64,000 nt of DNA. It comes from Parcubacteria group bacterium Greene0714_7 (lineage in GTDB: Bacteria > Patescibacteriota > Minisyncoccia > Phycocordibacterales > Phycocordibacteraceae). Of this stretch, positions 1-64,000 are shown piece by piece. Numbering within the stretch: the first letter of the stretch is position 1; the number at the start of each line of letters is the position of its first letter. Under the pieces are notes generated by a model, which saw only the letters and a program-made list of their open reading frames with translations, did no database searches and was not told the DNA's origin. The translations under genes were made by a program, and so were the position numbers. Where the stretch lies: positions 192,252-256,251 of the forward strand of contig VMHB01000001.1 in NCBI GenBank assembly GCA_007378985.1, given 5' to 3'.

Positions 1-2
1 AC

Positions 3-995
3 ATGCGTCATCGTCCAGTAGGTTTGGGTGTAGGCGGATTCCAAGATGCTTTGTACCAACTCAACATTGATTTCGCATCTGAGGCATGTGTGCAGTTTGC
101 TGATGAAAGTATGGAAATTCTTTCCTACTACTCAATCCTCGCTTCTACTGATTTGGCTCGAGAAAGGGGGGCCTATGAATCTTTTGTTGGTTCAAAATGG
201 GATCGAGGGCTTTTGCCAGTAGATACTATTCGACTTCTTGAGGATGAGAGGGGTGAAACTATTGATGTTGCTCGTGACACAAGACTTGATTGGAATGCTG
301 TACGTGACGCGATAAAGAAATACGGTATGCGCAATTCTAACTGTATGGCAATTGCTCCAACTGCTTCAACTTCAAATATTGTTTCAGTAGTGCCATCCGT
401 TGAACCTGTCTACAAAAATATTTATGTTGAGTCCAACATCAGCGGAGACTTTACTGTAGTAAATCCTTACCTTGTTGAAGACTTAAAGAAATTAAATCTC
501 TGGAACGATGCGATGTTGAACGAGCTTAAATATCAAGATGGTTCACTAGGAAAAATTGCTGGTATTCCGCAAGCTCTCAAGGATAAATATAAAGAAACAT
601 TTGAAATAGATATGCGTTGGATAATCAAAGCAGCTGCGTATCGTGGAAAGTGGATTGACCAATCACAGTCATTGAACATTTTCTTCCGTGGTTCATCAGG
701 TAAGGAGCTTTCTGAAATCTACTTCTACGCATGGGAGATGGGCTTGAAAACAACGTATTATCTTCGTTCGCTTGCCGCAACACAGGTTGAAAAATCAACA
801 GTCTCAACTAAAGAATTTGGTTCCACTCATACTCGTGATCAAAATGCTGGTGTAGATGCTAATGATGCTATGTCTATGACTAAGCCTGCTTCAACGGTGA
901 CTCCCGCACAAGCACCTGTTGCTGCTCTCGAGACAGCCCCACGAACCTATGTGTTACATCGAGCTCTTGCTGCTGCGTGTGAGTCGTGTGAGTAA
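3..995 (+). CDS. nrdA: Class I ribonucleotide reductase alpha subunit, C-terminal part (5' end lies outside the window)
   Basis: The translation has class I RNR alpha C-terminal motifs (NCMAIAPTASTS, YYLRSLAA) and a C-terminal CESCE Cys pair. nrdB follows immediately. Confidence 0.85.
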   Translation: MRHRPVGLGVGGFQDALYQLNIDFASEACVQFADESMEILSYYSILASTDLARERGAYESFVGSKWDRGLLPVDTIRLLEDERGETIDVARDTRLDWNAVRDAIKKYGMRNSNCMAIAPTASTSNIVSVVPSVEPVYKNIYVESNISGDFTVVNPYLVEDLKKLNLWNDAMLNELKYQDGSLGKIAGIPQALKDKYKETFEIDMRWIIKAAAYRGKWIDQSQSLNIFFRGSSGKELSEIYFYAWEMGLKTTYYLRSLAATQVEKSTVSTKEFGSTHTRDQNAGVDANDAMSMTKPASTVTPAQAPVAALETAPRTYVLHRALAAACESCE

Positions 996-1033
996 GTAAA
1001 TTGTTATGAGCGAAGCGAATTACAAGTTACTTA

Positions 1034-1083
1034 CCCTGTTAAATAGCCGTCAGACGGCTCCTGGTAGCCAGGATTTAACAGGG
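1034..1083 (+). other. 50-nt perfectly nested three-way-junction element in the nrdA-nrdB spacer
   Basis: The outer 11-bp stem is CCCTGTTAAAT/ATTTAACAGGG. It encloses two hairpins, AGCCG-TCAGA-CGGCT and CCTGG-TAG-CCAGG, with no unpaired junction nucleotides. Confidence 0.5.
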
Positions 1084-1128
1084 TGTAAGGTTTTCTGAAC
1101 TCATTATTATTCGTTAACAAAACCTAAC

Positions 1129-2163
1129 ATGGCAATCCAGAGAAACGCAAAGCCCGTCGATATTAACCAGCGCCGTGTCATTAACGGTCTTGAAGCTGAT
1201 GTTATTCAGCTTTACCCAATGAAGCATAAGTTTGCGTGGGAGTACTACAACGCAGCAAACTCAAACCACTGGCTACCAACAGAAATTTCCATGCAGCTCG
1301 ACATTGAGCAGTGGAAATCACCAACTGCACTCTCGCAAGATGAACGACATGCCTTTGAAACCATTCTTGGATTTTTCACAACCGCTGATTCAATCGCCGC
1401 AAACAATATTGTCATCGGTTTCTACAAGCATGTGACCTCGCCTGAGATTCGTATGTACTTGCTTCGTCAGGCCTACGAAGAGGCGATTCATACCCATGCA
1501 TATCAATATATTGTTGAGTCTTTGGGAATGGATGAGTCAAAAATATTCAACATGTATCGTGAGGTTGATGCTCTCTACAACAAGGAAGCATTCATCCTTT
1601 CCTTCAATGAAGGTGTCTTTGATCCAGCATTTAAAACAGGAACGTTTGAAGCCGATCAAAAATTCTTGGAAAACTGGGCAGTATTTTCACTCATCTTGGA
1701 AGGTATCTTTTTCTATTCGTCATTTGCAGTTATGTTTGGTTTCCAACGCCAGCACAAGCTCACTGGCTCTGCAGAGCAAATTCAGTACATCATGCGTGAT
1801 GAATCAATGCACTTGAACTTCGGTCTTGAAATCATCAATGCAATTCGCGAAGAAAATCCAGAGCTCTGGACACAGAAGTTTCAAGATCGCATCATCGAGC
1901 TTGTACATCAAGCTGTGAAACTTGAATATGAGTATGCACGGGATGTGTTTCCAACAGGAATCTTTGGACTTAACGCTGATGGATTCAAGGAATACATTCA
2001 GTTTATTGCGGACAGGCGACTTGAGCGTGTAGGACTCCCTGCGCAGTTCCACTCACAAAATCCGTTCCCATGGATGAGTGAAGCTATCGACCTTGCTAAG
2101 AAAAAGAACTTCTTCGAGACTAGAGTTACTGAATACAAAACAGGTGGGGCTCTCAATTGGTAA
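1129..2163 (+). CDS. nrdB: Class I ribonucleotide reductase beta subunit (di-iron/tyrosyl radical)
   Basis: Ferritin-like RNR small subunit signature (EEAIHTHAY, MRDESMHLNFG). It sits directly downstream of nrdA. Confidence 0.85.
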   Translation: MAIQRNAKPVDINQRRVINGLEADVIQLYPMKHKFAWEYYNAANSNHWLPTEISMQLDIEQWKSPTALSQDERHAFETILGFFTTADSIAANNIVIGFYKHVTSPEIRMYLLRQAYEEAIHTHAYQYIVESLGMDESKIFNMYREVDALYNKEAFILSFNEGVFDPAFKTGTFEADQKFLENWAVFSLILEGIFFYSSFAVMFGFQRQHKLTGSAEQIQYIMRDESMHLNFGLEIINAIREENPELWTQKFQDRIIELVHQAVKLEYEYARDVFPTGIFGLNADGFKEYIQFIADRRLERVGLPAQFHSQNPFPWMSEAIDLAKKKNFFETRVTEYKTGGALNW

Positions 2164-2193
2164 AGGGTCGCTCAGTTCCAGCATTGGAGAAAC

Positions 2194-2222
2194 AAAAAGC
2201 CCCTCCTGCGGGGGCTTTTTTC
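2194..2222 (+). terminator. Rho-independent terminator after nrdB
   Basis: GC hairpin AGCCCC-TCCTGCG-GGGGCT followed by a T6 run. Confidence 0.7.
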
Positions 2223-2368
2223 GTCCTCAACTGGATTCTGCCTGAGGCAGGCAGACCAAGCAATCCAGTTTGCGAATGTTCTCCAATGCAGGAGCCTCGC
2301 TTAAATGGAAAAGAGTGCTGGTTTCTGCGTTCATTGACAAAATAGTTTATCTGTTGTACTATTAATCT

Positions 2369-2563
2369 ATGGCTATGGAAAAAACCTGTTCTGCTTGCTA
2401 CGGTGCTGGTGGAAAAAAATGCGGGCCGTGCAATGGCATGGGTAGAATTGGAGGTAATCCTTTTTATCGTGGAACTTCGAGTGACCTCTCGCCGTGCTCC
2501 AACTGCCATGGAGTAGGGCGAATTGGTCTTTGTTCATTGTGTGGTAAAAAAGCGAGTCCATAA
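2369..2563 (+). CDS. Small DnaJ-type zinc-finger protein (four CxxCxGxG-like motifs), 64 aa
   Basis: The motifs CSACYGAG, CGPCNGMG, CSNCHGVG and CSLCGK match the DnaJ cysteine-rich repeat pattern. It is a stand-alone small ORF. Confidence 0.5.
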   Translation: MAMEKTCSACYGAGGKKCGPCNGMGRIGGNPFYRGTSSDLSPCSNCHGVGRIGLCSLCGKKASP

Positions 2564-2572
2564 GATTGATTC

Positions 2573-2791
2573 TTGATTGTTATTCGAAAATTTGACAGGA
2601 AATTGTCGTATGTTTTTATGTTCTATATGCATATAAAAACGCCAGAAGTTAGGCATCTTTTCCCAGTACATGAATATCATCACGGCGCTGTGTTTAAAGA
2701 GCGTGGTGTGCTTATGCGTTACTGTGCTTTTTGTAAAATAAAAATGGCAGATGTGCTGTGGCGAGAGCACCTAAAAGAAATGAAGCATTAA
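2573..2791 (+). CDS. Hypothetical small protein with a C-x2-C...H-x5-H zinc-finger-like tail
   Basis: An ORF of up to 72 aa followed by a perfect palindromic terminator. No family could be recognised. Confidence 0.25.
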   Translation: MIVIRKFDRKLSYVFMFYMHIKTPEVRHLFPVHEYHHGAVFKERGVLMRYCAFCKIKMADVLWREHLKEMKH

Positions 2792-2821
2792 TTATGAAGA
2801 TTGTGGATGAAAACAGGGTCT

Positions 2822-2847
2822 AAAAACTCTCATGCATGAGAGTTTTT
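2822..2847. terminator. 26-bp perfect palindrome hairpin with A-run and T-run flanks (possible bidirectional terminator)
   Basis: AAAAACTCTCATG/CATGAGAGTTTTT. Confidence 0.6.
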
Positions 2848-2895
2848 GTTTATATGTCCCTAGCTCCTAAGCGTTAAACGCTATACACTGTTTAA

Positions 2896-4362
2896 ATGCT
2901 GGGATTTTTGAAAAAATCGACTGAACGATTACCTCTCTTTCTCTACAACACACTCTCTAAAACAAAAGAGGAATTTAAGACAATAAGTGGCAAAAAGGTA
3001 AAGATGTATACCTGTGGTCCCACGGTGTATGACTATGCACATATTGGAAATCTACGTGCCTACGTATTTGCTGATACGCTTCGGCGAACACTTGAATACG
3101 CTGGTCTCTCAGTGAAGCAGGTGATTAACATCACTGATGTTGGGCATCTGGCGCAGGATTCCGATGATGGAGAAGATAAGATGACCAATGCATTGAAGCG
3201 TGAAGGCAAAGAACTCACCATTCCGAACATGAAGCTTTTAGGAGAAAGCTACACTTCGCTTTTTATAGAAGACTTGAAGGCGCTCAATGTTGAAATGCCA
3301 TTCGTATTTCCACGAGCTACCGCACATATTCACGAGCAAATTGCATTTATTTCTTCGCTCTTTCAGAAAGGATATGCGTATAAAACCTCAGACGGCATAT
3401 ATTTTGATACAGCCAAGTTTCCGTCCTATGGTGCACTCGGTGTGTCTGACGGAGGACAGGCTTTGCCTTCTTTAGGTCAAGCACGCATAGTGGCAAACCC
3501 CGAAAAGCACGACCAGCGAGACTTCGCACTTTGGAAGTTTGATAGCTCTCTTGGTTTCGAAGCGCCGTGGGGAAAAGGGTTCCCCGGGTGGCACATTGAA
3601 TGTACTGCCATGGCAACCAAGTATCTTGGAAAAAGTTTTGATATACATACTGGTGGCGTTGATCACATTGCCATTCATCACAATAATGAAATTGCACAAG
3701 CAGAAGCAGTGTCGGGTAAAAGATTCGTGAACTATTGGATGCACGGGGAATTTATTACCATTGAAGGAAAACGCATTGGAAAGTCAGAAGGAAATGCGAT
3801 TCGCTTATATCAACTTCGTGAACGTAATGTAAGTCCAACTGCATATAGGTATTTATTGCTCACTGCTCATTACCGTTCGCTTTTGAATTTCACATGGGAA
3901 GCTGTACTTGGAGCGCAAACTGCACTTCAGAGGGCTCAACGCATGTTTGCGGATTTTCCAGCGGGTGGACATATTGCAACTCTCTATCGCACAAAGTTTG
4001 GGACGGCGATTAATGATGATTTGAATATACCAATCGCAATTGCGGTGATGTGGGAGCTTTTGAAAGATGATTCGGTTACACCTGCCGATAAGCGGGCGAC
4101 AATTCTCGATTTTGATCGTGTATTTGGGTTAGGCTTTGGTACAGGATCGCTTTCTGAGAGCTCTAAAGTTTCGGTCACTGCGTTATCTGATGTACCGACG
4201 GAGGTAGCGTCTTTGGTTAAAGAGCGTGAAGAGGCCAGGGGATCTAAGGATTGGGCACGCGCTGATGCACTAAGGCTTTCCATTGAAGAGCAAGGGTTTA
4301 CAGTTGAAGATGCCCCAGAAGGGCCGATCGTGCATAAAACGTCCGAAGGGTTTAAGGGATAG
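2896..4362 (+). CDS. cysS: Cysteinyl-tRNA synthetase
   Basis: Class I aaRS HIGN motif (AHIGNLRAY), a CysRS-like catalytic core and an anticodon-binding C-terminus. Confidence 0.9.
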   Translation: MLGFLKKSTERLPLFLYNTLSKTKEEFKTISGKKVKMYTCGPTVYDYAHIGNLRAYVFADTLRRTLEYAGLSVKQVINITDVGHLAQDSDDGEDKMTNALKREGKELTIPNMKLLGESYTSLFIEDLKALNVEMPFVFPRATAHIHEQIAFISSLFQKGYAYKTSDGIYFDTAKFPSYGALGVSDGGQALPSLGQARIVANPEKHDQRDFALWKFDSSLGFEAPWGKGFPGWHIECTAMATKYLGKSFDIHTGGVDHIAIHHNNEIAQAEAVSGKRFVNYWMHGEFITIEGKRIGKSEGNAIRLYQLRERNVSPTAYRYLLLTAHYRSLLNFTWEAVLGAQTALQRAQRMFADFPAGGHIATLYRTKFGTAINDDLNIPIAIAVMWELLKDDSVTPADKRATILDFDRVFGLGFGTGSLSESSKVSVTALSDVPTEVASLVKEREEARGSKDWARADALRLSIEEQGFTVEDAPEGPIVHKTSEGFKG

Positions 4363-4465
4363 TAGGTAGCCGCACAGGTGTTGAATTTTGTAGTTTTTTC
4401 CCTAAAACCTAGTCCCTAGCACCTACCTCTGTGGTATCCTGTTTTTATTAACTAAGCATTTTTTT

Positions 4466-4993
4466 ATGAACAGTAAAAACATCAACGTTATCATCATATT
4501 GGCAATTGCAGTTGTTGCTATTTTCATCGGACTTGGATTCTTTGGTTTCGGTGGACTTGGTACTACAGGTGCTCCAAAAACTGAACAAAATGGCGCGCAA
4601 GCAATTCTTGCTGAAATTCAACAGACAGGAACAGTTGCAGATCTTCGAGTTCAAGAAATTACTGACGGGGCCGGCGAAGTAGTTGCCCCCGGAGATACGC
4701 TCACCGTTCAATACATTGGCGTTTTACCTGATGGTACAGTTTTTGATTCAACTGATGCACATGGTGGTACGCCCTTCGTATTTACTATTGGAGCTGGAAA
4801 GGTTATTCAGGGGTGGGAAAGAGGTCTTCTTGGTATGAGAGAAGGGGGCCGTCGCTTACTTGCAGTGCCACCGGCGTTAGGATACGGCGCACAGGCAAAT
4901 GGTGTGATTCCTGCAAATTCCACGTTGATATTTGATGTGCAACTTTTGAAACGGGTTCCCGCAGGCACTCCTGTCGCACCAGCGATTCCATAA
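4466..4993 (+). CDS. FKBP-type peptidyl-prolyl cis-trans isomerase with an N-terminal transmembrane anchor
   Basis: FKBP domain (VQYIGVLPDGTVFDST...GWERGLLGMREGGRRLLAVPPALGYG) after an N-terminal hydrophobic helix. Confidence 0.85.
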   Translation: MNSKNINVIIILAIAVVAIFIGLGFFGFGGLGTTGAPKTEQNGAQAILAEIQQTGTVADLRVQEITDGAGEVVAPGDTLTVQYIGVLPDGTVFDSTDAHGGTPFVFTIGAGKVIQGWERGLLGMREGGRRLLAVPPALGYGAQANGVIPANSTLIFDVQLLKRVPAGTPVAPAIP

Positions 4994-6235
4994 GTGGTAA
5001 TGTCTGTAGGTCCTTTCTCGTTTAAGATAGAGCACGCGCTTCGAATTGGAGCGCGTGTTGGCATTGTAGAGACTCCCCATGGTTCGTTTGAAACTCCTGC
5101 GTTTGTGGTGGTGGGGACAAAAGCAACAGTGAAATCTGTGTTGCCTGATGATTTGCGTATGCATGCCGGTGTGGATGTTGCTCTTGCAAACACGTATCAT
5201 CTTTTTCTTCAGCCAGGCGAAGATATTGTAGCGTCCGCTGGAGGTCTGCATGCGTTTATGGGTTTCGATGGGCCACTCTTCACTGATTCGGGAGGGTTTC
5301 AAGTTTTTTCGTTGGGTGTAGGTTTTGGAAAAGGTGTTTCAAAACTTGTTCCACGTAAGGATGACGTGGAACCTACGAGCTCCCACATGCCGACAGTGTT
5401 TGATGAAGATGTTCGTTCACAACATGGGAAGCTGGCCATTGTTGATGATGAGGGAGTTTCCTTTACTTCCCACATTGATGGAACGCTCTATCGATTTACA
5501 CCTGAGCGATCAGTCGAAATTCAACACAAGCTCGGGGCTGATATCTTTTTTGCATTTGATGATTTTGTTTTACCGGACGCTCCTCGCGAAGAGCAAATAG
5601 CTTCAATGCGTCGAACGCATGCATGGGCAGAGCGATCTCTCGCGACGCATCGCGCAAATCTTGAAGCGAGAAAACGGCAAGCGATTTTTGGCATTGTGCA
5701 GGGTGGGCGATATGCTGATTTACGTGCAGAGAGTGCGAAGATAATTGGGGAAATGGAGTTTGACGGTTTTGGTATTGGTGGAACTTTTTCTAAGGCGGAT
5801 TTAGGAGAAACTCTTCGTGTTGCCATAGATAATCTTCCATTCCTAAAGCCCCGACATCTTTTGGGTATCGGAGAACCTGAGGATATTTTTGAAGCGGTGT
5901 CACAGGGTATAGATACTTTCGATTGTGTACAGCCAACACGGCTTGCACGAACTGGAATGATTTATACGGCTCGAGGCAAGGTTAATCTTTTGAATGAAAG
6001 ATACATTCGTGACTTCTCACTACTCGATGTAGAAACAGGAGGGTATGCTTCAGAGCACTTCTCAAAGGCGTATGTTGCACATCTCTTTCGTGCAAAAGAA
6101 ATGCTTGGCGCTACAATAGCCTCAATTCATAATTTATATTTTCTCACTTCTTTGATGAAAAATATCCGCAATTCAATCCTTGAAGATAGGTTTGATGCCT
6201 TTCGAGAAGATTTTCTAAAAAAATATCTGGCGTAA
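4994..6235 (+). CDS. tgt: Queuine tRNA-ribosyltransferase
   Basis: TGT family N-terminus (ETPHGSFETPAFVVVGTKATVK) and a TIM barrel with an insertion. 413 aa. Confidence 0.85.
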   Translation: MVMSVGPFSFKIEHALRIGARVGIVETPHGSFETPAFVVVGTKATVKSVLPDDLRMHAGVDVALANTYHLFLQPGEDIVASAGGLHAFMGFDGPLFTDSGGFQVFSLGVGFGKGVSKLVPRKDDVEPTSSHMPTVFDEDVRSQHGKLAIVDDEGVSFTSHIDGTLYRFTPERSVEIQHKLGADIFFAFDDFVLPDAPREEQIASMRRTHAWAERSLATHRANLEARKRQAIFGIVQGGRYADLRAESAKIIGEMEFDGFGIGGTFSKADLGETLRVAIDNLPFLKPRHLLGIGEPEDIFEAVSQGIDTFDCVQPTRLARTGMIYTARGKVNLLNERYIRDFSLLDVETGGYASEHFSKAYVAHLFRAKEMLGATIASIHNLYFLTSLMKNIRNSILEDRFDAFREDFLKKYLA

Positions 6236-6321
6236 TTTCTAAATTTCTACTCCTCTCGAATTTCTAACTCTTAGAAAGAACTGTGTGAGAAAATTTTTCC
6301 GCAATACCTTTATAAACTCAT

Positions 6322-6357
6322 CCTCTAAACACTATCATATATGATAGTGTTTAGAGG
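6322..6357. promoter_or_regulatory. 36-bp perfect palindrome (operator-like) ending at the start codon of the TrpR-like gene
   Basis: CCTCTAAACACTATCATATATGATAGTGTTTAGAGG. A TATAAA box lies about 6 nt upstream. Confidence 0.6.
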
Positions 6358-6786
6358 ATGAAGGTTAAACCAAAAAAACTCACAAAAGATCAAATTATTG
6401 AAACTCTTGATGCTTTATATACAGCGGCAGGGTCACTACGAGGGCGTGCCACTATGAAATTATTTCTTCGCGATCTTCTGACCGAAGGAGAGAGGGTGAT
6501 GCTTGGTAGACGCATTCTGATTGCAAGACATCTTTTACGGGGTGAAAGCTATATCAGTATTCAACGTACTCTTGGCACAAGTCCTGTAACAATACGAAAT
6601 GTAGAGAAATGGTTAGACGATCAAATGCCGGGGTACGAGACAGCGATTAAGGGTATGCAAGCAACTTTTGCAAAGCGAAAACAAAAAAGCGCATCCATTG
6701 GCACATTTGCTTACTTAAAGAAGCGTTACCCGTTGCACTTTCTCCTCTTTCCGTGGCCAAAAGGGTATCGTACGGAAGATCAGTAA
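6358..6786 (+). CDS. TrpR-like DNA-binding protein (YerC/YecD family), paralog 1
   Basis: Conserved family segment LYTAAGSLRGRATMKLFLRDLLTEGERVMLGRR. It is paralogous to the ORF at 52390-52782. Confidence 0.8.
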   Translation: MKVKPKKLTKDQIIETLDALYTAAGSLRGRATMKLFLRDLLTEGERVMLGRRILIARHLLRGESYISIQRTLGTSPVTIRNVEKWLDDQMPGYETAIKGMQATFAKRKQKSASIGTFAYLKKRYPLHFLLFPWPKGYRTEDQ

Positions 6787-6793
6787 TATAAAC

Positions 6794-6813
6794 CACTATC
6801 ATATATGATAGTG
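6794..6813. promoter_or_regulatory. 20-bp perfect palindrome with the same core as the upstream operator, between the TrpR-like gene and rarA
   Basis: CACTATCATATATGATAGTG. Confidence 0.5.
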
Positions 6814-6882
6814 ATAATGAACACAGAGTAGAAGTTTGTTAAGTATGTGGAAGGGGTGTATGTGTCGCACATAAAAGATACA

Positions 6883-8022
6883 ATGATACACATGGAACCT
6901 TTGGCAGCAAAAATCAGACCAAAAAATCTTGATGAATTCATTGGGCAGGAGCATTTAGTAGGAGCTGGAAAACCTTTCCGTGTTGCCATAGAAGGTAAAC
7001 ACCGATTTTCTTTTGTGCTCTGGGGACCACCAGGGGTAGGAAAGACAACTTTGGCACGCATTTATGCAGACTCATTAGACGCTACTTTTTTTGAACTTTC
7101 GGCTGTTGCGGTTGGAAAAGAAGATATTAGGAAAGTAATAGCTACTGACACAGGCGGAAAACCAAAAGTTTTATTTCTTGACGAGATTCATAGATTTAAT
7201 AAAGCTCAGCAAGATTTTCTTCTTCCTTTTGTAGAGAAAGGCGACCTAACATTAATTGGAGCAACTACTGAAAATCCTAGTTTTGAAGTTATTCCTGCTC
7301 TTTTGTCTCGCGCTCGGGTATTTGTATTGCAGTCCATATCGGCAGAAAATATGGAAAAGATAATTGGGCGCACTGGCATGAAGATTGATTCAGAAGCGAT
7401 TGAGTGGGTCGTTGCCTATGCGAACGGTGATGCTCGAGCTGGAATCACTATAATTGAGAATGCTGAGCGTTTGTATGGAGAGGTAACTCAAAAGACACTA
7501 CAAGAATCACTCCAATCAGGGCGTCTTCGTTATGACAAAAAAGGTGAGGAGCACTACGATACTATTTCCGCATTTATAAAAAGTATGCGCGCAAGTCAGC
7601 CTGACGCCGCGATGTATTATCTTGCCCGTATGCTTGAAGGTGGAGAAGATCCCGTGTTCATTGCACGGCGTATGGTGATTTTTGCAAGTGAGGATATCGG
7701 GCTCGCACAGCCAACAGCACTAGTGGTAGCAAATGCGGTGTTTGATGCTGTTCGCTCAATAGGAATGCCTGAGGCTGGAATAAATCTTGCTCATGGTGTT
7801 GCCTATCTCTCGAACTCAAAAAAAGACCGATCAGCCTATGATGCACTCCGAGGAGCTCAGGCGGATGTTCAGACAACAGGTAATCTGCCTATCCCTATGA
7901 ATGTGCGTAATGCACCAACAAAGCTTATGAAGGAGTTGGGATACGGCAAGGATTATACAAAATATGACACAGAGAGTTATTTGCCTGAAAAGTTAAAAAA
8001 GAAGAAATATTTTGATTCTTGA
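6883..8022 (+). CDS. rarA: Recombination factor RarA/MgsA (AAA+ ATPase)
   Basis: Walker A (GPPGVGKTT), AAA+ core and a MgsA C-terminal domain. The start is taken at an internal Met of the ORF-track call. Confidence 0.85.
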
Positions 8023-8137
8023 CAGAATTTTTGAAAAGAGTATTTTGGATATATGGCAACTGTAGCTCAGAGCTTTGGCCTTCTTCTCGTCGTCAGCCTA
8101 CGCTAACGGAGGGAATTTGAGTTATATACAAAACAAA

Positions 8138-8163
8138 CCCCTCCCTAAAACGGAGGGGTTTTT
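8138..8163 (+). terminator. Rho-independent terminator downstream of rarA
   Basis: CCCCTCC-CTAAAAC-GGAGGGG followed by TTTTT. Confidence 0.7.
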
Positions 8164-8392
8164 AAAAATAAATATCATGAGTATAGATAATGGGGAGAGG
8201 AGTCATCGCAGATTTTTAGGTTCACGACAGCATGTTGAACGCAAAACTGTACATCCTGGATGTTTTTGTCAAATGAAACTTTCATCTGAAAATTCTACCC
8301 CTACGCATAAGCGTTATGTGTGTATTTTTGAAGGATGTAATGAGGGTAGGTGGGAGCGGAAAATATAATTTTGAGTTTTTTGTTATAGTGCC

Positions 8393-8500
8393 ATGATGAG
8401 CGGATTTAAACTTAAATCAGAATATAGTCCTGCAGGGGACCCCAGTACCAGACGCTCTTGCGTCGGTACGGGGCAGGTCATCCTTCATATAAAAACATGA
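8393..8500 (+). other. 35-codon upstream ORF that repeats the UvrB N-terminus and contains hairpin module A. Its TGA overlaps the uvrB ATG (ATGA).
   Basis: The uORF begins MMSGFKLKSEYSPAGD. The real UvrB begins MSGFNLKSDYKPAGD. Most codons differ only at synonymous positions. Confidence 0.45.
8438..8477 (+). repeat. GC-rich hairpin module A of the GACCCCAGT...ACGGGGCAGG family
   Basis: GACCCCAGTACCAGACGCTCTTGCGTCGGTACGGGGCAGG. The outer stem is CCCC(A)GTACC/GGTACGGGG and the inner stem is GACGC-TCTT-GCGTC. Confidence 0.6.
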
Positions 8501-10581
8501 GTGGTTTTAATCTCAAATCTGACTACAAACCAGCTGGCGATCAACCGCGAGCCATCGAGGCGTTGGTTAAGGGTGTGAAAGACGGGGAGTCACATCAGAC
8601 ACTTCTTGGGGTTACCGGCTCGGGTAAAACATTCACTGTTGCAAATGTTATACAGCAGATTCAAAAGCCAACCTTAGTCATTGCACACAATAAAACACTC
8701 GCAGCGCAACTTACACAAGAGTATCGAGAATTTTTCCCTGAAAATGCGGTGCACTATTTTGTTTCTTACTACGACTACTATCAGCCAGAGGCATACATGC
8801 CGATGACTGATACCTACATTGAAAAAGAGGCTCAAATTAACGCTGAAATTGATCGTTTGCGCCATGCTTCTACTCAGGCACTTTTAACTCGGAGTGATGT
8901 CATTATTGTGGCATCCGTTTCCGCTATCTACGGTCTTGGTTCTCCTGAGCAATATAAAAGAGTCCATAGGAATATTAGGGTGGGTGAAAAATTCGAGCGT
9001 GCAGAATTTGTACGTGCTCTCATTGGGCTCCAGTTTGAGCGTACAAACGCCGACTTAACTCCGGGGACATTTAGAGCGGTAGGTGCGAACGTTGAGCTTA
9101 TGCCAGTCAATGAAGTAGCGGTGTACCGTATTCATCCAGAGCAAGGAAGAATCGCACACATTAGTAAGCTCAATGCTGTTTCCCGGGCTCTTGTTGACGA
9201 GCCAAAAGAATTTTTTCTTTTTCCTGCAAAACATTATGTTACCGATGAAGCTGATAGAGGAAGGGCGGTAGCAGATATACAAAAAGAACTTGATGTTCGT
9301 TTGGTCCAGCTTGAAGCTGAAGGAAAAATGCTGGAGGCAGAACGCCTGCGGAGGCGTACTCGCTACGACCTCGCCCTCATTCGTGAAATTGGATACTGCA
9401 ACGGCATTGAAAATTATTCTCGCCACTTTGATGGACGCAAAGCTGGAGAGCCTCCGTATACGCTTCTTTCGTATTTTCCACACAAAGCAGATGGAACGCC
9501 AGATTTCCTTACGGTCATTGATGAGTCACACGTCACTATTCCTCAGCTCCGTGCCATGTATGCAGGAGACCAGTCACGAAAAAAGATGCTGGTTGATTAC
9601 GGGTTTCGTTTGCCATCTGCTGCGGACAATCGCCCTTTAACATTTGCGGAATTTGAGAAAAGAGTTGGAGAAAAAGTGTATACCAGTGCAACGCCAGGAG
9701 TGTATGAGTTTGAGCATTCGGGTACACCAATCGAGCAAGTCATTCGACCTACGGGACTCATTGACCCTGAAATAATAATTCGCCCCGTAACGGGCACCAG
9801 TTCATCGAGTAGTCAGGTAGTTGATTTCATACAGGAGACCGTCTCGGTAGTAAAAGGAGGAGGGCGAGTGCTTGTCACTACACTGACGAAGAAGATGGCG
9901 GAAGACTTGTCGGAATTCTTAAAAGAAAAAAATATAAAAGCTGAGTATATTCATAGTGATATTAAAACGATTGACCGCATTACTATTCTCACTGAATTTC
10001 GCAAAGGGACCTTTGATTGCTTGGTTGGTGTGAACCTACTTCGTGAAGGGCTCGACCTACCTGAAGTTGAGCTTGTGGGAATACTTGATGCCGATAAGGA
10101 GGGATTTCTTCGCTCCGATACATCACTCATTCAGACTATTGGTCGCGCAGCTCGAAATGTTAATGGTCGGGTTATTCTCTATGCCGATGGAATGACTGGC
10201 TCTATGGAGCGTGCCATTGGAGAGACTAATCGTAGGCGTGCGGTACAGCTTGCCTACAATACAAAGCACGGCATCACACCAAAAACCATTCATAAGAACA
10301 TTAAAGACATTACGGAAACACTGCAATCAGAGAGAGCTGCGGCTATTACTATGCTTTTGGCAGTTGATGAGGATCGTACGCATGATCCTAAAGCCTTGAA
10401 GGCTCTTATTAGCGAGAAACGCCAGCAAATGGAAGATGCGGTTGAGGTTCTTGATTTTGAGACTGCCGCACTGCTGCGAGATGAGGTCTATAAACTTGAA
10501 GAAAAACTACCCGTGCCGAAAAAGCCTAAGCGTAAACCCAAATGGCCCAAGAAAGGTATGGTAATTGATTTAGAAGATTAG
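8497..10581 (+). CDS. uvrB: Excinuclease ABC subunit B
   Basis: UvrB helicase motifs (GVTGSGKTF, DESH) and a C-terminal UvrB/UvrC interaction helix. The start is taken at the MSGFNLKSDY Met, not the TTG of the ORF track. Confidence 0.9.
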   Translation: MSGFNLKSDYKPAGDQPRAIEALVKGVKDGESHQTLLGVTGSGKTFTVANVIQQIQKPTLVIAHNKTLAAQLTQEYREFFPENAVHYFVSYYDYYQPEAYMPMTDTYIEKEAQINAEIDRLRHASTQALLTRSDVIIVASVSAIYGLGSPEQYKRVHRNIRVGEKFERAEFVRALIGLQFERTNADLTPGTFRAVGANVELMPVNEVAVYRIHPEQGRIAHISKLNAVSRALVDEPKEFFLFPAKHYVTDEADRGRAVADIQKELDVRLVQLEAEGKMLEAERLRRRTRYDLALIREIGYCNGIENYSRHFDGRKAGEPPYTLLSYFPHKADGTPDFLTVIDESHVTIPQLRAMYAGDQSRKKMLVDYGFRLPSAADNRPLTFAEFEKRVGEKVYTSATPGVYEFEHSGTPIEQVIRPTGLIDPEIIIRPVTGTSSSSSQVVDFIQETVSVVKGGGRVLVTTLTKKMAEDLSEFLKEKNIKAEYIHSDIKTIDRITILTEFRKGTFDCLVGVNLLREGLDLPEVELVGILDADKEGFLRSDTSLIQTIGRAARNVNGRVILYADGMTGSMERAIGETNRRRAVQLAYNTKHGITPKTIHKNIKDITETLQSERAAAITMLLAVDEDRTHDPKALKALISEKRQQMEDAVEVLDFETAALLRDEVYKLEEKLPVPKKPKRKPKWPKKGMVIDLED

Positions 10582-10652
10582 AGGTCGTCTAGCGTTAGTC
10601 ATCGAGAGACGGTAGTATGAGGGTACCGCCGGTTCGGCGGTTATTCCTATAT

Positions 10653-13316
10653 ATGGCAAAAGAAAAATCGAAAGATATCCACGACTCTGATGTAGGTCTC
10701 GACAAGATTGTTGTTCGAGGTGCCAAGACACACAATTTGAAGAATGTCTCTTTAGAGATACCTCGAAACAAACTCGTGGTATTTACGGGACTTTCTGGCT
10801 CAGGAAAATCATCGCTCGCATTTGATACTATTTTTGCTGAAGGGCAGAGACGATATGTGGAATCGCTTTCCGCATACGCTCGGCAGTTTTTAAATCAGAT
10901 GGCAAAGCCTGATGTGGAGGAAATTACTGGCCTTTCGCCTGCAATTGCCATCGACCAGAAGAGTCGTTCCAACAACCCTCGTTCTACCGTTGCGACTATC
11001 ACTGAAATTTATGACTACATGCGTATTTTGTATGCCCGTGTAGGTCAGCCGTACTGTACACAAGACGACACTCCAATTCAGAAACTCTCAAAAGAGGAGA
11101 TTATGAAAATAATTCTTCGCACCGTTGAGGTTGTGGATTTGAAGGCAACTGCAAAGCGGGCAATGGGAGTCGCATATAACGATTTGAAAATTCGTATTTT
11201 GGCCCCTGTAGTTGTGGGCAGAAAAGGCGAATACTATCAGCTTCTGTACGATTTACTTGGTAAAGGATATGAAAAGGTAATTGTTGATGGAAAAGAACAC
11301 TCGCTTCGAGAAAGAATTACAATTGAAAAAAACAAAGCGCACGACATTGATGTTGTGGTGGATGAAATTTTTGTTACTGAATTTGATCCCATCGGAAACG
11401 CAAAGCGTTCCAAGGAGCTTGGAAAATCAAAGGTGAACGATGCGAGAGAGCGGTTAAGTGAAGCGATTGAGCTTGCCCTCAAAGAGTCAAATGGTCTTAT
11501 AAAGATTGAAAATCCACTCAAAGAAGTACGCATTCTTTCGGCAAAGTTTATCTGCCCGCTAGACGGTTCATCGTTTCCTGAGGTCGAACCTAGACTATTC
11601 TCATTCAATAGTCCCTATGGTGCATGTCCTGAATGTCATGGGCTCGGAACAGTAGGGTTCTTTAATCTCGATGTTTGTACAGTATGTGAAGGCAAGCGCC
11701 TTCGACCTGAAGCGCTTCGTGTATTTTTAGGAGGCACTGAAAACAAACTCGGTATTTCAATCGTGGACCTTACGAGACTTTCTATCATTGATGCTAAAGT
11801 ATTTATTGAAAATCTAAAGCTCACCAAAAAACAGGAAGAAATTTCAAGTGCAATACTCAAAGAAATTCTTGCACGCTTGCAATTTATGATTGATGTAGGT
11901 ATCGGGTACTTGACGCTCGACCGCACCGCCAACACGCTTTCTGGTGGTGAGGCACAGCGCATTAGGCTCGCATCACAGCTCGGAAGCGGTCTTGTGGGAG
12001 CACTCTACGTTCTCGACGAGCCTACTATCGGACTTCACCAAAAAGATAATGACCGCCTCGTTAAAACACTGCTGAGGCTTCGTGATTTAGGTAATAGCAT
12101 CATCGTAGTGGAACATGACGAAGATACAATTTTCTCTTCGGACTTTATTGTGGACATTGGTCCAGGAGCTGGTGTGCATGGTGGTGAGATCGTCGTGGCT
12201 GGCTGGCTCGACAAACTTCTCACCGCTAAACGAAATGACTCAGGCTCTTTGACCCTCTCGTATCTTCGTGGAGAAAAAAAGATTCCAATTCCCGATGAGC
12301 GACGCACTGAGCAAAAAGGTGCTTTGAAAGTAAGACAGGGAAATGTCTTTAACATCAAAAATATGGATGTTGATGTTCCGCTAGGAAGACTGATTTGTGT
12401 CACTGGCGTATCTGGTTCAGGTAAATCATCTTTCATGTATGAGCTTTTATATAAAAATCTTCGAGGGAAGTTGGAGCGAAATTACAGAACAACCAAGCTG
12501 TATAACTGCACTAGCTTTTCAGGCTCTGAATATTTGAGTCGTGTAATTCTTATTGACCAATCATCGATTGGGCGTACACCCCGCTCTAACCCTGCAACAT
12601 ACACCGGTGCGTTTTCACATATTCGAGATATGTTTGCTGCAACGACTGAGGCTCGTGCACGAGGATGGAAAGGTGGACGGTTTTCTTTCAATGTAAAGGG
12701 AGGGCGATGTGAAGCGTGTCAAGGAAACGGCACCATAGCGGTTGAAATGCATTTCTTGCCAACGGTGTATGTGACCTGCGATGTGTGTGATGGTAAGCGG
12801 TTTATGAAGGAAACCTTGGAAGTTGAGTATCGAAAGAAAAATATACATCAAGTACTTTCTATGACGGTGGAAGAGGGACTTGAGTTCTTTAATGATATTC
12901 CTGCGATTCATGACCGCTTAAAAACCCTTTCAGAAGTAGGCTTGGGTTACTTGAAGCTAGGGCAATCAGCAACAACGCTTTCAGGTGGAGAAGCACAGAG
13001 AGTCAAAATCTCCTCGGAGCTGTATCGAAGACATACTGAGAAGACCATCTATCTTTTAGATGAGCCAACCATAGGTCTTCACTACGAAGATGTTCGAAAG
13101 CTTATTGATATTTTGCAAACCCTTGTGAATAAGGGCAATACCGTCATGGTTATTGAACACAATATGGAGCTTATAAAGAGCTCTGACTTTGTGATTGACA
13201 TAGGTCCTGACGGGGGAGTCGATGGCGGAAAAATCGTCGCTAAAGGCACTCCAGAGGAAGTTGCTCGCACCAAAGGTTCATATACCGGCGAATATTTAAA
13301 GCCTCTTTTGAAATAA
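10653..13316 (+). CDS. uvrA: Excinuclease ABC subunit A
   Basis: Two ABC ATPase modules (GLSGSGKSS, GVSGSGKSS) with zinc-finger CxxC inserts. The start is taken at MAKEKSKD. Confidence 0.9.
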   Translation: MAKEKSKDIHDSDVGLDKIVVRGAKTHNLKNVSLEIPRNKLVVFTGLSGSGKSSLAFDTIFAEGQRRYVESLSAYARQFLNQMAKPDVEEITGLSPAIAIDQKSRSNNPRSTVATITEIYDYMRILYARVGQPYCTQDDTPIQKLSKEEIMKIILRTVEVVDLKATAKRAMGVAYNDLKIRILAPVVVGRKGEYYQLLYDLLGKGYEKVIVDGKEHSLRERITIEKNKAHDIDVVVDEIFVTEFDPIGNAKRSKELGKSKVNDARERLSEAIELALKESNGLIKIENPLKEVRILSAKFICPLDGSSFPEVEPRLFSFNSPYGACPECHGLGTVGFFNLDVCTVCEGKRLRPEALRVFLGGTENKLGISIVDLTRLSIIDAKVFIENLKLTKKQEEISSAILKEILARLQFMIDVGIGYLTLDRTANTLSGGEAQRIRLASQLGSGLVGALYVLDEPTIGLHQKDNDRLVKTLLRLRDLGNSIIVVEHDEDTIFSSDFIVDIGPGAGVHGGEIVVAGWLDKLLTAKRNDSGSLTLSYLRGEKKIPIPDERRTEQKGALKVRQGNVFNIKNMDVDVPLGRLICVTGVSGSGKSSFMYELLYKNLRGKLERNYRTTKLYNCTSFSGSEYLSRVILIDQSSIGRTPRSNPATYTGAFSHIRDMFAATTEARARGWKGGRFSFNVKGGRCEACQGNGTIAVEMHFLPTVYVTCDVCDGKRFMKETLEVEYRKKNIHQVLSMTVEEGLEFFNDIPAIHDRLKTLSEVGLGYLKLGQSATTLSGGEAQRVKISSELYRRHTEKTIYLLDEPTIGLHYEDVRKLIDILQTLVNKGNTVMVIEHNMELIKSSDFVIDIGPDGGVDGGKIVAKGTPEEVARTKGSYTGEYLKPLLK

Positions 13317-13337
13317 TGATTTTGGTATAGTGATTCT

Positions 13338-14567
13338 GTGGAGAAGAAAGATCTAGATTTTTCAAAGATTCCTGATACGCCAGGCATTTATATTTTTCGA
13401 AAAGGAAAGAAGATTTTGTATATAGGTAAAGCAACCTCACTTAGAAGTAGGGTCCGTAGTTATTTTGTTGATGCTATAGCTGATATCCGCAGTCCCTTGA
13501 TTGCAAAGATTGTTGCGGACGCGGGAGTGGTTACTTGGGAAGAAACTGATTCAGTTTTAGAGGCATTCCTTTTGGAGTCCAAGCGAATAAAAGAATATCA
13601 GCCAGTAGGAAATACAGATGCTAAAGATAATAAGAGTTGGAATTATTTAGTGGTTACCAATGAAACCTTTCCTCGTTTTCTTGTTGTTCGTGAAAGAGAA
13701 CTTACTTCTAAATTTTCTCCATCTCTCATCAAGCATCTCTTCGGACCTTTTCCGAGTGGAGCAATGCTCAAGAGTGCTTTAAAAATAATTCGGAGAATTT
13801 TTCCTTTCTTTGATACCAAGTTTCCTTTAGACGGTCATTTAAGTCCTGCGAATGACAAGACGTTCCACTTTAATCAATCCATCGGGCTTTATCCGCGCGA
13901 GCTCAATGAAACTGAATATAAAAAAACAGTTCGGAATATCGTGCTTCTTTTTGAAGCAAAGAAATCAACTCTTTTGAAAACATTGGAGCGAGAAATGATG
14001 AGATCAGCAAAAGCTGAGGATTTTGAAGAAGCAGAAAAACTAAAACGACAAGTGTTTGCCTTAAAGCACATTCAAGACATTAGTTTAGTAAAAGAAGAGC
14101 TCCGTGCTCCTGATAGCTCCGAATTTCGTATCGAAGCCTATGACACGGCTCACATTCGTGGCAGTGCTCCGCGTGGGGTTATGTCGGTCATAGTGGATGG
14201 GGAAGCTGTTCCCGCTGAATATCGAATATTCACGATTCGAGATGCAAAGGCAGGTGATGATTTTGCAGCCCTTACAGAAATCATCACACGAAGAGCTAAT
14301 CATCCAGAATGGCCTTTCCCAAAATTAGTAGTTATTGATGGAGGAAAAACGCATCTGAATATGGCAAAGAAGGTGCTTGTGAAAGTGGGTATTGATGCGG
14401 ATGTTGTTTCTGTAGTGAAAGACGAACGACATCGTCCACGAGAAATTTTAGGCGGTACTGCGCTCGCTGTAACACATGAATCCAGCATTCTTCTTGCAAA
14501 TAGCGAGGCTCATCGTTTCGCTATTTCTCGCCATAGAAGGGCATTACGGAAGTCTCATATACAGTAA
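13338..14567 (+). CDS. uvrC: Excinuclease ABC subunit C, short form (409 aa, GIY-YIG plus C-terminal endonuclease domain, no HhH tail)
   Basis: GIY-YIG motif (GIYIFRKGKKILYIGKATSLRSR) followed by an RNase H-like C-terminal nuclease region. Confidence 0.8.
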   Translation: MEKKDLDFSKIPDTPGIYIFRKGKKILYIGKATSLRSRVRSYFVDAIADIRSPLIAKIVADAGVVTWEETDSVLEAFLLESKRIKEYQPVGNTDAKDNKSWNYLVVTNETFPRFLVVRERELTSKFSPSLIKHLFGPFPSGAMLKSALKIIRRIFPFFDTKFPLDGHLSPANDKTFHFNQSIGLYPRELNETEYKKTVRNIVLLFEAKKSTLLKTLEREMMRSAKAEDFEEAEKLKRQVFALKHIQDISLVKEELRAPDSSEFRIEAYDTAHIRGSAPRGVMSVIVDGEAVPAEYRIFTIRDAKAGDDFAALTEIITRRANHPEWPFPKLVVIDGGKTHLNMAKKVLVKVGIDADVVSVVKDERHRPREILGGTALAVTHESSILLANSEAHRFAISRHRRALRKSHIQ

Positions 14568-14608
14568 CTTTGAAACCTATTTTCTGAAGGTGCGGTACAA
14601 TATTTAAC

Positions 14609-15574
14609 ATGATAACTGTTGCTGTACTTCGCGGAGGCCCTAGTAATGAACACGATGTCTCTTTAAAGTCGGGAGCCAATGTTTTAAGTCACTTACAAAG
14701 AGAGCCATATCGCGCGATAGATGTATTTATAGATAAGAAAGGCGTGTGGCATGTTCGTGGTGTTCCTATTGACCCTGAGAGGGCACTCAGCTCTGTGGAC
14801 GTGGCATTTAATGTCATTCATGGGCATTACGGAGAAGATGGCACCCTACAGAGGATATTAGACAGGATTGGCATTCCCTACACCGGAGCGAACGCTTTGT
14901 CAGCAGGTTTATCTATGAACAAAGTGCTAACGAAAGATATGCTTGCTTCTTCTGGTATCAAAATGGCACATCATGCAACTTTGAATGTGTCACCGACTTT
15001 GGATAAAGACATATTCGAGCTGTTCAGAAGATTCCCTCAGCCTTCGGTAATAAAACCAAATGCGTCTGGTTCGTCTGTGGGTGTTACTATTGCTCGCAGT
15101 TTTGATGATTTTAAGGAAGGTATTAAAAAAGCTTTTGCTCATTCCACTCAGGTATTAGTGGAGGAGTTTATACAAGGCAAAGAAGCGACCGTTGGTATTG
15201 TTGAAGGGCTCCGTGGCAAGAAACACTATGATCTTCTACCTGTTGAGATTGTGCCACCACCGGATGCTGATTTCTTTGATTACGAATTTAAGTACAATGG
15301 TCAAACGACTGAACGAGTTCCTGGAAATTTTACTCGGGATGAAACAGGTGAGCTTCAGCGACTTGCCGCGCTAGCGCATGAGAAGATTGGACTTCGTCAC
15401 TATTCCCGCTCTGACTTTATTGTGTCCCCTCGAGGTATCTATTTCCTTGAAGTAAACAGCGCTGCTGGTGTTGGATTAACCGAGCAGTCGCTTCTACCGA
15501 AAGCTCTTTCCGCAGTGGGTATTTCCATGGATGAATTTTTAGATCATGTTATTCAAGAAACATTAAAGAAGTAA
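14609..15574 (+). CDS. ddl: D-alanine--D-alanine ligase
   Basis: ATP-grasp Ddl signature (VAVLRGGPSNEHDVSLKSG, HGxxGEDG). Confidence 0.9.
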   Translation: MITVAVLRGGPSNEHDVSLKSGANVLSHLQREPYRAIDVFIDKKGVWHVRGVPIDPERALSSVDVAFNVIHGHYGEDGTLQRILDRIGIPYTGANALSAGLSMNKVLTKDMLASSGIKMAHHATLNVSPTLDKDIFELFRRFPQPSVIKPNASGSSVGVTIARSFDDFKEGIKKAFAHSTQVLVEEFIQGKEATVGIVEGLRGKKHYDLLPVEIVPPPDADFFDYEFKYNGQTTERVPGNFTRDETGELQRLAALAHEKIGLRHYSRSDFIVSPRGIYFLEVNSAAGVGLTEQSLLPKALSAVGISMDEFLDHVIQETLKK

Positions 15575-15577
15575 TCT

Positions 15578-15997
15578 GTGAACATTCACCTTACCGATAA
15601 AAAGTGTGTTGCATGCGAGGGAGGTATTCCGCCACTTATGGAAGCGGAAATTTTAACTTTCAAACCTCAAGTGCCCGCTTGGAACATAACCAGAACTGCT
15701 TCTGGTTTGTTCCGGTCCGATGAAATCGGAACGACCGATGCTCGGGCTTCGGAGCAGGTCGTAGGAGGAATAGTGGAATCCATCCCTCAATCAATTTCAC
15801 GAAAATTTGTATTTAAAGATTTCAAAGAGGCTCTTGCTTTCGTGGATAAGGTTGGTGCCATAGCTGAAGAAGAAGGACATCACCCTGATATGAATTTGTT
15901 TGGTTTCAAGAATGTACTCATTACACTTTCCACCCACGCAATAGGAGGTCTCTCTGAGAATGATTTTATTGTCGCTGCAAAAATTGATTTACTGTAA
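15578..15997 (+). CDS. Pterin-4a-carbinolamine dehydratase-like protein
   Basis: PCD/DCoH signature EEEGHHPD...HAIGGLSENDFIVAAKID. Confidence 0.7.
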   Translation: MNIHLTDKKCVACEGGIPPLMEAEILTFKPQVPAWNITRTASGLFRSDEIGTTDARASEQVVGGIVESIPQSISRKFVFKDFKEALAFVDKVGAIAEEEGHHPDMNLFGFKNVLITLSTHAIGGLSENDFIVAAKIDLL

Positions 15998-16016
15998 GAG
16001 TAAATCGTAAGTGTAT

Positions 16017-16090
16017 GTGGACCGTGCCGGTTTCGAACCGGCTGCCTCCGCATTGCAAATGCGGCGCTCTACCAATTGAGCTAACGGCCC
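16017..16090 (-). tRNA. tRNA-Ala (anticodon TGC)
   Basis: The reverse complement folds as a cloverleaf with a G3:U70 pair, anticodon loop TTTGCAA and T-loop GGTTCGAAACC. Confidence 0.85.
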
Positions 16091-16345
16091 TCACTGAGAA
16101 AGAGAGTATCATACAACTCTTTGTATGTACTCTTTTCGAAGAGGGCGGCCGAAAACTTTGTTTACAGGCCCTCGACGAGAAAGAGGATAGCATACGAGAT
16201 TCTCATATGTACCTCTCTCAATGAAGAAGAGAATACCATGAGTGGGGAATCTATGCACCTCTCAGATAGGTCGAATATATAGGTTGAGGGTCATATTTCG
16301 ACATAAGGGCCTCGGTTGTTATACTAGCCGTATACGTATATTTAA

Positions 16346-17257
16346 ATGAAAAAAACACCTGCGCCTATTGTTGTGAAAGGAACTTTCAAACTCAAGTCGG
16401 GTTTGGCTGACATGCTAAAGGGCGGTGTCATTATGGATGTCGTAAATGTAGAGCATGCAAAGATTGCAGAAGATGCCGGGGCTGTTGCGGTGATGGCCCT
16501 CGAGCGGGTGCCGTCTGATATTCGTGCCATGGGTGGTGTAGCTCGTATGTCTGATCCAAAAATGATTAAAGGCATACAGTCTGCTGTTACCATTCCTGTA
16601 ATGGCAAAGTGCAGAATAGGGCACTTCGTGGAGGCACAGGTACTCGAAGCTCTGGCTGTGGATTTCATTGATGAAAGCGAAGTGCTTACTCCTGCAGACG
16701 AACAATTTCATATTTCAAAAGAAAATTTCACCGTGCCGTTTGTGTGTGGCGCCCGTGATTTAGGGGAGGCTCTCAGAAGAATCTCTGAAGGAGCCGCAAT
16801 GATACGAACAAAGGGTGAAGCGGGTAGTGGAAATATTGTGGAAGCAGTACGGCACATTCGTGCGATGCAAGCAGGTATTACTGAGCTTGTCGACCTTCTT
16901 AAGAAAAAGAATACAAAAAAATTACAAACGCTTGCTCGTGAGTATAGGGTTTCATATGAATTGGTTTTAAAAGTAGTGAAGCTGGGACGATTGCCGGTAG
17001 TTAATTTTGCAGCGGGAGGCATTGCAACTCCAGCGGACGCAGCGCTCTGTATGCAACTTGGTGTTGATGGTGTGTTTGTAGGTTCAGGGATATTTAAGAG
17101 TTCAAATCCTAAAAAAACAGCGAGGGCTATTGTTGACTCCGTTGCTCACTTTAATGATGCAAAAAAGATTGCACTAGCAAGTGAAGATGTAGGAGAGGCT
17201 ATGAAGGGGCAAGAAATTTCAGCTCTCCAAACTCGTTTAGCAAGTCGTGGTATTTAG
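16346..17257 (+). CDS. pdxS: Pyridoxal 5'-phosphate synthase lyase subunit
   Basis: PdxS/SNZ signature ([22 protein letters not shown]). Confidence 0.9.
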
Positions 17258-17264
17258 TGCTTCC

Positions 17265-17867
17265 ATGCGCTCTCTCACGGTAGGTGTTCTCGCGCTTCAA
17301 GGCGATGTGAGTGAGCATATAGAAGCAACCAAATCGGCAGGGACTCTTTTAAAGATTCCAATCACCGTTATATCTGTTCGTATAGCGGGTGATTTGGAAA
17401 CACTTGACGCTCTTATTATTCCTGGGGGTGAAAGCACCACACTGCAAAAACTGTGCGAAAGGGAAGGAATGTTTCAGAAAATGAAAAAAGTGAAGAATAT
17501 ATTTGGCACCTGTGCTGGGGCAATTCTTCTAGCAAAAGAAGTTTTACATAAAACATCAGACCAAAAAACTCTAGCTCTTATGAATATAGAGGTGGATAGA
17601 AATGCCTATGGTCGCCAGAATGAATCTTTCGAAAGGGTAATTGAGACGGAATTTGGACAAATGAATGCGGTTTTTATTCGTGCTCCAAAAATACGAACCG
17701 TTGGAAAGAAACTAAAGGTACTTGCTAGAAATGGAACTGAAATAGTTGCCTGTGAGGAACGAGATGGAGGCAGATACTACTTAGCCACGTGTTTTCATCC
17801 AGAGTACACCTCTGGCGCTTTCCATAAATATTTTTTAGAGCAGACTTTGCGAGAGGTAGTTGGGTAG
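17265..17867 (+). CDS. pdxT: Pyridoxal 5'-phosphate synthase glutaminase subunit
   Basis: Class I glutamine amidotransferase (GVLALQGD, catalytic Cys in GTCAG). It overlaps the pdxS stop. Confidence 0.85.
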   Translation: MRSLTVGVLALQGDVSEHIEATKSAGTLLKIPITVISVRIAGDLETLDALIIPGGESTTLQKLCEREGMFQKMKKVKNIFGTCAGAILLAKEVLHKTSDQKTLALMNIEVDRNAYGRQNESFERVIETEFGQMNAVFIRAPKIRTVGKKLKVLARNGTEIVACEERDGGRYYLATCFHPEYTSGAFHKYFLEQTLREVVG

Positions 17868-17868
17868 T

Positions 17869-18930
17869 TTATTTCCCCTGACCGTAATATTGCTTGAGAA
17901 GAGCAACGTGCTCCTTGTAGGTTGCGGTACAGTGGAAACCTCCTTTTTTATCGTGGAAGTAGAAAATGCAATTCGTTTTTTTAGGATTAAGTGCTGCAAT
18001 GACAGCGGCAACAGAGGGGTTTGCAATAGGGGTTGGTGGCAATCCAGGATTTAGGTATGTGTTGTAGCTTGATTTAATATATTTATCTTTTGGTGCAACT
18101 TTAGGCCACCATATATCGTTTTTCCCTTTGTTTGCAGAACTTTTTGCATATTGAAGTGTCGCGTCAATTTGGAGATTCATGTCATTCCAAATGCGATTCC
18201 AGATTATGCCTGAAATTATTCGCATTTCATCAGGGTCACTTGTCTCACGCTCTAAGAGTGATGCAATTGTTAGTGCTGTTTCGAGTGGCACGATTTGAGC
18301 AGTGGAAGTCGCATATCGAGAAAGTATTGTGTTATGAAAACGTTCATCCAAGGTGCGTTTGATAGCATCAATATCGTCGCCGGCATTGACTTCGTATGTC
18401 CCTGGAGCAAATTTCCCCTCACCTAAAGTTGGGGCTTCCGTATTTGTGTGTGTAAGAAACTCTGCACGTTCTTCCTTATTCCAATCTAGTGTTTTTCCAA
18501 AAGCTCGCGCAACTTCTTCTTGTCTATATCCTGGGTAAATAGTGACGAACTGCATTCCAGCAGCTCCGACAAGTGCATAGCCAGGCACGGAAGCGATAAT
18601 ACTAGCGATAGTGCCCAATATTCCTTTCGCCTTAATAGAGGCAGCAGATATTGAGGGGTTTTCATTGGTGAAGAAGGCATCAACTTCTGCATTTTCGTTG
18701 ATAGATCTTCCTTGAGGGTTAACGCTGACGGGGAACGGCTTAATTGTAGGGGTTACGATTTCTTGTTCTTGGTGTATTTGGAAAGAAAAAAATGAAGGAA
18801 ATGAAAGAACTGCACCACCTATAATTAGGGCAAATGCCACACCCCACAACACGAGTGATTTTTTATTTGGCATTTTTTTCTTACCTCTAATTTTTTGCAC
18901 CAAAGGTTTTGATGCTGAAGAACTTGCCAT
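17869..18930 (-). CDS. mltG: Endolytic murein transglycosylase MltG/YceG-like, membrane anchored
   Basis: YceG motifs (YNTY...GLPPTPIANP) and an N-terminal transmembrane helix. Confidence 0.75.
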   Translation of the reverse strand: MASSSASKPLVQKIRGKKKMPNKKSLVLWGVAFALIIGGAVLSFPSFFSFQIHQEQEIVTPTIKPFPVSVNPQGRSINENAEVDAFFTNENPSISAASIKAKGILGTIASIIASVPGYALVGAAGMQFVTIYPGYRQEEVARAFGKTLDWNKEERAEFLTHTNTEAPTLGEGKFAPGTYEVNAGDDIDAIKRTLDERFHNTILSRYATSTAQIVPLETALTIASLLERETSDPDEMRIISGIIWNRIWNDMNLQIDATLQYAKSSANKGKNDIWWPKVAPKDKYIKSSYNTYLNPGLPPTPIANPSVAAVIAALNPKKTNCIFYFHDKKGGFHCTATYKEHVALLKQYYGQGK

Positions 18931-18959
18931 ACGATATAGTATAACGCTAGGAATGCTCT

Positions 18960-19916
18960 CTAGTCAGTTTCAAAAAGCTCACTCAAAGATTCGCCATTAT
19001 TAAGGCGATTTATAGCATTGCCAAAAATTTCACCCACAGAAATAATTTCTATCTTTTGAGATAATGCTTGTGTTGGGAGAACGCTATCAGTTATGAATAT
19101 TTTTTTAACGGGCGAACGATCAATAGAGGCCATGGCATTTCCTGAAAGTATTCCGTGCGTTGCGGCAGCGTAGACTTCTTTTGCACCATTCTCCATAAGC
19201 AAAGCAGAGGCTTTTTCAAGAGTTCCGCAGGTATCAAACATGTCATCAATGATGAGTGCAATCTTTCCTTTTACATCACCGACAAGTTTCATGGCCGTTA
19301 CCTGATTTGGAATTTCTCGTTGCTTGTGAATAATTGCAAGATCCACATTTTTTGTTAGTCGTTTTGCGTATGATTGTGCACGACTTACACCGCCAACATC
19401 TGGGGAAACAACCACAAGCTCTTCTTTTGCTAATGCATCAGCAAAGAAGGATTGGAAGAAAGAAATAAATACAGGTCGTGCGTATAAATAATCAACATTT
19501 GTGTCTCTAAAGAATCCGCCGATGGCATCTGTATGTAAGTCCATTGCTAAAATTTTGTCAGTACCGAGCGTTTCAAGAAGCACCGCCACTACTCGAGCGG
19601 AAATTGGTTCACGAGGCTTTGCTTTCCTCTCCTGTCTGGCATATCCCATATACGGGAGTACGACTGTGATTTCCCTGGCAGATGCACCGCGTGCAGCTTC
19701 AACGGCGAGGAATAAGCGCATCCAATTTTCAGCAGGTGGGTTAGTGGACTGAACAAGAAATACACTCTTCCCACGAAGGTTCTCCATAAACTGCACATGC
19801 TGTTCGCCATCAGAGAATGTTTTCAGTTTTATTTTCCCCAAGGAGGTGCCGAGCTTTGATGCAATTTTTTCAGCAAGAGGGTCGTTCGAGCCGAGGCTGA
19901 AAATTGCGTAGTCCAT
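18960..19916 (-). CDS. prs: Ribose-phosphate pyrophosphokinase
   Basis: PRPP synthetase motifs (DLHTDAIGGFF, PRPP-binding loop VSPDVGGV). The start is taken at MDYAIFSLGSN. Confidence 0.85.
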   Translation of the reverse strand: MDYAIFSLGSNDPLAEKIASKLGTSLGKIKLKTFSDGEQHVQFMENLRGKSVFLVQSTNPPAENWMRLFLAVEAARGASAREITVVLPYMGYARQERKAKPREPISARVVAVLLETLGTDKILAMDLHTDAIGGFFRDTNVDYLYARPVFISFFQSFFADALAKEELVVVSPDVGGVSRAQSYAKRLTKNVDLAIIHKQREIPNQVTAMKLVGDVKGKIALIIDDMFDTCGTLEKASALLMENGAKEVYAAATHGILSGNAMASIDRSPVKKIFITDSVLPTQALSQKIEIISVGEIFGNAINRLNNGESLSELFETD

Positions 19917-20180
19917 CCGGTTGTGAGTTTTGGCGTCATGCCCGCAGTCGTCCGTAGAGATTGAAGTGTGCCCCATATATTTAGATGAAGTGGACTATAC
20001 CACTGCCGTTATGGGCATAAAAGACCGCAACGCCAAAATCTACAACGGGATCCATTAGTGGGGAGTATATCAAGAACTGTGTCTAATGTGTAACATTTTC
20101 CTCCTTGCATGGGTTTATGTATTCAGCACTAGGATACATGCGTAAAGGAGTCCTGTGTCTTATACTGCTTTAATACACCA

Positions 20181-20609
20181 ATGATTAACGTAAACCAACT
20201 CACTGAGGCTTCAGAGCAAAACATACAGGAACTAGAGCTTCTCTCGGGTATGTTGCATGGCGATGAACGAAAATCATCGGCAGACGAAATTGCCCGTATA
20301 CTCAGTAACCCCTCTGTTATTTTTGTTGTTGCAAAAGATGGGGAACGTATTATTGGGATGGGTGCGCTCTATATACATCAGAAAGTTGGTAAAATAGGGT
20401 CATATATAGAAGATGTCATTGTTGATAGTGCGTACCGTGGGAAAGGATTAGGTAAAGAAATAGTACAAGCTCTCATTGATGGAGCACGCGAGCGGGGGGT
20501 AGTATCAGTTTCACTTACCTCACGACCAGAAAGAATTGCAGCGCATACTTTGTATGAAAAACTTGGTTTTAAAAAATATGACACAAATGTTTTTAGAATT
20601 ACCCTCTAA
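20181..20609 (+). CDS. GNAT family N-acetyltransferase
   Basis: GNAT acetyl-CoA binding motif (VDSAYRGKGLGKEIV). Confidence 0.75.
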   Translation: MINVNQLTEASEQNIQELELLSGMLHGDERKSSADEIARILSNPSVIFVVAKDGERIIGMGALYIHQKVGKIGSYIEDVIVDSAYRGKGLGKEIVQALIDGARERGVVSVSLTSRPERIAAHTLYEKLGFKKYDTNVFRITL

Positions 20610-20621
20610 TAGATAGCTCTA

Positions 20622-21767
20622 ATGTCACGGGTAAAAATTACGGAGTATAGAGCTAAGAAACTTATACTTGGGGACGCATATGCGGGTCGTTCCTTGTCGG
20701 GTATTTCTGATGTTGGGTTTACGAAACCCAACATGGTGGTGAAGGTTGATCAAGGGATTAAGAAGCGTTTTAAGCAGGGGCTTGTTGCGGTCAATGTTTC
20801 TTCAAAGGAGGCAGGGCAGAAAGTAAGGGAATGGGAAAAGCGAGGTTTTTCTCATTTTCTTGTTGAGCCGTATGTATCGCATGAGGAGTCTGAAGAGCAG
20901 TACCTTTTTTTAGAGCGGGTACGCACGGGGATACGAGTTCTACATGCTTCTTCGGGTGGTATTGATATCGAGGCACACCCAGAACTAGTGAAAACATATC
21001 TCATAAACCCGGCACTATCATATATGGTAGTGCCGGGCATCCCAGAAAAATTCTTGAAACATCTTGTGGAGGTGTTTGAAAAAAACTTTTTCTCTTTTCT
21101 TGAAATTAATCCACTTGTTGTTCGGGGAGATGAGGTATATATCCTCGATGCAGCGGTGCTCGTCGACAGCGCGGGAATATTTTTCGTCAAAAATGGATGG
21201 AACGAAGAAGACGTTGTTGAGGGAAAGGTACGACATATTGCTGAAGAAAAAGTACAGGCACTTCAAAAAACTACCCCTGCCTCCCTGAAACTCACCATTT
21301 TGCACCCTGATGGAGGTTTGTTTTTTCTGCTTTCAGGTGGTGGTGGAAGTATTGTTATTGCAGATGAGGCAGAACTTAATGGTGTGGGTCGCTCCATTGG
21401 TAATTATGGAGAATATAGCGGTGGTCCAACTCGAGAAGAAACACATCTCTACGCACGAGAGGTGATTCAGCTATTACTTAATTCACCTGCAAAGAAGAAG
21501 GCGCTCGTGATTGCTGGAGGTATTGCAAATTTTACTGATGTTAAGTCAACATTTAAGGGTATTGTTGATGCCTTGTCAGAGTGCGCGAGCACTCTTCGAG
21601 GAAAAGGTGTAAAAGTATTTGTGCGTCGTGGCGGACCGAATGAAATTGAAGGGCTTCTTTTTATGGAAGAGTATTTAAAAAAAGAAAAATTATTTGGTTC
21701 AGTGTATGGTTCTGGTGCAGTAATTACGAGTGCAGTTGATGATGCCATTGCATTTATAAAAAAATGA
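20622..21767 (+). CDS. aclB: ATP-citrate lyase beta subunit (ATP-grasp, SucC-like)
   Basis: Blocks match the N-terminal half of ATP-citrate lyase: VVKVDQGIKKRFKQGLVAVN, FLEINPLVV, ASLKLTILHPDGG, GNYGEYSGGP, ALVIAGGIANFTDVKSTFKGIV and VFVRRGGPN. Confidence 0.8.
   Translation: MSRVKITEYRAKKLILGDAYAGRSLSGISDVGFTKPNMVVKVDQGIKKRFKQGLVAVNVSSKEAGQKVREWEKRGFSHFLVEPYVSHEESEEQYLFLERVRTGIRVLHASSGGIDIEAHPELVKTYLINPALSYMVVPGIPEKFLKHLVEVFEKNFFSFLEINPLVVRGDEVYILDAAVLVDSAGIFFVKNGWNEEDVVEGKVRHIAEEKVQALQKTTPASLKLTILHPDGGLFFLLSGGGGSIVIADEAELNGVGRSIGNYGEYSGGPTREETHLYAREVIQLLLNSPAKKKALVIAGGIANFTDVKSTFKGIVDALSECASTLRGKGVKVFVRRGGPNEIEGLLFMEEYLKKEKLFGSVYGSGAVITSAVDDAIAFIKK
21011..21034. promoter_or_regulatory. 24-bp near-perfect palindrome inside aclB that matches the TrpR-like paralog-1 operator core (19/20)
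   Basis: GGCACTATCATATATGGTAGTGCC versus operator CACTATCATATATGATAGTG. Confidence 0.4.
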
Positions 21768-21813
21768 ACCCCGTTAGAAATACCACCTGCACAGATTTCT
21801 AAAATATTTATAT

Positions 21814-23652
21814 ATGAAAAAGCGCATTGATAAAATTTCTAACGGGGTGAACATACTTGAATTAACACGGAGTGGAAGAGCAAGAGTTCTCGTCATAGGG
21901 AATCATTCAGGCATTATTCAGTCAATGCTCGATTTTGATTTTCTTTCAGGCAAGGAAATTCCTTCTGTATTGGGGATAGTTGCAGGGAATCGTAAGGCAG
22001 AAAAATATTTTTTTGGGACTAAAGAAATTTTGTTGCCATGCTATAAGAATATTCAAATTGCTTCGGAGGCCTTAGGTTCAAAGGTCGACTGGATGCTTAA
22101 TCTTCAGTCGGGACGGCGTACATTTGAATCAACGGTTTCCTTTTTTGATTTTTTCCCAAAATCGCTTGGGGCACACATATTTGCAGAAAATGTTCCAGAA
22201 AGTCACGCAACTGAGCTCATTTCTCGTTTTGGTAAGAAGTATTTTATCGTAGGGCCTTCAGGAGTTGGATTGTTGATACCAGGCGCTTTGAAGCTTGGCG
22301 CCATTGGTGGTGTTGATGCGGTTCAAATTAAATCTGGAGCACTGACAAACGCTGGAAATATTGCGGTTGGTTCAACTTCTGGAGGAATGACTAATGAGCT
22401 GATTCATGCAGTTGCGCGTGCTGGGAAAAGACTCTCGTTTGCAATAGCTATTGGCGGAGACAGGTTTCCTGTAGTTTCTTTGACGCAGATATTTGCGCTT
22501 GCTGAAGCAGATTCTCAAACAGAAGGATTTGTATATTTTGGAGAGCTTGGCGGTGTAGATGAATATGAAATTATTGAGCTCATTAAGGCAAAAAAGTTCA
22601 CCAAACCTCTTGTTGCGTATATTGCGGGAATTATAGATGAAGCATTTGATGAACATGTACAATTTGGGCATGCAAAGGCATTGGTGCAGACAATGGATGA
22701 AAGTGCTCGTGCAAAGCGTGAGGCACTTCGCGAGGCTGGTGTTATTGCTCCTGATACATTTCCTCAGTTTCTTGATGCGCTTCAAAAACTTCCCGGAGGC
22801 GCGTATACTGCTGAGGAAATGGATATAGAGCCGCTTCAAGGACGACAGAAAAGTATTCTTTCGACGAGAAAGGTTTCAGACATAGATGAAGGTCGTATTT
22901 TTGTAAAAGGAAAAAAACTTTCGAAAGGCAAAGAAAATGCATTTGTGGACGCTACGTTAGTTGCACTTCTTGGAAAGCCTGTACAGTCTCCAATAACACG
23001 AGCCTTTACCGAAGCTGTGTTTGAAATGCTTATAGACCACGGAGGAAATGTTTCAGGGGCAGTAAATACCATGATTACCGCTCGTGCTGGTAAAGATCTT
23101 GTTTCATCCCTTGCCTCAGGCCTTCTCACTGTTGGTCCCCGTTTTGGTGGAGCAATAAACGAAGCAGCTCGTTTGTGGATTTCGGGTGTTGTATCGCAAA
23201 AAACAGGTTTGGAATTTGTAGCTGAAAAAGCAAAGGCAGGTGAGTTGATTTTAGGCATTGGGCACAAGAAATACCGCGTTGGGCTCCCAGATCCTCGAGT
23301 GAAAGCTCTTGCTGAATTTGCAACGCTTCTTAAAGTACATCCACATTATGATTTCGCACGGAGCGTAGAGAAAGCAACAACTTCAAAAAACGGGAAATTG
23401 ATTTTAAATATCGACGGCGCTATTGCAGCGTTACTCTTAGACATCTTGAGTGAATGCGAAGGGATGAGTCAGCGCGAACTTCAAGAGCTTGCTGATGCTG
23501 AATTCTTTAATGCATTTTTTGTTATTCCTCGCTCTGTAGGTTTCATTGCACATTTCATGGAACAAAAGAAAAATGATGAAGGTTTGTTTCGTCTTCCTGA
23601 TGAACTACTGTTTGTGAGAGCAGAGACTCCAAAGAAAACTAAGAAGAAATAA
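21814..23652 (+). CDS. aclA: ATP-citrate lyase alpha subunit (CoA-binding SucD-like domain plus citrate-synthase-like domain)
   Basis: MLDFDFLSGKEIPSV, ARAGKDLVSSLASGLLTVGPRFGG, GIGHKKYRVGLPDPR (a citrate synthase-type motif) and PRSVGFIAHFMEQ all match the ACLY C-terminal half. Confidence 0.8.
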   Translation: MKKRIDKISNGVNILELTRSGRARVLVIGNHSGIIQSMLDFDFLSGKEIPSVLGIVAGNRKAEKYFFGTKEILLPCYKNIQIASEALGSKVDWMLNLQSGRRTFESTVSFFDFFPKSLGAHIFAENVPESHATELISRFGKKYFIVGPSGVGLLIPGALKLGAIGGVDAVQIKSGALTNAGNIAVGSTSGGMTNELIHAVARAGKRLSFAIAIGGDRFPVVSLTQIFALAEADSQTEGFVYFGELGGVDEYEIIELIKAKKFTKPLVAYIAGIIDEAFDEHVQFGHAKALVQTMDESARAKREALREAGVIAPDTFPQFLDALQKLPGGAYTAEEMDIEPLQGRQKSILSTRKVSDIDEGRIFVKGKKLSKGKENAFVDATLVALLGKPVQSPITRAFTEAVFEMLIDHGGNVSGAVNTMITARAGKDLVSSLASGLLTVGPRFGGAINEAARLWISGVVSQKTGLEFVAEKAKAGELILGIGHKKYRVGLPDPRVKALAEFATLLKVHPHYDFARSVEKATTSKNGKLILNIDGAIAALLLDILSECEGMSQRELQELADAEFFNAFFVIPRSVGFIAHFMEQKKNDEGLFRLPDELLFVRAETPKKTKKK

Positions 23653-23702
23653 TTCCTGTTCCGTAGCCACTTGTTCTGAGTTATTATTGTCCCTACAGTA
23701 TC

Positions 23703-23775
23703 GGGCGGTTAGCTCAGTTGGTAGAGCGTTCCCTTCACACGGGAGAGGTCACAGGTTCGAATCCTGTACCGCCCA
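23703..23775 (+). tRNA. tRNA-Val (anticodon CAC)
   Basis: Cloverleaf with D-loop AGCTCAGTTGGTAGAGC, anticodon loop TTCACAC and T-arm GGTTCGAATCC. Confidence 0.8.
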
Positions 23776-23798
23776 CACATGATTTATTATTGTTAGTT

Positions 23799-23869
23799 CG
23801 GGGCGGAGTATGCCGGTAGTACATACGATTCGGGTTCGTATAGACCGAGTTCGATTCTCGGCGCCCCGA
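23799..23869 (+). tRNA. tRNA-Pro (anticodon CGG)
   Basis: Acceptor CGGGGCG/CGCCCCG, anticodon stem TACGA/TCGTA, loop TTCGGGT with G37, and T-arm CCGAG-TTCGATT-CTCGG. Confidence 0.7.
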
Positions 23870-24004
23870 CTGAACAAAGTGAAGGAGGAAGAACAGACCG
23901 ACTGCTCGGTCTGTGTCCGGAATCGAAAGTCGGAGTCATGCCGTTAGGCAGACGAGACCGGGTAGAAACCACTTAGCGAGTCCTCGAGCGGAGTTCGTTG
24001 ACGC

Positions 24005-24023
24005 CGATTCTCGGCGCCCCGAC
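24005..24023 (+). repeat. Direct repeat of the tRNA-Pro 3' end (19 nt, followed by an encoded CCA), a possible att-like remnant
   Basis: CGATTCTCGGCGCCCCGAC is identical to 23852-23870. The downstream copy continues with CA (ACCA) while the intact tRNA continues with CTG. Confidence 0.6.
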
Positions 24024-24126
24024 CATAGAGGTCAAATATATTTTTTATTCATGGGCCTATAAGCAAAGCTTTTAGGCTCCTCTCTCGAAAAAAGTAGACA
24101 TACATGCCATACTTTCTTTCTCGTTC

Positions 24127-24197
24127 GGGCCTATAGTCTAGTGGTACGACGCTACATTCGCATTGTAGAGGCGCGAGTTCGATTCTCGCTAGGTCCA
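24127..24197 (+). tRNA. tRNA-Ala (anticodon CGC)
   Basis: G3:U70 acceptor pair, anticodon loop TTCGCAT and T-arm GCGAG-TTCGATT-CTCGC. Confidence 0.75.
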
Positions 24198-24208
24198 CAG
24201 AAACAAGG

Positions 24209-24257
24209 ATCTCCCTCCGAAGGAGAAAATCCAGGTTCGACTCCTGGTGAGAGCACC
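24209..24257 (+). pseudogene. tRNA 3' fragment (anticodon arm with CCG, T-arm and acceptor 3' strand, but no 5' half). Possible relic of tRNA-Arg(CCG).
   Basis: TCTCC-CTCCGAA-GGAGA and CCAGG-TTCGACT-CCTGG are present. No matching D-arm or 5' acceptor strand is found. Confidence 0.4.
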
Positions 24258-24323
24258 TTTCGACTCCATGACTCACTCAGAGCAAGCACCCGTGGACTAT
24301 TTTTCTAAACACTACAAAAGAGC

Positions 24324-24365
24324 CAGTATAGTATAAGTTAACGACCGTTAAATTATACTATACTG
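24324..24365. promoter_or_regulatory. 42-bp AT-rich near-palindrome P1 (20-bp arms, AC centre)
   Basis: CAGTATAGTATAAGTTAACG-AC-CGTTAAATTATACTATACTG. Confidence 0.5.
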
Positions 24366-24409
24366 ATTGAAACTGCTTTTATTTTAGAATTAATTTTTTA
24401 CTCAATTTT

Positions 24410-24721
24410 TTATTTGGCCTTTTTTAAAAATTTGACGCTCAAAGGTGAAATGTTTGGATAGAGGCGTGCTAATTCTGTCGGGTCAGATTTATACGGTGTG
24501 AATGCTTCAATAGTTGCATCTGATGCGGTGCCTGGTCCAAGCCATACAGTATCCCCACCTTCATCAGTATGTCTTTCAATGTGAAATACTCGGTAGACAA
24601 TGCCGGGGAAAAAATGAGGAGCAAGAGAAATAAAGTCTTGCGCTGAGAGGGCTCGTAGTTTCACCCGATCTCCTTTTTGAAGAAAGAGATGTTCAGGTTT
24701 TCGGTGGTCTTTTTCTGACAT
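24410..24721 (-). CDS. Hypothetical protein (103 aa) bracketed by palindromes P1 and P2
   Basis: The ORF is intact but has no recognisable domain. Confidence 0.45.
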   Translation of the reverse strand: MSEKDHRKPEHLFLQKGDRVKLRALSAQDFISLAPHFFPGIVYRVFHIERHTDEGGDTVWLGPGTASDATIEAFTPYKSDPTELARLYPNISPLSVKFLKKAK

Positions 24722-24797
24722 AGATGCCGTTTATTATATCATTTTGATTTTTTAACTCTTCAGTAATGTAATTTTTAAGTATTATTAACCAATTGCC

Positions 24798-24837
24798 TGT
24801 ATAGTATAATTTAACGACCGTTAAATTATACTATACA
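24798..24837. promoter_or_regulatory. 40-bp near-palindrome P2, same family as P1, in the divergent spacer between the 103-aa gene and the NUDIX gene
   Basis: TGTATAGTATAATTTAACG-AC-CGTTAAATTATACTATACA. Confidence 0.5.
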
Positions 24838-24876
24838 CCTTAATACTACTTAGCTTAGGCGGTATATAATAAAAAA

Positions 24877-25455
24877 ATGAAAGACCGATCGTACAGAAAA
24901 CCTCTGATGCCTGAAAATGCGAAGCGTGTTTTTGAAGGTGAGATTTTTGACATGTATCAGTGGGAACAAGAGCTCTACGATGGAACTTCTGCAACTTTTG
25001 AAAAAGGTTCTCGTCCCGACACTGCTATCGTGTTTCCAATTACTGAGACTGGAGAGATTCTTATAATCGAAGATTCACAACCTCATAGAGAAACTGTTTT
25101 GACTTCAGTGAGTGGGCGAATAGAGTCAGGCGAGACTCCCGAAGAAGGAGCGAGACGGGAACTCTTGGAAGAGACAGGCTATGAAGCAAATACATGGGAA
25201 TCTTTTTACACCAGTACACCAGTAGAGAAACTCGATTGGGTTAATTATGTTTTTATTGCAAAAGGATGCAAGAAAATAAAAGACGCCAAGCCTGACGCAG
25301 GAGAAAAAATAGTTATCCGTTCGGTCACGTTTGATGAACTTATTTTACTTGCTTCAGAAGGGAAGTTACGAGGAAAGGATTTCAGCATCATGGTGCTTCA
25401 GGCGATGCTGAATCCTGAAAAAATGAAAGATTTACGAAAGAAGTTTACGCCCTAG
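24877..25455 (+). CDS. NUDIX hydrolase
   Basis: Nudix box GRIESGETPEEGARRELLEETG. Confidence 0.8.
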   Translation: MKDRSYRKPLMPENAKRVFEGEIFDMYQWEQELYDGTSATFEKGSRPDTAIVFPITETGEILIIEDSQPHRETVLTSVSGRIESGETPEEGARRELLEETGYEANTWESFYTSTPVEKLDWVNYVFIAKGCKKIKDAKPDAGEKIVIRSVTFDELILLASEGKLRGKDFSIMVLQAMLNPEKMKDLRKKFTP

Positions 25456-25484
25456 TAGAAATTCGCTTTATTTTATAAATATTT

Positions 25485-25988
25485 TCACCACACCCATTTT
25501 ACTGATACAAAAGCAATTGCGAGAACACTAAGAAGTGTGATTCCTTGTAGTGCCATTAATATATATTTATGTGAACGTGCGACATGTGATTTTCTTTTAA
25601 GATATGCACGCCAACCTTGATGAATTAAAATTATATTCCCAGTTAGTGCAAAAATAAGTATTAATGCAGAGGTGTTGGTGGTGAACGCTAATGCGTCAAA
25701 CCCGTAGAGAGCTACACTCGCCCCCACTCCAACAAATAGTATGTCCAGTAGTGCATTTTCTGCATCCTCTACGAGGCCAGCCCCAAACTCAAGAGCTTCG
25801 TAGAGTACTGCTCCACCAGTGATTGCTATAAAAGCGTAGAGAGTGGACACCTCTAGAAACCACGCGAATGCTCCGAATGTTAATCCAGAAAATAGGTGCA
25901 CGAGCGACCAGAAATCAGCATAGCGACCATGCGCCCACCCGAAGTTTACGAGTTTTGAAGCTGTGCGTTCAAAGTTTAATTTCAGCAT
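25485..25988 (-). CDS. Hypothetical integral membrane protein
   Basis: Four or five predicted transmembrane helices. An SD-like GGGAGAAG precedes the chosen ATG. Confidence 0.5.
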   Translation of the reverse strand: MLKLNFERTASKLVNFGWAHGRYADFWSLVHLFSGLTFGAFAWFLEVSTLYAFIAITGGAVLYEALEFGAGLVEDAENALLDILFVGVGASVALYGFDALAFTTNTSALILIFALTGNIILIHQGWRAYLKRKSHVARSHKYILMALQGITLLSVLAIAFVSVKWVW

Positions 25989-26061
25989 CTTCTCCCTAGT
26001 ATACCTTTCCATCTTAAAATATCGTGGTATTCTTTGCGCGTATTCTAAAGAAGAAATACCT

Positions 26062-26580
26062 ATGGACGAAAAACAATTGAACGGGGAGATACGCACTGAA
26101 AAGACTCCACGCACGGTGTATTTTTTTGAGTACCTGACGCGTTGGACGGGTTCCATCCCATCATTGATTGTTCACACAATTCTTTTCGGTGGTGCTTTTG
26201 CTCTTGGGTTCTTTCATGTAGCTCCGTGGGATTCTGTGCTTTTGGTATTGACGACATTAGTTTCTTTAGAAGCAATCTATCTTTCTTTGCTCATACAAAT
26301 GACTGTCAATAGACACTCAGAAAGCTTGAAGGAGGTTGGAGAAGACGTTGAGGGGATTCAGGAAGACATTGAAGAAATTACCGAAGACGTTGAGGGAATT
26401 CAGGAAGACATTGAAGAAATTACCGAAGACGTTGAGGGAATTCAGGAGGATGTTGAAGAAATGACCGAAGAAGATGCTGAAGACGCAGAATTAGAAAAGC
26501 GTCATCTCGTGAGCCTAGAGCAGTTAACAAAAGATGTACAACGGGTTTTACAGGACTTGGAGAAATTCAAGAAACAGTGA
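26062..26580 (+). CDS. DUF1003-like membrane protein with an acidic C-terminal tandem repeat
   Basis: Two transmembrane helices (FGGAFALGFFHVAPW...) are followed by three copies of a 14-aa repeat VEGIQEDIEEITED. Confidence 0.55.
   Translation: MDEKQLNGEIRTEKTPRTVYFFEYLTRWTGSIPSLIVHTILFGGAFALGFFHVAPWDSVLLVLTTLVSLEAIYLSLLIQMTVNRHSESLKEVGEDVEGIQEDIEEITEDVEGIQEDIEEITEDVEGIQEDVEEMTEEDAEDAELEKRHLVSLEQLTKDVQRVLQDLEKFKKQ
26347..26472 (+). repeat. Three tandem copies of a 42-bp in-frame repeat inside the DUF1003-like gene
   Basis: GTTGAGGGAATTCAGGAAGACATTGAAGAAATTACCGAAGAC x3, with a few substitutions in copies 1 and 3. Confidence 0.8.
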
Positions 26581-26707
26581 GCTATAGATTAGTGTATAGC
26601 GTTTAGTGGTTAGGGGAATTCAATTCAAGAAAACTAAACCCTAAACGCTAGACCCTAAACCCTATTTAAGCTAGCCCCGAGAGGTTCGAAGTGTTAAAGT
26701 ATTTGCG

Positions 26708-27460
26708 ATGGAATCTAAAATTCATATCTCGCTGAAAGCGGATTCGTTTGGAACTTTGTGGGGTATGCCCATCACGAGCAGTCTGCTTATGACATGGCTG
26801 GCAATGGGAATTCTCTTCCTTTTCGTGTTTCTGTTTAGGCGCTCCATTGCACTCATACCGGGAAAGCTGCAAGCAATGCTTGAGTGGGCTATTGAAGGCG
26901 CCCTGTCGTACATGACCGAGACCCTTGAGGATGCGAAGCTTGCTCGACGTTTTTTCCCACTCATAGCAACGCTCTTTCTCTTTATTCTGACTATCAACGA
27001 ACTCGCGTTCTTCCCTGGTGTAGGAAGCGTAGGGTTCTTTACTGAGCACGGATTCGCGCCACTACTCCGCCCTTCAACTGCCGACCTCAATACAACGCTC
27101 GCTCTTACCCTCATCTCAGTTATTATTGTTGAAATCACCGGTGTGGTAGCGTTGGGATTTTTCCGTTATACAGGGAAATTCATAAATTTCTCGTCACCAC
27201 TTAATTTTGTTGTTGGTTTAATTGAGTTAGTGAGCGAACTGGGACGCTTGGTATCGTTGTCGTTTCGTCTTTTCGGTAACATATTTGCGGGTGAGGTTTT
27301 GATCGCGGTGATTGCGCTGTTCGTGCCGTATATTATGCCTATCCCATTTATGCTCTTCGAAATTTTTGTTGGCTTTGTTCAAGCTGTTATTTTCTCTCTA
27401 CTGACTTTGTTTTTCATCAAACTTGCGGTTACGCCTCCTCATGCGAGCGAAGCTCATTAA
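26708..27460 (+). CDS. atpB: F-type ATP synthase subunit a
   Basis: Conserved a-subunit helix with the essential Arg (LSFRLFGNIFAGE). Confidence 0.85.
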   Translation: MESKIHISLKADSFGTLWGMPITSSLLMTWLAMGILFLFVFLFRRSIALIPGKLQAMLEWAIEGALSYMTETLEDAKLARRFFPLIATLFLFILTINELAFFPGVGSVGFFTEHGFAPLLRPSTADLNTTLALTLISVIIVEITGVVALGFFRYTGKFINFSSPLNFVVGLIELVSELGRLVSLSFRLFGNIFAGEVLIAVIALFVPYIMPIPFMLFEIFVGFVQAVIFSLLTLFFIKLAVTPPHASEAH

Positions 27461-27568
27461 AACTGAGGAAAAACAGCCTCAATTGCTAGCCTAGTGAGGG
27501 GAAATTGGTGTATACTAGCGAGGTAATTATCAAGCCGTAAGGCATTATTTTGTATTAATTAACTATAT

Positions 27569-27774
27569 ATGGACATTGATTCTGCAAAACTGATTGGTAT
27601 GGCACTCGCCGCAGGTTTGGGTGTGCTTGGACCTGGTATTGGTATTGGTCTTATTGGAGGACGAGCCCTGATGCATCAGGCAAGATTATTCCAAACATGA
27701 TCCTTGCTATTGTTTTCACCGAAGCCTTGGGTATTCTCGCTTTGGTTGTGGCCTTTATCATCAAGTTCGTCTAA
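27569..27774 (+). pseudogene. atpE: F-type ATP synthase subunit c with an apparent internal frameshift and a short deletion in the polar loop
   Basis: The N-terminal helix MDIDSAKLIGMALAAGLGVLGPGIGIGLIGGRAL is in frame 1. The C-terminal helix GKIIPNMILAIVFTEALGILALVVAFIIKFV is in another frame. The ARQPE loop is missing and frame 1 ends at a TGA at 27698. Confidence 0.45.
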
Positions 27775-27802
27775 TTGAGTTGATTTAGAAGGAATCTAAA
27801 AT

Positions 27803-28249
27803 ATGGGAGAGCTATTTGCTACATTCGGTCTTGATGTACGACTGCTTGGTATACAGGCAGTCAACTTTGGGATTACACTCGTTGTACTCTGGTACTTTTT
27901 GTATCGACCACTTCTTCGCATAATTAGCGAGCGAAAAGAGAAGATTGCGAAAGGTGTCCGTGATGCCGAAGCAGCAGCTCTCGCTGTTACAGAAATTGAA
28001 GAAAAGCGCACTTCAATGCTTTCTGCCACAGAGCGTGAGGCACAAGGCTTGGTTGAGCGTGCAACTCTCGAAGGTAAGGATGAGCGTGCAAAAATCATAA
28101 AAACTGCACAAGAAAGAAGCGACGCAATACTTGCCGATGCTAAAGCGGAGGCTGTGGAAATGCAACGCCGTGCTCTTGCTGAGTCTGAAAAGGAAATGAC
28201 TCGTTTGGCAGTGCTTGCTGCAGAAAAAATTCTTCGAAAACAATCATAA
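27803..28249 (+). CDS. atpF: F-type ATP synthase subunit b
   Basis: An N-terminal transmembrane helix is followed by a long charged coiled coil. Its position in the operon supports the call. Confidence 0.75.
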   Translation: MGELFATFGLDVRLLGIQAVNFGITLVVLWYFLYRPLLRIISERKEKIAKGVRDAEAAALAVTEIEEKRTSMLSATEREAQGLVERATLEGKDERAKIIKTAQERSDAILADAKAEAVEMQRRALAESEKEMTRLAVLAAEKILRKQS

Positions 28250-28255
28250 ACCACC

Positions 28256-28639
28256 ATGTCACTTGCTAATGCCTATGCTTCAGTTATCAATGAAACTCCA
28301 CAAGAGCTTCAAAATGCTGATTTTACTCTGAAGTTGCTTGCGTTTATGCGTGCACGAGGACATATGTCACTTCTTTCTGAGATTGTGCAAATACTGGAAA
28401 ATAAACCAAAAGAGGCTGACGCAGTAGTGACTGTCGCTCACGGGGCAGATTTGAAAGAATTTGCATCTGAAATAAAATCCGCTCTCTCTACATTAGGGGC
28501 GGATGCAAAAATACACCGCACCATCGTTGATGCTCGTGCTGTGGGTGGCTATTCAGTGCGTGCAGGTTCTCAGATAATTGATAACACTTTCAGAACAGCG
28601 CTTGTCGACATTTATCAAAAAACGGTAGGTAGTAGATAA
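28256..28639 (+). CDS. atpH: F-type ATP synthase subunit delta (short)
   Basis: An OSCP-like protein placed between b and alpha. 127 aa. Confidence 0.65.
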   Translation: MSLANAYASVINETPQELQNADFTLKLLAFMRARGHMSLLSEIVQILENKPKEADAVVTVAHGADLKEFASEIKSALSTLGADAKIHRTIVDARAVGGYSVRAGSQIIDNTFRTALVDIYQKTVGSR

Positions 28640-28714
28640 TCGGTAGCGCACTTTAAGCTCGTTACTTACCATTTACTACGTACTTTAAACTTGTTACTAA
28701 CTTACTAATCTCAT

Positions 28715-30274
28715 ATGGACATCAGCATCATTGAACGCCTCAAGAAAGAAATTGAATCCTTTGCACCAAATGCAAAACCAACTGAAACGGGCATCGTGCG
28801 CAAGGTGGGTGATGGCATTGTTGAGATAGAAGGTTTGGATGAAGTGTCGATGGCCGAGATGGTTCGTTTTGACGAGGGTTCGGTATCTGATGTGAAAGCA
28901 ACTATTGCACATGAGGATACACTCTATGGTGTTGTATTGAACTTGGAAGAGAATACCGTAAAGGCAATCATCCTCGGGGATTCGTCACGCATTAAAGAGG
29001 GAATGCTTGTGCATCGCACAAAGAAACTTCTTTCAATTCCTGTAGGAGACGCGGTTATTGGTCGCATTGTTGATGCACTCGGAGTTCCTATAGATGGGAA
29101 AGGGCCAATCAAAGCAGATGCCACAAGTCCTATTGAGCGCGAAGCGTACGGCGTTATCGATAGAGGCCCAGTAAATGTACCAATGCACACCGGCATTAAA
29201 GCAATTGATTCATTAATTCCTATTGGTCGTGGACAGCGTGAACTCATCATTGGCGACAGAGGCACTGGTAAAACAACAGTTGCTATCGATGCAATTTTGA
29301 ACCAACTTAATGAACCAAAGGAGACACGCCCTATTTGTGTATATGTTGCTATTGGTCAAAAAGAATCAAAGACTGCCCGCATTGCAGCGATGCTTAAAGA
29401 GCGCGGTGCGATGGATTACACCATTGTGGTATCGGCTCCAGCATCAGCTTCAGCAGCATTCCAATTCTTGGCACCGTACGCTGGCGTAACTTTGGGTGAG
29501 TATTTCATGGACAAAGGCAGAGATGTTTTGGTTATCTACGATGATCTTTCCAAGCAAGCTGTTGCGTACCGACAACTTTCGCTCCTCCTTCGTCGTCCCC
29601 CTGGACGCGAGGCATATCCTGGAGACATTTTCTATCTCCACTCAAGACTTTTGGAACGAGCCGCAAAACTTTCTCCTGAAAAAGGAGGAGGCTCTCTTAC
29701 GGCGCTTCCTATTATTGAAACGCAAGAAGGCGACATCTCGGCGTACATTCCAACCAATGTTATTTCCATTACTGACGGTCAAATGTTCCTCGAGGCTGAT
29801 CTCTTCAATAAAGGAACACGCCCTGCAATCAATGTAGGTATTTCAGTTTCTCGTGTCGGTTCTGCCGCTCAAACAAAAGCTATGAAGAAGGTGTCGGGAC
29901 GCATCAAGCTCGACCTCGCACAGTTCCGTGAACTTGAAGCATTCATGCAATTCTCACAAGATCTCGATGCTGAAACGAAGAAGACCATTGATGGAGGTCG
30001 TCGTCTTTCGGCAATTCTGAACCAAAACAAAAACGCCCCAATTCCATTTGAGCGACAGGTTGTTGTTATGTATGCAGTCACTAACGGCTTCTTCGATACA
30101 TTTGGTGCTGAACAGATGAGTGAAATAGAAGCAAAGTTCCTCGCGTATTTGGATAGGGAAGCTAAAGGCGTTCTTGACGCTATTCGTACATCAAAAGAAA
30201 TAGCTAAAGACACGGAGGAGAAACTTAAGACTGCCATTCAGTCGTTTGTTTCAACTGTAGATGTGAAAAGCTAA
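28715..30274 (+). CDS. atpA: F-type ATP synthase subunit alpha
   Basis: Walker A GDRGTGKT and the alpha-specific C-terminal domain. Confidence 0.95.
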   Translation: MDISIIERLKKEIESFAPNAKPTETGIVRKVGDGIVEIEGLDEVSMAEMVRFDEGSVSDVKATIAHEDTLYGVVLNLEENTVKAIILGDSSRIKEGMLVHRTKKLLSIPVGDAVIGRIVDALGVPIDGKGPIKADATSPIEREAYGVIDRGPVNVPMHTGIKAIDSLIPIGRGQRELIIGDRGTGKTTVAIDAILNQLNEPKETRPICVYVAIGQKESKTARIAAMLKERGAMDYTIVVSAPASASAAFQFLAPYAGVTLGEYFMDKGRDVLVIYDDLSKQAVAYRQLSLLLRRPPGREAYPGDIFYLHSRLLERAAKLSPEKGGGSLTALPIIETQEGDISAYIPTNVISITDGQMFLEADLFNKGTRPAINVGISVSRVGSAAQTKAMKKVSGRIKLDLAQFRELEAFMQFSQDLDAETKKTIDGGRRLSAILNQNKNAPIPFERQVVVMYAVTNGFFDTFGAEQMSEIEAKFLAYLDREAKGVLDAIRTSKEIAKDTEEKLKTAIQSFVSTVDVKS

Positions 30275-30308
30275 AACCTGATACCTGAAAGTTGACACCT
30301 AAAACCCC

Positions 30309-30413
30309 ATGTCTCTCAAAGATATCAAACTCAAAATAAAATCTGTTGACCCCAGTCGTAGAGCTGGAACAGCTCACAACGGGGCAGGCCGTACTCACAT
30401 ACTATGTCGTTAA
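30309..30413 (+). other. 34-codon upstream ORF that repeats the AtpG N-terminus and contains hairpin module C. Its TAA overlaps codons 3-4 of atpG.
   Basis: The uORF begins MSLKDIKLKIKSVD, identical to AtpG residues 1-14, yet 8 of 14 codons differ at synonymous positions. Confidence 0.45.
30348..30388 (+). repeat. GC-rich hairpin module C of the GACCCCAGT...ACGGGGCAGG family
   Basis: GACCCCAGTCGTAGAGCTGGAACAGCTCACAACGGGGCAGG. The inner stem is GAGCTG-GAA-CAGCTC. Confidence 0.6.
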
Positions 30414-31321
30414 AGGATATTAAATTGAAAATAAAGTCCGTGGACAGAACACGGAAAGTTACGAAGGCAATGGAATCTGTTTCTGCGGTGAAGATGCGCA
30501 AAAGTCAGATACGCGCAATTACCTCGAGGCCCTACGCTTCTTCCGCGCTCTCCATTCTGGAGCGCATGAGTGTTTCTCTCGCGTCTCTTAAACATCCGTT
30601 AACTGTTGTGCGACCTGTCAAAAAAGCAGCAATAGTTGTGGTTACCAGCGACAAGGGACTCTGCGGCATATTAAATGCAGCTGTTGTGAAATCTGCCTAC
30701 ACTCTTGCAGAATCATTGGAACTCCCTCGTGAAGCAATTTCTATCTACGCTTTTGGACGCAAAGGGGCTGAGTTTTTTGATCGCCGTGGATATCAAATTT
30801 TAGGAAAGTTTGAAAACGTTTCTGACGATGTTTCTGTTGCTGACCTAGCTCTTGTCTCAAATGATATCGCCCGTGCATTTCTAAATAAAGAATTTGACCG
30901 TGTTGATGTTGTATATACCAACTTTAAATCTACGTTTGAGCAAAGTGCTATTGCCCATAAAGTACTTCCACTCTCCATTGAAACAGTATCTGAAATAGTG
31001 AGCGGTATTGTGCCAGTAAAAGGAAAGTTTGCTGTGGTAGAGCGAGTGAAAGGTCCTGCATCATACACGGCAGAGCCATCTACTGAAGTTGTCGTAGACG
31101 CCCTCATTCCACGCCTTGTCAGTGTACTTTTCTTCCACGCACTTTTGGAGTCAAAAGCGTCAGAGCATTCAGCTCGTATGGTTGCCATGAAGAATGCGTC
31201 AGATAAATCTCGAGATCTTTCTAAGCTACTGACAAGAAAATACAACAAAGCTCGTCAGGCGCTTATTACCAGAGAAGTTTCCGAGATTGTTGGAGGTATC
31301 GAGGCCATGGCAACGAGTTAG
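30404..31321 (+). CDS. atpG: F-type ATP synthase subunit gamma
   Basis: Gamma subunit N- and C-terminal coiled-coil helices (MSLKDIKLKIKSV...ITREVSEIVGG). Confidence 0.9.
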   Translation: MSLKDIKLKIKSVDRTRKVTKAMESVSAVKMRKSQIRAITSRPYASSALSILERMSVSLASLKHPLTVVRPVKKAAIVVVTSDKGLCGILNAAVVKSAYTLAESLELPREAISIYAFGRKGAEFFDRRGYQILGKFENVSDDVSVADLALVSNDIARAFLNKEFDRVDVVYTNFKSTFEQSAIAHKVLPLSIETVSEIVSGIVPVKGKFAVVERVKGPASYTAEPSTEVVVDALIPRLVSVLFFHALLESKASEHSARMVAMKNASDKSRDLSKLLTRKYNKARQALITREVSEIVGGIEAMATS

Positions 31322-31354
31322 AAAGAATAGAAGAATTAAGGTAAAATCAAAAAC

Positions 31355-31528
31355 ATGACACTTCTAGCTGAAAGAGTACATAGAAAAAATTCTGACAAAG
31401 GATTGAAAACAGTGGTGGAAACTGACGGAGTTCGAAAAAGTTCGTGGCGTCTTACTGAGGCTGAGCAGGCTATCTTAAGGGTATTAAATGGCGAGGCAAC
31501 TGTAGGGCCTGTTTGGGATATAAAATAA
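31355..31528 (+). CDS. Small ORF (57 aa) in the atpG-atpD spacer, below the ORF-track threshold
   Basis: ATG...TAA is open. MTLLAERVHRKNSDKGLKTVVETDGVRKSSWRLTEAEQAILRVLNGEATVGPVWDIK. Confidence 0.3.
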   Translation: MTLLAERVHRKNSDKGLKTVVETDGVRKSSWRLTEAEQAILRVLNGEATVGPVWDIK

Positions 31529-31532
31529 AAAT

Positions 31533-31724
31533 ATGGCATCACCAGAAAGAAAGGGAAGATTAGACATTAGTGAGGTTCCATTTCGTGGGCGCCTTGCTTC
31601 CGCTGGTGGTTTTGATGGGAGAGGTCGAGGTGGCGGAGGTAGACTTGAGGATGAGAAATTTAGACCTCGCCTCCTTCAAGGAGGATTAAGTTCATCTTCA
31701 GATCCGGAAAATCAAAAAGAATAA
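31533..31724 (+). CDS. Small Arg/Gly-rich ORF (63 aa) in the atpG-atpD spacer
   Basis: RGG-like tract FDGRGRGGGGRLEDEKFRPR. It is on the same strand as the operon. Confidence 0.3.
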   Translation: MASPERKGRLDISEVPFRGRLASAGGFDGRGRGGGGRLEDEKFRPRLLQGGLSSSSDPENQKE

Positions 31725-31770
31725 AAGAAATTAATATATTAAAAGTTGCAACCTATAACCTGACACCTAA

Positions 31771-33156
<1,386 letters not shown>

Positions 33157-33316
33157 CTTCCTATGGCTTTACTCAATCAGGCAGAAAGTTTGCGGGCTCC
33201 TCAAAAGCACACGGGGGGTGGTAACTGGCTAGAGGCATATCTAAATATGTTGTTTAAGGTGTCAGGACCGATGATGGATTTTCTCTTACTAACTACTCCA
33301 AAAAAGAATTAGGCTT

Positions 33317-33547
33317 ATGTTGGTTGTTATTGCAAAAGTTCATGAGAATCTTTTTTCAGGGGAAGCACTCTCGCTTTCTGCTATGACCACAGAAGGGAAG
33401 CTCACTATACTCCCCAAGCACGAGCCCTTTGTGGCGAATTTGAAGGCGGGAGAGGTGACAGTAAAGACAACATCAGGAGAGCAAAAATTTGATATTACTG
33501 GTGGTGTTCTTGAAGTTTCCAACAATCAGGTAACGGTGCTTTTGTAA
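33317..33547 (+). CDS. atpC: F-type ATP synthase subunit epsilon (N-terminal beta-sandwich only, 76 aa)
   Basis: Epsilon N-domain pattern, last gene of the operon. Confidence 0.75.
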   Translation: MLVVIAKVHENLFSGEALSLSAMTTEGKLTILPKHEPFVANLKAGEVTVKTTSGEQKFDITGGVLEVSNNQVTVLL

Positions 33548-33548
33548 T

Positions 33549-33740
33549 ATGGCTAAGCGTGCAACTGCTGTAGAGGCAAATTTGGCGGATTTTTGGAGTG
33601 TAGTTAGCCATCCTCTCAATTTCGAAAATCCAGCTACACGAGACACTGTTCGAAAAATTGCTTTCAGTGCCATGAAGAAATGTAATAGAGAAGATGCTCT
33701 AAAAATACAAGCTTTTTTGGATGAGTATAACTGTGGTTGA
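33549..33740 (+). CDS. Small hypothetical ORF translationally coupled to atpC
   Basis: Its ATG lies 2 nt after the atpC stop. 63 aa, no recognisable domain. Confidence 0.3.
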   Translation: MAKRATAVEANLADFWSVVSHPLNFENPATRDTVRKIAFSAMKKCNREDALKIQAFLDEYNCG

Positions 33741-33770
33741 CAAAATTGTATTTTGGAGTATAAATAAGAA

Positions 33771-33935
33771 ATGGCAAGTAAGAAACCAAGAGAAGCTCGG
33801 GAAAAAATATCCTGGTGTGCACAGCTATATTGTCTGCTTCCGGGTCAAGTAGTTTGTATTCATTGCAGAGATATATACTGTTTCTTTCATTATGCTATTC
33901 ACCGAGCAATCAGTAGTTGTTCAGTAAAATTCTAA
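33771..33935 (+). CDS. Cys-rich small protein (54 aa, 7 Cys) with its own promoter-like boxes and terminator
   Basis: TTGACA at 33737, TAAATA at 33761, ATG at 33771. MASKKPREAREKISWCAQLYCLLPGQVVCIHCRDIYCFFHYAIHRAISSCSVKF. A terminator follows at 33954. Confidence 0.4.
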   Translation: MASKKPREAREKISWCAQLYCLLPGQVVCIHCRDIYCFFHYAIHRAISSCSVKF

Positions 33936-33953
33936 GATGAGGCATTGCTAGTA

Positions 33954-33981
33954 CGACATCACTGATGTGATGTCGTTTTTT
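33954..33981 (+). terminator. Rho-independent terminator
   Basis: CGACATCAC-TGAT-GTGATGTCG followed by TTTTTT. Confidence 0.7.
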
Positions 33982-34078
33982 AATTATTTTTTTGAAACAC
34001 TAACCTTCGTTATTAAGAAGGATTCCAGAATTGTTTGTAGTGCGAGGGGAGTCCTCATGCTACATAAGTGTAAGTTTT

Positions 34079-37000
34079 TTAGAGAGGGGAAGAAGGGTTC
34101 CAGAATTGTTTCCCCGGGTTTCGGTAGACGAGGATTGGTGTGAGTACGAGTGTCAGAATCATTGCAAATGAGAGACCAAACATAATAGCGAAGGCAAGAG
34201 GTCCCCATAGTGCAGATGCGCCAGCGAGAGGAATCATACCAATGACGGTAGTGATGGTAGTGAGAACAATTGGTCGAAGCCTGCTTGCTGAACCGTCAAC
34301 AACTACCTCCTCCAGTGTCTTTCCTTCGGGATTCTTCATGCGGATTATGATTGAGTCCACAAGAATTATGGCGTGGTTGATTATGACACCAGCAAGTGCA
34401 ATGACACCTAAGAGAGATGAGAACGAGAGCGGTTGTCCCGTAAGTGCAAGGCCACCTAATACTCCAATGAGAGAAAGAATGACGAGCATGAGGAGATAGA
34501 ACGAATAGCGGAATGAATTGAATTCGAGTACTAGAACTGCAAGCATAAGCACCAAACCAGCGAGGAAGGCAATTCCCATTTCGCTGAATGACTTATTTAC
34601 ATCTTCCGTTTCGCCTCCGATTTTCATTACGACACCAGTAGGCAAAGTTTCTTTTTCAATAGCTTTTTTGAATGCGGTAGATACCTCAACAGCTGTTGCT
34701 CCTCCTGCAGTGTAGCTAGAGACAGTAGCAATGTTTTTTTGGTCTTGGCGCCTAATAACTGCGTTTGATTTTTCAATAGAAGGGGAGAGAATTGAGCCTA
34801 ACAGTACTGTGCCTCGAGGCGTTTTTACAGAGAGGTTTAAGAGCGTATTGATATCTGCTTTTGTAGTATCTTCCGGTTCTTGCCAAGAAGGGTTGAGGTT
34901 TGTGGAGACAAGAACGTCGATGTCCTCGGTGTCATTTTTTATAGTGGTTGCAACAACACCTGAGACTGCAGTTCGGAGAATGCTTGCTACCTGTAGAGGA
35001 GAGAGCCCCACTTGTGATGCCTTGGCGCGGTCAATAGTGAGGGCAAACTGTGTTCCATCGTCCTTAATAGATGTAGCTACTTCAGCAGTACCTTTAATGG
35101 AGCGCATTATTTTTTCGCCTGTAGCTACTGAGCGCTCTAAGTCATCAAGATTGTCTCCAGAGAAGGTTATAAGAACTGGGGCGCCTGAAGGTGGTCCGCC
35201 AGCTGGCTCGAATGCATTTACAGAAAATTCATGGAAAACAGAAACTTTGTTTCTGAGCTCTTCAGTAATTTGTGTTGAAGTTTGTTTTCGATCTTCTTTC
35301 GGTACAAGCTTGATGGTGATGTTTGCGTATTTGGCACCGCTGGATTGATTTTGACTTAATCCTGATGAGGCACCAACAGTTGTTACAAATGAGCTGATAC
35401 GCGAATCGTTATAAAGAAGCTCTTCTACACCTCGGGTGGCAAGATCAGTCACTTCAAGTGGTGTGCCTTGCTTTGCTTCTACTTCAAGATATACATAATC
35501 GGCATCCTCTGATGGGAAAAAGAGCACTTTCACAATGCCTGACACTGGTAAGAGAATTGCTACGACGAGAGCGAGACCCAATCCAAGCATGAATCTATTT
35601 TGGAATTTTCTATTTTTCAAAACTCCCGTAAGAAAGCTTCGGTACCATACTTGCGCTTTGTTGTTCCACTCTTCTTGTATGATTTGAAGTTTGCCAGTGC
35701 TTCGCTTGGTGAGATTTATTGCAATTAATGGCACTAAACCGAGTGCTACAAAAATCGAAGCAATAAGAACGGTAATGATTGTAAAGGGGATTGATTGAAT
35801 GTATTGACCTACAATACCTGAAATAAAGAAGAGTGGCGCAAACATAACGACAGTCGTCATAGTGCCTGCGGTTAGGGGCCTGGCATATTCGCGAATCGCT
35901 TCTTTTGCTGCACGAATTGGATCCCCAAATTTCTGATAGCGCGTGTGAATTGCTTCCGTCACCACGATGCCAGAATCAACAAGAATGCCGATTGCAAGAA
36001 TGAGTGCAAAGAGGGAGACGAAATTTATGGTGTTACCTGAAGCGTTCAGTCCTATGAATGCAATAACGAAAGAAAGAGGAATTGAAAGTCCTGCAACGAG
36101 AGATTCTCGCCAGCCAATTGTTAACACAAGACAGATCATGACGAGAGCGATTGTTTCTAAGCCAACTTTAGTAAGTTCGCTCAAACTTTTCTGAACTTCT
36201 TCTCCAAGGTCAATCGAGATATCGGTAGTAATACCCAAAAGCATTGTTCCCGAGAGCGAGTTTAGTTTTTCTTTTGCTGCTGATGCTGTTTTGAAAATAT
36301 TTCCTCCAGCTTTTTTATATACTGAAAGGGTAATTGCAGGCTCTGCTGGAGCGCCTTTAGTAGAAACGCGAGATACACTTTTTGCTTTCTCAAGACCGTT
36401 AACGATGTCCGCTACATCGCGAAGATAAATTGGGTTGCCATCTAAATTCCCGATACTTGTTTGCGCGAGTTCTTCTGGATCATTCAAATCGCCCTTAAAG
36501 GCAACAGAATACTCAATGGCATCGACAGTTATAGTGCCAACAGGTAAAGAACTATTGGACGCACTTAGGGCAGATACTACGTCCGTAAGTGATAGTCCGT
36601 ATGATTGTAAAGCTTCTTTGCGAACTATTATGTTCGCTTCTCGTTCGCGGGTACCGCTGATTTCCACTCTGGACACACCAGATACTTGTTCAAGTTCATC
36701 CTGCACATCTTTGGCAAGACGAGTAAATTCTGTTGGTGGAAGTCCGCCAGAAAGAGACACTATAAAAATTGGTTGATCGTTCGCTGTGATGCGGAGTACT
36801 ACAGGTTCGTCTGCATCTTTAGGAAGTTTTGGTTTTGCACGGTCAACCGCATCTTTAACATCCTGAATTGATTTATCAATATTTGCCGATGCTTCAAATT
36901 CAGCACTCACTACAGAGACTCCCTCGCGAGAAGAGGAAGTGAGTTTGTGAAGGTTCTCAACAGTGCCAACCTCTTTCTCTATTTCCTTTGTTATGAGTTT

Positions 37001-37183
37001 TTCAGTGTCTGCCGCGGAGGCACCACGAAGCGTTGTTTGAATAATGGCAATAGGAATTGTTACCTCTGGGGCATTCTCTTTTGGTATTGCTAAAACGGCT
37101 ACAAATCCCGCCACCACAAGAGCGATTATCACTAGAATAGTGAACTGCCTGCGTTCAATGAAAAAGTTCCAAAATTTATGCAT
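34079..37183 (-). CDS. RND family efflux transporter (AcrB/HAE1-like), 1034 aa
   Basis: Twelve transmembrane helices plus large periplasmic loops, typical of AcrB/CzcA. Confidence 0.9.
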   Translation of the reverse strand: MHKFWNFFIERRQFTILVIIALVVAGFVAVLAIPKENAPEVTIPIAIIQTTLRGASAADTEKLITKEIEKEVGTVENLHKLTSSSREGVSVVSAEFEASANIDKSIQDVKDAVDRAKPKLPKDADEPVVLRITANDQPIFIVSLSGGLPPTEFTRLAKDVQDELEQVSGVSRVEISGTREREANIIVRKEALQSYGLSLTDVVSALSASNSSLPVGTITVDAIEYSVAFKGDLNDPEELAQTSIGNLDGNPIYLRDVADIVNGLEKAKSVSRVSTKGAPAEPAITLSVYKKAGGNIFKTASAAKEKLNSLSGTMLLGITTDISIDLGEEVQKSLSELTKVGLETIALVMICLVLTIGWRESLVAGLSIPLSFVIAFIGLNASGNTINFVSLFALILAIGILVDSGIVVTEAIHTRYQKFGDPIRAAKEAIREYARPLTAGTMTTVVMFAPLFFISGIVGQYIQSIPFTIITVLIASIFVALGLVPLIAINLTKRSTGKLQIIQEEWNNKAQVWYRSFLTGVLKNRKFQNRFMLGLGLALVVAILLPVSGIVKVLFFPSEDADYVYLEVEAKQGTPLEVTDLATRGVEELLYNDSRISSFVTTVGASSGLSQNQSSGAKYANITIKLVPKEDRKQTSTQITEELRNKVSVFHEFSVNAFEPAGGPPSGAPVLITFSGDNLDDLERSVATGEKIMRSIKGTAEVATSIKDDGTQFALTIDRAKASQVGLSPLQVASILRTAVSGVVATTIKNDTEDIDVLVSTNLNPSWQEPEDTTKADINTLLNLSVKTPRGTVLLGSILSPSIEKSNAVIRRQDQKNIATVSSYTAGGATAVEVSTAFKKAIEKETLPTGVVMKIGGETEDVNKSFSEMGIAFLAGLVLMLAVLVLEFNSFRYSFYLLMLVILSLIGVLGGLALTGQPLSFSSLLGVIALAGVIINHAIILVDSIIIRMKNPEGKTLEEVVVDGSASRLRPIVLTTITTVIGMIPLAGASALWGPLAFAIMFGLSFAMILTLVLTPILVYRNPGKQFWNPSSPL

Positions 37184-37213
37184 AAGAGTTAGCTAATGGC
37201 TATACCCTAAAAC

Positions 37214-38815
37214 CTATTGGCTAATAATTACTTCTTCACCATCCTTCAGGCCTCGTGCATCTTTAACTATTCTCATGTCGGAAGTTATTCCTGAAGTTAC
37301 TGCAATTCTAGAACCTGCAAGCGTTCCGACGATCACAGGGTGAGGGACAAGGATTCCATTTTCACTAACAGTGAAAACAATTGTCCCTTCAGGGGTAATT
37401 TTGAGTGCAGATAAAGGCAGAGTGAGGAGGGTATCTTTTACGGATGTTTTAGTTGTTCGCGCAATGGAGACAGATGCACTTGATCCAGAAACTAGCGAAG
37501 TGTTTTGAGGAATAGAGATACGAACTTCAGCCTTTTTTGTTATAGGATCAAGGGCGTTTGCCAGTCTTGCAACTTTTCCTGTGACGGATTTTCCAACCAC
37601 TACAGTTGCTCCAACGGAAATATCAGCAATATCACGCTCAGAAACGAATACGACAACTTCAAGGCCTCGCGCGTTCGTTATATACACAACAGGCACTGAC
37701 GCGTTCACGAAAGACCCCACCTCAAGATCAAGGCGGTTGATAGTGCCTCCAATTGGTGCGCGGATGATAGTTTTTTCTAAGTTAGCTTTCGCCACTTGAA
37801 GATTAGCCTCTGCTCCGCGTACATCTGAATTTTGTGATGTGCCCCCAGAAAGATTTTCTGTTGATACTTGCACTGCGGCAGTTTTTGCCTTTAGATTTTC
37901 AATCGCACTGTTAACTGCGGACGCAGCACCGTTTACGTTTGAAAGTGCTAGAGATACATCGGCACGATATCCTGCAATTGCAGCATCAGTAACTGAGCCA
38001 GACGCAATTGCTTTATTGAGAGCTGAAACCGTTGCAGAGAGAAGGTCGCGAACTTTATTGATGTCACTTCTGAGAGTCTCAAGCTCAGCCAAGGCGCTTG
38101 TGGCATCAGTTGGAGTTTCTGCTTTTTCTTCTCGTGCTAAAACTGTCTGTATTGCAAGGCGTTTACTTTCAACAGTGAGAACAGCCTGAGAATTTGAAGT
38201 TGATACTATAAATTTAGGTTGTGAGCCGTTTGGATTAGAAAATACCCCATCTAATTTTTTACTCACTGCATCATCGAGTGTCGCATACGTTCCGAGGATA
38301 GTATTTTTCGCTGAATTAATTGCTGAAGTGAGACTGTCTTCTGCGGACCCAAGACCGATACCGGTTATTGTTGCACCTGTCTTTGCTTTATCGAGGGCTG
38401 CTTCCGCTTGAGCTACTCCTGCGCGTTGTGAATCATTCTTTAGGTCTGCAATGACTGCTCCAGCACCAACTGTGTCACCGAGTGATCGGTAGACGTGAGC
38501 GACGGTGCCCGATACGTCAGGAGCTACATTGGCTTCGCTTACGGAGCGAACTTCACCAATTAGAGATATAGGTTCTGGTGCGGAAAGATCACTGGCTGAA
38601 AGCAAGGTCACTTGTCGTCTTCCATCTGTAGCACCTTCAAGTTTTGATTTAAAAAAATAAGATATACCCACACTCCCTGCAATAAGGGCAACAATAATAC
38701 CAAGGGAAATGAGTTTATGTGCTTTTGCTACGATAAAAAATTCTTGTGAAGCTTTCCAAATAAATATCAATCCTCCCCGAAGAAAAGTGAGTGCACGTAT
38801 AAGATGTTCATTCAT
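37214..38815 (-). CDS. Efflux periplasmic adaptor (HlyD/AcrA-like membrane fusion protein) with a long coiled coil
   Basis: N-terminal anchor, extended alpha-hairpin and a C-terminal beta-barrel/lipoyl-like region. It sits upstream of the RND gene. Confidence 0.8.
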   Translation of the reverse strand: MNEHLIRALTFLRGGLIFIWKASQEFFIVAKAHKLISLGIIVALIAGSVGISYFFKSKLEGATDGRRQVTLLSASDLSAPEPISLIGEVRSVSEANVAPDVSGTVAHVYRSLGDTVGAGAVIADLKNDSQRAGVAQAEAALDKAKTGATITGIGLGSAEDSLTSAINSAKNTILGTYATLDDAVSKKLDGVFSNPNGSQPKFIVSTSNSQAVLTVESKRLAIQTVLAREEKAETPTDATSALAELETLRSDINKVRDLLSATVSALNKAIASGSVTDAAIAGYRADVSLALSNVNGAASAVNSAIENLKAKTAAVQVSTENLSGGTSQNSDVRGAEANLQVAKANLEKTIIRAPIGGTINRLDLEVGSFVNASVPVVYITNARGLEVVVFVSERDIADISVGATVVVGKSVTGKVARLANALDPITKKAEVRISIPQNTSLVSGSSASVSIARTTKTSVKDTLLTLPLSALKITPEGTIVFTVSENGILVPHPVIVGTLAGSRIAVTSGITSDMRIVKDARGLKDGEEVIISQ

Positions 38816-38818
38816 ATG

Positions 38819-39070
38819 TTACGACCGTTCAGTTTTTTTAAGTACCGAGCGAATATTTTTTAAATTGCCTGCTAAATGCGCTGCGAATTTTTCAACATTG
38901 GCAAGCTTAGTAAATGCAATCATATCGCATCCCATACCAAAAACGAGTAATTTTTCACCGTCTTTAAGGTTCATTGCTTTGCGTGCTTCGGCGGGAATTA
39001 CAACCTGCCCTTTAGCGCCCACTGTGGTGGCGCCATAAAACTCTTTTTGAGTAGTGTGTGGTTTTATCAT
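38819..39070 (-). CDS. AbrB/SpoVT-family transcriptional regulator, first gene of the efflux operon
   Basis: Swapped-hairpin motif GQVVIPAEARKAMNLKDGEKLLVF. The start is approximate (internal Met of the ORF-track call). Confidence 0.6.
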   Translation of the reverse strand: MIKPHTTQKEFYGATTVGAKGQVVIPAEARKAMNLKDGEKLLVFGMGCDMIAFTKLANVEKFAAHLAGNLKNIRSVLKKTERS

Positions 39071-39181
39071 AAGCATTCGGAATCGTATCATGAATATCCT
39101 AATACATACAAGTATGAAATGTAAGAATATCAGCAAGCTCGTCCACATACATCTTTAGATAAAAAATAAAGGAAAGATTGT

Positions 39182-39790
39182 ATGTCTGCTAGAATAGGCG
39201 ACATGACTTCGAGCAAGAAAAAAATATTTATCCTCATGGGAAATCCCGACAGCGATTCTCGTACAGGACACCTTGCTGATGCATATGAACTCGGAGCTCT
39301 TGAGGCGGGGCATGAAGTGAGGCGCCAAAATGTAGGCGAAATGCATTTTGACCCAATACTCCATAAGGGATATAAGGTTATTCAGGAATTAGAGCCTGAT
39401 TTAAAAACATTTCAGGAGAATGTACGCTGGGCAGATCATTTGGTGGTGCTATATCCAAACTGGTGGTCTACGATGCCCGCACTTCTAAAAGGACTCATTG
39501 ATCGAGCGTGGCTTCCGGGGTTTGCGTTTCGTTTTCATAAAACCGATGTCTGGTGGGACGGTCTCCTCAAAGGTAAAAGTGCACGAATCATAATTCTAGC
39601 CAATACACACCCATGGTTTGCGTGGCTTATGTTTGGCGAGTTCACCAATGAACTTGCTCGCGCAACGCTGGCATTTTCAGGTATAGCCCCAATTTTTATA
39701 AATGTACTTACTCCATCTGAAAAAGTTTCTGAAACCAAATGGAAAAAATGGGTGCAGATGGTGCAAGAGATGGGTTCCCGTGCTACTTGA
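39182..39790 (+). CDS. Flavodoxin-like NAD(P)H-dependent oxidoreductase (KefF/MdaB/azoreductase-like)
   Basis: Flavodoxin_2 pattern (KIFILMGNPDSDS...HLVVLYPNWWSTMPALLKGLIDR). Confidence 0.7.
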   Translation: MSARIGDMTSSKKKIFILMGNPDSDSRTGHLADAYELGALEAGHEVRRQNVGEMHFDPILHKGYKVIQELEPDLKTFQENVRWADHLVVLYPNWWSTMPALLKGLIDRAWLPGFAFRFHKTDVWWDGLLKGKSARIIILANTHPWFAWLMFGEFTNELARATLAFSGIAPIFINVLTPSEKVSETKWKKWVQMVQEMGSRAT

Positions 39791-39815
39791 CAAAAATAGT
39801 TACATGGTATATAAT
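39787..39815 (+). promoter_or_regulatory. Sigma-70-like promoter (TTGACA-N17-TATAAT)
   Basis: An exact consensus -35 and -10 with a 17-bp spacer lie 22 nt upstream of a small ORF at 39838. Confidence 0.5.
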
Positions 39816-39837
39816 ATGCAGTACATTAAAAAATTAT

Positions 39838-40011
39838 ATGAGCGAAGAATCACTAAAACAAATTGGACTTACTCCTGATCAGCGGGCAATTATACAACAA
39901 TTCAGAGAAAGAGGTATTATTCCAAATGCAGCACTTAAGATGCTTGAGCGACTGATGATAGACGCTAAACTCGATGCTGAGGCTACAGTTAGACACTTTA
40001 AGAGGGGTTGA
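39838..40011 (+). CDS. Small hypothetical protein (57 aa)
   Basis: The ORF lies downstream of a consensus promoter. MSEESLKQIGLTPDQRAIIQQFRERGIIP... Confidence 0.3.
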   Translation: MSEESLKQIGLTPDQRAIIQQFRERGIIPNAALKMLERLMIDAKLDAEATVRHFKRG

Positions 40012-40185
40012 GAATTGCTGATTGAAGTCGAGTGTTTCATACACTAACTAGCCAATTTTTTATTTAGGAGATATTAGAAAAAAGAAAAATGGAAACAGTG
40101 GGTTGATATAGTTCAACAAATAGGAAGTAGGGCAAAATAAATTAGGACCCTCTAATAATTAATGCCCCGTGTCTCCGAAAAACAC

Positions 40186-40227
40186 CTGTATAGTATAAAA
40201 TCACGGTCGTGATTTTATACTATACAG
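40186..40227. promoter_or_regulatory. 42-bp near-palindrome P3 (same family as P1/P2, with compensatory arm changes) upstream of ychF
   Basis: CTGTATAGTATAAAATCACG-GT-CGTGATTTTATACTATACAG. Confidence 0.5.
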
Positions 40228-40287
40228 GGTTTTAAATTTTTTTTTTAGGCTAGCCACTAAAGCCTAAACCCTATACACTGCTCCTTT

Positions 40288-41385
40288 ATGGGTTTATCTA
40301 TTGGAATTGTTGGACTGCCAAATGTCGGGAAATCCACGCTTTTTAATGCGCTCACCGCAAAAGGTGTTCCTGCAGAGAATTATCCGTTTTGTACCATCGA
40401 TCCATCGGTGGGTATTGTGCCCGTGCCTGATCCTCGTCTTCAAAAACTCGCAACGCTTTCGAGCTGTTTTAAGATTATTCCTGCGGTTATCGAATTCGTT
40501 GATATTGCAGGCTTGGTAAAGGGTGCCTCTGAAGGCGCAGGTTTAGGAAATCAGTTTCTCCAACATATTCGCGAGACCGATGCGATTTTGGAAGTGGTCC
40601 GTATTTTTGATGACGCCGATATTACACACGTTGAGGGGGAGGTTGATCCTGTTCATGATATTGAAGTCATCAATTTAGAGCTTGTCCTTACCGACCTTTC
40701 TGCGGTAGCGAAGAGACTTCAGAGTGTTGAACGTGATGCTAAACGAGGTGTAAAGGAGGCAATTTTAGAGCAAGCAACATTACAGAAAGTTGACCAAACT
40801 CTTTCGGAAGGGAAACTCGCTTCAACAACACCTCTGACAAGTGAAGAGCGCCACGCAATACGCGCGTTGCAACTTCTAACCATGAAGCCAATTATGTACG
40901 CCCTCAATAAAAAAGCGGGAGGACACAATCTTGATGAGATGAATGATGGCAGGTATCAGAAACTGATTGAATTTTTAGATGGTATGGGTGCTGAATACGC
41001 CACTGTGGATGCAGGCATTGAAGGGGAGCTTCGTGATGTGGCAGGTGAAGACAAAGAAACACTTAGACGAGAGTTTGGGGTTTTAGACGATGGGCTGGAC
41101 GGGCTTATTCGTGCAGGATATCGATTACTTGGATTAATGACATTTCTTACCACTGGTGAAGTTGAAACAAGAGCTTGGACAGTGAAGATTGGTTCAACGG
41201 CACCTGAGGCGGGAGCTGCTATTCATACTGATTTCAGGGATACATTTATTAGGGCGGAGGTGGTTGCCTATGACAAACTCATTGAAGCTGGTTCATACGC
41301 TACAGCTCGCGAAAAAGGGTGGGTTCGGACAGAAGGCAAGGAGTATATTGTTAAAGACGGGGATGTTATTGAGTTTAAGGTTTGA
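40288..41385 (+). CDS. ychF: Ribosome-binding ATPase YchF
   Basis: G1-G4 motifs (GLPNVGKST, DIAGLV), a TGS domain and the Obg-family YchF C-terminus. Confidence 0.9.
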   Translation: MGLSIGIVGLPNVGKSTLFNALTAKGVPAENYPFCTIDPSVGIVPVPDPRLQKLATLSSCFKIIPAVIEFVDIAGLVKGASEGAGLGNQFLQHIRETDAILEVVRIFDDADITHVEGEVDPVHDIEVINLELVLTDLSAVAKRLQSVERDAKRGVKEAILEQATLQKVDQTLSEGKLASTTPLTSEERHAIRALQLLTMKPIMYALNKKAGGHNLDEMNDGRYQKLIEFLDGMGAEYATVDAGIEGELRDVAGEDKETLRREFGVLDDGLDGLIRAGYRLLGLMTFLTTGEVETRAWTVKIGSTAPEAGAAIHTDFRDTFIRAEVVAYDKLIEAGSYATAREKGWVRTEGKEYIVKDGDVIEFKV

Positions 41386-41399
41386 GTTACTGTGTGCCA

Positions 41400-41427
41400 T
41401 TGACACTATTCAAAAATTCTATATAAT
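41400..41427 (+). promoter_or_regulatory. Sigma-70-like promoter (TTGACA-N16-TATAAT)
   Basis: Consensus boxes. A possible 46-codon ORF or sRNA follows before the membrane-protein gene. Confidence 0.45.
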
Positions 41428-41663
41428 TTTTTCTTAGTAAAAATAACACTAAATATATGGGTAACATAGAAGGTTCAGGTGCCCTTGCTCTTCTGGGCGT
41501 ATTGAATACTAGAAAACCAAAACCAGACTCCCTTCCGCCGTATTGTTCAGAATGTGAGCGCAGGCATGTAGGGTCTTGTCGCAAGTTGTGGGGTTAGTTT
41601 TTGACTCCCATTGTTTTATCCATGTTAGGCTGAAGTAAGCATTATTGTCTTATATTTTTTCCT

Positions 41664-42617
41664 ATGGATACAACAACTCAAGTTAAAGCCAAAGTTACTG
41701 CAAAAGACTTCTTTTTGTGGCTTGGCGCGATGGTCGCGCTGTATGTTTCAGCAACATCGCTCATTCTTTTAGTGCATCAGTATATAAATGTATTTTTTCC
41801 TAATGCCCTAGACTACGCAGCTTCGTACTCCAGTTCGATGCGATTCGCGATAGCGTCTCTCGTTGTGTTTTTCCCGCTCTATGTGTGGCTTACACGGATG
41901 CTCCACGAAGACATTCGGCACACACCTTTGAAGCAAGAACTCTGGGTTCGCAAATGGCTCATCTTTCTCACGCTCTTTGTTGCAGGTATAACCATGGCAA
42001 TCGATTTAGTGATGCTCGTCAATACATTCTTAAATGGTGATATAACAACTCGCTTCATCCTCAAGGCGCTCACAATACTCGTCGTTATTGGTGGTGGTTT
42101 TTGGTACTACCTTAATGAATTGAAAGGAAAGTGGGAGGAAAAGAAAAAAGAATCTACTGTTGTCGCTTTTGTTGTTTCTGGCATTGTCCTCGCAACGATA
42201 GTTAGCGCTTTCTTCATAATAGGCTCTCCACAAACGGAGCGTTTGGCACGCTTTGATGAGCAGAAAACTTATGATTTGCAGAGCATTCAGTGGCAGATAG
42301 TAAGTTACTGGCAACAAAAAGAAAAATTACCAGTAGGTATTTCAGATCTTGAAGATCCATTAACCGGCTTTGTTGCTCCGAAAGATCCTCAAACTGGAGC
42401 TTCATACACTTATGAGTCAACAGGCGCAATGTCATTTAAGCTTTGTGCCGATTTTAACGCACCAAGTCGCGACATGGTCGTGGATGGGAAAAGTAGACCT
42501 GCTGTTCCTCAGCCAGTAGGAAGTGAACTCGCTAATGAAAATTGGAAACACGACAAAGGCACTGTTTGTTTTGACCGAACCATTGATCCAGAGCGTTTTC
42601 CTGTTTTCAAGAAATAG
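41664..42617 (+). CDS. Hypothetical membrane protein (N-terminal multi-transmembrane region, C-terminal soluble domain)
   Basis: Four or five hydrophobic helices. No confident family assignment. Confidence 0.5.
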   Translation: MDTTTQVKAKVTAKDFFLWLGAMVALYVSATSLILLVHQYINVFFPNALDYAASYSSSMRFAIASLVVFFPLYVWLTRMLHEDIRHTPLKQELWVRKWLIFLTLFVAGITMAIDLVMLVNTFLNGDITTRFILKALTILVVIGGGFWYYLNELKGKWEEKKKESTVVAFVVSGIVLATIVSAFFIIGSPQTERLARFDEQKTYDLQSIQWQIVSYWQQKEKLPVGISDLEDPLTGFVAPKDPQTGASYTYESTGAMSFKLCADFNAPSRDMVVDGKSRPAVPQPVGSELANENWKHDKGTVCFDRTIDPERFPVFKK

Positions 42618-42653
42618 CTTTCAGCTTGGAGTTTTCAGTCGTATAATCCCTAC

Positions 42654-42755
42654 ATGGGAAGTTACGACCGCCCCAGTACCACCGGGCTCCGCATGGCTAC
42701 GGGGCAGGAAGTGGTTCGATATATAATCGTGTTTTTGACATTTTCAGTACCCTAA
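42654..42755 (+). other. 33-codon upstream ORF with a LeuRS-like start (MGSYD versus MQSYD) that contains hairpin module B and ends 6 nt before the leuS ATG
   Basis: ATG GGA AGT TAC GAC then CGCCCCAGT... The TAA lies at 42753. Confidence 0.4.
42666..42708 (+). repeat. GC-rich hairpin module B of the GACCCCAGT...ACGGGGCAGG family
   Basis: GACCGCCCCAGTACCACCGGGCTCCGCATGGCTACGGGGCAGG. Confidence 0.55.
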
Positions 42756-42761
42756 ATCTGC

Positions 42762-45173
42762 ATGCAATCATACGACCACAAAAAAATAGAGAAAAAATGG
42801 CGAAAGCTTTGGGAAGAGTCAGGTATTTACAAGACTAGTGAAAATTCATCAAAGCCAAAGCACTATGTTCTGGACATGTTTCCGTACCCATCGGCGTTAG
42901 GTCTTCACACTGGTCATGTTGAAGGGTATGCGGCGACCGATATTTACAGTCGTTTTAAACGAATGAAGGGGTTCAGTGTGCTCCATCCTATGGGATGGGA
43001 TGCGTTCGGTCTCCCTGCAGAAAACTATGCAATAAAAACAAATACGCCACCTCGAGAAACTACAAATAAGGCAATTGATAACTTCCGCAATCAAATCCAA
43101 CGCTTAGGCCTTTCGTATGACTGGTCACGAGAAATAGGCACTCACAATCCTGACTATTATAAGTGGACACAGTGGTTGTTTTTGTTCTTGTTTGAAAATG
43201 GTCTTGCGGAAAAACGCATGGGTAAGGTGAATTGGTGTCCCACCGACCAAACAGTGCTCGCCAATGAACAAACAGTGAGTGAGAGTGGAGAAAAGGGTGT
43301 GTGTGTTCGTTGCGGTACAAAAATAATTCAACGCGAACTTTCACAGTGGTTTTTCAAAATTACTGATTTTGCTGATGTATTAATTGATGATTTGAATGGT
43401 GTTGATTGGCCAGAGTCTACAAAAATAAATCAACGAAATTGGATTGGTAGAAAAGAAGGAGTCATTGTTACTCATAAAGTGAAAGGGCTGGATGTATCGC
43501 TCGACACGTTTAGTGCCTATCCTGCATGGCTTTTTGCGGATACCTATATGGTACTTGCTCCTGAGCACCCAATAGTAAAAACTCTTGTGGAAGGTACTGA
43601 AGTACAAAAGAGTGTTGAGGATTTTGTGAAGTGTATGCAGGAGGTCACAACGATTGATCGCACAAACGCAACAACGGAGAAAGAGGGTATTTTTACAGGA
43701 CGCTTCGCTATTGACTCTCTCTCCGGTAAAGAATTTCCTATTTGGATTGCTAACTTTGCTTTGATGGATTTTGGAACAGGTATTATTCGTTGCTCTTCAC
43801 ACGATATCCGCGACCTTACATTTGCTAAAAAATACGGAATCCCTTTGAGTGAGGTAGTCGAGAGAGAAAGTCCTGATATGCCCGTTGATGCCCATGCTAA
43901 TAAGGGTGTTTTGAAAGACTCGGGTCCGTTCACTGGTCGCACTATTAATAATGAGTTAATTCAAGAAATAATTGCGTGGATAGAAAGTAATGGATATGGG
44001 CATGCACAGACTACATACCGTCTTCGTGATTGGCTTATTTCTCGTCAACGATATTGGGGGGCGCCTATTCCAGTAGTGTATGACCCAGAAGGGAAAGCGC
44101 ATGGAGTTCCCAAAGAGCACTTGCCGTGGCTCCTTCCTGAAGATGTAGAGTATTTACCGAAGGGAACTTCACCGCTCGGAACCTCAAAGGAACTTTTGGA
44201 ACGAACAGAGAAAATATTTGGGAAAGGGTGGAAGCCAGAGATCGACACTATGGACACTTTCGTGTGTTCTTCGTGGTATTTTCTTCGATTTGCCGATCCA
44301 CATAATGAGATTGAGTTTGCGTCGAAAGAAGTAGTAAAAAAATGGCTTCCCGTTGACCTCTACATGGGAGGTGCTGAACATACAGTTTTGCATCTTATGT
44401 ACGCCCGCTTTATTACCAAGGCCCTGCAGAAGTTTGGATACATAGAGTTTGGTGAGCCATTCTCCAAGCTCCGTCACCAAGGGATGATTCTTGCTGAAGA
44501 TGGAACCAAGATGTCTAAGTCGAAAGGTAATGTCATAAACCCTGACGAAATTAGTGAACTCTACGGTGCGGACACGCTACGAATTTATGAAATGTTCATG
44601 GGTCCTCTTGAAGCTATGAAGCCATGGAGCACCAAAAATATTATTGGCTCACGGAGATTTTTGGAGCGTGTCTGGAGGGTACAAGAAAAGGTGAGTCAAG
44701 GTGCAACTTTGAGTGCAAGCGCTGATGCCACTCTACAGCAAACAATTAAAAAAGTAGCTGAAGATATCGAGCTCCTTAGTTTAAACACGGCAGTGAGTCA
44801 GATGATGATTTGTGTTAATGCTTTTGAAAAAGAAGAAAAAATACCTGCTGAAAGCTATGAGAGCATGCTGTTGGTACTTGCCCCGTTTGCACCTCATATG
44901 ACAGAAGAATTATGGGAAACTTTGGGTCATACTTCTTCAATTCATCAAGAAAATTGGCCAGTGTTTGATGAAAGTAAGCTCGAAAAAAATGAAGTAGTAA
45001 TGGCTGTTCAGGTTGGTGGGAAAGTAAAGGGCACCATTGTCATTCCTCGCGGAGCTACAGAAGAAGAAGTAATTGAGTTAGTACGAAAAGACGTCAAACT
45101 TGGTGGGGTAGTTCCTCAAAACCCATCCCGCATGATATTCGTTCCCAATAGGGTCGTTAACTTCATACCCTAG
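42762..45173 (+). CDS. leuS: Leucyl-tRNA synthetase
   Basis: HIGH-region equivalent (HTGHVEGY), KMSKS, and the CP1 editing and anticodon-binding domains. Confidence 0.95.
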   Translation: MQSYDHKKIEKKWRKLWEESGIYKTSENSSKPKHYVLDMFPYPSALGLHTGHVEGYAATDIYSRFKRMKGFSVLHPMGWDAFGLPAENYAIKTNTPPRETTNKAIDNFRNQIQRLGLSYDWSREIGTHNPDYYKWTQWLFLFLFENGLAEKRMGKVNWCPTDQTVLANEQTVSESGEKGVCVRCGTKIIQRELSQWFFKITDFADVLIDDLNGVDWPESTKINQRNWIGRKEGVIVTHKVKGLDVSLDTFSAYPAWLFADTYMVLAPEHPIVKTLVEGTEVQKSVEDFVKCMQEVTTIDRTNATTEKEGIFTGRFAIDSLSGKEFPIWIANFALMDFGTGIIRCSSHDIRDLTFAKKYGIPLSEVVERESPDMPVDAHANKGVLKDSGPFTGRTINNELIQEIIAWIESNGYGHAQTTYRLRDWLISRQRYWGAPIPVVYDPEGKAHGVPKEHLPWLLPEDVEYLPKGTSPLGTSKELLERTEKIFGKGWKPEIDTMDTFVCSSWYFLRFADPHNEIEFASKEVVKKWLPVDLYMGGAEHTVLHLMYARFITKALQKFGYIEFGEPFSKLRHQGMILAEDGTKMSKSKGNVINPDEISELYGADTLRIYEMFMGPLEAMKPWSTKNIIGSRRFLERVWRVQEKVSQGATLSASADATLQQTIKKVAEDIELLSLNTAVSQMMICVNAFEKEEKIPAESYESMLLVLAPFAPHMTEELWETLGHTSSIHQENWPVFDESKLEKNEVVMAVQVGGKVKGTIVIPRGATEEEVIELVRKDVKLGGVVPQNPSRMIFVPNRVVNFIP

Positions 45174-45175
45174 AG

Positions 45176-45202
45176 CATGTGGGACCTCGGAGGTCCCACA
45201 TG
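45176..45202 (+). terminator. Strong 11-bp-stem hairpin after leuS (no clear U-tract)
   Basis: CATGTGGGACC-TCGGA-GGTCCCACATG. Confidence 0.5.
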
Positions 45203-45210
45203 GGGGTGGC

Positions 45211-45351
45211 CCCCGCACTAAAACTTGGCGTTATAGCTTGCTGTACTGATATATGAGATTATTTATACTACTGTTGCCACTATTGCACTCCGTGTAATGC
45301 GTTATACTCACGCTTCGCTATGAGGTACGACGCCAAGTTCTAGTGACGGGG
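45211..45351. repeat. About 140-nt element bounded by imperfect 21-bp inverted repeats with CCCCG...CGGGG ends
   Basis: CCCCGCACTAAAACTTGGCGT ... ACGCCAAGTTCTAGTGACGGGG. Confidence 0.4.
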
Positions 45352-45440
45352 TGGGGATAAGTATTTGACGGTTTGACGGGATTTAAAATATGTGCTATAA
45401 GAAGTGGACACAGTAATCAATAAAAATACGGCTCATATTT

Positions 45441-46469
45441 ATGATCAAACTTCCTTTCAAGCCTGTTCAAGTGAGCAAACGACTTGTTGCAGTACTACCT
45501 GAGCGTTCACGCGATGTTGTAGTGAGCCGTTATGGCTTAGGTTCAAAAGCTCGCGGAGAAACTCTTGATGCTATTGGAAAGCGATATGGCATTACACGAG
45601 AACGCGTTCGCCAAATTGAAAACCACGCAACAAAACTCATACAAGATTCTCCAGCACTTACAAAAGAAGCTTCTTCTTTTGTCTGGCTTGAGAATGCTAT
45701 TCGTGAATTAGGGGGCGTACTGTCAGAGAGTATGTTGCTTGATGAGTTTGCAAAGGACACTGAAACACGAAACCATCTTTATTTTTTACTCGTTGTTGGA
45801 CAGCCATTTATTTCTGCAAAAGAAACTCCTGACTTTAAAGCTCGCTGGTCTGTTGATCCAGAGCTCACCAAGGCAGTTGAATCTGCTTTGAAGCAAGTTC
45901 ATGGAACCGTTAAACACTCTGATGTTTTATCTGAAGATAAACTTGTTGAGCATGTCATGAGTTGCCTCACTAAGGTCAACACTAAATATCGCTCTAAAGA
46001 TACTGTCCGTAGATGGCTAGAGCTTTCAAACTGTATTATGCGAAATCCTTTAGGTGATTGGGGACGCGCATCGGCACCAGGAATTAGAGTAAAAAATATT
46101 CGCGACCATGCGTATCTTGCCTTGAAGCGTCATGGCTCACCAATGCATTTTCGTGAAGTCGCAAAATCAATCGAGAAACTTTTTGGAAAGAAAGCTCACG
46201 AAGCAACAACGCATAATGAGCTTATTAAAGATGGCCGTTTTGTGTTAGTGGGTAGAGGTATCTACGCTCTCAAGGAGTGGGGATATCGAATTGGTCCAGT
46301 GGTTGAAATAATTAAACACATTCTGAAGGAATCAGGACCTTTAACTCGTGAGGAAATCATGAAGCGTGTTTCTAAAGAGCGTTATGTGAAGCCAAACACT
46401 ATCATTGTGAACTTGCAAAATTCATCATTCACAAAAAAAGACGGGAAGTATTCATTGAAGGGAACATAA
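45441..46469 (+). CDS. Protein with an N-terminal sigma-70 region-4-like HTH and a large unknown C-terminal domain
   Basis: Region 4 signature (VSRYGLGSKARGETLDAIGKRYGITRERVRQIE). Confidence 0.55.
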   Translation: MIKLPFKPVQVSKRLVAVLPERSRDVVVSRYGLGSKARGETLDAIGKRYGITRERVRQIENHATKLIQDSPALTKEASSFVWLENAIRELGGVLSESMLLDEFAKDTETRNHLYFLLVVGQPFISAKETPDFKARWSVDPELTKAVESALKQVHGTVKHSDVLSEDKLVEHVMSCLTKVNTKYRSKDTVRRWLELSNCIMRNPLGDWGRASAPGIRVKNIRDHAYLALKRHGSPMHFREVAKSIEKLFGKKAHEATTHNELIKDGRFVLVGRGIYALKEWGYRIGPVVEIIKHILKESGPLTREEIMKRVSKERYVKPNTIIVNLQNSSFTKKDGKYSLKGT

Positions 46470-46726
46470 TATACATATGTATGCCTAGGCATGAAAAACC
46501 TCAATTGAAGCTCATTCAAGGGGGATTAGCAGAAGCTCCATTCCCTCCCACTTCTAAGTTTTTTACTAGACCACCTCAGTCTTCTCCGTTTTCACTCACT
46601 GATTTTAAACTCCCTGACGACGAATTTGTTCTCTCGATAGAAATTCTCAACGGCCTAAGAGAAAGATTTGATCTAGATTGAGAGATAAGAGTATCGGCCT
46701 TAGGTTGGGTCTTATTGTGATATATT

Positions 46727-47959
46727 TTGATAATGTCTCGTCGCTACACAGTGCAATTTCTCGTTATTTTTGCACTCCTTGCGGTTCCAGTTCTCATTTA
46801 TTTTGCTCCATCTTTTGTAGCTTTTCTTTATCACACTCTTACTTTTTTAGCCCCTCTATGGCTCCCTGTCGCACTTCTAGCGATTGCTTGGCCTCTCTGG
46901 CTCAATGTCATTCGCTCTAGATTCGTTGATTCAATTTCTTATGTCACGCTCGAATTAAAGCCGGGTGATGAAACGCCTTCTACTGCAAAAGCAATGGAGC
47001 TTGTTTTTTATTCTCTGTATCATCGGACAAACATTTCTCGAATAGATGCCTATTTCCATGGCAAAGTTCGTTCATCTTGGTCGTTTGAAGTATATGCACA
47101 CAATGGTCGTGTACGATTTTTTGCCCATGTGCCAGAAAGTTATCGTGTATTACTCGAAGGACGAATCCAAGCGGAATATCGCGATATTGATATTCATGAA
47201 GTGCGTGATTATTCAAGAGAACTTCACTTCGATCCCCTCCATATGCGACTTTCTGCACGCGAATACACTCTCGCAAAACCAGATCCGTATCCACTAAAAA
47301 CCTACGTCTCATATGAAGGTGGGCAGGGGAAACGAGATGTCTTTGGTGAAATTGTAGAAGGGTTAGCGCATACCAATACACATGAACATGTGTTTCTTTC
47401 AATAATAATGCGACCGCATCAACGGGATCGTTACAATATTTTTGAAAATCCACGAGACACGCTTCATGAGGCAGCACACATTGAAATTAAAAAATTAGTT
47501 GGTGCACAAGGTGAAATGAGTAAGCTTGCACCAACAACTAAAACTATAGTGAGTGCTATAGAGTCAGCGTTAAACAAGCCTTCTTTCGATTGTGGCATAC
47601 GGTCTCTTTATATTGCAGACAGAGATCATTTTGATGAATCATATGAACAAAAACTCACACGTTTGCTCGACCCTTTAAACGACAATGATTTGAACAGCTT
47701 TGTTGCGTATGACCCCAATCACCGTCCTGGTTTTGTATTGTCTGAGATCTTTGGTGCAGTACCCATACTCGCCTCATCGCACCTTCTAAATTTATATCGT
47801 CGTCGAGCATTTTTTGCCCCACCGTACTATGGGAAAGCATTTGTGCTTAATACTGAAGAATTAGCAACATTATTTCACTTACCACACGCAAGCAGAGGTA
47901 GTGCACTGGCCCGTATGCGTGGTCTTACGCTGGAACCGCCTGAGAATTTGCCAGTTTAG
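46727..47959 (+). CDS. Hypothetical membrane-anchored protein (410 aa)
   Basis: Two N-terminal transmembrane helices and a large soluble domain with no recognised motifs. Confidence 0.5.
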   Translation: MIMSRRYTVQFLVIFALLAVPVLIYFAPSFVAFLYHTLTFLAPLWLPVALLAIAWPLWLNVIRSRFVDSISYVTLELKPGDETPSTAKAMELVFYSLYHRTNISRIDAYFHGKVRSSWSFEVYAHNGRVRFFAHVPESYRVLLEGRIQAEYRDIDIHEVRDYSRELHFDPLHMRLSAREYTLAKPDPYPLKTYVSYEGGQGKRDVFGEIVEGLAHTNTHEHVFLSIIMRPHQRDRYNIFENPRDTLHEAAHIEIKKLVGAQGEMSKLAPTTKTIVSAIESALNKPSFDCGIRSLYIADRDHFDESYEQKLTRLLDPLNDNDLNSFVAYDPNHRPGFVLSEIFGAVPILASSHLLNLYRRRAFFAPPYYGKAFVLNTEELATLFHLPHASRGSALARMRGLTLEPPENLPV

Positions 47960-47979
47960 AAGAAGGTTCTAGTTTTTAG

Positions 47980-48948
47980 GTGCTAGCTTTTAAAATGGAA
48001 AAAAATACTAAAAAAATAATCTATAGCATTTCGGGAGTTCTGATTGTTTTTCTTTTTGCTACCTACGGTGCATTTTTTGCACCTCCACTTAGTTTTCAGA
48101 AAGATTCCATTGTCACAATTTCCTCAGGGACGGGCGTACAAGAGGCTGGGGAATTGTTGAAAGCAAAGAGTGTTATTCAATCTCCATTCGTGTTTTCAAT
48201 ACTTGTTCGATTTATCTACCCCTCAGGTATTATCGCTAACCACTATTCGTTTTCTAAGCCCCAGTCAGTATTGACTGTTGCGTACCGTCTTGCAAAAGGG
48301 AAAACAGATTTGGTGCCCCTTAAAGTAACTATCCCAGAAGGCTCTAGTTCTTTCGAGATTTCAAACATCCTTGAGGGCACACTTAAGGATTTTGATTCGG
48401 TAACTTTCAAGGCACTCGCAAAATCACAAGAGGGATACTTGTTTCCTGACACCTACTTTTTCTTACCAGGAACCACACCCGACGTAGTGATTGATACGAT
48501 GCGTAAAAACTTTGATGAAAAAATAAAACCACTTGAGAGCGATATTGTTATATTTGGGAAACCAATGAGTGAGATACTCACAATGGCTTCTATTCTTGAA
48601 AGGGAAGCACGTCAGAGTGAAACTAGGAGAATGGTCGCGGGAATATTGTGGAAGCGAATATCTATTGGCATGCCACTTCAGGTTGACGCAGTGTTTGGCT
48701 ATATTTTTCAAAAGAGTGGCTATGCTCCAACGCTCACTGATTTACAAACTGATTCTCTCTACAATACATATTTACATAGAGGACTTCCACCAATGCCCAT
48801 TGGTAACCCTGGTCTTGAGGCAATACAGGACGCCGTCACGCCTACAAAAAATCCTTACCTCTATTACTTAACTGATACAGATGGGAATATATACTATGCA
48901 AAGACATTTGCGGAACATCGGCTCAACAAACTAAAAGCCAGAAACTAA
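47980..48948 (+). CDS. MltG/YceG-like endolytic transglycosylase, second paralog
   Basis: YceG motifs (DSLYNTYLHRGLPPMPIGNPG...YLYYL) and an N-terminal transmembrane helix. Confidence 0.7.
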   Translation: MLAFKMEKNTKKIIYSISGVLIVFLFATYGAFFAPPLSFQKDSIVTISSGTGVQEAGELLKAKSVIQSPFVFSILVRFIYPSGIIANHYSFSKPQSVLTVAYRLAKGKTDLVPLKVTIPEGSSSFEISNILEGTLKDFDSVTFKALAKSQEGYLFPDTYFFLPGTTPDVVIDTMRKNFDEKIKPLESDIVIFGKPMSEILTMASILEREARQSETRRMVAGILWKRISIGMPLQVDAVFGYIFQKSGYAPTLTDLQTDSLYNTYLHRGLPPMPIGNPGLEAIQDAVTPTKNPYLYYLTDTDGNIYYAKTFAEHRLNKLKARN

Positions 48949-48960
48949 CAAGAAATTTCC

Positions 48961-49000
48961 CCATTTCTTATATATCGATTAATCGATATATAAGAAATGG
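48961..49000. promoter_or_regulatory. 40-bp perfect palindrome immediately upstream of a consensus promoter
   Basis: CCATTTCTTATATATCGATTAATCGATATATAAGAAATGG. Confidence 0.6.
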
Positions 49001-49007
49001 ACATGGG

Positions 49008-49036
49008 TTGACAAAATATGATTAAGCTAGTATATT
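49008..49036 (+). promoter_or_regulatory. Sigma-70-like promoter (TTGACA-N17-TATATT) for the 49043-52307 gene string
   Basis: Consensus boxes lie 7 nt upstream of the ATG at 49043. Confidence 0.5.
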
Positions 49037-49042
49037 ACACAG

Positions 49043-49315
49043 ATGGCAGGAGAAGATTATATAGGAGATCGGGTTCGTAGGGGAATCCCTGTTTTAAAGG
49101 CAACTGAGGCTTTGGCAGTAGTTGCTGGTGTTTCTGTACCTGTAGCAGTGGGGCACTTACTTATAGCAGGATTACTTACTCCACCTCTCGGAGCTATTGC
49201 TGCCGGTACTTTTGCGACTTCAGCACTTGTTTTTTGGTTAGCACGAGGATACAGAAAAGGTAGAGAGAGCGTTCTTGATCATTGGAACAAATGGCCAGTC
49301 AGACCCGGTAAATGA
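49043..49315 (+). CDS. Small membrane protein (90 aa, two transmembrane helices)
   Basis: A hydrophobic ORF placed first in the operon. Confidence 0.4.
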   Translation: MAGEDYIGDRVRRGIPVLKATEALAVVAGVSVPVAVGHLLIAGLLTPPLGAIAAGTFATSALVFWLARGYRKGRESVLDHWNKWPVRPGK

Positions 49316-49344
49316 TACTAAAATCGACTTTAAAGTAATATTTT

Positions 49345-49533
49345 ATGTCTTCAGGAAAAAGAGAAACACTTCGAATACAAGGTGAGCGCAATTTTGCGAG
49401 ACTTGTAGATAACATAAGAAGCGCAACTAGTAGAGCTCTGGAGCAGATGACCGAAGACTGGAGTTGCACTGTCTGTGGGCTTGCAGGAATACCTGAAGGT
49501 AGTAGATGTCCAACTTGTAATCCATATAAATAA
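49345..49533 (+). CDS. Small zinc-ribbon protein (62 aa)
   Basis: CTVCG...CPTC Cys4 ribbon at the C-terminus. Confidence 0.4.
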   Translation: MSSGKRETLRIQGERNFARLVDNIRSATSRALEQMTEDWSCTVCGLAGIPEGSRCPTCNPYK

Positions 49534-49581
49534 TTTTTCTTAAAACTGGAAGACTGGGGCTTGAGGCTATAGACTGTCTTC

Positions 49582-50610
49582 ATGGATACTGTTTTTGTAG
49601 GACTCTCTGGAGGTGTTGATTCTGCAGTTTCCGCGTATCTTTTGAAGAAGCAAGGATACAAAGTAGTGGGCGCTTTTATAAAGGGCTGGGAACCTGATTT
49701 TTTGCCATGCACCGGTGTTCGTGATCGTTTGGAAGCAATGAGGGTGGCAGCTCACCTCGGCATTCCATTCGTTACTTACGACTTGTCAGAAGAATATAAG
49801 CGGGGAGTCGTTGATTATTTTGTTAGTGAATACAAGCTCGGTAGGACACCTAATCCTGATGTCATGTGTAATCGAGTTATAAAATTTGGTGCATTTTGGG
49901 AAAAAGCAAAAGCAGATGGAGCCAATCTAATTGCAACCGGCCATTACGTCCAAAAGAAGATGGCAGATGGCAGTTTTCAGATGGCAGTCTCGGAAGATAT
50001 GGAGAAAGATCAAACATATTTTTTGTGGACATTGACACAAGAGGATCTTAGTCATTCTTTCTTTCCAGTAGGTGGACTTGAAAAAAGTGAAGTCAGGCGA
50101 CTTGCACTTGAAGCAAATCTACCAAATGCCTCACGCGCCGACTCGCAAGGGCTTTGTTTTTTAGGGCATGTTGATATGCACGCATTTTTAAAGCGATATC
50201 TACCAACTGAAATAGGTGTTGTGCGAGATGAAAATGGAAAGTCTATTGGTAGTCATGATGGAATTTGGTTTTATACTCTTGGTCAACGGCACGGCTTCGG
50301 TTCTCTTGGAGGTGAACGTTTGTATGTGGTAGCAAAAGATCGTACGAAAAACGAATTAATTGTTTCTACAAGTCCTCTTGGAGAAAATGCGGAGAAATCA
50401 TTTGCATTAACTAATGAGAGTTCGGTAGATGGCTCTCCACTAGTAGGGAAATATTTGGGTCGCTATCGGTATCGTCAGACATTATTGCCTGTGGAAATTC
50501 ATGACGGACAGGCTTCTTTTGACACTCCGCAACGGATAGCCTCTGGGCAGTCGCTCGTGGTGTATGACGAGAGAGGGGAAATAATGCATGGTGGTGCTAT
50601 TATTGAGTAA
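49582..50610 (+). CDS. mnmA: tRNA-specific 2-thiouridylase
   Basis: PP-loop SGGVDS, and catalytic cysteines in PNPDVMCN and DSQGLCF. Confidence 0.9.
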   Translation: MDTVFVGLSGGVDSAVSAYLLKKQGYKVVGAFIKGWEPDFLPCTGVRDRLEAMRVAAHLGIPFVTYDLSEEYKRGVVDYFVSEYKLGRTPNPDVMCNRVIKFGAFWEKAKADGANLIATGHYVQKKMADGSFQMAVSEDMEKDQTYFLWTLTQEDLSHSFFPVGGLEKSEVRRLALEANLPNASRADSQGLCFLGHVDMHAFLKRYLPTEIGVVRDENGKSIGSHDGIWFYTLGQRHGFGSLGGERLYVVAKDRTKNELIVSTSPLGENAEKSFALTNESSVDGSPLVGKYLGRYRYRQTLLPVEIHDGQASFDTPQRIASGQSLVVYDERGEIMHGGAIIE

Positions 50611-50612
50611 CT

Positions 50613-51446
50613 ATGTCGTTGCCTATTATTATAAAAGGAGATGGAAACAAAGAGTCTTTTGCAATAGAAAAACTTACCGAATCTCTGCGTCGCTCAGGAA
50701 CAGATGAGCATTTAGCAGAAGCTGTAGCAAAGCGCGTTGGTGCGACCGTTAAAGACGGTATGACTACTACCGCTATTTACCAAGAAGCTTTCAAAGTACT
50801 CCGCAAGGAGGAGCGTGTTTCAGCAGCCCGATATTCAATGCGCCGAGCTATTCTTGATTTAGGGCCTACTGGTTTTCCATTTGAGAAATTTGTTGCCGCG
50901 CTCATGCATGCAAAAGGATACGAAACTTCGTATGGCATCACGGTGCAGGGAAGATGTATTGATCATGAAGTTGATGTAGTAATGCGAAAAGATGGAAAGG
51001 CAATTGGCGCTGAATTAAAATTTCATAATACCCCCGGATTTAAAACAGATCTAAAGACCGCACTCTATGTGCGTGCAAGATATTGGGATATTCAATGGGG
51101 GGCTGAAGACAGGGAAGAGAAGGCTGGTATTGACGAAGGATGGCTTGTGACGAATACAAAGTTTACTTCGAAAGCTATCCAATATTCAAATTGTTCGGGC
51201 ATTAAACTTCTTGGGTGGAGTTATCCTGATGGCGCCAGTCTTTCTGACTTTATTCGAGAGACGGGTGTCTATCCCATAACGATCTTAACGACACTCTCAC
51301 AAGCAGAAAAAAATCGACTTCTTCAGTCTGGCGTAACAATGTGTCACATGGTAATGAGTGATCCCGATTCACTAAAGCGAATTGGTATTCCAGCAAAAAA
51401 ACAAAGTGAGGTAGTTGCAGAGAGTAAGGCAATTTGTCAGCTGTAA
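50613..51446 (+). CDS. ATP-cone domain protein fused to an Mrr-like PD-(D/E)xK restriction endonuclease domain
   Basis: N-terminal ATP-cone (IIKGDGNKESFAIEKLTESLRRSG). C-terminal Mrr_cat-like D...EVD...ELK core. Confidence 0.65.
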   Translation: MSLPIIIKGDGNKESFAIEKLTESLRRSGTDEHLAEAVAKRVGATVKDGMTTTAIYQEAFKVLRKEERVSAARYSMRRAILDLGPTGFPFEKFVAALMHAKGYETSYGITVQGRCIDHEVDVVMRKDGKAIGAELKFHNTPGFKTDLKTALYVRARYWDIQWGAEDREEKAGIDEGWLVTNTKFTSKAIQYSNCSGIKLLGWSYPDGASLSDFIRETGVYPITILTTLSQAEKNRLLQSGVTMCHMVMSDPDSLKRIGIPAKKQSEVVAESKAICQL

Positions 51447-51470
51447 CATTGTATTTTTTCACAAAGCATT

Positions 51471-52307
51471 ATGTCGCAATACTATAAGCCACACCGTAAA
51501 GTTGATTGGAATTATGGAGGGCCTAGGTGGCGTCTGTCGCGTTCAAAAATAGATCTCTTCATTCAGTGTCCTCGTTGTTTTTATATTGATAATAAGCTTG
51601 GTACTGCACGACCTCCTGGATTTCCATTCAATTTGAACTCAGCCGTCGACAAACTTTTAAAAAAAGAGTTTGATATTCACCGAAATTCAAAAAGTACTCA
51701 TCCATTAATGAGTAAGTATGGTGTTGATGCTATCCCCTTTGAGCATAAAAAGATGGATACATGGAGAGAAAATTTTAAAGGGATTGATTGCTTCCATGCA
51801 CCTACTGGATTCACTGTTTCGGGCGCCATAGATGATGTATGGGTTAGTCCAAAAGGTGAGTTACACATTGTTGATTACAAGGCTACGAGTAAAGATGAGG
51901 AAGTAACCCTTGATGCCGAGTGGCAGGATGGATACAAGCGTCAAATGGAAGTGTACCAATGGCTATTTCGTCAAAACGAGTTCACTGTCTCTGACATGGG
52001 GTATTTTGTGTATGCGAACGGAAGAACAGATACCGAGGCATTCGATGGCAAGCTTGAGTTCGATGTAAAGGTAATCCCGTACGTCGGCAAAGCGGATTGG
52101 ATTGACGGGACTCTTTTGGAAATTAAAGCGTGCCTAGATGCCGATGTAATTCCAAAAACAGGCGAAGCGTGCGATTACTGTACGTACCGCAAAGCAGTTG
52201 GGGAAGTTCTTCAGCCATTTATAAAAAAAGATGTAGGCAGTTCAAAAATAAGTAAGGCAAAATCAAAAGATAGTGAAGATTCACATGAGCAATCCCTTTT
52301 TAGATAA
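51471..52307 (+). CDS. Cas4-like/RecB-family PD-(D/E)xK nuclease with N- and C-terminal Cys pairs (probable Fe-S cluster)
   Basis: Motifs IVDYKAT and QMEVYQWLF (QhxxY), plus the Cys pairs CPRC (N-terminal) and CDYC (C-terminal). Confidence 0.65.
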   Translation: MSQYYKPHRKVDWNYGGPRWRLSRSKIDLFIQCPRCFYIDNKLGTARPPGFPFNLNSAVDKLLKKEFDIHRNSKSTHPLMSKYGVDAIPFEHKKMDTWRENFKGIDCFHAPTGFTVSGAIDDVWVSPKGELHIVDYKATSKDEEVTLDAEWQDGYKRQMEVYQWLFRQNEFTVSDMGYFVYANGRTDTEAFDGKLEFDVKVIPYVGKADWIDGTLLEIKACLDADVIPKTGEACDYCTYRKAVGEVLQPFIKKDVGSSKISKAKSKDSEDSHEQSLFR

Positions 52308-52351
52308 TTTTTTAAATTAACGACTAGTGTCTACAAATTTCTTTTTTGCAT

Positions 52352-52395
52352 GACTGAGAAACTTATTTCCATATATGGAAATAAGTTTCTCAGTC
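52352..52395. promoter_or_regulatory. 44-bp perfect palindrome over the 3' end of the second TrpR-like gene. It is followed on the plus strand by a T-run, so it probably also terminates the Cas4-like gene.
   Basis: GACTGAGAAACTTATTTCCATATATGGAAATAAGTTTCTCAGTC followed by TAATTTTTTCTTTTTT. Confidence 0.6.
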
Positions 52396-52782
52396 TAATT
52401 TTTTCTTTTTTGGTTCTGGAAATAGAAGAAAATGCAACGGGTATTTGCGTTTAAGTGCTCTGAAAGAAAATGGACCATAGTTCGCCTCAAAAAGGTTTTC
52501 CCTCTTTTTGAATTCTTTATCCATGCTTTTGATTGCTTCCTCGAATCCAGGAAATTGATCTTGAAGCCATCGTTCTACTCGGTATATGGTTGCCAATCCA
52601 ACGCGTAGTTTTGTGGCGATGTCATTAGCTCGTTCGCCTTGGATAAGGAGTCGAGCTATCCAAATTCGCCTTCCAAGCATGATTCTCTCGCTTTCAGTGA
52701 GAAGATCGCGCAGGAAGAGTTTCATTGTGCTTCGTCCGCGAACTGATCCCGCTGCAGTGTAGAGAATATCTAGTGTTTTCAT
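52390..52782 (-). CDS. TrpR-like DNA-binding protein (YerC/YecD family), paralog 2
   Basis: MKTLDILYTAAGSVRGRSTMKLFLRDLLTESERIMLGRR matches paralog 1. A strong SD (AAGGAGGAG) precedes the internal ATG chosen as start. Confidence 0.8.
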   Translation of the reverse strand: MKTLDILYTAAGSVRGRSTMKLFLRDLLTESERIMLGRRIWIARLLIQGERANDIATKLRVGLATIYRVERWLQDQFPGFEEAIKSMDKEFKKRENLFEANYGPFSFRALKRKYPLHFLLFPEPKKKKLD

Positions 52783-52875
52783 TTTCTCCTCCTTTCCAAG
52801 GTCGCTAGATTTTCTTTTCATACTGAACATATTTTCATATATGGAAATATCTGCACGAAAACATGGTGTATAACT

Positions 52876-52917
52876 TCACTCACATGTATTTCCATATATG
52901 GAAATACATGTGAGTGA
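52876..52917. promoter_or_regulatory. 42-bp perfect palindrome in the divergent spacer between TrpR-like paralog 2 and the MGMT-like gene. An imperfect copy lies at 52849-52868.
   Basis: TCACTCACATGTATTTCCATATATGGAAATACATGTGAGTGA. The core TTTCCATATATGGAAA is shared with the 52352 palindrome. Confidence 0.6.
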
Positions 52918-52969
52918 ACAGATTTGGGCGTGCAAGATGAGCTAGGCAAAAGGGTGGTATATTTGATAA

Positions 52970-53257
52970 ATGGTGCAGGTATTTTCAAAGAAGTTCAAAG
53001 ATGATTTCAGGGCTCGAGTGGTGGCGGTGGTAAAGAAAATACCGCGCGGAAAAACTATGAGTTATGGGCAGGTTGCTCTGGCAGCTGGGCGTCCAAATGC
53101 AGGAAGGGCAGTTGGAACTATTATGGCGGGAAATCAGGATAAGGGCGTGCCGTGTCACCGAGTGATTCGCTCTGATGGGAAAATTGGGGGCTACAACGGT
53201 CTTCGAGATGGTTTGAGTAAGGAAGAACTTTTAAGAAAGGAAGGGGCGATTAAATAG
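52970..53257 (+). CDS. MGMT-family (O6-alkylguanine alkyltransferase) DNA-binding domain protein, short (95 aa)
   Basis: PCHRV active-site motif and a helix-turn-wing region (MSYGQVALAAGRPNAGRAVG). Confidence 0.7.
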   Translation: MVQVFSKKFKDDFRARVVAVVKKIPRGKTMSYGQVALAAGRPNAGRAVGTIMAGNQDKGVPCHRVIRSDGKIGGYNGLRDGLSKEELLRKEGAIK

Positions 53258-53325
53258 ATTCAAGGTACAGGATTCAAGAAGCAAGAATTAAAAAACCTTT
53301 ACTCCTGAATCGCGAATCTTACTTC

Positions 53326-54009
53326 TTGAATGCAAGGCATATGGAAATACGCATTGAGCAATCTTGGAAAGAAAAATTGAAAGAGGAATTTGAAAAGCCA
53401 TATTTCAAAACACTGATTTCATTTGTTAAAGATGCCTATACAAAAGGTTCGGTATACCCACATCCAAAAAATATCTTCCGTGCGTTTGATTTATGTCCAT
53501 TTGGTGCGGTTAAGGTAGTTATCTTGGGTCAGGATCCGTATCACGGAGAAGGCCAGGCAAATGGCCTTTCGTTTGCAGTAGAGGAAGGAGTACGACCACC
53601 GCCATCGCTTCAAAATATTTTCAAAGAAATTCAATCAGATATTGGTAAGCCTCTTGTTCATACGAACGGTGACTTATCAAGGTGGGCAACGCAGGGAGTA
53701 CTACTTTTAAACGCAACGCTCACTGTGCAAGCGAATACGGCAGGCTCGCATCAGGGTAAAGGTTGGGAAGAGTTTACTGATGCGGCAATTAAATTACTTT
53801 CAGAAGAACGTGAACACCTAGTGTTTATTCTTTGGGGTAATTATGCCAAAGCAAAAGGTGCGCATATTGATCGCACTAAACATCTTGTTATTGAATCGCC
53901 ACACCCATCACCTTTCTCGGCCTTTAGTGGATTTTTTGGAAGTAAACCTTTCAGTAAAACAAACACGTATCTTATGGTTAAGGGACACGCTCCTATTGAT
54001 TGGCTCTGA
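53326..54009 (+). CDS. ung: Uracil-DNA glycosylase (family 1)
   Basis: Catalytic motifs GQDPYH and HPSPLS-like (SPHPSPFSA). Confidence 0.9.
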   Translation: MNARHMEIRIEQSWKEKLKEEFEKPYFKTLISFVKDAYTKGSVYPHPKNIFRAFDLCPFGAVKVVILGQDPYHGEGQANGLSFAVEEGVRPPPSLQNIFKEIQSDIGKPLVHTNGDLSRWATQGVLLLNATLTVQANTAGSHQGKGWEEFTDAAIKLLSEEREHLVFILWGNYAKAKGAHIDRTKHLVIESPHPSPFSAFSGFFGSKPFSKTNTYLMVKGHAPIDWL

Positions 54010-54079
54010 ATGTTATCCACTTATGTTCTACTTGTACCCGTAATCAATTTATGTGGGTGATACAAATAAAAAGTAAGTT

Positions 54080-54301
54080 ATGGGTGCACACTGTTCAGAA
54101 CGTCATCTGGTGGATAAATTGAGAGATTTAGGATTTGAAGGGCCTGTCCCCGGTGGCCATCATAAGAAAATGACGAGAGATGGAAAAACAGTTGCAATAC
54201 CGAACACACATGGGAGCGGTCAACTCGACATTTGCGCAAAACTTCTTTTTAAAATTTTACGAGAGGGAGGGGTTACAAAAGATGAGTGGCGTCAGAATTA
54301 A
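54080..54301 (+). CDS. hicA: HicA-like (YcfA) mRNA interferase toxin with no adjacent HicB
   Basis: HicA pattern GGHHKKMTRDGKTVAIPNTHGSGQLDICAKLLFKIL. Confidence 0.5.
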   Translation: MGAHCSERHLVDKLRDLGFEGPVPGGHHKKMTRDGKTVAIPNTHGSGQLDICAKLLFKILREGGVTKDEWRQN

Positions 54302-54318
54302 TTCCTTAATTAATACCT

Positions 54319-56298
54319 TCACCAAACTTTTGCACGTTTGTTTTTAGGACGATACAAAGCATCCTCTTTTTGGACTTTAAATGCAGAGTAGAACTCTTCA
54401 AAATTTGAAACGGGACCATTTACACGGCATGGCGCTGGAGAATGGGGGTCAGTGAGTGCTGCCATTTTCAAAAATTCTGGACGCGCAATTTCTCGCTCTG
54501 CCTGAGCAAACCCTAAGAAAAACCGTTGTTCAGGAGTGAGTCCATCAATATTTTTTCTGCCAGTTACTCTGAGACGTTTTTGATACGCATCGTATGCGAT
54601 GGAGAGTCCTCCAAGGTCGGCTATGTTTTCTCCCAAGGTTAATTTTCCATTTACCTGCACACCCGCTGCCGCTTCGTACTGGTCGAATTGTTTAGCAATA
54701 AGCGATGCTCTTTTAGCAAATTGCTTTTCATCCTTTTTTGTCCACCAACTTTTCATGTTGCCGTTTCCATCAAACTTTGAACCCTGATCATCAAAACCAT
54801 GTGTCATTTCATGCCCTATGACCGCGCCAATGCCCGCATAGTTTATTGCGTCATCTGCATTTTCATCAAAAAATGGTGCCTGAAGAATGGCAGCAGGGAA
54901 AACAATTTCATTTAAATTAAAACTGCAGTATGCGTTTACTGTCTGCGGAGTCATAAACCATTCTTTACGGTCAACGGGGCGACTCAGCTTCCGTACTTCA
55001 CGATTATGAGCTTGTTCATGAGCGCGAATAATGTTTCCAAAGTAGTCGGTCGGGTCTACTTTGAGTCCTCTATACGTTCTGAAACGTTTTGGGTACCCAA
55101 TTTTGCGGTTCATTTTTCGAAGTTTCAGAATTGCTTTCTTTTTTGTTTGTGCACTCATCCAATCAAGGGCACGAATTCTGTCTTCATATACAATAAAAAG
55201 ATCGCTAACGAGTGCATACATTCTTTTCTTTGCCGATTGTGGAAAATAGCGCTCAACATAGAGTTTCCCGAGCGCTTCTCCAATTGTTCCATTCACAGTG
55301 CCGAGCGCACGGCGCCAGAGTGGTTTCATTTTCTTTGCTCCACTGAGTACTGTGCCGTAGAAAGCAAAGTTCTCTTTCACAAATTTTTCTGAAAGTAGTG
55401 ACGCCGTATCGTTTATGAGGTGCCACGAGAAGTATGTTTTCCAGTCATCTATAGAGATAGTTTCAAGCATTCGAGAAATTTCTTTAAAGAAGTTTGGTGT
55501 GGCCACAATAACTGTCGAAACATTTTTAATGCCTGAATTTTTAAAGTAATGCTTCCAATTAATGCTCGGAGAGAGATAACCGAGAGAGGAAAGGTTCATT
55601 TTGTTGTAGGTCTTTTCAACATCACGGGTATCTTCTTTATTCATTGATGCGCGCGCGAGACGAGTTTCTATTTCTAGTACCACACGAGAAATATGAGCTC
55701 GTTCTTCAGCTGTTTTTCCATGAAGCTTTAGAAGGGCATCAATGTGTGCAAGATATGCACCCCGAACACGCTTCTGCTCCGCTTCATTTTTAAGGTAATA
55801 ATCACGCTCAGGCATACCCAAGCCTCCTTGATACAAATGCAGTATGTATGAGTCACTCTTTTTTGAATCCTGATCTACCGAGCTATTCCATAGAGCTGAA
55901 ATACCGACGCGGTGTGCTTTGGTAATGTAATTGAGTAAATCTTTAGTATTGGAGATATCTTCAACTACTCTCTGCCATTTGATTATTGGTGTGGTGTCGA
56001 GCTTGTTTCGGAGTGGCATATCAACGGCTGACCTATATAGGTCCCTGACAAGCTTTTCTGGACCCTCCTTAATTCTTGATGCTTTCAGAAGTTCATTTAG
56101 GAGCGTGTGCTGTTGATAGTCTGTTTTATGTCGAAGCATAATAAAACTTCCCCAACGAGATTCATCGGAGGGGAGTTTTGTCTTTTTTATCCATCCACCG
56201 TTCGCAAACAAAAAGAAATCATCCTGAGGACGCACTGAAGAATCAATTGTCTTAGGGTTAAAACCCCAGCCAGTCTTTTTTCCCTTTACGGTGTTCAT
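54319..56298 (-). CDS. M13 family zinc metallopeptidase (PepO/neprilysin-like)
   Basis: HEXXH (VIGHEMTHGFD), the ENIAD motif, and the typical length of about 660 aa. Confidence 0.85.
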   Translation of the reverse strand: MNTVKGKKTGWGFNPKTIDSSVRPQDDFFLFANGGWIKKTKLPSDESRWGSFIMLRHKTDYQQHTLLNELLKASRIKEGPEKLVRDLYRSAVDMPLRNKLDTTPIIKWQRVVEDISNTKDLLNYITKAHRVGISALWNSSVDQDSKKSDSYILHLYQGGLGMPERDYYLKNEAEQKRVRGAYLAHIDALLKLHGKTAEERAHISRVVLEIETRLARASMNKEDTRDVEKTYNKMNLSSLGYLSPSINWKHYFKNSGIKNVSTVIVATPNFFKEISRMLETISIDDWKTYFSWHLINDTASLLSEKFVKENFAFYGTVLSGAKKMKPLWRRALGTVNGTIGEALGKLYVERYFPQSAKKRMYALVSDLFIVYEDRIRALDWMSAQTKKKAILKLRKMNRKIGYPKRFRTYRGLKVDPTDYFGNIIRAHEQAHNREVRKLSRPVDRKEWFMTPQTVNAYCSFNLNEIVFPAAILQAPFFDENADDAINYAGIGAVIGHEMTHGFDDQGSKFDGNGNMKSWWTKKDEKQFAKRASLIAKQFDQYEAAAGVQVNGKLTLGENIADLGGLSIAYDAYQKRLRVTGRKNIDGLTPEQRFFLGFAQAEREIARPEFLKMAALTDPHSPAPCRVNGPVSNFEEFYSAFKVQKEDALYRPKNKRAKVW

Positions 56299-56345
56299 TC
56301 AGAGGATGATACCGTACCCTTAAGAAAATTGGTAAGATACCACCT

Positions 56346-58253
56346 ATGACCGTAAACGAACTGCGATCCAAATATCTTGAATTTTTTAGGCAAAGAGGGC
56401 ACCGGGTAATTCCTTCGGTTTCACTAGTGCCTGAGAATGACCCAACCACCCTGTTCGTTTCTTCGGGTATGCAACCTTTGTTGCCGTACTTTTTGGGAAT
56501 TCCACATCCGATGGGTAGCCGTGTTACTAACTCGCAGAAATCTCTCCGCACACAAGACATTGAAGAGGTAGGCGACAACCGCCATACGACGTTTTTTGAG
56601 ATGCTCGGTAATTGGTCTTTTGGAGATTACTTCAAGGCAGAACAATTGCCATGGTTTTTTGAATTTTTAACTGATGTGGTGGGGCTCGACCCGGCACGTT
56701 TGTATGTAACTACATTCATCGGAGACGAAAGTTTAGGAATCCCACGGGATACCGGGTCGGCAGAGATTTGGAAGAAACTTTTTAGCTCGAAGGGGGTAGA
56801 GGCAAAAGATGTTGCTTTAGGCTCCGAAGAAAACGGTGGAACCAAAGGTATGCAGGGTGGGCGTATTTTTTACTACGACGCAAAGAAAAACTGGTGGAGC
56901 CGCGCCGGAGCCCCGTCTCTCATGCCAGCGGGCGAGCCTGGTGGTCCTGACTCTGAAGTCTTTTATGACTTTGATCCAACAGGGGTAATGCACGACGTGA
57001 AATTTGGGAAAGAGTGTCACCCTAATTGTGATTGCGGAAGATTCATGGAAATAGGCAATTCTGTTTTCATGGAGTACATCAAGAAAGAGGATGGCAGTTT
57101 CGAACCTCTTCCCAATAAAAATGTGGATTTTGGTGGGGGGTTAGAACGCATTGCAGCAGCTCGTGAAGGGGGTGGTGACGTGTTTCTTTTGGATGCGTTT
57201 ACTCCGCTTATTTCCGTCCTTGAAAAAGCAGGCACAAAAAAATACAAAGAGGCAACAAAATCATTTCGTGTCGTGTTAGATCACATTCGTGCTGCGACAT
57301 TCATGCTTGGCGATGGAGTCACCCCTTCAAATACTGAGCGAGGGTACATTGCACGCCGGCTCATTCGTCGTGCGGTGCGTCATGTTGATGTACTCGGCGC
57401 ACCACAGGGAACCCTCGCTCTACTCGCTACTGCCGTTATTGAGTATTTCAAAGAGCATTATCCCGAACTCAAATCAGCTGAAACGATAATCCAAGAAAAT
57501 ATTAATATCGAGGAAGATAAATTCCGGAAAACTTTAACGCAAGGCATGCGAGAATTTGAGAAACTCTCGAAAGAGGGACCACTTCGTGGAGAAGATGCAT
57601 TTACACTCTTTACAACCTTCGGATTTCCTTTTGAAGTTACAGAAGAACTAGCAAAAGAGAGAGGTCTAGCTTTTGATAGTGCTGGTTTCAAGCAAAAAAT
57701 GGAGGAACATCAAAAACTTTCTCGTGCTGGTGCGGCACAAAAATTTGCAGGAGGTTTGGCGGATCATTCAGAGCAAACAGTTCGTTATCACACCACGCAT
57801 CACATCCTTCTAAAAGCTTTGCAAGTAGTCCTGGGTCCTGAAGTGCATCAGCGAGGATCAAATATCACCTCCGAGAGACTCCGTATCGACTTTTCGTACC
57901 CAACCAAAATGACACCAGAGCAAAAAGCGGAAGTGGAAAAAATTGTGAACGAAAAAATAGCAGAAAAGCTTCCTGTTATGCGTACCGTTATGCCAAAGGG
58001 AGAAGCTGAGAAATTTGGAGCGGAGCACGAGTTTGGCGTGAAATATCCTGAAATGGTATCTGTTTACTCTGTAGGACCAAAGGGAGCGGTTGAAGGTAAT
58101 CCGCAAATTGAGAGCGCATTCTCAATAGAGTTTTGCGGAGGTCCTCATGTAAACAACACACAAGAAATTGGCGACAACGGCAGAATCTTTAAAATTCAAA
58201 AAGAAGAAGCGGTAGCATCAGGAGTTCGAAGAATAAAAGCGGTGTTAGTGTAA
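56346..58253 (+). CDS. alaS: Alanyl-tRNA synthetase, short form (catalytic, tRNA-recognition and editing-core domains, 635 aa)
   Basis: Class II AlaRS N-terminal motifs (FFRQRGHRVIPSVSLVPENDPTTLFVSSGMQP, NVDFGGGLERI) and an HxxxH...CGGPH editing site. Confidence 0.85.
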   Translation: MTVNELRSKYLEFFRQRGHRVIPSVSLVPENDPTTLFVSSGMQPLLPYFLGIPHPMGSRVTNSQKSLRTQDIEEVGDNRHTTFFEMLGNWSFGDYFKAEQLPWFFEFLTDVVGLDPARLYVTTFIGDESLGIPRDTGSAEIWKKLFSSKGVEAKDVALGSEENGGTKGMQGGRIFYYDAKKNWWSRAGAPSLMPAGEPGGPDSEVFYDFDPTGVMHDVKFGKECHPNCDCGRFMEIGNSVFMEYIKKEDGSFEPLPNKNVDFGGGLERIAAAREGGGDVFLLDAFTPLISVLEKAGTKKYKEATKSFRVVLDHIRAATFMLGDGVTPSNTERGYIARRLIRRAVRHVDVLGAPQGTLALLATAVIEYFKEHYPELKSAETIIQENINIEEDKFRKTLTQGMREFEKLSKEGPLRGEDAFTLFTTFGFPFEVTEELAKERGLAFDSAGFKQKMEEHQKLSRAGAAQKFAGGLADHSEQTVRYHTTHHILLKALQVVLGPEVHQRGSNITSERLRIDFSYPTKMTPEQKAEVEKIVNEKIAEKLPVMRTVMPKGEAEKFGAEHEFGVKYPEMVSVYSVGPKGAVEGNPQIESAFSIEFCGGPHVNNTQEIGDNGRIFKIQKEEAVASGVRRIKAVLV

Positions 58254-58258
58254 GGGGA

Positions 58259-58287
58259 TTGACTTACTGTATCAACTAATGTATAAT
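58259..58287 (+). promoter_or_regulatory. Sigma-70-like promoter (TTGACT-N17-TATAAT). The expected start site coincides with an ATG, giving a leaderless mRNA.
   Basis: The -10 box ends 6 nt before the ATG at 58294. Confidence 0.5.
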
Positions 58288-58293
58288 ATATCT

Positions 58294-58464
58294 ATGAGTG
58301 AAAGACCAGCGAGCGCATCAAGACAAGAAACTCAAAGAGCTCTGAGAGAAGACTCGCTATTTGAGGAGTTTTTGCAAGATATAGGAGTTACTGATTGGAA
58401 TAGAATTCTTAAAATCGATGCCGAGAAATTAGTTGACCGACTTTTTGGTGTTGATAAAAAATAG
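58294..58464 (+). CDS. Small hypothetical protein (56 aa), probably translated from a leaderless transcript
   Basis: The ORF is MSERPASASRQETQRALREDSLFEEF... The ORF-track start at 58279 lies inside the promoter spacer, so the start is moved. Confidence 0.3.
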   Translation: MSERPASASRQETQRALREDSLFEEFLQDIGVTDWNRILKIDAEKLVDRLFGVDKK

Positions 58465-58514
58465 AAGTTTTTTTAAGCTAAGGCTTCATTTCATAGGTTA
58501 CAATAATCTGTGAA

Positions 58515-59630
58515 ATGAAAAAGAGTAGAACTGAGTTAATTTTAGATATCGGCAGTGCTTCTGTTGGAGCATGTGTGGCAACTTTTACAAAAGGCGAAAA
58601 AATAGTAATGCACCACTCTGAGAGGGTTGCCATTCAAAATGATTCAGGAGATGCAGTTGGTGGTATTCAAACACTAACTCTTCAGGCATTAAAGAAAGCT
58701 CTTGACACGGTGGCACGTACTACGCACCTAGATCTAGTGCATGTTGTTTTTGCTGCTCCTTGGTATGCGTCAGAGATAAAGGTTGTACTCTCAGAATCTA
58801 AAAAACCTTTAAAAATTACACAGGCAACAGTGTCGCATGCTTTGAAAACAGAGCGTTTAGAAAATTCAAGAAATCGTCGCACAGGGCGTCATCCACTTGA
58901 GTCGGTGGTTAGTCAAATATATGTTAATGGATACCTCACCACTTTGGATTCTGCAGTTCAAGGGACTGAACTAAAAGTGCATTTGTACGAAAGTGAAGCC
59001 GATTCTGCTTTTGTACAAGGAGTCACCGAGCTTATTAAGAGTGCTTTCCCGCACATTCACATTAGTTTTCAAACGTTCCCTTTTATAGCATTTTCCATGC
59101 TCCAAGCCACCCGCGAAGAAGAAAATTTTATGGTTCTCGATATCGGAGGTGAAATAACTGATTGTCTCATTGGTGATAGGGGGGCTCTTTCTTTTATGAG
59201 TTCATTCCCAAAAGGTACACGCTCATTTGTTCGTGAGATTGCAGGTGCAGGAAGTATTACCGACGCACTGTCCAGGCTTACATTATTCGCACGAGGAGAG
59301 CTGAGTCCGGAGCAGACAGAAGCTTTTTCAAAGGTTTTTAGAGATGCGAGTGCTTCATGGATTAAAGGCTACGAGCGTGTTATTGAATTAGCTCGTGAGA
59401 GTACCCCAGTTCCTCGGACGATATTCTTAATGGCCGATAAAGAGGCGTTGCCGTGGTTTGAGAAGATTTTTTCACTGGGGATTCCGAATTCTGTAGTAAA
59501 TACAATCTTAGTCACACCTAATTTTTTTGAAAAATATATCACACTTGGAAAAGATACAATTCACGACCCATTTCTTTCTGTCGAGGCTCTTTTTGCAAGT
59601 GTGAATGATGGCGAGATATCCAAAATCTAG
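58515..59630 (+). CDS. Actin-fold ATPase (FtsA/PilM-like)
   Basis: Phosphate-1-like ILDIGSASVG and phosphate-2-like MVLDIGGEITDC motifs with actin-like spacing. Confidence 0.45.
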   Translation: MKKSRTELILDIGSASVGACVATFTKGEKIVMHHSERVAIQNDSGDAVGGIQTLTLQALKKALDTVARTTHLDLVHVVFAAPWYASEIKVVLSESKKPLKITQATVSHALKTERLENSRNRRTGRHPLESVVSQIYVNGYLTTLDSAVQGTELKVHLYESEADSAFVQGVTELIKSAFPHIHISFQTFPFIAFSMLQATREEENFMVLDIGGEITDCLIGDRGALSFMSSFPKGTRSFVREIAGAGSITDALSRLTLFARGELSPEQTEAFSKVFRDASASWIKGYERVIELARESTPVPRTIFLMADKEALPWFEKIFSLGIPNSVVNTILVTPNFFEKYITLGKDTIHDPFLSVEALFASVNDGEISKI

Positions 59631-59706
59631 TTCCTGCTCATTTTGTACACAGGTATAGCAATAAGGGGAGATTGGGTTTGCGTGAAAGAGGGGTATACTT
59701 TACGGA

Positions 59707-60984
59707 ATGGATCAGCATCGCAGCATTCAAGATATTATTCCACCTGCCCGTTCAAAGCCTATAAGAAGTTCTATGCCTGGAACTTCAGAAACTACACCAC
59801 CACCACGATCAACACCACCAAAAAGCATGCCTGTTAATCCTAAACGACCAAGTGGCTTCTTCGGATTCGCTGTCGTGGCGGGAATTGTTGCGGTACTGCT
59901 CGTTGTCGGTGTTGTAGTCATTAGTACGGTTTTCTACCGAGCATATATTACTGTGACCCCAGTCTCTTTCAGCGTCCCTGTACAAGCTTCTTTCGAGGCA
60001 TCTCTTACGAGTACAGAACTTCCATATCAAAAAATTGCCGTTTCTGATACCGCGTCTAAGAGTGTGCCTGCTACAGGAACACAGCATGTTGAAAATCATT
60101 CTTCGGGAACGATTACTATCTACAATGCGTATACTGCGACACCCCAGCGTCTCATTACAAATACTCGTTTTGCAACAAAAGATGGGCTAGTTTTCCGAGT
60201 GCATGCGCCAGTTGTAATCCCTGGTTACACAATGAAGGCCGGTATTAAGGTACCAGGCTCTGTAGATGTCCTTGTATATGCTGATGAAGCAGGAGAGAAA
60301 TACAATATCAGTCCTACCGACTTCACTATCCCCGGCCTTAAGGCATCTAAGCAATACACTCTTATATATGCGAAATCAAAAGGATCTACAACGGGAGGAT
60401 TTATAGGCGAACAGGCCGTTGTAGACTCAACTGTTCGTTCGGAAACTGTTGCAGGTTTAAAGGCAGAAGTTGAACGCTCTCTTCGTGCAAAGATGCTCGT
60501 GGCACTGCCCGCAGGGACATTGGTTTTTAATGACTCTGTTTCCATCATCTATGTAGAAGCTCCTGACGCTGTTGATGGTAGTAATGCAGTAATCTCTATT
60601 TCTGGCACGGCTTCGGCACCGGCGGTCAATGAAAATGCACTGGCTCGTTCAATCGCCACTACAGGGCAAGTTTCGTACGATGGGTTATTGGGCATTGCAA
60701 ATCCTAATGATTTCCGTGTTGTAGTGGATGTTCCTGAGTCGTTAGGCACAGATACGCCTATACACCTGAATGTTTCTGGGACGGCAAAATTGGTTGCACT
60801 TTTCGATATTAACGCTCTAACTAAAGATCTTACGGGTATACAAAAAAAGGACATAAAGGTTGTTTTGCCTAACTATCCATCGATTTCAAACATCGATGTC
60901 AAGGTATATCCTTTCTGGAGAGGGGGCATGCCTAATGACCCAAAGAAGCTCAAAATAACAGTGTCCGAGACATCCACAAACTAA
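59707..60984 (+). CDS. Hypothetical single-pass membrane protein with a Pro-rich N-terminal tail and a large extracytoplasmic domain
   Basis: A Pro/Ser/Thr-rich cytoplasmic tail, one transmembrane helix (FFGFAVVAGIVAVLLVVGVVVI), then a soluble domain. Confidence 0.45.
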   Translation: MDQHRSIQDIIPPARSKPIRSSMPGTSETTPPPRSTPPKSMPVNPKRPSGFFGFAVVAGIVAVLLVVGVVVISTVFYRAYITVTPVSFSVPVQASFEASLTSTELPYQKIAVSDTASKSVPATGTQHVENHSSGTITIYNAYTATPQRLITNTRFATKDGLVFRVHAPVVIPGYTMKAGIKVPGSVDVLVYADEAGEKYNISPTDFTIPGLKASKQYTLIYAKSKGSTTGGFIGEQAVVDSTVRSETVAGLKAEVERSLRAKMLVALPAGTLVFNDSVSIIYVEAPDAVDGSNAVISISGTASAPAVNENALARSIATTGQVSYDGLLGIANPNDFRVVVDVPESLGTDTPIHLNVSGTAKLVALFDINALTKDLTGIQKKDIKVVLPNYPSISNIDVKVYPFWRGGMPNDPKKLKITVSETSTN

Positions 60985-61000
60985 CCTGTGAGTTCTTCTT

Positions 61001-61137
61001 GACCCCGTTGTAGATGTTGGTGATATTCAATTAATGATTTAAAAAACGTTGAAAAACATGATTAAAATGAACTCGCTCACTTTGCAAAAACTATCTCAAG
61101 TGGATAACTTTTCACCAACATTCACAACGGGGTTGAC
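61001..61137. repeat. 137-nt element bounded by 20-bp inverted repeats with GACCCC...ACGGGG ends. It is related to hairpin modules A-C, and its 3' arm overlaps the -35 of the infA operon promoter.
   Basis: GACCCCGTTGTAGATGTTGGTG ... CACCAACATTCACAACGGGGTTGAC. It shares CACAACGGGG with module C. TTGACG-N17-TACTAT follows. Confidence 0.45.
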
Positions 61138-61195
61138 GTCTGATACTTATTTCTGGTACTATAGCTAAGTCCAATTCAGATACTGATTCGCTCAA

Positions 61196-61414
61196 ATGGT
61201 ACGCACGAAAGACACTGAGGAAAAGCTTGGTACAGTTACCGAGTCACTCCCAAATGCTCTATTTCGAGTAATCCTTGAAGGCGGAGAGGAAGAGATGCTT
61301 GCATATCTTGCAGGTAAAATGAGACTCCATCGCATTCGCGTGTTGGTGGGGGATCGCGTTTCTCTTGTTCTGGATCCGTACGGCGGACGTGCACGAATAG
61401 TGCGACGTCTATAA
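61196..61414 (+). CDS. infA: Translation initiation factor IF-1
   Basis: S1-like OB fold ([26 protein letters not shown]). Confidence 0.9.
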
Positions 61415-61438
61415 TTTTTTACACACACATGAAGGTTC

Positions 61439-61555
61439 TAGCATCCGTAAAGAAGCAGCAAGCAGGCGATATTCTCGTCCGCAGGCGTGGTCGCTTGTAC
61501 CGGATCAACAAGAAGAACCCTCGTCGTAAAGCTCGCCAAGGATAAGCGTTTCAAA
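61439..61555 (+). CDS. rpmJ: Ribosomal protein L36, Cys-less variant (38 aa, below the ORF-track threshold)
   Basis: [38 protein letters not shown], located between infA and rpsM. Confidence 0.8.
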
Positions 61556-61591
61556 ATAAATTCAATCTACTAAAAATATTCTCTATTAATT

Positions 61592-61972
61592 ATGCGTGTC
61601 GCTGGTATTACCATCCCTGATAACAAACATCTTTCTATCGCTCTTACTGCGGTGTATGGAGTTGGTCGGGTACGTGCAAGCACAATACTTGCAAGGGTTG
61701 GTGTTTCTGGCACAACGGTCGCAAAAGATCTTTCTCCTGAAAAAGAGTTAGAAATAAGAACACTCATTGAATCGTTTACTATTGAAGGAGATCTCAGAAG
61801 AGAAATTGGCGGTAACGTAAAACGCCTAAAAGATATCAAGGCATTTCGCGGTATTCGTCATCTTAAAAGCCTTCCTGCTCGAGGACAGCGCACCAAGACA
61901 AACTCACGAACTGTTCGTGGCAATGTCAGAAAGACCATGGGTTCAGGCCGTCGTAAACTAGAAAAAACATAA
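61592..61972 (+). CDS. rpsM: Ribosomal protein S13
   Basis: MRVAGITIPDNKHLSIALTAVYGVG. Confidence 0.95.
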   Translation: MRVAGITIPDNKHLSIALTAVYGVGRVRASTILARVGVSGTTVAKDLSPEKELEIRTLIESFTIEGDLRREIGGNVKRLKDIKAFRGIRHLKSLPARGQRTKTNSRTVRGNVRKTMGSGRRKLEKT

Positions 61973-61978
61973 AATATC

Positions 61979-62413
61979 ATGGGTAAAAGACGAATATTAA
62001 AGAAACAAGGTAGTGGTGTTGATTCCGGAAAGCGGGATCGCACTCTTTCAAAGATCTCGAAAAGACATATTGATCGAGCTATTTTGCATATTGAGTCAAC
62101 ATTCAATAACACTCGTGTCAGTCTTACTGATAAGGAGGGTGGCATGCTTATGTGGTCATCATCGGGATCTATGGGATTCACTGGGAATCGTAAATCAACT
62201 CCATTCGCTGCTGCAAAAGTCGGCGAAGTCATAGGAGAAAAATCTGTAACCATTGGTGTTAAGGAAGTAGAAGTGTTCATTAAGGGGGTTGGTTCTGGTC
62301 GCGAATCAGCACTCCGTGCTTTTGCTGGCAAAGGTATCCAGATCCTTGCTATCCACGACATAACGCCAGTTCCTCATAATGGTCCACGACCTTGTAAGCC
62401 TCGTCGCGTATAA
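61979..62413 (+). CDS. rpsK: Ribosomal protein S11
   Basis: AILHIESTFNNTRVSLTDKEG. Confidence 0.9.
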   Translation: MGKRRILKKQGSGVDSGKRDRTLSKISKRHIDRAILHIESTFNNTRVSLTDKEGGMLMWSSSGSMGFTGNRKSTPFAAAKVGEVIGEKSVTIGVKEVEVFIKGVGSGRESALRAFAGKGIQILAIHDITPVPHNGPRPCKPRRV

Positions 62414-62429
62414 TCAATAAATAATTTTT

Positions 62430-63038
62430 ATGATACTCGGACCTAGATACAAAATCTGTAAACGCCTTGGCTCTTCCATTTTTGAGAAGTGTCAGACACA
62501 AAGCTTCGCTCTTTCAAAGCAACGCTCTGATGCAAATAAGAAGAAGGGACGCCGAAATGTTTCTGACTATAATCGTCAGCTCATCGAGAAGCAGAAGCTT
62601 CGTCTTTTGTATGGTCTTACTGAAAAACAATTTTCTACGTATGTAGAAAAAGCGCTTGAAAGTAAAGCGAATCCACAGGCAACACTTTTCGGTTTCCTTG
62701 AAAGCAGGCTCGATTCGGTTGCGTATCGCATGGGTCTTGCTTCAACGCACCGCATGGCACGCCAAATGGTCTCTCATGGCCACCTCGTAGTGAATGGCAA
62801 GCGCGTTACCGTACCTTCATACCGTGTCTCTCCGGGAGACAGTATTACTATCCGCGTAGGAAGTAAGGATAGTGGTTTGTTCCAAACACTTGGCGAAAAA
62901 TTGAAAGAGGCTCGCACACCATCATGGATTTCTTTTGATCCAAGCGTTATGGAAGGGAAGTTGAAAACTACTCCGGTATTTTCTGATCAGGATACAGCCG
63001 TTGACATTGGTGCTGTGTTTGAATATTACACACGTTAA
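62430..63038 (+). CDS. rpsD: Ribosomal protein S4
   Basis: S4 N-terminal and S4-domain signature. Confidence 0.9.
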   Translation: MILGPRYKICKRLGSSIFEKCQTQSFALSKQRSDANKKKGRRNVSDYNRQLIEKQKLRLLYGLTEKQFSTYVEKALESKANPQATLFGFLESRLDSVAYRMGLASTHRMARQMVSHGHLVVNGKRVTVPSYRVSPGDSITIRVGSKDSGLFQTLGEKLKEARTPSWISFDPSVMEGKLKTTPVFSDQDTAVDIGAVFEYYTR

Positions 63039-63065
63039 TAATTAGCCAATAATCACTTAATCACT

Positions 63066-64000
63066 ATGGATTACTCCATTACATTGCCATCAAAGCCACG
63101 AATCGTTTCTGAGGAAGGAACTACCGGTATCTATGAAATCGATGGCTTGTACCCTGGCTACGGACATACACTCGGCAATTCACTTCGCCGAATTATTCTT
63201 TCTTCTATCCCAGGAGCTGCAATCACATCAGTGAAAATTGAGGGTGCATCGCATGAGTTTTCAACTATGGCAGGTGTCAAAGAGGACACTATTGGTGTTA
63301 TTTTGAACCTTAAAAAAGTTCGTATTCGCATCTTCGATAATCAACCACATACTCTCTCTATCAATGTAAAGGGTATAAAAACACTTACAGCAAAAGACAT
63401 CACTGTTCCTGGTCAGGTTGAAATATTAAATCCTGATCAACACATTGCTGAGCTCACTGATAAAAATGCACATTTTGAGTCTGAATTGATAGTAGACACA
63501 GGACTTGGTTACGTACCAAAAGAAATTACTCAGAAAGACCGAGTAGACATTGGCATGATTGCACTTGATGCAATATTTACACCAATTCGTCGTGTTAACT
63601 ACGAAGTTGAGAACATGCGTGTTGGTGATCGTACCGATTTCAATCGTTTGCGTATTGTTATTGAAACAGACGGCACTCTTTCACCAAGAGAAGCATTGGA
63701 GCGCTCTGTTGCAACAATGATTCAGCAGTTGAAAGCTGTCGTTGGTTTTAAAGAAGATGCTCCAGTACCTTCAGAGGCTGAGTCTGTTGCAATGGGTGAC
63801 GAAGCGAGAGAGGATGTCATGAAGACTCGTATTGAGTCACTTGAACTTTCAACAAGAACTGCAAACGCGCTTACTGGTGCTGGTATTCGTACACTTGGAG
63901 GACTCGCTCGAAAGACTCCTGAAGATATTCTTGCACTTGAAGGTATCGGAGAAAAAGCAGTTGAGGAAATAAAAGAAGCTCTCTCACATTTCGGTATTTC
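63066..64000 (+). CDS. rpoA: DNA-directed RNA polymerase alpha subunit (3' end lies outside the window)
   Basis: Alpha N-terminal domain motifs (GYGHTLGNSLRRILLSSIPGAA). Confidence 0.9.
   Translation, partial: MDYSITLPSKPRIVSEEGTTGIYEIDGLYPGYGHTLGNSLRRIILSSIPGAAITSVKIEGASHEFSTMAGVKEDTIGVILNLKKVRIRIFDNQPHTLSINVKGIKTLTAKDITVPGQVEILNPDQHIAELTDKNAHFESELIVDTGLGYVPKEITQKDRVDIGMIALDAIFTPIRRVNYEVENMRVGDRTDFNRLRIVIETDGTLSPREALERSVATMIQQLKAVVGFKEDAPVPSEAESVAMGDEAREDVMKTRIESLELSTRTANALTGAGIRTLGGLARKTPEDILALEGIGEKAVEEIKEALSHFGI

What the first reader, a model, noticed from the sequence alone, without database searches (positions are those of the whole stretch)
24324..24837. Third family of long AT-rich near-palindromes (P1, P2, P3) with compensatory arm changes
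P1 (24324-24365) and P2 (24798-24837) bracket a 103-aa protein of unknown function, and P2 lies in the divergent spacer with a NUDIX gene. P3 (40186-40227) sits about 60 nt upstream of ychF. The consensus is CTGTATAGTATAA-NNNNACG-AC-CGTNNNN-TTATACTATACAG. P1 and P2 have TTTAACG/CGTTAAA at the inner arms and P3 has AATCACG/CGTGATT, so both half-sites changed together to keep symmetry. That fits a dimeric DNA-binding protein or a hairpin-forming element. The bracketed 103-aa ORF is a candidate cognate factor.
Basis: seen in the sequence. Interest (0 to 1): 0.55.

Follow-up and report, generated by a model that had tools for sequence, protein, structure and literature searches.

The report
Dispersed hairpin-forming palindromic repeat family
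The three 42-base palindromes are real, but they are copies of a repeat found between genes throughout a small group of ultra-small (Patescibacteria) bacteria, not a private control site for the 103-aa gene they bracket.

Summary
P1 (24324-24365), P2 (24797-24838) and P3 (40185-40228) are about 42-bp palindromes with the consensus CCTGTATAGTATAA-N4-ACG-RY-CGT-N4'-TTATACTATACAGG.

They are not local operators. The same element occurs at least 13-14 times in each of the two best-sampled of four related Paceibacterota MAGs. It is always intergenic and occurs in tandem, divergent and convergent spacers alike. It lies next to unrelated genes, mostly at positions shared between species.

The arms stay complementary through many two-sided changes. 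Only the central two bases are free. Mismatches show no G·U bias on the sense strand.

The 103-aa ORF has only close-relative homologues. It is missing at the syntenic locus of a MAG that keeps the palindrome, so it is not the cognate factor.

A metagenome scan with the 30-bp centre found two further families. One is a 94-102-bp perfect palindrome at 50 or more intergenic sites in an unrelated genome of about 50% GC.

Best reading: a REP-like, hairpin- or cruciform-forming dispersed repeat with a conserved hairpin tip, recognised by an unknown protein. Some copies, P3 among them, appear co-opted as bidirectional terminators. The element fails the defining tests for REP, and its function remains inferred.

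The parts
24324..24365 (.). P1: a 42-bp palindrome copy with inner arm GTTA/TAAA (one G·A mismatch) and centre AC. It lies between the tRNA cluster (plus strand) and the 3' end of the 103-aa ORF (minus strand).
   Evidence: 68 bits. It sits at the orthologous position in L031, L037, L051 and L053. In L053, a locus found independently of the palindrome, it is 36/42 identical, against 24/45 and 26/45 for the flanks.
24797..24838 (.). P2: a palindrome copy with inner arm TTTA/TAAA and centre AC. It lies in the divergent spacer between the 103-aa ORF and the NUDIX gene. It has no stem extension and no T-run.
   Evidence: 60 bits. The orthologous copy in L037 shares the left flank and carries the compensated inner arm TTTC/GAAA. 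The copy is absent in L051, L052 and L053.
40185..40228 (.). P3: a palindrome copy with inner arm AATC/GATT and centre GT. It is extended to 20 perfect pairs (CCTG...CAGG), with further A/T pairs spanning 40180-40233.
   Evidence: 72.6 bits. It scores as terminator-like on both strands. It has orthologues upstream of ychF in L019, L020 and L028.
40229..40250 (+). T-rich tract (GTTTTAAATTTTTTTTTT) directly after P3. Together with P3 it has the anatomy of an intrinsic terminator for the small transcription unit that starts near 39822.
   Evidence: The tract is conserved as TTTTTTAAATCTTTCTTGA in L019, L020 and L028.
24410..24721 (-). The 103-aa orphan ORF bracketed by P1 and P2. It is context only and is not the cognate factor.
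   Evidence: It is absent at the syntenic locus in L031.
24733..24741 (-). Extended -10-like box TGATATAAT of the 103-aa ORF (inferred promoter). It lies between the ORF and P2, so P2 is upstream of it and not part of it.
   Evidence: Read from the sequence. The box is conserved in L051, L052 and L053 and appears as TGATATACT in L037.
24863..24870 (+). TATATAAT box 7 nt before the NUDIX ATG (inferred promoter, near-leaderless). Its distance from the palindrome is 25 nt here and differs in L031 and L037.

Best explanation
P1-P3 are three members of a dispersed family of about 42-bp DNA palindromes. The family is shared by a genus-level clade of Patescibacteria (Paceibacterota) genomes.

Shown:
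- The element is strictly intergenic and indifferent to the orientation and identity of neighbouring genes.
- It is largely fixed in position between species.
- It is kept self-complementary by two-sided changes along the arms.
- It is built around a conserved centre, AGTATAA-N4-ACG-NN-CGT-N4'-TTATACT, whose two middle bases are free.

Inferred:
- What is maintained is the ability of one strand to fold back on itself as a hairpin or cruciform. The conserved tip would be read by a sequence-specific trans-acting protein encoded elsewhere in the genome. This is how REP-type extragenic palindromes work.
- Copies that lie in the path of transcription also form a very stable RNA hairpin. These copies have acquired extra G+C pairs at the base, and some a T-tract, so they can act as bidirectional terminators or 3'-end protectors. 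P3 clearly fits this and P1 plausibly does.
- Copies in untranscribed divergent spacers, such as P2, lack such extensions.

The palindromes do not regulate the 103-aa ORF, NUDIX or ychF in any specific way.
For: Distribution
- A scan of GTDB species genomes found 45 loci. About 40 are in four Paceibacterota or Patescibacteria MAGs, always with a 16-nt gap between the arms.
- A covariance-model search of 355 kb found only full-score copies (50-79 bits) and one 16-bit hit, which belongs to a different palindrome. There are no decayed copies.
- All copies are intergenic: 23 tandem, 8 divergent, 8 convergent.
- Distances to gene 3' ends and 5' ends are equal, with medians of 86 and 80 nt.

Position and conservation
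- Neighbouring genes cluster into about 17 orthologous positions shared by two to five genomes.
- The window is 88-97% identical in nucleotide sequence to these MAGs.
- P1 is more conserved than its flanks in a locus retrieved independently of the palindrome.

Fold-back
- Covariation exceeds all 500 shuffles.
- In 70 copies, 63 changes are compensated and 31 are one-armed.
- Compensated changes also occur inside the 'invariant' arms, in L028, L045 and L007.
- The centre shows AT, GT, AC and GC, and it varies between orthologous copies.

DNA level versus RNA level
- Mismatches show no G·U excess on the sense strand: 7 G·U against 11 A·C.
- P2 lies upstream of both neighbouring promoters.

Exaptation where transcribed
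- Stems extend beyond the conserved CT/AG by 1.9 pairs, against 0.55 in a control that pairs flanks from different copies (p = 4e-13).
- The extension is 0.33 pairs in divergent spacers and 2.28 elsewhere (p = 0.011).
- P3 scores as a terminator on both strands.

Wider family
- The 30-bp centre also defines a 94-102-bp perfect palindrome at 50 or more intergenic sites in contigs of about 50% GC. Its changes are again compensated: 53 compensated against 41 one-armed, with the one-armed changes mostly at the outer edge.
- It also defines a short AT-rich family.
Against: - No cognate protein was found. No transposase or recombinase is among the neighbours examined, and no gene family recurs next to copies.
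- The element lacks the asymmetric GTAG head that defines REPs.
- It occurs as single units, not BIMEs.
- It is present in tens of copies per genome, not hundreds.
- Copies are positionally stable between species, and no unambiguous new insertion was seen. P2 is present in the window and L037 but absent in L051 and L053, which fits loss as well as gain.
- Perfect symmetry could be produced by templated correction of palindromes without any selection for folding.
- Other 44-bp perfect palindromes in the same window sit at the starts of TrpR-like repressor genes. Long perfect palindromes in this genome can therefore be ordinary protein-binding sites.
- The context tests count orthologous copies from several genomes as separate observations.
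Confidence: 0.5

Rival explanations
1. The palindromes are binding sites of a dimeric or tetrameric DNA-binding protein with many chromosomal sites. Candidates include a nucleoid-associated or ParB/Noc-like organiser, a global repressor, or a roadblock insulator. The protein would recognise the duplex half-site AGTATAA-N4-ACGR. The perfect symmetry would be a by-product of templated palindrome correction.
For: - The centre is restricted almost entirely to purine-pyrimidine (RY), so each strand reads ACGR. That keeps two-fold symmetry at the purine/pyrimidine level.
- Conserved blocks separated by a free N4, and AGTATAA units 11 bp apart in the 94-bp family, would place contacts on one face of the helix.
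- Mismatches show no strand-specific G·U bias.
- Two other palindrome families in the window sit next to TrpR-like repressor genes, so long perfect palindromes here can be operators.
- One copy lies 49 nt upstream of parB in three MAGs.
Against: - The N4 region and several arm positions change on both sides together, which half-site recognition does not require.
- Stems extend into unique flanking DNA well beyond chance, and do so only where transcripts can enter.
- Sites are strictly intergenic, whereas organiser sites such as parS or NBS are commonly found inside genes (established knowledge).
- No candidate protein was identified.
- The RY restriction can also arise from transition-only change at an unpaired loop.
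Confidence: 0.2
2. The element is purely an RNA element: a bidirectional intrinsic terminator or 3'-end stabilising hairpin. The palindromic DNA simply lets the same hairpin be made from either strand.
For: - P3 has a 20-bp stem plus a T-tract on both strands.
- The consensus flanks are AAA..CCT / AGG..TTTT.
- Stem extension with G+C pairs occurs only in tandem and convergent spacers.
- The AT-rich family lies 2-11 nt after stop codons.
- RNA folding energies are -20 to -33 kcal/mol.
Against: - About a fifth of copies lie in divergent spacers, with P2 upstream of both promoters.
- A T-run after the stem is not associated with the direction of incoming transcription: 17/64 against 12/65, p = 0.3, and mean T counts of 3.6 against 3.25, p = 0.31. 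T-runs are nearly absent in the 94-bp family.
- Mismatches show no G·U preference on the sense strand.
- The clade has ordinary G+C-rich terminators with 3-4-nt loops. One of them stands about 20 nt before the P3 orthologue in L020.
- Termination does not explain why 30-40 nt of stem sequence is conserved.
Confidence: 0.15
3. The palindromes are crossover sites of a site-specific recombinase, with two arms around a free central dinucleotide as in serine-recombinase sites. They bracket small gene cassettes, in the manner of integron or pdif modules.
For: - The anatomy of about 20-bp inverted arms around a free 2-bp centre matches such sites.
- The 103-aa ORF lies between two copies in the window and in L037. 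SCTS01 has neither the ORF nor the second copy, only one palindrome joining the same outer flanks.
- The FMN-reductase/ychF spacer differs between genomes. L019 has one palindrome and nothing else. L028 has two palindromes around a 360-nt segment. The window and L020 carry different small genes.
- Variable small ORFs lie beside another conserved copy.
Against: - No small ORF found beside one palindrome reappears beside a different one.
- No recombinase was found in the neighbourhoods examined.
- Gene order across copies is conserved between genomes.
- A deletion between two 42-bp direct copies needs only homologous recombination.
- Dozens of active crossover sites per genome would scramble it.
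Confidence: 0.07
4. One reading: a local operator bound by the bracketed 103-aa protein, controlling that ORF, NUDIX and ychF.
For: - P1 and P2 bracket the ORF in two genomes.
- P2 and P3 lie upstream of genes.
Against: - The ORF is an orphan confined to close relatives.
- It is absent where the palindrome persists.
- P2 is absent from two relatives that keep the ORF.
- There are dozens of copies elsewhere, next to unrelated genes and in convergent spacers.
- There is no DNA-binding signature and no usable structural model.
Confidence: 0.02

Closest known systems
REP (repetitive extragenic palindromic) elements and their RAYT/TnpA_REP transposases (REPtrons)
   Same: - Short (20-50 nt) palindromes that are repeated and dispersed.
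- Almost exclusively intergenic.
- Homogeneous within a genome and shared by related species.
- Able to form hairpins in single-stranded DNA and RNA.
- Stem complementarity is kept by compensatory change.
- Some REP groups are perfect palindromes whose loop bases matter for recognition (PMC8266576).
- Secondary roles at transcript 3' ends.
   Different: - There is no asymmetric GTAG head. The element is two-fold symmetric to its ends, so REP and inverted REP cannot be told apart.
- It occurs as single units, not BIMEs.
- Copy number is tens per genome, not hundreds.
- No RAYT gene was found in any neighbourhood examined.
- The conserved part is the hairpin tip, while the base of the stem varies.
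Rho-independent (intrinsic) bidirectional terminators
   Same: - A stable hairpin.
- In many copies, extra G+C pairs at the base flanked by an A-run and a T-run.
- P3 matches the pattern on both strands.
   Different: - The stem is AT-rich and its sequence is conserved over 38 nt.
- About a fifth of copies lie where nothing needs terminating.
- T-runs are not linked to the direction of transcription.
- The same genomes have ordinary terminators.
Crossover sites of serine recombinases (hix, res site I, large-serine-integrase attB) and integron attC sites
   Same: - Inverted arms around a central dinucleotide that is the only asymmetric part.
- Size close to attB (about 40 bp).
- Small gene-sized segments are sometimes bracketed by two copies.
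   Different: - There are many copies per genome.
- No recombinase was found nearby.
- There is no evidence that the bracketed segments move.
- attC sites are conserved at their outer ends and variable in the centre, which is the opposite arrangement.
Uptake-signal pairs (Neisseria DUS, Haemophilus USS) used as terminators
   Same: - A conserved sequence arranged as an inverted pair in intergenic hairpins.
- Lineage-specific 'dialects'. For example, all copies in MAG JAZJYZ01 carry AATC/GATT.
   Different: - No solitary half-sites exist.
- None lies inside a gene.
- Density is about 1 per 20-50 kb, against about 1 per kb for uptake signals.

Membership tests
REP / REPtron | Short palindromic repeat, dispersed and mostly intergenic | tested here: met
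   All copies are intergenic. MAG JAGOSG01 has at least 14 copies and SCTS01 at least 13. The window has 3 copies in 64 kb.
REP / REPtron | Conserved tetranucleotide (usually GTAG) on the 5' side only, which makes REP and inverted REP distinguishable (PMC8266576) | tested here: not met
   The alignment of 46 copies is symmetric to its ends (CCTGTAT...ATACAGG). There is no GTAG and no one-sided motif.
REP / REPtron | Cognate RAYT/TnpA_REP gene in the genome, typically flanked by REPs | tested here: inconclusive
   No Y1-transposase hit appeared among the neighbours scanned, and no gene family recurs beside copies. Whole genomes could not be scanned.
REP / REPtron | High copy number (hundreds) and organisation into BIMEs | tested here: not met
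   Copy number is tens per genome, and copies are single units. Where two copies lie 400-480 bp apart, they bracket a small gene or a 360-nt segment.
Intrinsic terminator | G+C-rich stem directly followed by a U-tract, downstream of a transcription unit | tested here: inconclusive
   P3 meets the feature on both strands. The family as a whole does not: T-runs occur at 17/64 sides with incoming transcription against 12/65 without (p = 0.3), and 8 of 39 copies lie in divergent spacers.
   Convergent spacers are occupied. The distance to the NUDIX -10 box is 25 nt in the window and roughly 45 and 115 nt in the two MAGs. The 103-aa ORF is absent from genomes that carry the sites.
MITE / transposon with terminal inverted repeats | Fixed ends flanked by a direct target-site duplication | tested here: not met
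   The flanks are inverted complements of variable length (CCCCT...AGGGG, ACCT...AGGT), not direct repeats.
Integron attC / cassette recombination site | Conserved outer R/L boxes with a variable centre; cassettes that move between sites; an integrase nearby | tested here: not met
   Conservation is central and variability is outer. No small ORF is shared between different sites. No integrase was found in the neighbourhoods examined.
Any Rfam RNA family | Match at the family's gathering score | tested here: not met
   Only tRNA and rRNA matched. Below threshold there were only generic hairpin matches to microRNA precursor models.
parS / ParB-family site | 16-bp palindrome TGTTNCACGTGAAACA with no central spacer, in few copies near the origin | tested here: not met
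   The sequence differs. Only the minority variant TTTCACG-AT-CGTGAAA resembles parS, and it has four extra central base pairs. Copies are dispersed. One copy is upstream of parB. The parS consensus is recalled from established knowledge.

The most novel reading that the evidence does not exclude
The conserved hairpin tip AGTATAA-N4-ACG-NN-CGT-N4'-TTATACT would be the recognition site of an undescribed protein system that acts on folded or cruciform DNA. That system could be a domesticated or mobile hairpin-specific enzyme, or a chromosome-structuring protein. It would be shared between Patescibacteria and unrelated bacteria. Around this tip, lineage-specific palindromes of 30 to about 100 bp would grow and be kept perfectly symmetric by arm-to-arm templating. 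The small, variable genes next to or between copies would then reflect a role of these sites in gaining and losing DNA.
Probability: 0.2. Interest if true: 0.7.

Novelty: new variant of a known kind. Interest (0 to 1): 0.45.

Why it matters
Patescibacteria have tiny genomes with little non-coding DNA. A 42-bp element kept nearly invariant at a dozen or more intergenic sites in each genome examined is therefore unlikely to be neutral.

If a protein reads the conserved hairpin tip, that protein would be a new handle on gene-boundary organisation, genome plasticity or mobile DNA in a group that cannot yet be cultured alone.

The wider family includes perfect 94-102-bp palindromes at 50 or more sites in another organism. 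Its changes are almost always mirrored on both arms, which makes it a clean natural system for studying how bacteria maintain long palindromes.

Practically, these repeats break assemblies, because many copies sit at contig ends. They can also be mistaken for operators, as happened here.

Tried and rejected
1. Promoter reading. Each strand reads GTATAA-17 bp-TATACT, which is sigma-70 geometry. I rejected it for four reasons:
   - GTATAA is unlike TTGACA.
   - In the opposite reading, the last base of the TATAAN box varies (T, A, G, C).
   - The genome has canonical TTGACA-N16/17-TATAAT promoters, and the neighbouring genes have their own -10 boxes.
   - Convergent spacers are not avoided.

2. 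LexA/SOS box, suggested by the CTGT...ACAG ends. The length and spacing are wrong and the neighbours are not SOS genes. The Patescibacteria LexA paper (doi 10.1111/1462-2920.13826) is not held.

3. TIGR-Tas stem-loop arrays. There are no arrays and no box C/D.

4. Phage origin. There are no hits in IMG/VR.

5. Insertion into pre-existing terminator loops. The flanks pair right up to the conserved core with no loop remnant.

6. Structure of the 103-aa protein. The AlphaFold2 model has pLDDT 42 and is unusable, so no fold search was run.

7. Sense-strand G·U bias as a test for RNA function. No bias was found, but the numbers are small.

8. Cassette mobility. No ORF is shared between different sites.

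9. Literature searches for the motif, and for palindromic repeats in CPR, Parcubacteria or Patescibacteria. Nothing relevant was found.

10. Exact insertion boundaries of P2, from comparison with the P2-less spacers of L051 and L053. The spacers are too diverged to align.
Full report
**1. The observation**

- P1 (24324-24365): CAGTATAGTATAAGTTAACG-AC-CGTTAAATTATACTATACTG, with one G·A mismatch.
- P2 (24797-24838): 19 perfect pairs around AC.
- P3 (40185-40228): CCTGTATAGTATAAAATCACG-GT-CGTGATTTTATACTATACAGG, with 20 perfect pairs.

The half-site occurs nowhere else in the 64-kb window beyond chance. Both strands fold far better than shuffled sequence, as RNA and as DNA. The gene context is as described. 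P1 and P2 bracket a 103-aa ORF on the minus strand. P2 shares a divergent spacer with a NUDIX gene. P3 ends 60 nt before ychF.

**2. The element is a dispersed repeat of a bacterial clade**

The window matches an ENA metagenome contig of 292 kb. A scan of one genome per GTDB species with the pattern GTATAGTATAA-N12-20-TTATACTATAC gave 45 loci. About 40 of them lie in four MAGs labelled Candidatus Paceibacterota or Patescibacteria group (JAGOSG01, SCTS01, JBBAAE01, JAZJYZ01). The gap is 16 nt in every one. The window is 88-97% identical to these MAGs in nucleotide sequence and is syntenic with them, so it comes from a close relative.

A covariance model built from 46 copies and run over 355 kb of held sequence found only full-score copies (50-79 bits). 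It added five copies that the exact pattern had missed. The only weak hit, at 16 bits, belongs to a different palindrome, so no decayed copies were found. The counts are lower bounds: at least 14 copies in about 505 kb of JAGOSG01, at least 13 in about 650 kb of SCTS01, and 3 in the 64-kb window.

**3. Context**

- Every copy is intergenic. Spacers are tandem in 23 cases, divergent in 8 and convergent in 8. Neither gene starts nor gene ends are avoided.
- Median distances to the nearest gene 3' end and 5' end are 86 and 80 nt.
- Neighbouring genes are unrelated in function. They include NUDIX, YchF, FMN reductase, ParB, PheS, peptide deformylase, formyltransferase, Xaa-Pro dipeptidase, an ABC transporter, a cupredoxin, a LUD-domain protein and tRNAs.
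- Clustering of neighbours shows that copies occupy about 17 positions shared by two to five genomes.
- P1 is present at the same place in L031, L037, L051 and L053. P3 lies upstream of ychF in L019, L020 and L028. P2 is shared with L037, with the same left flank, but is missing in L051, L052 and L053.
- L053 was retrieved through the ORF and not through the palindrome. In it, P1 is 36/42 identical to the window copy, while the flanks are 24/45 and 26/45 identical.

**4. The 103-aa ORF is not the cognate factor**

- It has two homologues (93% and 79% identity) among 5.8 billion proteins, plus the copy in L037.
- It has no Pfam, NCBIfam or PDB relative, and its structure model is unusable at pLDDT 42.
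- In SCTS01 the same tRNA cluster (Val, Pro, Ala, Arg) is followed by one palindrome and then NUDIX, with no ORF.
- The ORF and NUDIX each have their own -10-like box close to the start codon: TGATATAAT for the ORF, and TATATAAT 7 nt before the NUDIX ATG. Both boxes are conserved in relatives.
- The distance from the palindrome to the NUDIX box is 25 nt in the window and roughly 45 and 115 nt in L031 and L037. That rules out a fixed operator geometry.

**5. What is conserved is fold-back symmetry around a conserved tip**

- In the alignment of 46 copies, the inner pairs switch between TTTA/TAAA, AATC/GATT, AATA/TATT, TCTA/TAGA and AGTA/TACT. The covariation score exceeds all 500 shuffles and all slid controls.
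- Compensated changes also occur inside the otherwise invariant arms: G/C in L028, T/A in L045 and A/T in L007.
- Over 70 copies there are 63 compensated changes and 31 one-armed changes.
- The two central bases are the only free part. They are AT (27 copies), GT (25), AC (17) and GC (1). They differ between orthologous copies in most positional groups, and always by transitions.
- All copies in JAZJYZ01 carry AATC/GATT, whereas orthologous positions in the other MAGs mostly carry TTTA/TAAA. Copies therefore evolve in concert within a genome.
- Mismatches show no excess of G·U over A·C on the sense strand, at 7 against 11. P2 also lies upstream of both flanking promoters. The symmetry therefore seems to be a property of the DNA, not only of a transcript.

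**6. Relation to termination**

P3 scores as an intrinsic terminator on both strands and is followed by a conserved T-tract. A perfect TTGACA-17-TATAAT promoter at 39787-39815 and a 57-aa ORF (39839-40011) lie upstream of it.

Across the family, however, the terminator reading is weak.
- A T-run after the stem is not linked to the direction of incoming transcription: 17/64 against 12/65, p = 0.3. Mean T counts are 3.6 against 3.25, p = 0.31.
- The clade has ordinary G+C-rich bidirectional terminators with 3-4-nt loops. One of them stands about 20 nt before the P3 orthologue in L020.

One signal does point to use in RNA. Stems continue past the conserved CT/AG into unique flanking sequence by 1.9 pairs on average, against 0.55 in a control pairing flanks from different copies (p = 4e-13). 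This extension is essentially absent in divergent spacers (0.33 pairs) and present elsewhere (2.28 pairs, p = 0.011). I read this as secondary adaptation of copies that lie in the path of transcription. The caveat is that orthologous copies from several genomes are counted separately.

**7. A wider family**

Besides more copies of the 42-bp family, it found two further families.
- A 94-102-bp perfect palindrome, TCCTCCYTGCTTGATTACCTTAGTATAACCTTAGTATAACCTTACG-NN-(mirror), at 50 or more distinct intergenic sites in contigs of about 50% GC.
  - Its arm contains the unit AGTATAACCTT twice, 11 nt apart.
  - Interior changes are almost all mirrored on both arms.
  - Its neighbours are 119 unrelated families, including a complex I subunit, with none recurrent. 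The complex I subunit suggests, but does not show, that the host lies outside the Paceibacterota clade.
- A short AT-rich form, AGTATAAAAAAACGGCCGTTTTTTTATACT. It occurs four times in 7.6 kb of L086, with three of the copies 8-11 nt after a stop codon.

Because palindromic families carry only about 10 independent specified bases of this pattern, chance convergence cannot be fully excluded. Three families sharing the same centre in the same register nevertheless points to a common recognition requirement.

No Rfam family matches any of these elements. No IMG/VR contig carries the 42-bp element.

**8. Interpretation**

The distribution, symmetry, concerted evolution and hairpin potential are those of REP-type extragenic palindromes, which I take as the closest working model. 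That model is a fold-back DNA element read by a trans-acting protein, with some copies recruited as terminators or 3' protectors.

It is not a member of the REP family as defined (PMC8266576). There is no one-sided GTAG, no BIME organisation, only tens of copies, and no RAYT gene in the neighbourhoods examined.

- A duplex-binding dimeric protein remains a serious rival. The evidence for it is the RY symmetry, the 11-bp phasing, and two other palindrome families in the window that sit at TrpR-like repressor genes.
- A recombination-site reading is suggested by small segments present or absent between or beside copies. It lacks any sign of cassette movement.

**9. Verdict**

The proposed local operator and its 103-aa factor are not supported.

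The element is a new variant of the dispersed-palindrome kind, with an unusual conserved tip and strict symmetry. Its biochemical function is inferred, not shown.

Noticed in passing
window 6318-6361 with ORF 6358-6786; window 52352-52395, 52824-52855 and 52875-52918 around ORF 52390-52830; window 21008-21037: Two paralogous TrpR-like proteins are 58% identical. One passes the Pfam Trp_repressor threshold. The other has a weak NCBIfam TrpR/YerC match. Each has perfect 44-bp palindromes centred on CATATATG at or around its start: ACTATCATATATGATAGT for one, ATTTCCATATATGGAAAT for the other. These are probably autoregulatory operators. A related 30-bp palindrome lies inside the citrate-lyase gene.
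   Followed up: partly
window 48961-49000; L011 5760-5789; L024 6785-6818: Another palindrome family shares the centre CGATTAATCG, with different, perfectly symmetric outer arms. No adjacent candidate factor was examined.
   Followed up: no
window 23799-24024; L031 1146-1352 and 1713-2052; L037 3395-3634: Several tRNA genes are followed by an insert of 130-250 nt and then a second copy of the tRNA 3' end. The inserts share a GGAATCGAA motif. This looks like remnants of small elements integrated into tRNA 3' ends.
   Followed up: no
window 24209/24210 versus L001 10514-10594: The window lacks 81-82 nt that are present in the matching ENA contig. The deletion removes the 5' half of tRNA-Arg(CCG), and AGGA microhomology lies at its edges. 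The window therefore carries a truncated pseudo-tRNA at about 24210-24258, while the other assembly has the intact gene.
   Followed up: yes
window 20622-23652 (also L031, L037, L154, L172): Both subunits of an ATP-citrate-lyase-like enzyme (Citrate_bind; Ligase_CoA plus Citrate_synt) are present in a clade labelled Patescibacteria. An F-type ATPase operon and an RND efflux pump are nearby. This is unusual metabolic content for the group.
   Followed up: no
window 39787-39815, 39839-40011 and 41400-41427: Two perfect consensus sigma-70 promoters (TTGACA-17/16-TATAAT) are present. The first drives a 57-aa ORF between the FMN reductase gene and P3. The same spacer holds a different small gene in L020, a 360-nt segment between two palindromes in L028, and nothing in L019.
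   Followed up: partly
L054 9211-9304 and about 50 further metagenome loci (L055-L173): A perfect palindrome of 94-102 bp is repeated at many intergenic sites of an organism of about 50% GC. Its outer ends read TCCTCC...GGAGGA, so in some copies the right end supplies a Shine-Dalgarno-like AAGGAGGA 5 nt before an ATG. Many copies sit at contig ends.
   Followed up: partly
L044 7770-7807, L007 279-316 and L029 2588-2625: One conserved copy of the 42-bp palindrome lies 49 nt upstream of parB, divergent from tRNA-Leu. The minority inner variant TTTCACG-AT-CGTGAAA resembles parS half-sites with four extra central base pairs.
   Followed up: no
window 24863-24879; L051 about 654-683: The NUDIX gene has a -10-like box only 6-7 nt before its ATG and no Shine-Dalgarno sequence. 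This suggests a leaderless or near-leaderless mRNA.
   Followed up: no

Follow-up and report, generated by a model that had tools for sequence, protein, structure and literature searches.

The start of atpG, the gene for the gamma subunit of F1, is present twice in the analysed stretch of 64,000 nucleotides (hereafter the window), and this locus, site C, is probably a strain-polymorphic 104-nt module belonging to a family and composed of a hairpin, a leader and a replacement gene start, inserted in codon fifteen of atpG. Comparison with relatives and inspection of the whole window demonstrate in which direction the change went, where the module begins and ends, the foreign nature of the second copy, the membership in a family and the polymorphism between strains. 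As to the origin of the modules, a mobile hairpin element and a by-product of recombination between diverged relatives are the candidates. The earlier note on this DNA had described site C singly; the description itself holds, but the site is one of three hairpin modules in the window, which alters its interpretation.

Re-reading of the sequence reproduced exactly what had been claimed for the two starts. The upstream copy (30309-30350) is ATG TCT CTC AAA GAT ATC AAA CTC AAA ATA AAA TCT GTT GAC and the downstream copy (30404-30445) is ATG TCG TTA AAG GAT ATT AAA TTG AAA ATA AAG TCC GTG GAC; both are translated into MSLKDIKLKIKSVD, and all 10 nucleotide differences between them are synonymous. 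Among the 126 single changes possible in the 42-nt start 25 are synonymous, so that 10 synonymous changes out of 10 are expected by chance with p ~1e-7, and the pattern was reproduced in none of 300,000 simulations. Relative to the insertion-free allele of a sister strain (L003), the recoding runs three codons further (CGT ACT CGT to AGA ACA CGG), giving 14 synonymous changes out of 14 in 51 nt (p ~7e-10) and no non-synonymous one, followed by 155 nt without any change. Peptide-repeat scans of the whole window gave by chance no repeat longer than six residues, and in a scan of N-termini against their upstream regions encompassing 55 genes atpG scored 72 and uvrB 66 over a background of at most 30, duplicated N-termini being detected within the window only where the hairpin is present. 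A chance or low-complexity repeat is ruled out by the simulation and the window-wide scans. The synonymous-only pattern arises from the descent of both copies from working gene starts: each was once a functional N-terminus under purifying selection, and the differences between them are therefore synonymous only. The proposal that the pattern testifies to selection on the prefix of the upstream open reading frame (uORF) has to be abandoned, since the upstream copy is simply the native start and the downstream one a foreign functional start; between the two carrier lineages the prefix differs by one substitution, with no measurable selection.

The earlier note had suggested that the upstream copy is ancestral, the hairpin and the second start being added later, and had named the atpA-atpG junction in relatives as the place to look. 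This direction is supported by L003 and other relatives, in which the leader runs through upstream-type codons directly into atpG. L003 is a near-identical strain encoding exactly the same AtpG protein, and its layout is the leader followed by ATG TCT CTC...GTT GAC CGT ACT CGT AAA, without hairpin. The single upstream-type start is found in L003 and 86 other relatives; L090-L096 and 80 species representatives show the single-copy arrangement. Outside the module, L003 and the window show six differences in all, namely the leader base 30287 and five SNPs in atpG (codons 18-305), and the flanks of the module are identical to L003 over 63 nt upstream, up to that nearest difference at 30287, and over 155 nt downstream. 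The alignment gives a net gain of 95 nt, with the right boundary placed to within ~5 nt; the native remnant is one synonymous base apart from the L086 lineage. In-situ tandem duplication followed by drift was rejected, as the sister strain is <1% different elsewhere and 27% different in the second copy, and emergence of the single-copy alleles by deletion from a two-copy allele is impossible, because CGT ACT CGT is ancestral.

One-copy, hairpin-free relatives thus exist, yet the module is carried by more than this genome. An ENA contig, two NCBI MAGs and three Logan assemblies, two of the latter from other runs, all contain the two-copy structure, and an identical module was found in GCA_018062445.1, GCA_020049755.1, SRR11088468 and SRR11088367, whose atpG is elsewhere 6.8% different. 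The presence of an identical module in two lineages was rejected as proof of site-specific mobility: the module sits in a ~520-nt tract of only ~1% divergence, so that shared ancestry or ordinary recombination explains both carrier lineages. Coordinates of all features are collected in Table 1.

Table 1. Features of site C and of the related sites A (uvrB) and B (leuS), in positions of the window.
Feature	Coordinates	Strand	Basis
atpA (F1 alpha subunit), gene upstream of site C	28715..30274	+	Pfam families, ORF
Native atpA-atpG intergenic leader, 3' end CACCTAAAACCCC	30275..30308	+	Unbroken into single atpG start in L003, L094
Native atpG start remnant, codons 1-14, the last being Asp GAC	30309..30350	+	42/42 bases identical to L003
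Site C uORF, 34 codons: native start, then hairpin in frame	30309..30413	+	ORF
Whole site C module, 104 nt in place of 9 native nt (CGTACTCGT)	30351..30454	+	Alignment with L003
Site C hairpin, base CCCC-A-GT ... AC-GGGG-CAGG conserved	30350..30388	+	Pattern match, folding
Module tail, new 15-nt leader (CCGTACTCACATACT)	30389..30403	+	Sequence
New start codon and recoded atpG codons 1-17, foreign allele	30404..30454	+	Comparison with L003, L006
Functional atpG (F1 gamma subunit, 305 aa)	30404..31321	+	PF00231, N-terminus full-length as in 80 relatives
Site A uORF: native uvrB start remnant (MMSGFKLKSEYSPAGD), then hairpin	8393..8500	+	Remnant matches single start of L097
Site A hairpin, same conserved base	8440..8477	+	Fold -24 kcal/mol, z = -3.8
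uvrB with replacement start	8497..10581	+	Codons 1-18 (8497-8550) foreign, then identical to L097
Site B uORF: native leuS start remnant (MGSYD), then hairpin	42654..42752	+	ORF
Site B hairpin, same conserved base	42671..42708	+	Pattern match, folding
leuS with replacement start (MQSYDHKK...)	42762..45173	+	53-nt tail before start contains TATAAT

Foreign origin of the second atpG start follows from its likeness to alleles of relatives: the first 21 nt coincide with the alleles of L091/L093, and codons 12-18 with the natural allele of a distant relative (L006). Its codons, such as CGG, AGA and TCC, are rarer than those of the native copy. Short recombination patches between diverged relatives form a common background in this population, as exemplified by 10 SNPs in 48 nt of atpA (window versus L003) and 25 SNPs in 170 nt of atpG (window versus L086). 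A donor possessing both the hairpin and this atpG start was not found among 80 GTDB species loci, JGI metagenomes and viral contigs, and the hairpin 20-mer gave in JGI metagenomes two chance matches only, with unrelated flanks. In deposited annotations this atpG begins at an internal GTG and lacks 12 codons.

The 53-nt spacer between the two copies folds as a hairpin (-17 to -19 kcal/mol), whose inner stem-loop GAGCTG GAA CAGCTC is its variable part, and holds no ORF of note; no promoter was predicted inside the module. Nothing indicating the origin of the spacer was detected in the window, the fetched loci or the viral contigs. That the spacer might be a foreign gene's 3' end, one frame giving TPVVELEQLTTGQAVLTYYVVKGY and then a stop, was rejected, a homologue being absent from every fetched locus. 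Neither could the module tails be taken as a diverged native upstream region, the similarity being not significant, including that of 30389-30403 to the native leader, nor could the inside of the hairpin pass for a guide sequence, its matches to the target gene being not significant (best p 0.015 in six tests). A second small hairpin at the Asp codon of the new copy was considered as an element end and discarded: the one in atpG occurs also in the insertion-free L006 and is thus a property of the donor allele.

The family to which site C belongs was revealed by the pattern CCCCAGTN{15,45}ACGGGGCAGG, which has three matches in the window (8440, 30350 and 42671) with 0 expected. All three copies of CCCCAGT…ACGGGGCAGG fold as hairpins, and each is situated just after an Asp codon in the first 5-16 codons of an essential gene (uvrB, atpG and leuS), the native target being GAY|C(R) at all three sites and the left junction varying by 0-3 nt. 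In every case the native start is left as a uORF of 32-35 codons and a diverged replacement start is supplied; module lengths are 104, 110 and ~114 nt and uORF lengths 34, 35 and 32 codons for atpG, uvrB and leuS, respectively. For each of the three genes an insertion-free allele was found; those of uvrB (L097) and leuS (L137) identify the upstream stubs as the native starts, and the leuS remnant matches the single start in P0242, P0243 and P0246 as well as in L137. The foreign patch in uvrB also stops 9 nt beyond the Asp codon, and for site B no placement of the right boundary was possible. Hairpin interiors and all sequence 3' of the hairpins differ among the sites, the variable interiors being not alignable by MAFFT; with only the hairpin base in common, the modules are not recent copies of one element. 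In contrast to atpG, where both copies have the same product, the N-terminal peptides differ at the other sites (UvrB MSGFNLKSDYK versus MMSGFKLKSEYS..., LeuRS MQSYDH versus MGSYD...), with stub and new copy having residues K/N, E/D and S/K at uvrB and G/Q at leuS. Modules A and B were seen in one strain. The family hairpin is absent from 0.55 Mb of relatives' DNA and from L097, L098 and L137, and scanning of 28 distinct window proteins (about half of the window's genes) gave no transposase, integrase or reverse transcriptase.

The stop of the site C uORF does overlap codons 3-4 of atpG, as the earlier note had it (TAA at 30411-30413), and the other sites have similar geometry: relative to the new ATG the stops are at +7 in atpG, in an ATGA overlap formed by TGA in uvrB, and at -12 in leuS, where TAA lies 9 nt before the start. 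That all three uORFs stop so close to the new ATG fits the proposed termination-reinitiation coupling and falls short of proving it; judging from this arrangement, the second ATG may plausibly be expressed through reinitiation. Its context is G-poor and without Shine-Dalgarno sequence, like that of most genes here, and for the new ATGs the predicted accessibility and local folding energy are within the range of native starts. The peptide encoded by the hairpin is not conserved among the three sites. The assertion that the upstream ATG is preceded by a typical gene-start leader motif did not survive counting: CACCTAAAACCCC occurs exactly once in the window, its matches with up to three mismatches (20 against 13.7 expected) are not enriched, and a loosely similar C/A-rich motif is found only at atpD and in a few other intergenic regions.

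In the explanation we favour, the insertion has separated the native atpG start from its gene; this start now opens the 34-codon uORF through the hairpin, and the gamma subunit would be made from the new ATG, either by ribosomes that end the uORF and then reinitiate or by direct initiation at the unstructured start region. The hairpin may be a small non-autonomous element or a recombination hot-spot, and hairpin, leader and gene start may move between diverged lineages as a single piece of DNA, homology joining its right end, while the left end would be attached at GA(C)|C either non-homologously or through microhomology. Survivors would be only those insertions that carry a working and strongly diverged copy of the N-terminus, since identical repeats recombine out and startless insertions kill the gene. 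A self-mobile element by itself does not account for the gene-specific cargo, and this speaks against the favoured explanation, together with the negative results for a donor and for mobility genes in the sets searched and with the sharing of nothing but the hairpin base among the three sites. A bolder version, which we hold tentatively and rather doubt, regards the modules as an undescribed (semi-)selfish class of insertions in starts of essential genes, with a recoded start, a conserved-base hairpin recognised by a trans-acting enzyme, and related hairpins spreading in phages, Mu-like contigs such as IMGVR_UViG_3300033489_000049 among them. Such insertions would colonise the first codons as introns and inteins colonise genes, keeping the host alive by the recoded start instead of splicing, and the recoding might protect them from being recombined out or cut again.

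That the modules are a pure by-product of recombination, with no element of their own, is rather unlikely. A break at the 5' end would be repaired from a diverged homologue by synthesis-dependent strand annealing or homology-facilitated illegitimate recombination, synthesis would proceed leftwards through the donor gene start and leader until halted at an intergenic hairpin, and microhomology at GA(C)C/CCCC would then attach the free end to the other side of the break, a 9-nt flap being lost. Such a course would suit the abrupt beginning of the foreign patch 9-14 nt past the left junction at sites A and C, the variation of this junction by 0-3 nt where C/CC microhomology is offered, the resemblance of the second copy to natural alleles of distant relatives, the frequency of short highly diverged patches in the population, and the fact that in all three cases the copied DNA begins on its left precisely with the hairpin. 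It needs, however, donors having this hairpin 15-53 nt upstream of three unrelated genes, and no such hairpin came to light in 0.55 Mb of DNA from relatives or in L097, L098 and L137; moreover, three independent accidents sharing the hairpin base, the frame, the Asp target and a length of 104-114 nt are unlikely without a specific agent.

The remaining readings fare worse. If the uORF and hairpin were a selected device tuning gamma synthesis (one gamma is needed per three alpha/beta), working by attenuation or by making reinitiation obligatory, with the uORF-prefix peptide itself under selection, then the three uORF stops at or adjoining the new ATG and the persistence of the module in two strain backgrounds would be understandable; we consider this improbable, because uvrB and leuS, for which stoichiometry is not an issue, carry the same type of module, it is missing from the closest strain and from 86 other relatives, the uORF prefix is the native start itself with one substitution between carrier lineages, and the hairpin-spanning peptide differs between sites. 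Very improbable is programmed bypass or splicing, by which ribosomes, or a process acting on the RNA, would pass from the stub's Asp codon straight to its counterpart in the second copy, leaving the native start still responsible for gamma. The take-off-like GAC is indeed followed immediately by the hairpin and a rare CCC codon, and a matching GAY lies 92-105 nt downstream at all three sites, but matching codons are a trivial result of duplication, no stop follows the take-off codon and no known ribozyme or intron model matches. Furthermore, the stretch to be skipped holds a complete N-terminus with its own ATG, and the lack of non-synonymous changes among its 14 indicates that this region is translated in its own right, so no jump is needed. 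Finally, two strain variants of the atpG start might have been stitched in tandem during assembly, and both do resemble alleles existing in the population. Such an artefact, singled out by the earlier note as fatal to its account, is scarcely credible and in effect excluded by the identical structure in independent assemblies and in a second strain background: at least six assemblies, differing in run, assembler and study, show the same junctions and 53-nt spacer, this spacer has no relation to either allele, and the architecture is repeated at two other genes.

The modules seem to represent an undescribed means by which small insertions of DNA reside non-lethally in essential genes of a bacterium from the candidate phyla radiation. 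Should they form a coherent family, foreign DNA in essential genes would have a third mode beside introns, removed by RNA splicing, and inteins, removed by protein splicing: the insertion amputates the gene start and brings a recoded substitute. This would bear on gene calling in candidate-phyla-radiation genomes, on the part of recombination between diverged lineages in shaping tiny genomes, and on initiation and reinitiation without Shine-Dalgarno sequences. The coexistence of strains carrying and lacking the insertion would also provide a natural experiment in which to measure what a uORF ahead of a core ATP-synthase gene costs. Even as a recombination by-product, the arrangement is a clear, recurrent and uncatalogued signature; no paper with the motif or the phenomenon was found in the literature. 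Neither the window nor 12 phage loci gave a match at gathering score in searches with the Rfam 15 covariance models, and relaxed searches of the three sites returned unrelated families only (best E-value 1.9).

Several known systems share particular traits with these modules. In T4 gene 60 and in mitochondrial "byp" elements a GC-rich hairpin in the coding sequence follows a codon that recurs downstream, resembling the matching codons GAC...GAC (atpG and leuS) and GAC...GAT (uvrB) with a hairpin at the take-off; here the gap is twice as long, no stop follows take-off and, in place of a non-coding gap with no start of its own downstream, there is an ATG with a protein-conserved, translated replacement N-terminus. 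Translational coupling by termination-reinitiation relies on ATGA-type overlaps of stop and start in bacterial operons, and the three sites are alike in having the uORF stop only a few bases away from the real start, whereas in the modules the place of a separate upstream gene is taken by the gene's own native start, cut off as a uORF, and the new starts, according to modelling, appear accessible alone. A diversity-generating retroelement was rejected, as the ten differences between the atpG starts run in both directions among T, C, A and G and are not confined to template adenines.

Small palindromic repeats (REP/BIME, Correia, RUP, PATEs derived from IS200/IS605 and Rickettsia palindromic elements, the latter lying inside coding sequences and read in frame) are likewise short, non-coding, multi-copy and hairpin-forming. 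In the modules, by contrast, the hairpin interior differs completely, only the base CCCCAGT/ACGGGGCAGG being conserved, and each copy is coupled to a gene-specific duplicated and recoded start; subterminal hairpins at both ends with a common interior, by which PATE and REP are recognised, were not observed. Elements of IS200/IS605 type integrate 3' of a short target, which they do not duplicate; in the modules all three native targets read GAY|C(R), with 9 native bases replaced at site C and a left junction shifting by 0-3 nt. The scan of 28 distinct proteins from the window detected no Y1 HUH transposase (TnpA, RAYT).

Some integrative elements restore the disrupted end of their target gene with a diverged copy, among them phage 21 and e14 in E. 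coli icd and islands at tRNA 3' ends; they show the same displaced pseudo-end and a replacement end with the same residues and synonymous differences, the gene staying functional. The module described here has ~105 nt without integrase or cargo (none in the 53 nt between the atpG copies), has no identical att-type core at the junctions of the two atpG copies beyond GAC, acts at the 5' end and so also supplies a start codon and leader, and has the hairpin as its conserved part. Homology-facilitated illegitimate recombination, or microhomology templated insertion, accompanies natural transformation in Acinetobacter and Streptococcus pneumoniae and likewise yields a foreign patch with homology on one side, microhomology on the other and partial target duplication; the modules differ in their recurrence at three genes with the same hairpin, target codon and length, which random joins would not produce.

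The arrangement at the start of atpG (site C) was confirmed and proved stronger than first reported. As the earlier note had claimed, the N-terminus MSLKDIKLKIKSVD is encoded twice, by 42-nt copies at 30309-30350 and 30404-30445 lying 95 nt apart, and all ten differences between them are synonymous; since 25 of the 126 single-base changes possible in this stretch are synonymous, such an outcome has p near 1e-7 (0 cases in 300,000 simulations). Whole-window scans returned no chance repeated peptide longer than six residues. The short ORF (uORF) opened by the upstream ATG stood as well, spanning 34 codons (30309-30413) and ending with TAA inside atpG codons 3-4, and folding the 53-nt spacer yields a hairpin with an energy of about -17 to -19 kcal/mol.

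Three contigs encode the exact AtpG protein, L001 and L002 having the same arrangement as the window and L003, from another ENA sample, representing a near-identical strain which differs outside the module by one leader base (30287), 5 SNPs in atpG and a diverged patch in atpA. In L003 the hairpin is absent and the leader is followed directly by ATG TCT CTC ... GTT GAC CGT ACT CGT AAA GTT, that is, by the window's upstream copy joined to the remaining gene. Another seven close strains (L090-L096), together with 80 species representatives, possess a single atpG copy as well; in them atpA and atpG are separated by anything from a few bases to a few tens, and none has the hairpin core. Nearly all close relatives have CGT ACY CGY at codons 15-17, so the window's AGA ACA CGG is derived, which together with the single-copy relatives implies that the window carries an insertion. 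Relative to L003, 104 nt stand in place of nine native bases, the 17 re-coded codons contain 14 synonymous and no non-synonymous differences, and the 155 nt 3' of the module are identical. Thus, given L003 and the other single-copy relatives, the earlier proposal on polarity was right: the upstream copy is ancestral, and the hairpin and the second start are additions. Two accompanying arguments did not hold: that the synonymous-only pattern speaks for selection on the uORF, since the second copy is natural-looking atpG sequence and this pattern is expected between functional starts of diverged lineages, giving no evidence of a selected uORF peptide; and that a leader motif typical of gene starts precedes the upstream ATG and is missing before the downstream one, which was judged not right.

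Site C is best described as a polymorphic, hairpin-led insertion module replacing a gene start, one of a family. Sliding-window folding of the whole window revealed two further hairpins with the same ends, at uvrB (site A) and leuS (site B); the pattern CCCCAGT-N(15-45)-ACGGGGCAGG has exactly three matches (8440, 30350 and 42671) with none expected by chance, and relaxed scans of the window gave no additional hairpins. Common to the three are the closing stem CCCC/GGGG, the bulged A, GT/AC and the 3' CAGG, while the interiors differ among sites, each being self-complementary. In the insertion-free strain L097 (UvrB 97% identical) only the first uvrB version is present, continuous with the gene; in the window's second version, foreign sequence extends to three codons beyond Asp, after which it is identical to L097. 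At leuS, relatives begin MGSYDHKK, and the relative L137 has the single native arrangement. All three native targets have GAY|C(R) following an in-frame Asp codon, module length is 104, 110 and about 114 nt, native and new ATG are separated by 95, 104 and 108 nt, and the uORFs from the amputated starts comprise 34, 35 and 32 codons. Strong N-terminal duplications among the 55 genes are confined to atpG and uvrB, and a duplication accompanies every hairpin.

Insertion modules and other features of the window
Feature	Position	Composition
Site C (atpG), inserted material	30351-30454	hairpin, 15-nt leader, new ATG with 17 re-coded codons
Site A module (uvrB)	8393-8550	conserved-base hairpin, amputated native start, re-coded replacement start
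Site A stub		ATG ATG AGC GGA TTT AAA CTT AAA TCA GAA TAT AGT CCT GCA GGG GAC, then hairpin, 19-nt tail
Site A real uvrB start		ATG AGT GGT TTT AAT CTC AAA TCT GAC TAC AAA CCA GCT GGC GAT CAA CCG CGA
Site B module (leuS)	42654-42785	conserved-base hairpin, amputated native start, re-coded replacement start
Site B stub		ATG GGA AGT TAC GAC C, then hairpin, 53-nt tail with TATAAT
Site B real leuS start		ATG CAA TCA TAC GAC CAC, after the 53-nt tail
Diverged patches (vs L003, L086)	29789-29836; 29908-29962; 30478-30646
C/A-rich repeat	2860; 4400; 26634; 37205; 40250
KQFWNPS repeat	34016-34111 (minus)	3' end of AcrB-like gene 34079-37183
Small atp-spacer ORFs	31322-31782; 33157-33740	between atpG, atpD and atpC
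AT-rich palindromes	6319-6363 / 6791-6813; 52351-52395 / 52826-52920; 24322-24378 / 24795-24851; 40184-40240; 20995-21039
21-nt tandem units	26320-26476	within ORF 25963-26580
ATP-citrate-lyase / citryl-CoA-type genes	20622-23652	two adjacent genes

The possibility of an assembly artefact, raised in the earlier note, was not borne out, the same module being found in independent assemblies of more than one genome: it is identical in GCA_018062445.1, GCA_020049755.1 and two Logan assemblies of other runs (L086-L089), whose remaining atpG differs from the window at 59 of 864 positions. Its presence in this second background need not mean an independent insertion, the module lying inside a ~520-nt tract with ~1% divergence. 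Clustered SNPs in atpA (10 in 48 nt, window versus L003) and atpG (25 in 170 nt, window versus L086) imply that short recombination tracts from diverged relatives are routine here. Close strains diverge mainly in patches 50-170 nt long, where 13-21% of positions (mostly third positions) differ, with long identical stretches between them; these sequence patterns indicate frequent short-tract recombination with diverged relatives and a strongly mosaic population. The second atpG copy is identical to no sampled allele, its first 21 nt matching the alleles of strains L091 and L093 and its codons 12-18 (TCC GTG GAC AGA ACA CGG A, forming a small hairpin of their own) those of the distant, insertion-free relative L006; its codons are rarer than those of the native copy. 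The searches turned up no donor: in JGI metagenomes the hairpin 20-mer had only two matches, both due to chance, and viral contigs contained neither it nor the tail-plus-start strings.

Since the full N-terminus (M-S/A-LKDIK...) is conserved in every gamma subunit examined, we infer that 30404 must be the translation start of atpG. By folding prediction, the new starts carry about as little structure as native starts and other window genes, making direct initiation possible. The uORF, which draws on the initiation region originally serving the gene, stops at or next to the new ATG at each of the three sites (7 nt after it, on it as ATGA, or 9 nt before it), a spacing of stop and start as in termination-reinitiation. 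Promoter prediction gave nothing inside the site C module, as fits a location within the atp operon. There is no need to invoke bypass or splicing, and both are disfavoured, because the region to be skipped is under protein-level constraint. In the depositors' NCBI annotations (P0009 and P0010) atpG begins at the internal GTG of codon 13 and has 293 aa rather than 305, presumably owing to the overlap of the uORF with the true start, so that the module represents a practical annotation hazard for this gene.

The MAG 'Parcubacteria group bacterium Greene0714_7' has proteins 100% identical to the window's UvrB and LeuRS, and AtpG relatives are Patescibacteria of Paceibacteria/Kaiserbacteria type. 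No Shine-Dalgarno sequences precede the window genes, many of which carry a TATAAT-like box 3-10 nt 5' of the ATG, suggesting leaderless or near-leaderless mRNAs. Within the atp operon, the spacer ORFs (57, 63, 49 and 63 aa, no Pfam matches) vary in number and size among the close strains compared (L086, L091, L093, L094 and L003), being absent from L086 and measuring 69+63, 59 or 57+60 aa in others; the atpC ORF has 76 aa only, and L003 bears an extra 42 nt (CTAGGGGCTAGCGTTTAGCGGGTAGGGTTTAGGGTG...) directly 3' of atpG. In the AcrB-like gene, a 21-24-nt stretch encoding C-terminal KQFWNPS recurs 75 nt further downstream, with one mismatch, and is there followed by TAA TAA; no CCCCAGT hairpin is present, and the arrangement looks like a 3'-end counterpart with a displaced native gene end. 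Small genes are bracketed by near-perfect AT-rich palindromes with a 19-bp stem (…ATCATATATGAT…, …TTCCATATATGGAA…) lying ~465-473 nt apart; two of the genes encode proteins of the TrpR/YerC family, with 142 and 146 aa. A loose C/A-rich repeat (CCTAAAC-type) occurs on either strand of a few intergenic regions, and EDVEGIQEDIEEIT repeats are encoded by a tandem array of six to seven 21-nt units (super-period 42 nt) in an ORF with no Pfam match. The genes with Citrate_bind, Citrate_synt and Ligase_CoA domains are unusual for such a reduced genome.

The signature CCCC[A/G]GT...ACGGGGCAGG occurs at 38 loci of viral contigs (IMG/VR), not above chance for the bare pattern. Several of these matches have stems perfectly extended past the fixed bases, covarying and multi-copy per phage (three in L118, two each in L112 and L125; also L104, L122, L123 and L133), and control patterns with altered bulged base or 3' tail gave no such extended hairpins in viral contigs. 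One Mu-like phage has two copies in frame within ORFs, in linker regions, and several phage copies are flanked by short direct repeats.

The hairpin could be the mark of a small element that is non-autonomous, or the site recognised by a trans-acting enzyme, with hairpin, leader and gene start travelling between diverged lineages as a single piece. There remains the alternative that the modules are by-products, break repair copying a diverged homologue, stalling at an intergenic hairpin and the end being joined by microhomology. Recurrence of four features (one hairpin base, target codon, frame and length) favours a specific agent, whereas the gene-specific cargo and the missing enzyme, no transposase-like protein being present among 28 distinct window proteins scanned, favour a by-product. 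Both readings accommodate three observations: the right boundary is sharp and lies 9-14 nt beyond the junction, the left junction shifts slightly, and the new starts look like natural alleles. On either reading, the alleles that survive should have strongly diverged copies, since direct repeats of near-identical sequence 100 nt apart would be lost by recombination. Derivation of tails and hairpin interiors from a local gene was not demonstrable in the comparisons made. The module matches no known RNA family, and no paper on the motif or the phenomenon was found in the literature. It resembles integrative elements that rebuild the end of their target gene and, likewise, small palindromic repeats, and has the defining features of neither.

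Follow-up and report, generated by a model that had tools for sequence, protein, structure and literature searches.

SXT/R391 ICEs, which reside in prfC, and islands with dusA-specific integrases integrate at the start of a gene and bring their own version of the 5′ part that they displace. Free-standing endonuclease genes, introns and inteins home into conserved genes with co-conversion of the flank, and in the homology-facilitated illegitimate recombination of naturally transformable bacteria a one-sided homologous anchor and a non-homologous join together trap foreign DNA. REPs, to our knowledge, are not known to drag gene starts along. REPs and REPINs with their RAYTs and the palindromes derived from IS200/IS605 (PMC3116915, PMC2817692, PMC3733652) serve as further comparison systems, as do the Rickettsia palindromic elements and other small intragenic repeats that have been reviewed (PMC2229807).

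The locus described here lies in a stretch of 64,000 nt (the window) from a 292-kb contig assigned to Parcubacteria group bacterium Greene0714_7. Its leuS gene is preceded by a conserved hairpin and by a second copy of its own first codons, an arrangement (site B) that we read, with a probability of roughly 60%, as a hairpin-anchored replacement of the leuS 5′ end by horizontally acquired DNA. As in the SXT/prfC-type islands, the native 5′ end is displaced upstream, the synonymously diverged start borne by the element would be the functional one, and the host gene stays intact. Those islands, however, measure 10 to 100 kb, encode an integrase and have a fixed att core at both junctions, whereas here the two copies are 36 to 230 nt apart with no gene between them, one junction being the foot of a hairpin and the other undefined and homologous. 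Homing resembles our case in its presence or absence at a precise site in a conserved gene, in the co-import of donor flank and in a host gene that remains functional, but here there is neither endonuclease nor splicing, co-conversion affects one side only, and the start is duplicated rather than the insert removed. Homology-facilitated illegitimate recombination differs in another respect, as the non-homologous end is found here always at the same nucleotide of a conserved hairpin.

With the REP/RAYT systems and the IS200/IS605-derived palindromes, the hairpin has in common a short imperfect palindrome with conserved bulged bases, non-autonomy, the lack of a target duplication, a clustered or tandem arrangement in some genomes, and a likely handling as single-stranded DNA. 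The GTAG or CGTC end tag of REPs and REPINs, in contrast, is absent: the hairpin ends are CCCCAGT and ACGGGGCAGG, and GTAG appears only inside the second helix of some copies. REPs and REPINs are furthermore extragenic, high in copy number and often arranged as inverted doublets, whereas about 73 kb of sequence contain three single hairpins and no doublets here, all three in the window lying inside former coding sequence; neither a RAYT nor a TnpA was seen among the window ORFs by Pfam. IS200/IS605-type elements carry subterminal hairpins at both ends, have a fixed tetra- or pentanucleotide 5′ of the insertion and do not duplicate their target. The element described here has one hairpin behind an A-rich flank, the base before it being A in 50% and G in 28% of 88 well-folding copies, and its hairpin-only insertions in L017 and L068 show no duplication.

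Results

The leuS start is present on both sides of a hairpin

The first-pass annotation of this region had listed a TATAAT box, a uORF, a hairpin, a TAA stop and the leuS ATG, with a Ser codon that differs and Tyr-Asp codons that agree between the two starts, and all of these are found where it had placed them (Table 1). The uORF opens with ATG GGA AGT TAC GAC, continues through the two bases CG into the hairpin and stops 6 nt before the ATG of leuS; Ser is encoded by AGT in the uORF and by TCA in leuS, while TAC GAC is the same in both. The insert lies at codon 5/6 of leuS, and the original start persists only as a short upstream reading frame. In 5′ to 3′ order, the leuS hairpin is made up of CCCC, a bulged A, GTACC, a second bulged A, a variable stem-loop, GGCTAC, GGGG and an unpaired CAGG tail. 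The Pfam domains of the leuS product are tRNA-synt_1 and Anticodon_1.

Table 1. Features of the three sites in window coordinates; native and imported parts are assigned by comparison with empty-site relatives.
Feature	Coordinates	Strand	Remarks
Native −10 box TATAAT of leuS	42642..42647	+	6 nt 5′ of the native ATG, leaderless-type spacing
Native leuS codons 1–5 (MGSYD), orphaned	42654..42668	+	1 nt off ATGGGTAGTTACGAC of L122
uORF, 33 codons plus stop	42654..42755	+	native start fused to hairpin and spacer read-through; TAA at 42753-42755
108 nt missing from empty-site alleles	42669..42776	+	CG, hairpin, spacer and ATG CAA TCA TAC GAC
Conserved bulged hairpin, leuS copy	42671..42708	+	CCCCAGTACC...GGCTACGGGGCAGG
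Imported 53-nt spacer	42709..42761	+	presumably the donor's leuS upstream region; contains TATAAT at 42722-42727
Imported leuS 5′ end	42762..42860	+	new ATG (MQSYD) plus ~85–100 nt of foreign coding sequence; ATGCAATCATACGAC...AAGCTTTGGGAAGAGTCAGG
leuS, 803 aa	42762..45173	+	chimera of imported 5′ end and resident body
Site A, uvrB	8393..8556	+	orphaned native start (ATGATG...GGGGAC) to 8440; hairpin 8440-8477; 19-nt spacer; new ATG at 8497; foreign tract to ~8556
Site C, atpG, within the atp operon	30309..30454	+	orphaned native start of 14 codons to 30350; hairpin 30350-30388; 15-nt spacer; new ATG at 30404; foreign tract to ~30454

A repeat of five codons is by itself weak evidence, and it is the empty-site alleles that validate the duplication at leuS. 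In four related genomes, whose LeuRS proteins are 94 to 77% identical, the 108 nt are absent and the upstream copy is the true start of the gene, which reads TATAAT-N6-ATGGGTAGTTACGAC-CAT... (MGSYDHKKIEKKW); in L122, the native start continues directly into CAT AAA AAA ATA GAG. The gap between the DUF5671 gene and leuS measures 144 nt in the window vs 36 to 58 nt in L122 to L126, and a covariance model scan detected the hairpin in no empty-site leuS relative locus. The module is thus an inserted unit, as had been proposed. Since the empty-site relatives read the upstream copy as the gene start, the uORF is the native start of leuS, and probably a leaderless one judging by its spacing. The TATAAT box 5′ of the uORF likewise belongs to the upstream copy, the same box being kept as TATAAT-ccctaY-ATG in the empty-site relatives L122 and L123.

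The downstream leuS start and the gene body differ in origin

Compared with its nearest relative, L122, the window leuS shows identities of 73, 78, 98, 93, 98 and 95% per 60 nt, with a divergence of 27% over nt 1 to 100 and of 3.3% over nt 100 to 400. Nucleotides 15 to 100 are equidistant from L122 and L123 (22 to 27%), whereas nt 100 to 400 differ from L123 by 22%. Upstream of the insert, the flank retains 95 to 100% identity. The left junction coincides with the 5′ foot of the hairpin, and the right boundary of the divergent tract falls inside homology, between nt 84 and 99 to 143 of the gene. These comparisons show that the import comprises the hairpin and its 53-nt spacer together with the new ATG (MQSYD) and some 85 to 100 nt of leuS coding sequence. 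A back-translated pattern of the leuS tract, run against metagenomes, matched only an unrelated lineage and did not reveal the donor, and an MQSYD start occurs in 0 of 120 LeuRS homologues.

Two details of the initial description have to be revised. The modules had been said to begin at or immediately after a GAC codon, but at leuS the two bases CG intervene between GAC and the hairpin. Moreover, the description implied that the repeat was a target-site feature of the element; the downstream copy of the repeat is instead foreign DNA that continues beyond the end of the repeat for a variable distance of 9 to 85 nt, inside homology, at leuS, atpG and uvrB.

uvrB and atpG share the arrangement of leuS

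Two other genes of the window, uvrB (site A, 8393-8541) and atpG (site C, 30309-30445), show the same architecture and the same polarity of native and foreign copies, and the N-terminal repeat at leuS is a real duplication with a layout common to the sites. At uvrB, the relative L184 has an empty site and an upstream flank identical to that of the window. Copy 1 differs from L184 by 4 nt and copy 2 by 14 nt, identity per 45 nt runs 68, 84, 93 and 100, and the foreign tract passes the end of the repeat by ~12 nt. At atpG, L127 and L128 have empty sites, and the two copies differ from L127 by 3 nt (copy 1) and 9 nt (copy 2), the differences running 9 nt beyond the repeat. Between the copies themselves, the 15 codons of uvrB show 9 changes that are synonymous and 3 that are non-synonymous, and the 14 codons of atpG show 10 nucleotide differences, all of them synonymous. 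On this substitution pattern, the copies have diverged like two functional orthologues and not like a decaying duplicate. DGR-type mutagenesis was rejected because the substitutions between copies are not adenine-specific. The spacers at leuS, uvrB and atpG are mutually dissimilar, so only the hairpin is common to the three sites. In one public annotation, atpG begins at codon 13, which gives a product of 293 aa instead of 305.

These comparisons bear directly on a local origin of the second start, by an insertion with a long target-site duplication (15 to 45 bp) whose copies then diverged in place. The repeats do flank the insert directly, and TACGACC is the same at both leuS ends, but the relatives match the upstream copy and not the downstream one, the divergence runs past the repeat into unique gene sequence, and the differences are almost all synonymous though one copy would have been free to decay; hairpin-only insertions, in addition, lack any target duplication. 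We therefore regard a local duplication as very improbable. For leuS taken alone, a 7-bp target duplication may be compatible with TACGACC repeated at both ends plus an extra CG; the boundaries of the 108-nt insert can be shifted within this repeat.

The GAC codon had also been put forward as an invariant Asp target or junction. This does not hold, as the downstream copy of uvrB has GAT, as does the native codon of its closest relative, and the corresponding triplets elsewhere are AAC, CAC, an AC inside a Thr codon and TTC.

The hairpin belongs to a covarying family

The hairpin consensus, CCCC-A-GTASY-A-variable stem-RSTAC-GGGG-CAGG, describes an imperfect palindrome with a bulged stem of 14 bp, two bulged A residues in the 5′ arm (alignment columns 8 and 14) and a variable apical stem-loop. 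The motif CCCCAGTACC-N17-TACGGGGCAGG occurs twice in the window vs 0.00 times expected, and a looser form, CCCC..GT...AC..GGGG plus CAGG, adds the atpG copy as the third. An unfiltered covariance model scan of the window returned exactly three copies, at 43.8 to 54 bits, with the next best score at 8.8 bits. Candidates at 15745, 23655, 59404 and 63760 were dismissed as chance partial matches, the real third copy being the one at 30350, and an additional 9 kb of flank contained no further copies. Among 23 CPR copies, 92% of the cells are paired (33 to 42% in slid controls), compensatory changes affect 8 of the 14 pairs, and G-U cells number 2 of 316, while conservation extends to the bulged bases and the unpaired CAGG tail. 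This covariation supports the hairpin as a family, and the family is widespread. A scan of the genome collection gave 120 matches, many of which were chance matches in high-GC coding regions and were set aside, together with one recurrent group representing a conserved gene in L013, L030, L089 and others. A few true hairpins, of the Desulfobacterales type, occur on viral contigs and offered no clue to an enzyme.

No Rfam family matches the hairpin: across the whole window, only tRNAs pass the gathering thresholds, and the best match within 42550-42850 at E up to 10 reaches 14 bits vs a threshold of 70 bits. A cis-regulatory or recoding role, be it as a leucine attenuator, a T-box-like leader, a translational bypass or an intron-like element between matched GAC codons, could be suspected from a uORF immediately 5′ of an aminoacyl-tRNA synthetase gene, from its stop close to the main start, and from the GAC that precedes the hairpin and returns at the end of the second copy. 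We find such a role hardly credible. T-boxes are among the Rfam families that gave no match even at this permissive threshold, no terminator-like T-run follows the hairpin, and only 2 of the 33 uORF codons are Leu, all of which is unlike a T-box or leader attenuator. The same hairpin is found at uvrB, at atpG and inside unrelated ORFs, and close relatives of the leuS locus have neither hairpin nor uORF. Translational bypass, as in T4 gene 60 or the mitochondrial byps, is further removed in that the downstream ORF starts at an ATG of its own with its N-terminus complete and that the uvrB codons are GAC and GAT.

Hairpins without a repeat and replaced 5′ ends in other genomes

Copies of the hairpin without an N-terminal repeat lie in frame inside dnaG (L021) and other ORFs (L039 and L055), within tRNA fragments (L017 and L068) and in intergenic DNA, and they form REP-like clusters in Desulfobacterales, with tandem arrangements in L048 and L087. 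The copies in the two tRNA fragments and in dnaG are clean hairpin-only insertions of 43 nt without target duplication. Tolerance of in-frame insertion within ORFs is a trait that the hairpin shares with the Rickettsia palindromic elements, whereas the inserts at leuS, uvrB and atpG appear not to be read into protein and to supply a new start. Six of the 88 well-folding copies sit inside the loop of larger palindromes, compared with about 1.6% in controls, a modest enrichment only. The first-pass annotation had reasoned that copies without repeat or GAC junction would reduce the module to a generic REP-like element. This applies to one part of the finding: because some copies lack an N-terminal repeat altogether, the hairpin taken by itself is REP/MITE-like, but the finding as a whole is not generic, because the 5′-end replacement attached to the hairpin recurs.

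Specifically, the same replacement is present in at least six other CPR genomes, represented by unrelated MAGs, at rplX (L064), smpB (L065), lepA (L116), gatB (L120), an epimerase-like gene (L044) and in L050, where ~60 nt of promoter/5′UTR are duplicated as well. In nine comparable cases, 36 to 230 nt separate the two copies and consist only of the hairpin and a spacer of 15 to 169 nt; the uORF stop lies at most 20 nt from the new start in seven of them. The left end falls at the same hairpin nucleotide, within 0 to 2 nt, in nine out of nine clear cases.

The constancy of this left end also weighs on a passive scenario, in which the hairpin is an ordinary intergenic REP-like palindrome without a role in transposition. 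DNA taken up by natural transformation would be trimmed to the stable hairpin and captured by illegitimate recombination of the homology-facilitated kind, which pairs homology in the gene body with a microhomology join (..AC / ..GA) upstream, and only joins that provide a working start would survive. A hairpin acting as an exonuclease barrier or end protection would account for the junction data no worse than active transposition. Competence genes are common in CPR bacteria, the right junction varies in position and plainly lies in homology, and the left join shares at most 1 to 7 nt; at uvrB, the 5 nt that directly precede the hairpin read GGGAC vs GAGAT in the relative, as if the join lay a few nucleotides upstream of the hairpin. 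The failure to find an enzyme in the window, the flank and the hairpin neighbourhoods points in the same direction. Nevertheless, we consider the passive scenario unlikely: the left end is tighter than exonuclease trimming predicts, the clean hairpin-only insertions (L017, L068 and L021) carry no donor flank, and the base, bulges and tail of the hairpin keep their sequence across phyla, suggesting that a specific protein recognises them.

All sequences compared are metagenome assemblies, and the mosaic divergence of leuS shows that strains recombine. Two strain variants of the leuS start could in principle have been concatenated at a repeated hairpin k-mer. Such an artefact is extremely improbable, however, given that three loci on one 292-kb contig share the architecture with precise junctions, that the architecture also occurs in MAGs from independent studies and assemblers, that the LeuRS protein is found on three contigs of different size classes, and that the spacer is unique sequence and no strain variant of anything nearby.

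Search for an enzyme

Neither HUH/Y1, IS91-type, tyrosine or serine recombinases nor reverse transcriptases were found in the 64-kb window and 9 kb of flank, and a Pfam scan of the ~55 ORFs of the window, which covers about a quarter of the contig, gave no transposase, integrase, reverse transcriptase or RAYT. Clustering the ORFs of at least 80 aa, and then of at least 55 aa, located within 1.2 to 1.5 kb of hairpins revealed no recurrent gene family in 100+ loci. Only L017 and L107 have a small GIY-YIG gene close to hairpins, and the window lacks it. Literature searches covering the motif, repeats and MITEs of CPR, RAYTs and illegitimate recombination yielded no description of a hairpin-anchored 5′-end replacement.

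No integrase or cargo was found near any hairpin copy, which speaks against each site being the leftover of a larger integrative element or integron-like cassette platform that entered the 5′ end of the gene, provided a new one and then lost its cargo through recombination between hairpin sites. The order of native 5′ end, element, element-borne 5′ end and gene is that of 5′-targeting islands, and the hairpin resembles attC in its two stems, its pair of extrahelical bases on one strand and its variable terminal structure; in L068, moreover, nested 5′ tRNA-Leu fragments resemble serial integrations. Yet the likeness to integron attC is one of layout only, the RYYYAAC...GTTRRRY cores are absent, the right junction has no fixed core, and in none of the nine cases does anything but hairpin and spacer separate the copies. 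A remnant of this kind is thus distinctly improbable.

Discussion

Ancestrally, leuS read TATAAT-N6-ATG GGN AGT TAC GAC CAY AAA... (MGSYDHKK). The imported segment, from a relative ~25% diverged, extends from exactly the 5′ foot of the hairpin through what is presumably the donor's leuS upstream region to the ATG and the first ~30 codons. Its left end was joined behind resident codon 5, between TACGAC and CG-CCCCAGT, and its right end resolved via homologous recombination inside codons ~29 to 35. As a result, the native promoter and ATG now head a 33-codon uORF, and translation of LeuRS is predicted to begin at the imported ATG (MQSYD...). What moves or recombines would be the hairpin itself (~38 to 45 nt), a non-autonomous, REP/MITE-like element on which an enzyme encoded elsewhere probably acts in the form of folded single-stranded DNA. 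Whatever lies to its right would be donor flank carried along in a one-ended transfer, given that the 5′ end of the element is precise whereas a 3′ end is not defined. A join at the hairpin foot, site-specific or end-defined, combined with homology on the other side, could explain the landing in the first codons of essential genes, where insertion would not be lethal because the insert brings a working start.

It is tempting to go one step further and to see in the hairpin the 5′ end, or origin, of an undescribed type of single-strand mobile DNA. Such DNA would spread between CPR genomes by one-ended transfer, carrying the downstream gene start of its donor, its foot being joined to the first codons of the recipient's orthologue and homologous recombination completing the other side. 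We offer this wider interpretation tentatively and would not yet bet on it.

Expression of LeuRS probably relies on the native leaderless promoter by read-through, followed by termination-reinitiation where the uORF stops, on the imported TATAAT, or on both. In the window, a TAnnnT hexamer ends 4 to 10 nt 5′ of the ATG of many genes, and an SD is missing from 53 of 54; within 42400-42900, neither a consensus sigma-70 promoter nor a terminator was called.

Taken together, three housekeeping starts (leuS, uvrB and atpG) in 64 kb of a streamlined CPR genome have been replaced by foreign DNA attached to the same conserved hairpin. With the recurrence at core genes of other CPR lineages, this points to a specific route of horizontal exchange, apparently not described before, whose target is the first codons of essential genes. 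Duplicated starts of this kind mislead gene callers, and the orphaned ones make uORFs. A covarying hairpin that is conserved across phyla and absent from Rfam offers an entry point to the search for its cognate protein. Provided that the new start is driven from the orphaned leaderless one through termination-reinitiation, the loci would be natural experiments on SD-less gene expression. Should the wider interpretation of the hairpin as a single-strand mobile DNA prove true, gene starts and promoters would be exchangeable between streamlined genomes, and supplying a replacement start would be a third route, besides self-splicing introns and inteins, to the harmless occupancy of essential genes by a selfish element.

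The leuS site and its native start

All elements that the first-pass annotation had described at leuS, where a short upstream ORF (uORF) with a TATAAT box and a hairpin precedes the gene, were confirmed in place by the sequence and the ORF list (see the table of features). The N-terminal repeat reads MGSYD in the short ORF and then MQSYD in the gene. Comparison with the leuS loci of the closest relatives (LeuRS identity 94, 83, 82, and 77%) revealed that the gap between the DUF5671 gene and leuS is 144 nt in the window versus 36-58 nt in all relatives compared, and that the covariance model of the conserved bulged hairpin (R1) detects no hairpin at the relatives' leuS loci. In the closest relative, L122, the leuS start reads ...cgtataatccctat ATGGGTAGTTACGAC CATAAAAAAATAGAG, that is, MGSYDHKKIEKKW. 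Since L122 reads the "uORF" start natively, this start and its TATAAT are the original start of leuS; an MQSYD N terminus was found in none of 120 LeuRS homologues. Judged from the alignments, an insertion polymorphism exists at the site, the upstream start is the native one, and the 108 nt at 42669-42776 are an insertion composed of CG, the hairpin, a spacer, and a new ATG CAA TCA TAC GAC.

The flank upstream of the insert is 90-100% identical between the window and L122. Along leuS, identity with L122 per 60 nt runs 73, 78, then 98, 93, 98, 95, and 96%; at the residue level, differences crowd up to nt 84, with a single one at nt 99 and near-identity afterwards. Over nt 15-100, the window lies as far from L122 as from the outgroup L123 (22-27%), while nt 100-400 differ by 3.3% from L122 and by 22% from L123. 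This step in divergence shows that foreign DNA, from a relative about 25% diverged, reaches from the hairpin to approximately codon 30, where its right end formed by homologous exchange. Past this 5' tract, leuS is a mosaic relative to L122, with 70-81% blocks among 95-100% blocks, which suggests that diverged relatives often exchange homologous DNA with the lineage of the source, Parcubacteria group bacterium Greene0714_7.

Features of the leuS site, other features of the window, and start duplications in other genomes
Feature	Locus	Coordinates	Sequence or remark
leuS site	window	42640-42780	cg TATAAT ccctac ATG GGA AGT TAC GAC CG CCCCAGTACCACCGGGCTCCGCATGGCTACGGGGCAGG aagtggttcgatatataatcgtgtttttgacattttcagtaccc TAA atctgc ATG CAA TCA TAC GAC CAC AAA...
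uORF	window	42654-42755	33 codons; ORF list
leuS	window	42762-45173	ORF list
Second TATAAT	window	42722-42727	leuS spacer
Hairpins, stringent pattern	window	8440, 42671
Hairpin, looser pattern	window	30350-30388
atpG	window	30404-31321	305-aa start
Dehydratase ORF	window	15578-15997	pterin-4a-carbinolamine dehydratase
Double palindrome	window	15695-15765	GC-rich; dehydratase residues ~40-65
Trp_repressor-family genes	window	6358-6786 (+), 52390-52830 (-)
Flanking palindromes	window	6327-6813, 52360-52906	perfect, 23-24 nt, ~465 nt apart
Entry alongside these palindromes	window	21010-21032
~45-nt palindrome	window	24322-24378, 24795-24851, 40184-40240	GCCAGTATAGTATAAGTTAACGACCGTTAAATTATACTATACTG; near-perfect
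ORF between two of its copies	window	24410-24721
Tandem repeat	window	26320-26476	21 nt, 6+ units
ORF holding the repeat	window	25963-26580	coiled-coil DUF948-like protein
rplX	L064		MKLKKGD / hairpin / MKIKKGD
smpB	L065		MSLVEN / MSLIEN
lepA	L116		NNIPNFCIIAH / MNNIRNFCIIAH
gatB	L120		duplicated-start layout
Epimerase-like gene	L044		junction within Thr codon
Duplication	L050		about 60 nt upstream region + ATGGC

Sister sites and recurrence in other genomes

Each of the three window hairpins separates a housekeeping gene from a short upstream ORF that repeats the N terminus of the gene. At uvrB, the repeat is MMSGFKLKSEYSPAGD upstream and MSGFNLKSDYKPAGD in the gene; at atpG, it is MSLKDIKLKIKSVD in both copies, whose 10 nucleotide differences are all synonymous. 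Copies differing mostly at synonymous sites show the pattern of two functional orthologues, unlike a decaying duplicate. The atpG locus lacks the insert in relatives L127 and L128. Against L127, the upstream copy shows 3 mismatches in 42 nt and the downstream copy 9, and the mismatches overrun the repeat by 9 nt (AGAACACGG vs CGTACTCGT) before they cease. The uvrB locus is likewise empty in L184, whose upstream flank is identical to that of the window; copy 1 has 4 mismatches to L184 and copy 2 has 14, with identity per 45 nt rising through 68, 84, 93, and 100%. The native/foreign pattern of leuS thus holds at both sister sites. A long target duplication whose copies diverged in place would also leave a repeated start, but it is contradicted by this polarity of the copies and by a foreign tract that runs past the repeat. 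In one public annotation of this genome, atpG begins at codon 13 (293 aa, MDRTRK...), probably because of the duplicated start.

The start-duplication layout recurs in other CPR MAGs among the matches listed (see table). The nine clear cases all have the hairpin oriented as the gene, 0-2 nt from the end of the upstream copy. The pattern thus recurs across genes and genomes, and at the window sites the alignments show a foreign tract that starts at the foot of the hairpin and runs out within homologous sequence. An assembly chimera, which could likewise juxtapose two gene starts, is unlikely given three loci on one 292-kb contig and the repetition of the pattern in independent MAGs.

Solitary hairpins are found as well: in frame within the dnaG gene of L021 and within other ORFs (L039, L055), in tRNA fragments (L017, L068), where the clean 43-nt insert left no target duplication, and in intergenic DNA. 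According to the first-pass annotation, copies without a repeat would reduce the module to a generic REP-like element. That description suits the hairpin on its own, which these solitary copies mark as REP/MITE-like, but not the start duplication, given its recurrence. Spacers 3' of the hairpin share no similarity among sites and are therefore read as donor flank, outside the element. The idea that these sites are left over from a larger island, or form an integron-like platform, is disfavoured: the inserts are uniformly tiny, neither cargo nor integrase was found near the hairpins, and the right junction is not fixed.

Two of these loci carry further rearrangements. In L068 (about 3000-3340, minus strand), an intact tRNA-Leu(CAG) is preceded by three nested 5' fragments of itself, each breaking off at TTCA|CCCCGCAC... 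within the anticodon loop, with the hairpin in the D-loop of the oldest; the nesting looks as if the 5' end had been replaced serially with no involvement of the hairpin. L017 (3250-3960) holds a tRNA-Val and a partial duplicate, with two hairpins in opposite orientations within tRNA-Val fragments and a small GIY-YIG ORF (3532-3765, minus) between 55-nt repeat copies (3346-3400, 3780-3836). In L107, a homologue of this GIY-YIG gene is found some 120 nt away from a hairpin.

The hairpin family and its junction

The window contains two matches to the pattern CCCCAGTACC-N17-TACGGGGCAGG versus 0.00 expected, and a looser pattern yields a third copy. Without filters, R1 recovers the same three window copies only (43.8-54 bits), everything else scoring ≤8.8 bits. 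With each species represented by one genome, a scan for CCCCAGT-N15-35-ACGGGGCAGG matched at least 120 loci. With chance matches in GC-rich coding DNA set aside, the matches listed fall into two groups: CPR/Patescibacteria copies laid out as in the window, and a variant of 33 nt, carried by Desulfobacterales among others and frequently in tandem or REP-like clusters. Aligning 23 CPR-type copies gave the consensus CCCC / bulged A / GTASY / bulged A / variable stem-loop / RSTAC / GGGG / CAGG(C), with 92% of cells paired (slid controls, 33-42%), compensatory changes in 8 of 14 pairs, and G-U in 2 of 316 cells; the search pattern sets the anchoring bases, and the covariation sits in the inner helices. 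Because wobble pairs are rare and the bulges and unpaired tail are conserved, protein recognition of a folded DNA strand would fit better than an RNA role. Rfam holds no family matching the hairpin. Attenuator, T-box, and bypass readings were rejected: Rfam gave no match, codon content is contrary, unrelated genes bear the same hairpin, and relatives are empty.

The Asp codon GAC had been proposed as an invariant 5' junction. This did not hold: in the nine clear cases, the triplet preceding the hairpin is GAC, AAC, CAC, xAC, or TTC, so the junction is not a fixed Asp codon. Since the native uvrB codon in L184 is GAT, the final base of "GAC" in the window is better assigned to the hairpin, as the opening C of its CCCC. 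Among 88 well-folding copies in the matches listed, 50% have A directly 5' of the hairpin and 28% have G.

In an unrelated lineage (L182/L183), leuS is preceded by a long-range inverted repeat, CCCCGTAGGAAAT ... (about 200 nt) ... ATTTCCTACGGGG, which ends 1 nt 5' of the ATG and whose arms resemble those of the hairpin minus the bulged A; R1 gives a weak match elsewhere in L182 (16.6 bits).

Other palindromes and repeats in the window

The Pfam match of the dehydratase begins only at residue 72, and the double palindrome within its ORF (folding z = -2.9), where R1 gives no match, has the appearance of another hairpin element inserted in frame. Both Trp_repressor-family genes are palindrome-flanked and may represent a mobile cassette; in the related genome L187, PDDEXK_1 and DNA_binding_1 genes adjoin without such a gene between them. 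The three-copy ~45-nt palindrome folds with z = -8.5.

Expression and proposed mechanism

A Shine-Dalgarno motif is absent at 53 of 54 gene starts of the window, and at many of the starts a TAnnnT hexamer ends 4-10 nt 5' of the ATG, a leaderless-type arrangement which suggests widespread leaderless mRNAs in Greene0714_7. At the native leuS start, TATAAT occupies -12 to -7; with this leaderless-type spacing, the native promoter should still yield an mRNA starting at the uORF AUG. The uORF ends 6 nt before the new leuS AUG, and in seven of nine cases a uORF stops within 20 nt of the new start, compatible with termination-reinitiation. The imported spacer contains a second TATAAT; no consensus promoter or terminator was called around the insert (42400-42900). 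CCTAAA-rich motifs (repeat families D5, D6) are repeated upstream of several window genes.

We propose that the hairpin would form the 5' end of an incoming strand or element, with downstream donor DNA carrying a start codon, and sometimes a promoter, travelling along. The left end would be joined within the first codons or 5' UTR of the resident gene, and the right side finished by RecA-type recombination. Only products keeping a working start would survive, so that every surviving intragenic near-start case carries the duplicate. The left join could be catalysed, for example by an HUH-type single-strand nuclease/ligase, although the window plus 9 kb beyond encodes no transposase, integrase, or reverse transcriptase, no gene family recurs next to hairpins among the loci listed, and the small GIY-YIG gene lies near them in two loci only. 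Alternatively, it may arise incidentally when DNA ends are protected during transformation.

Small palindromic mobile repeats and integrative elements replacing a gene's 5' end are both known kinds. A hairpin of ~40 nt heading one-sided import at essential-gene starts in CPR was not found in the literature searched or in Rfam, and there is a substantial chance that the combination of hairpin and one-sided start replacement represents a distinct mechanism.
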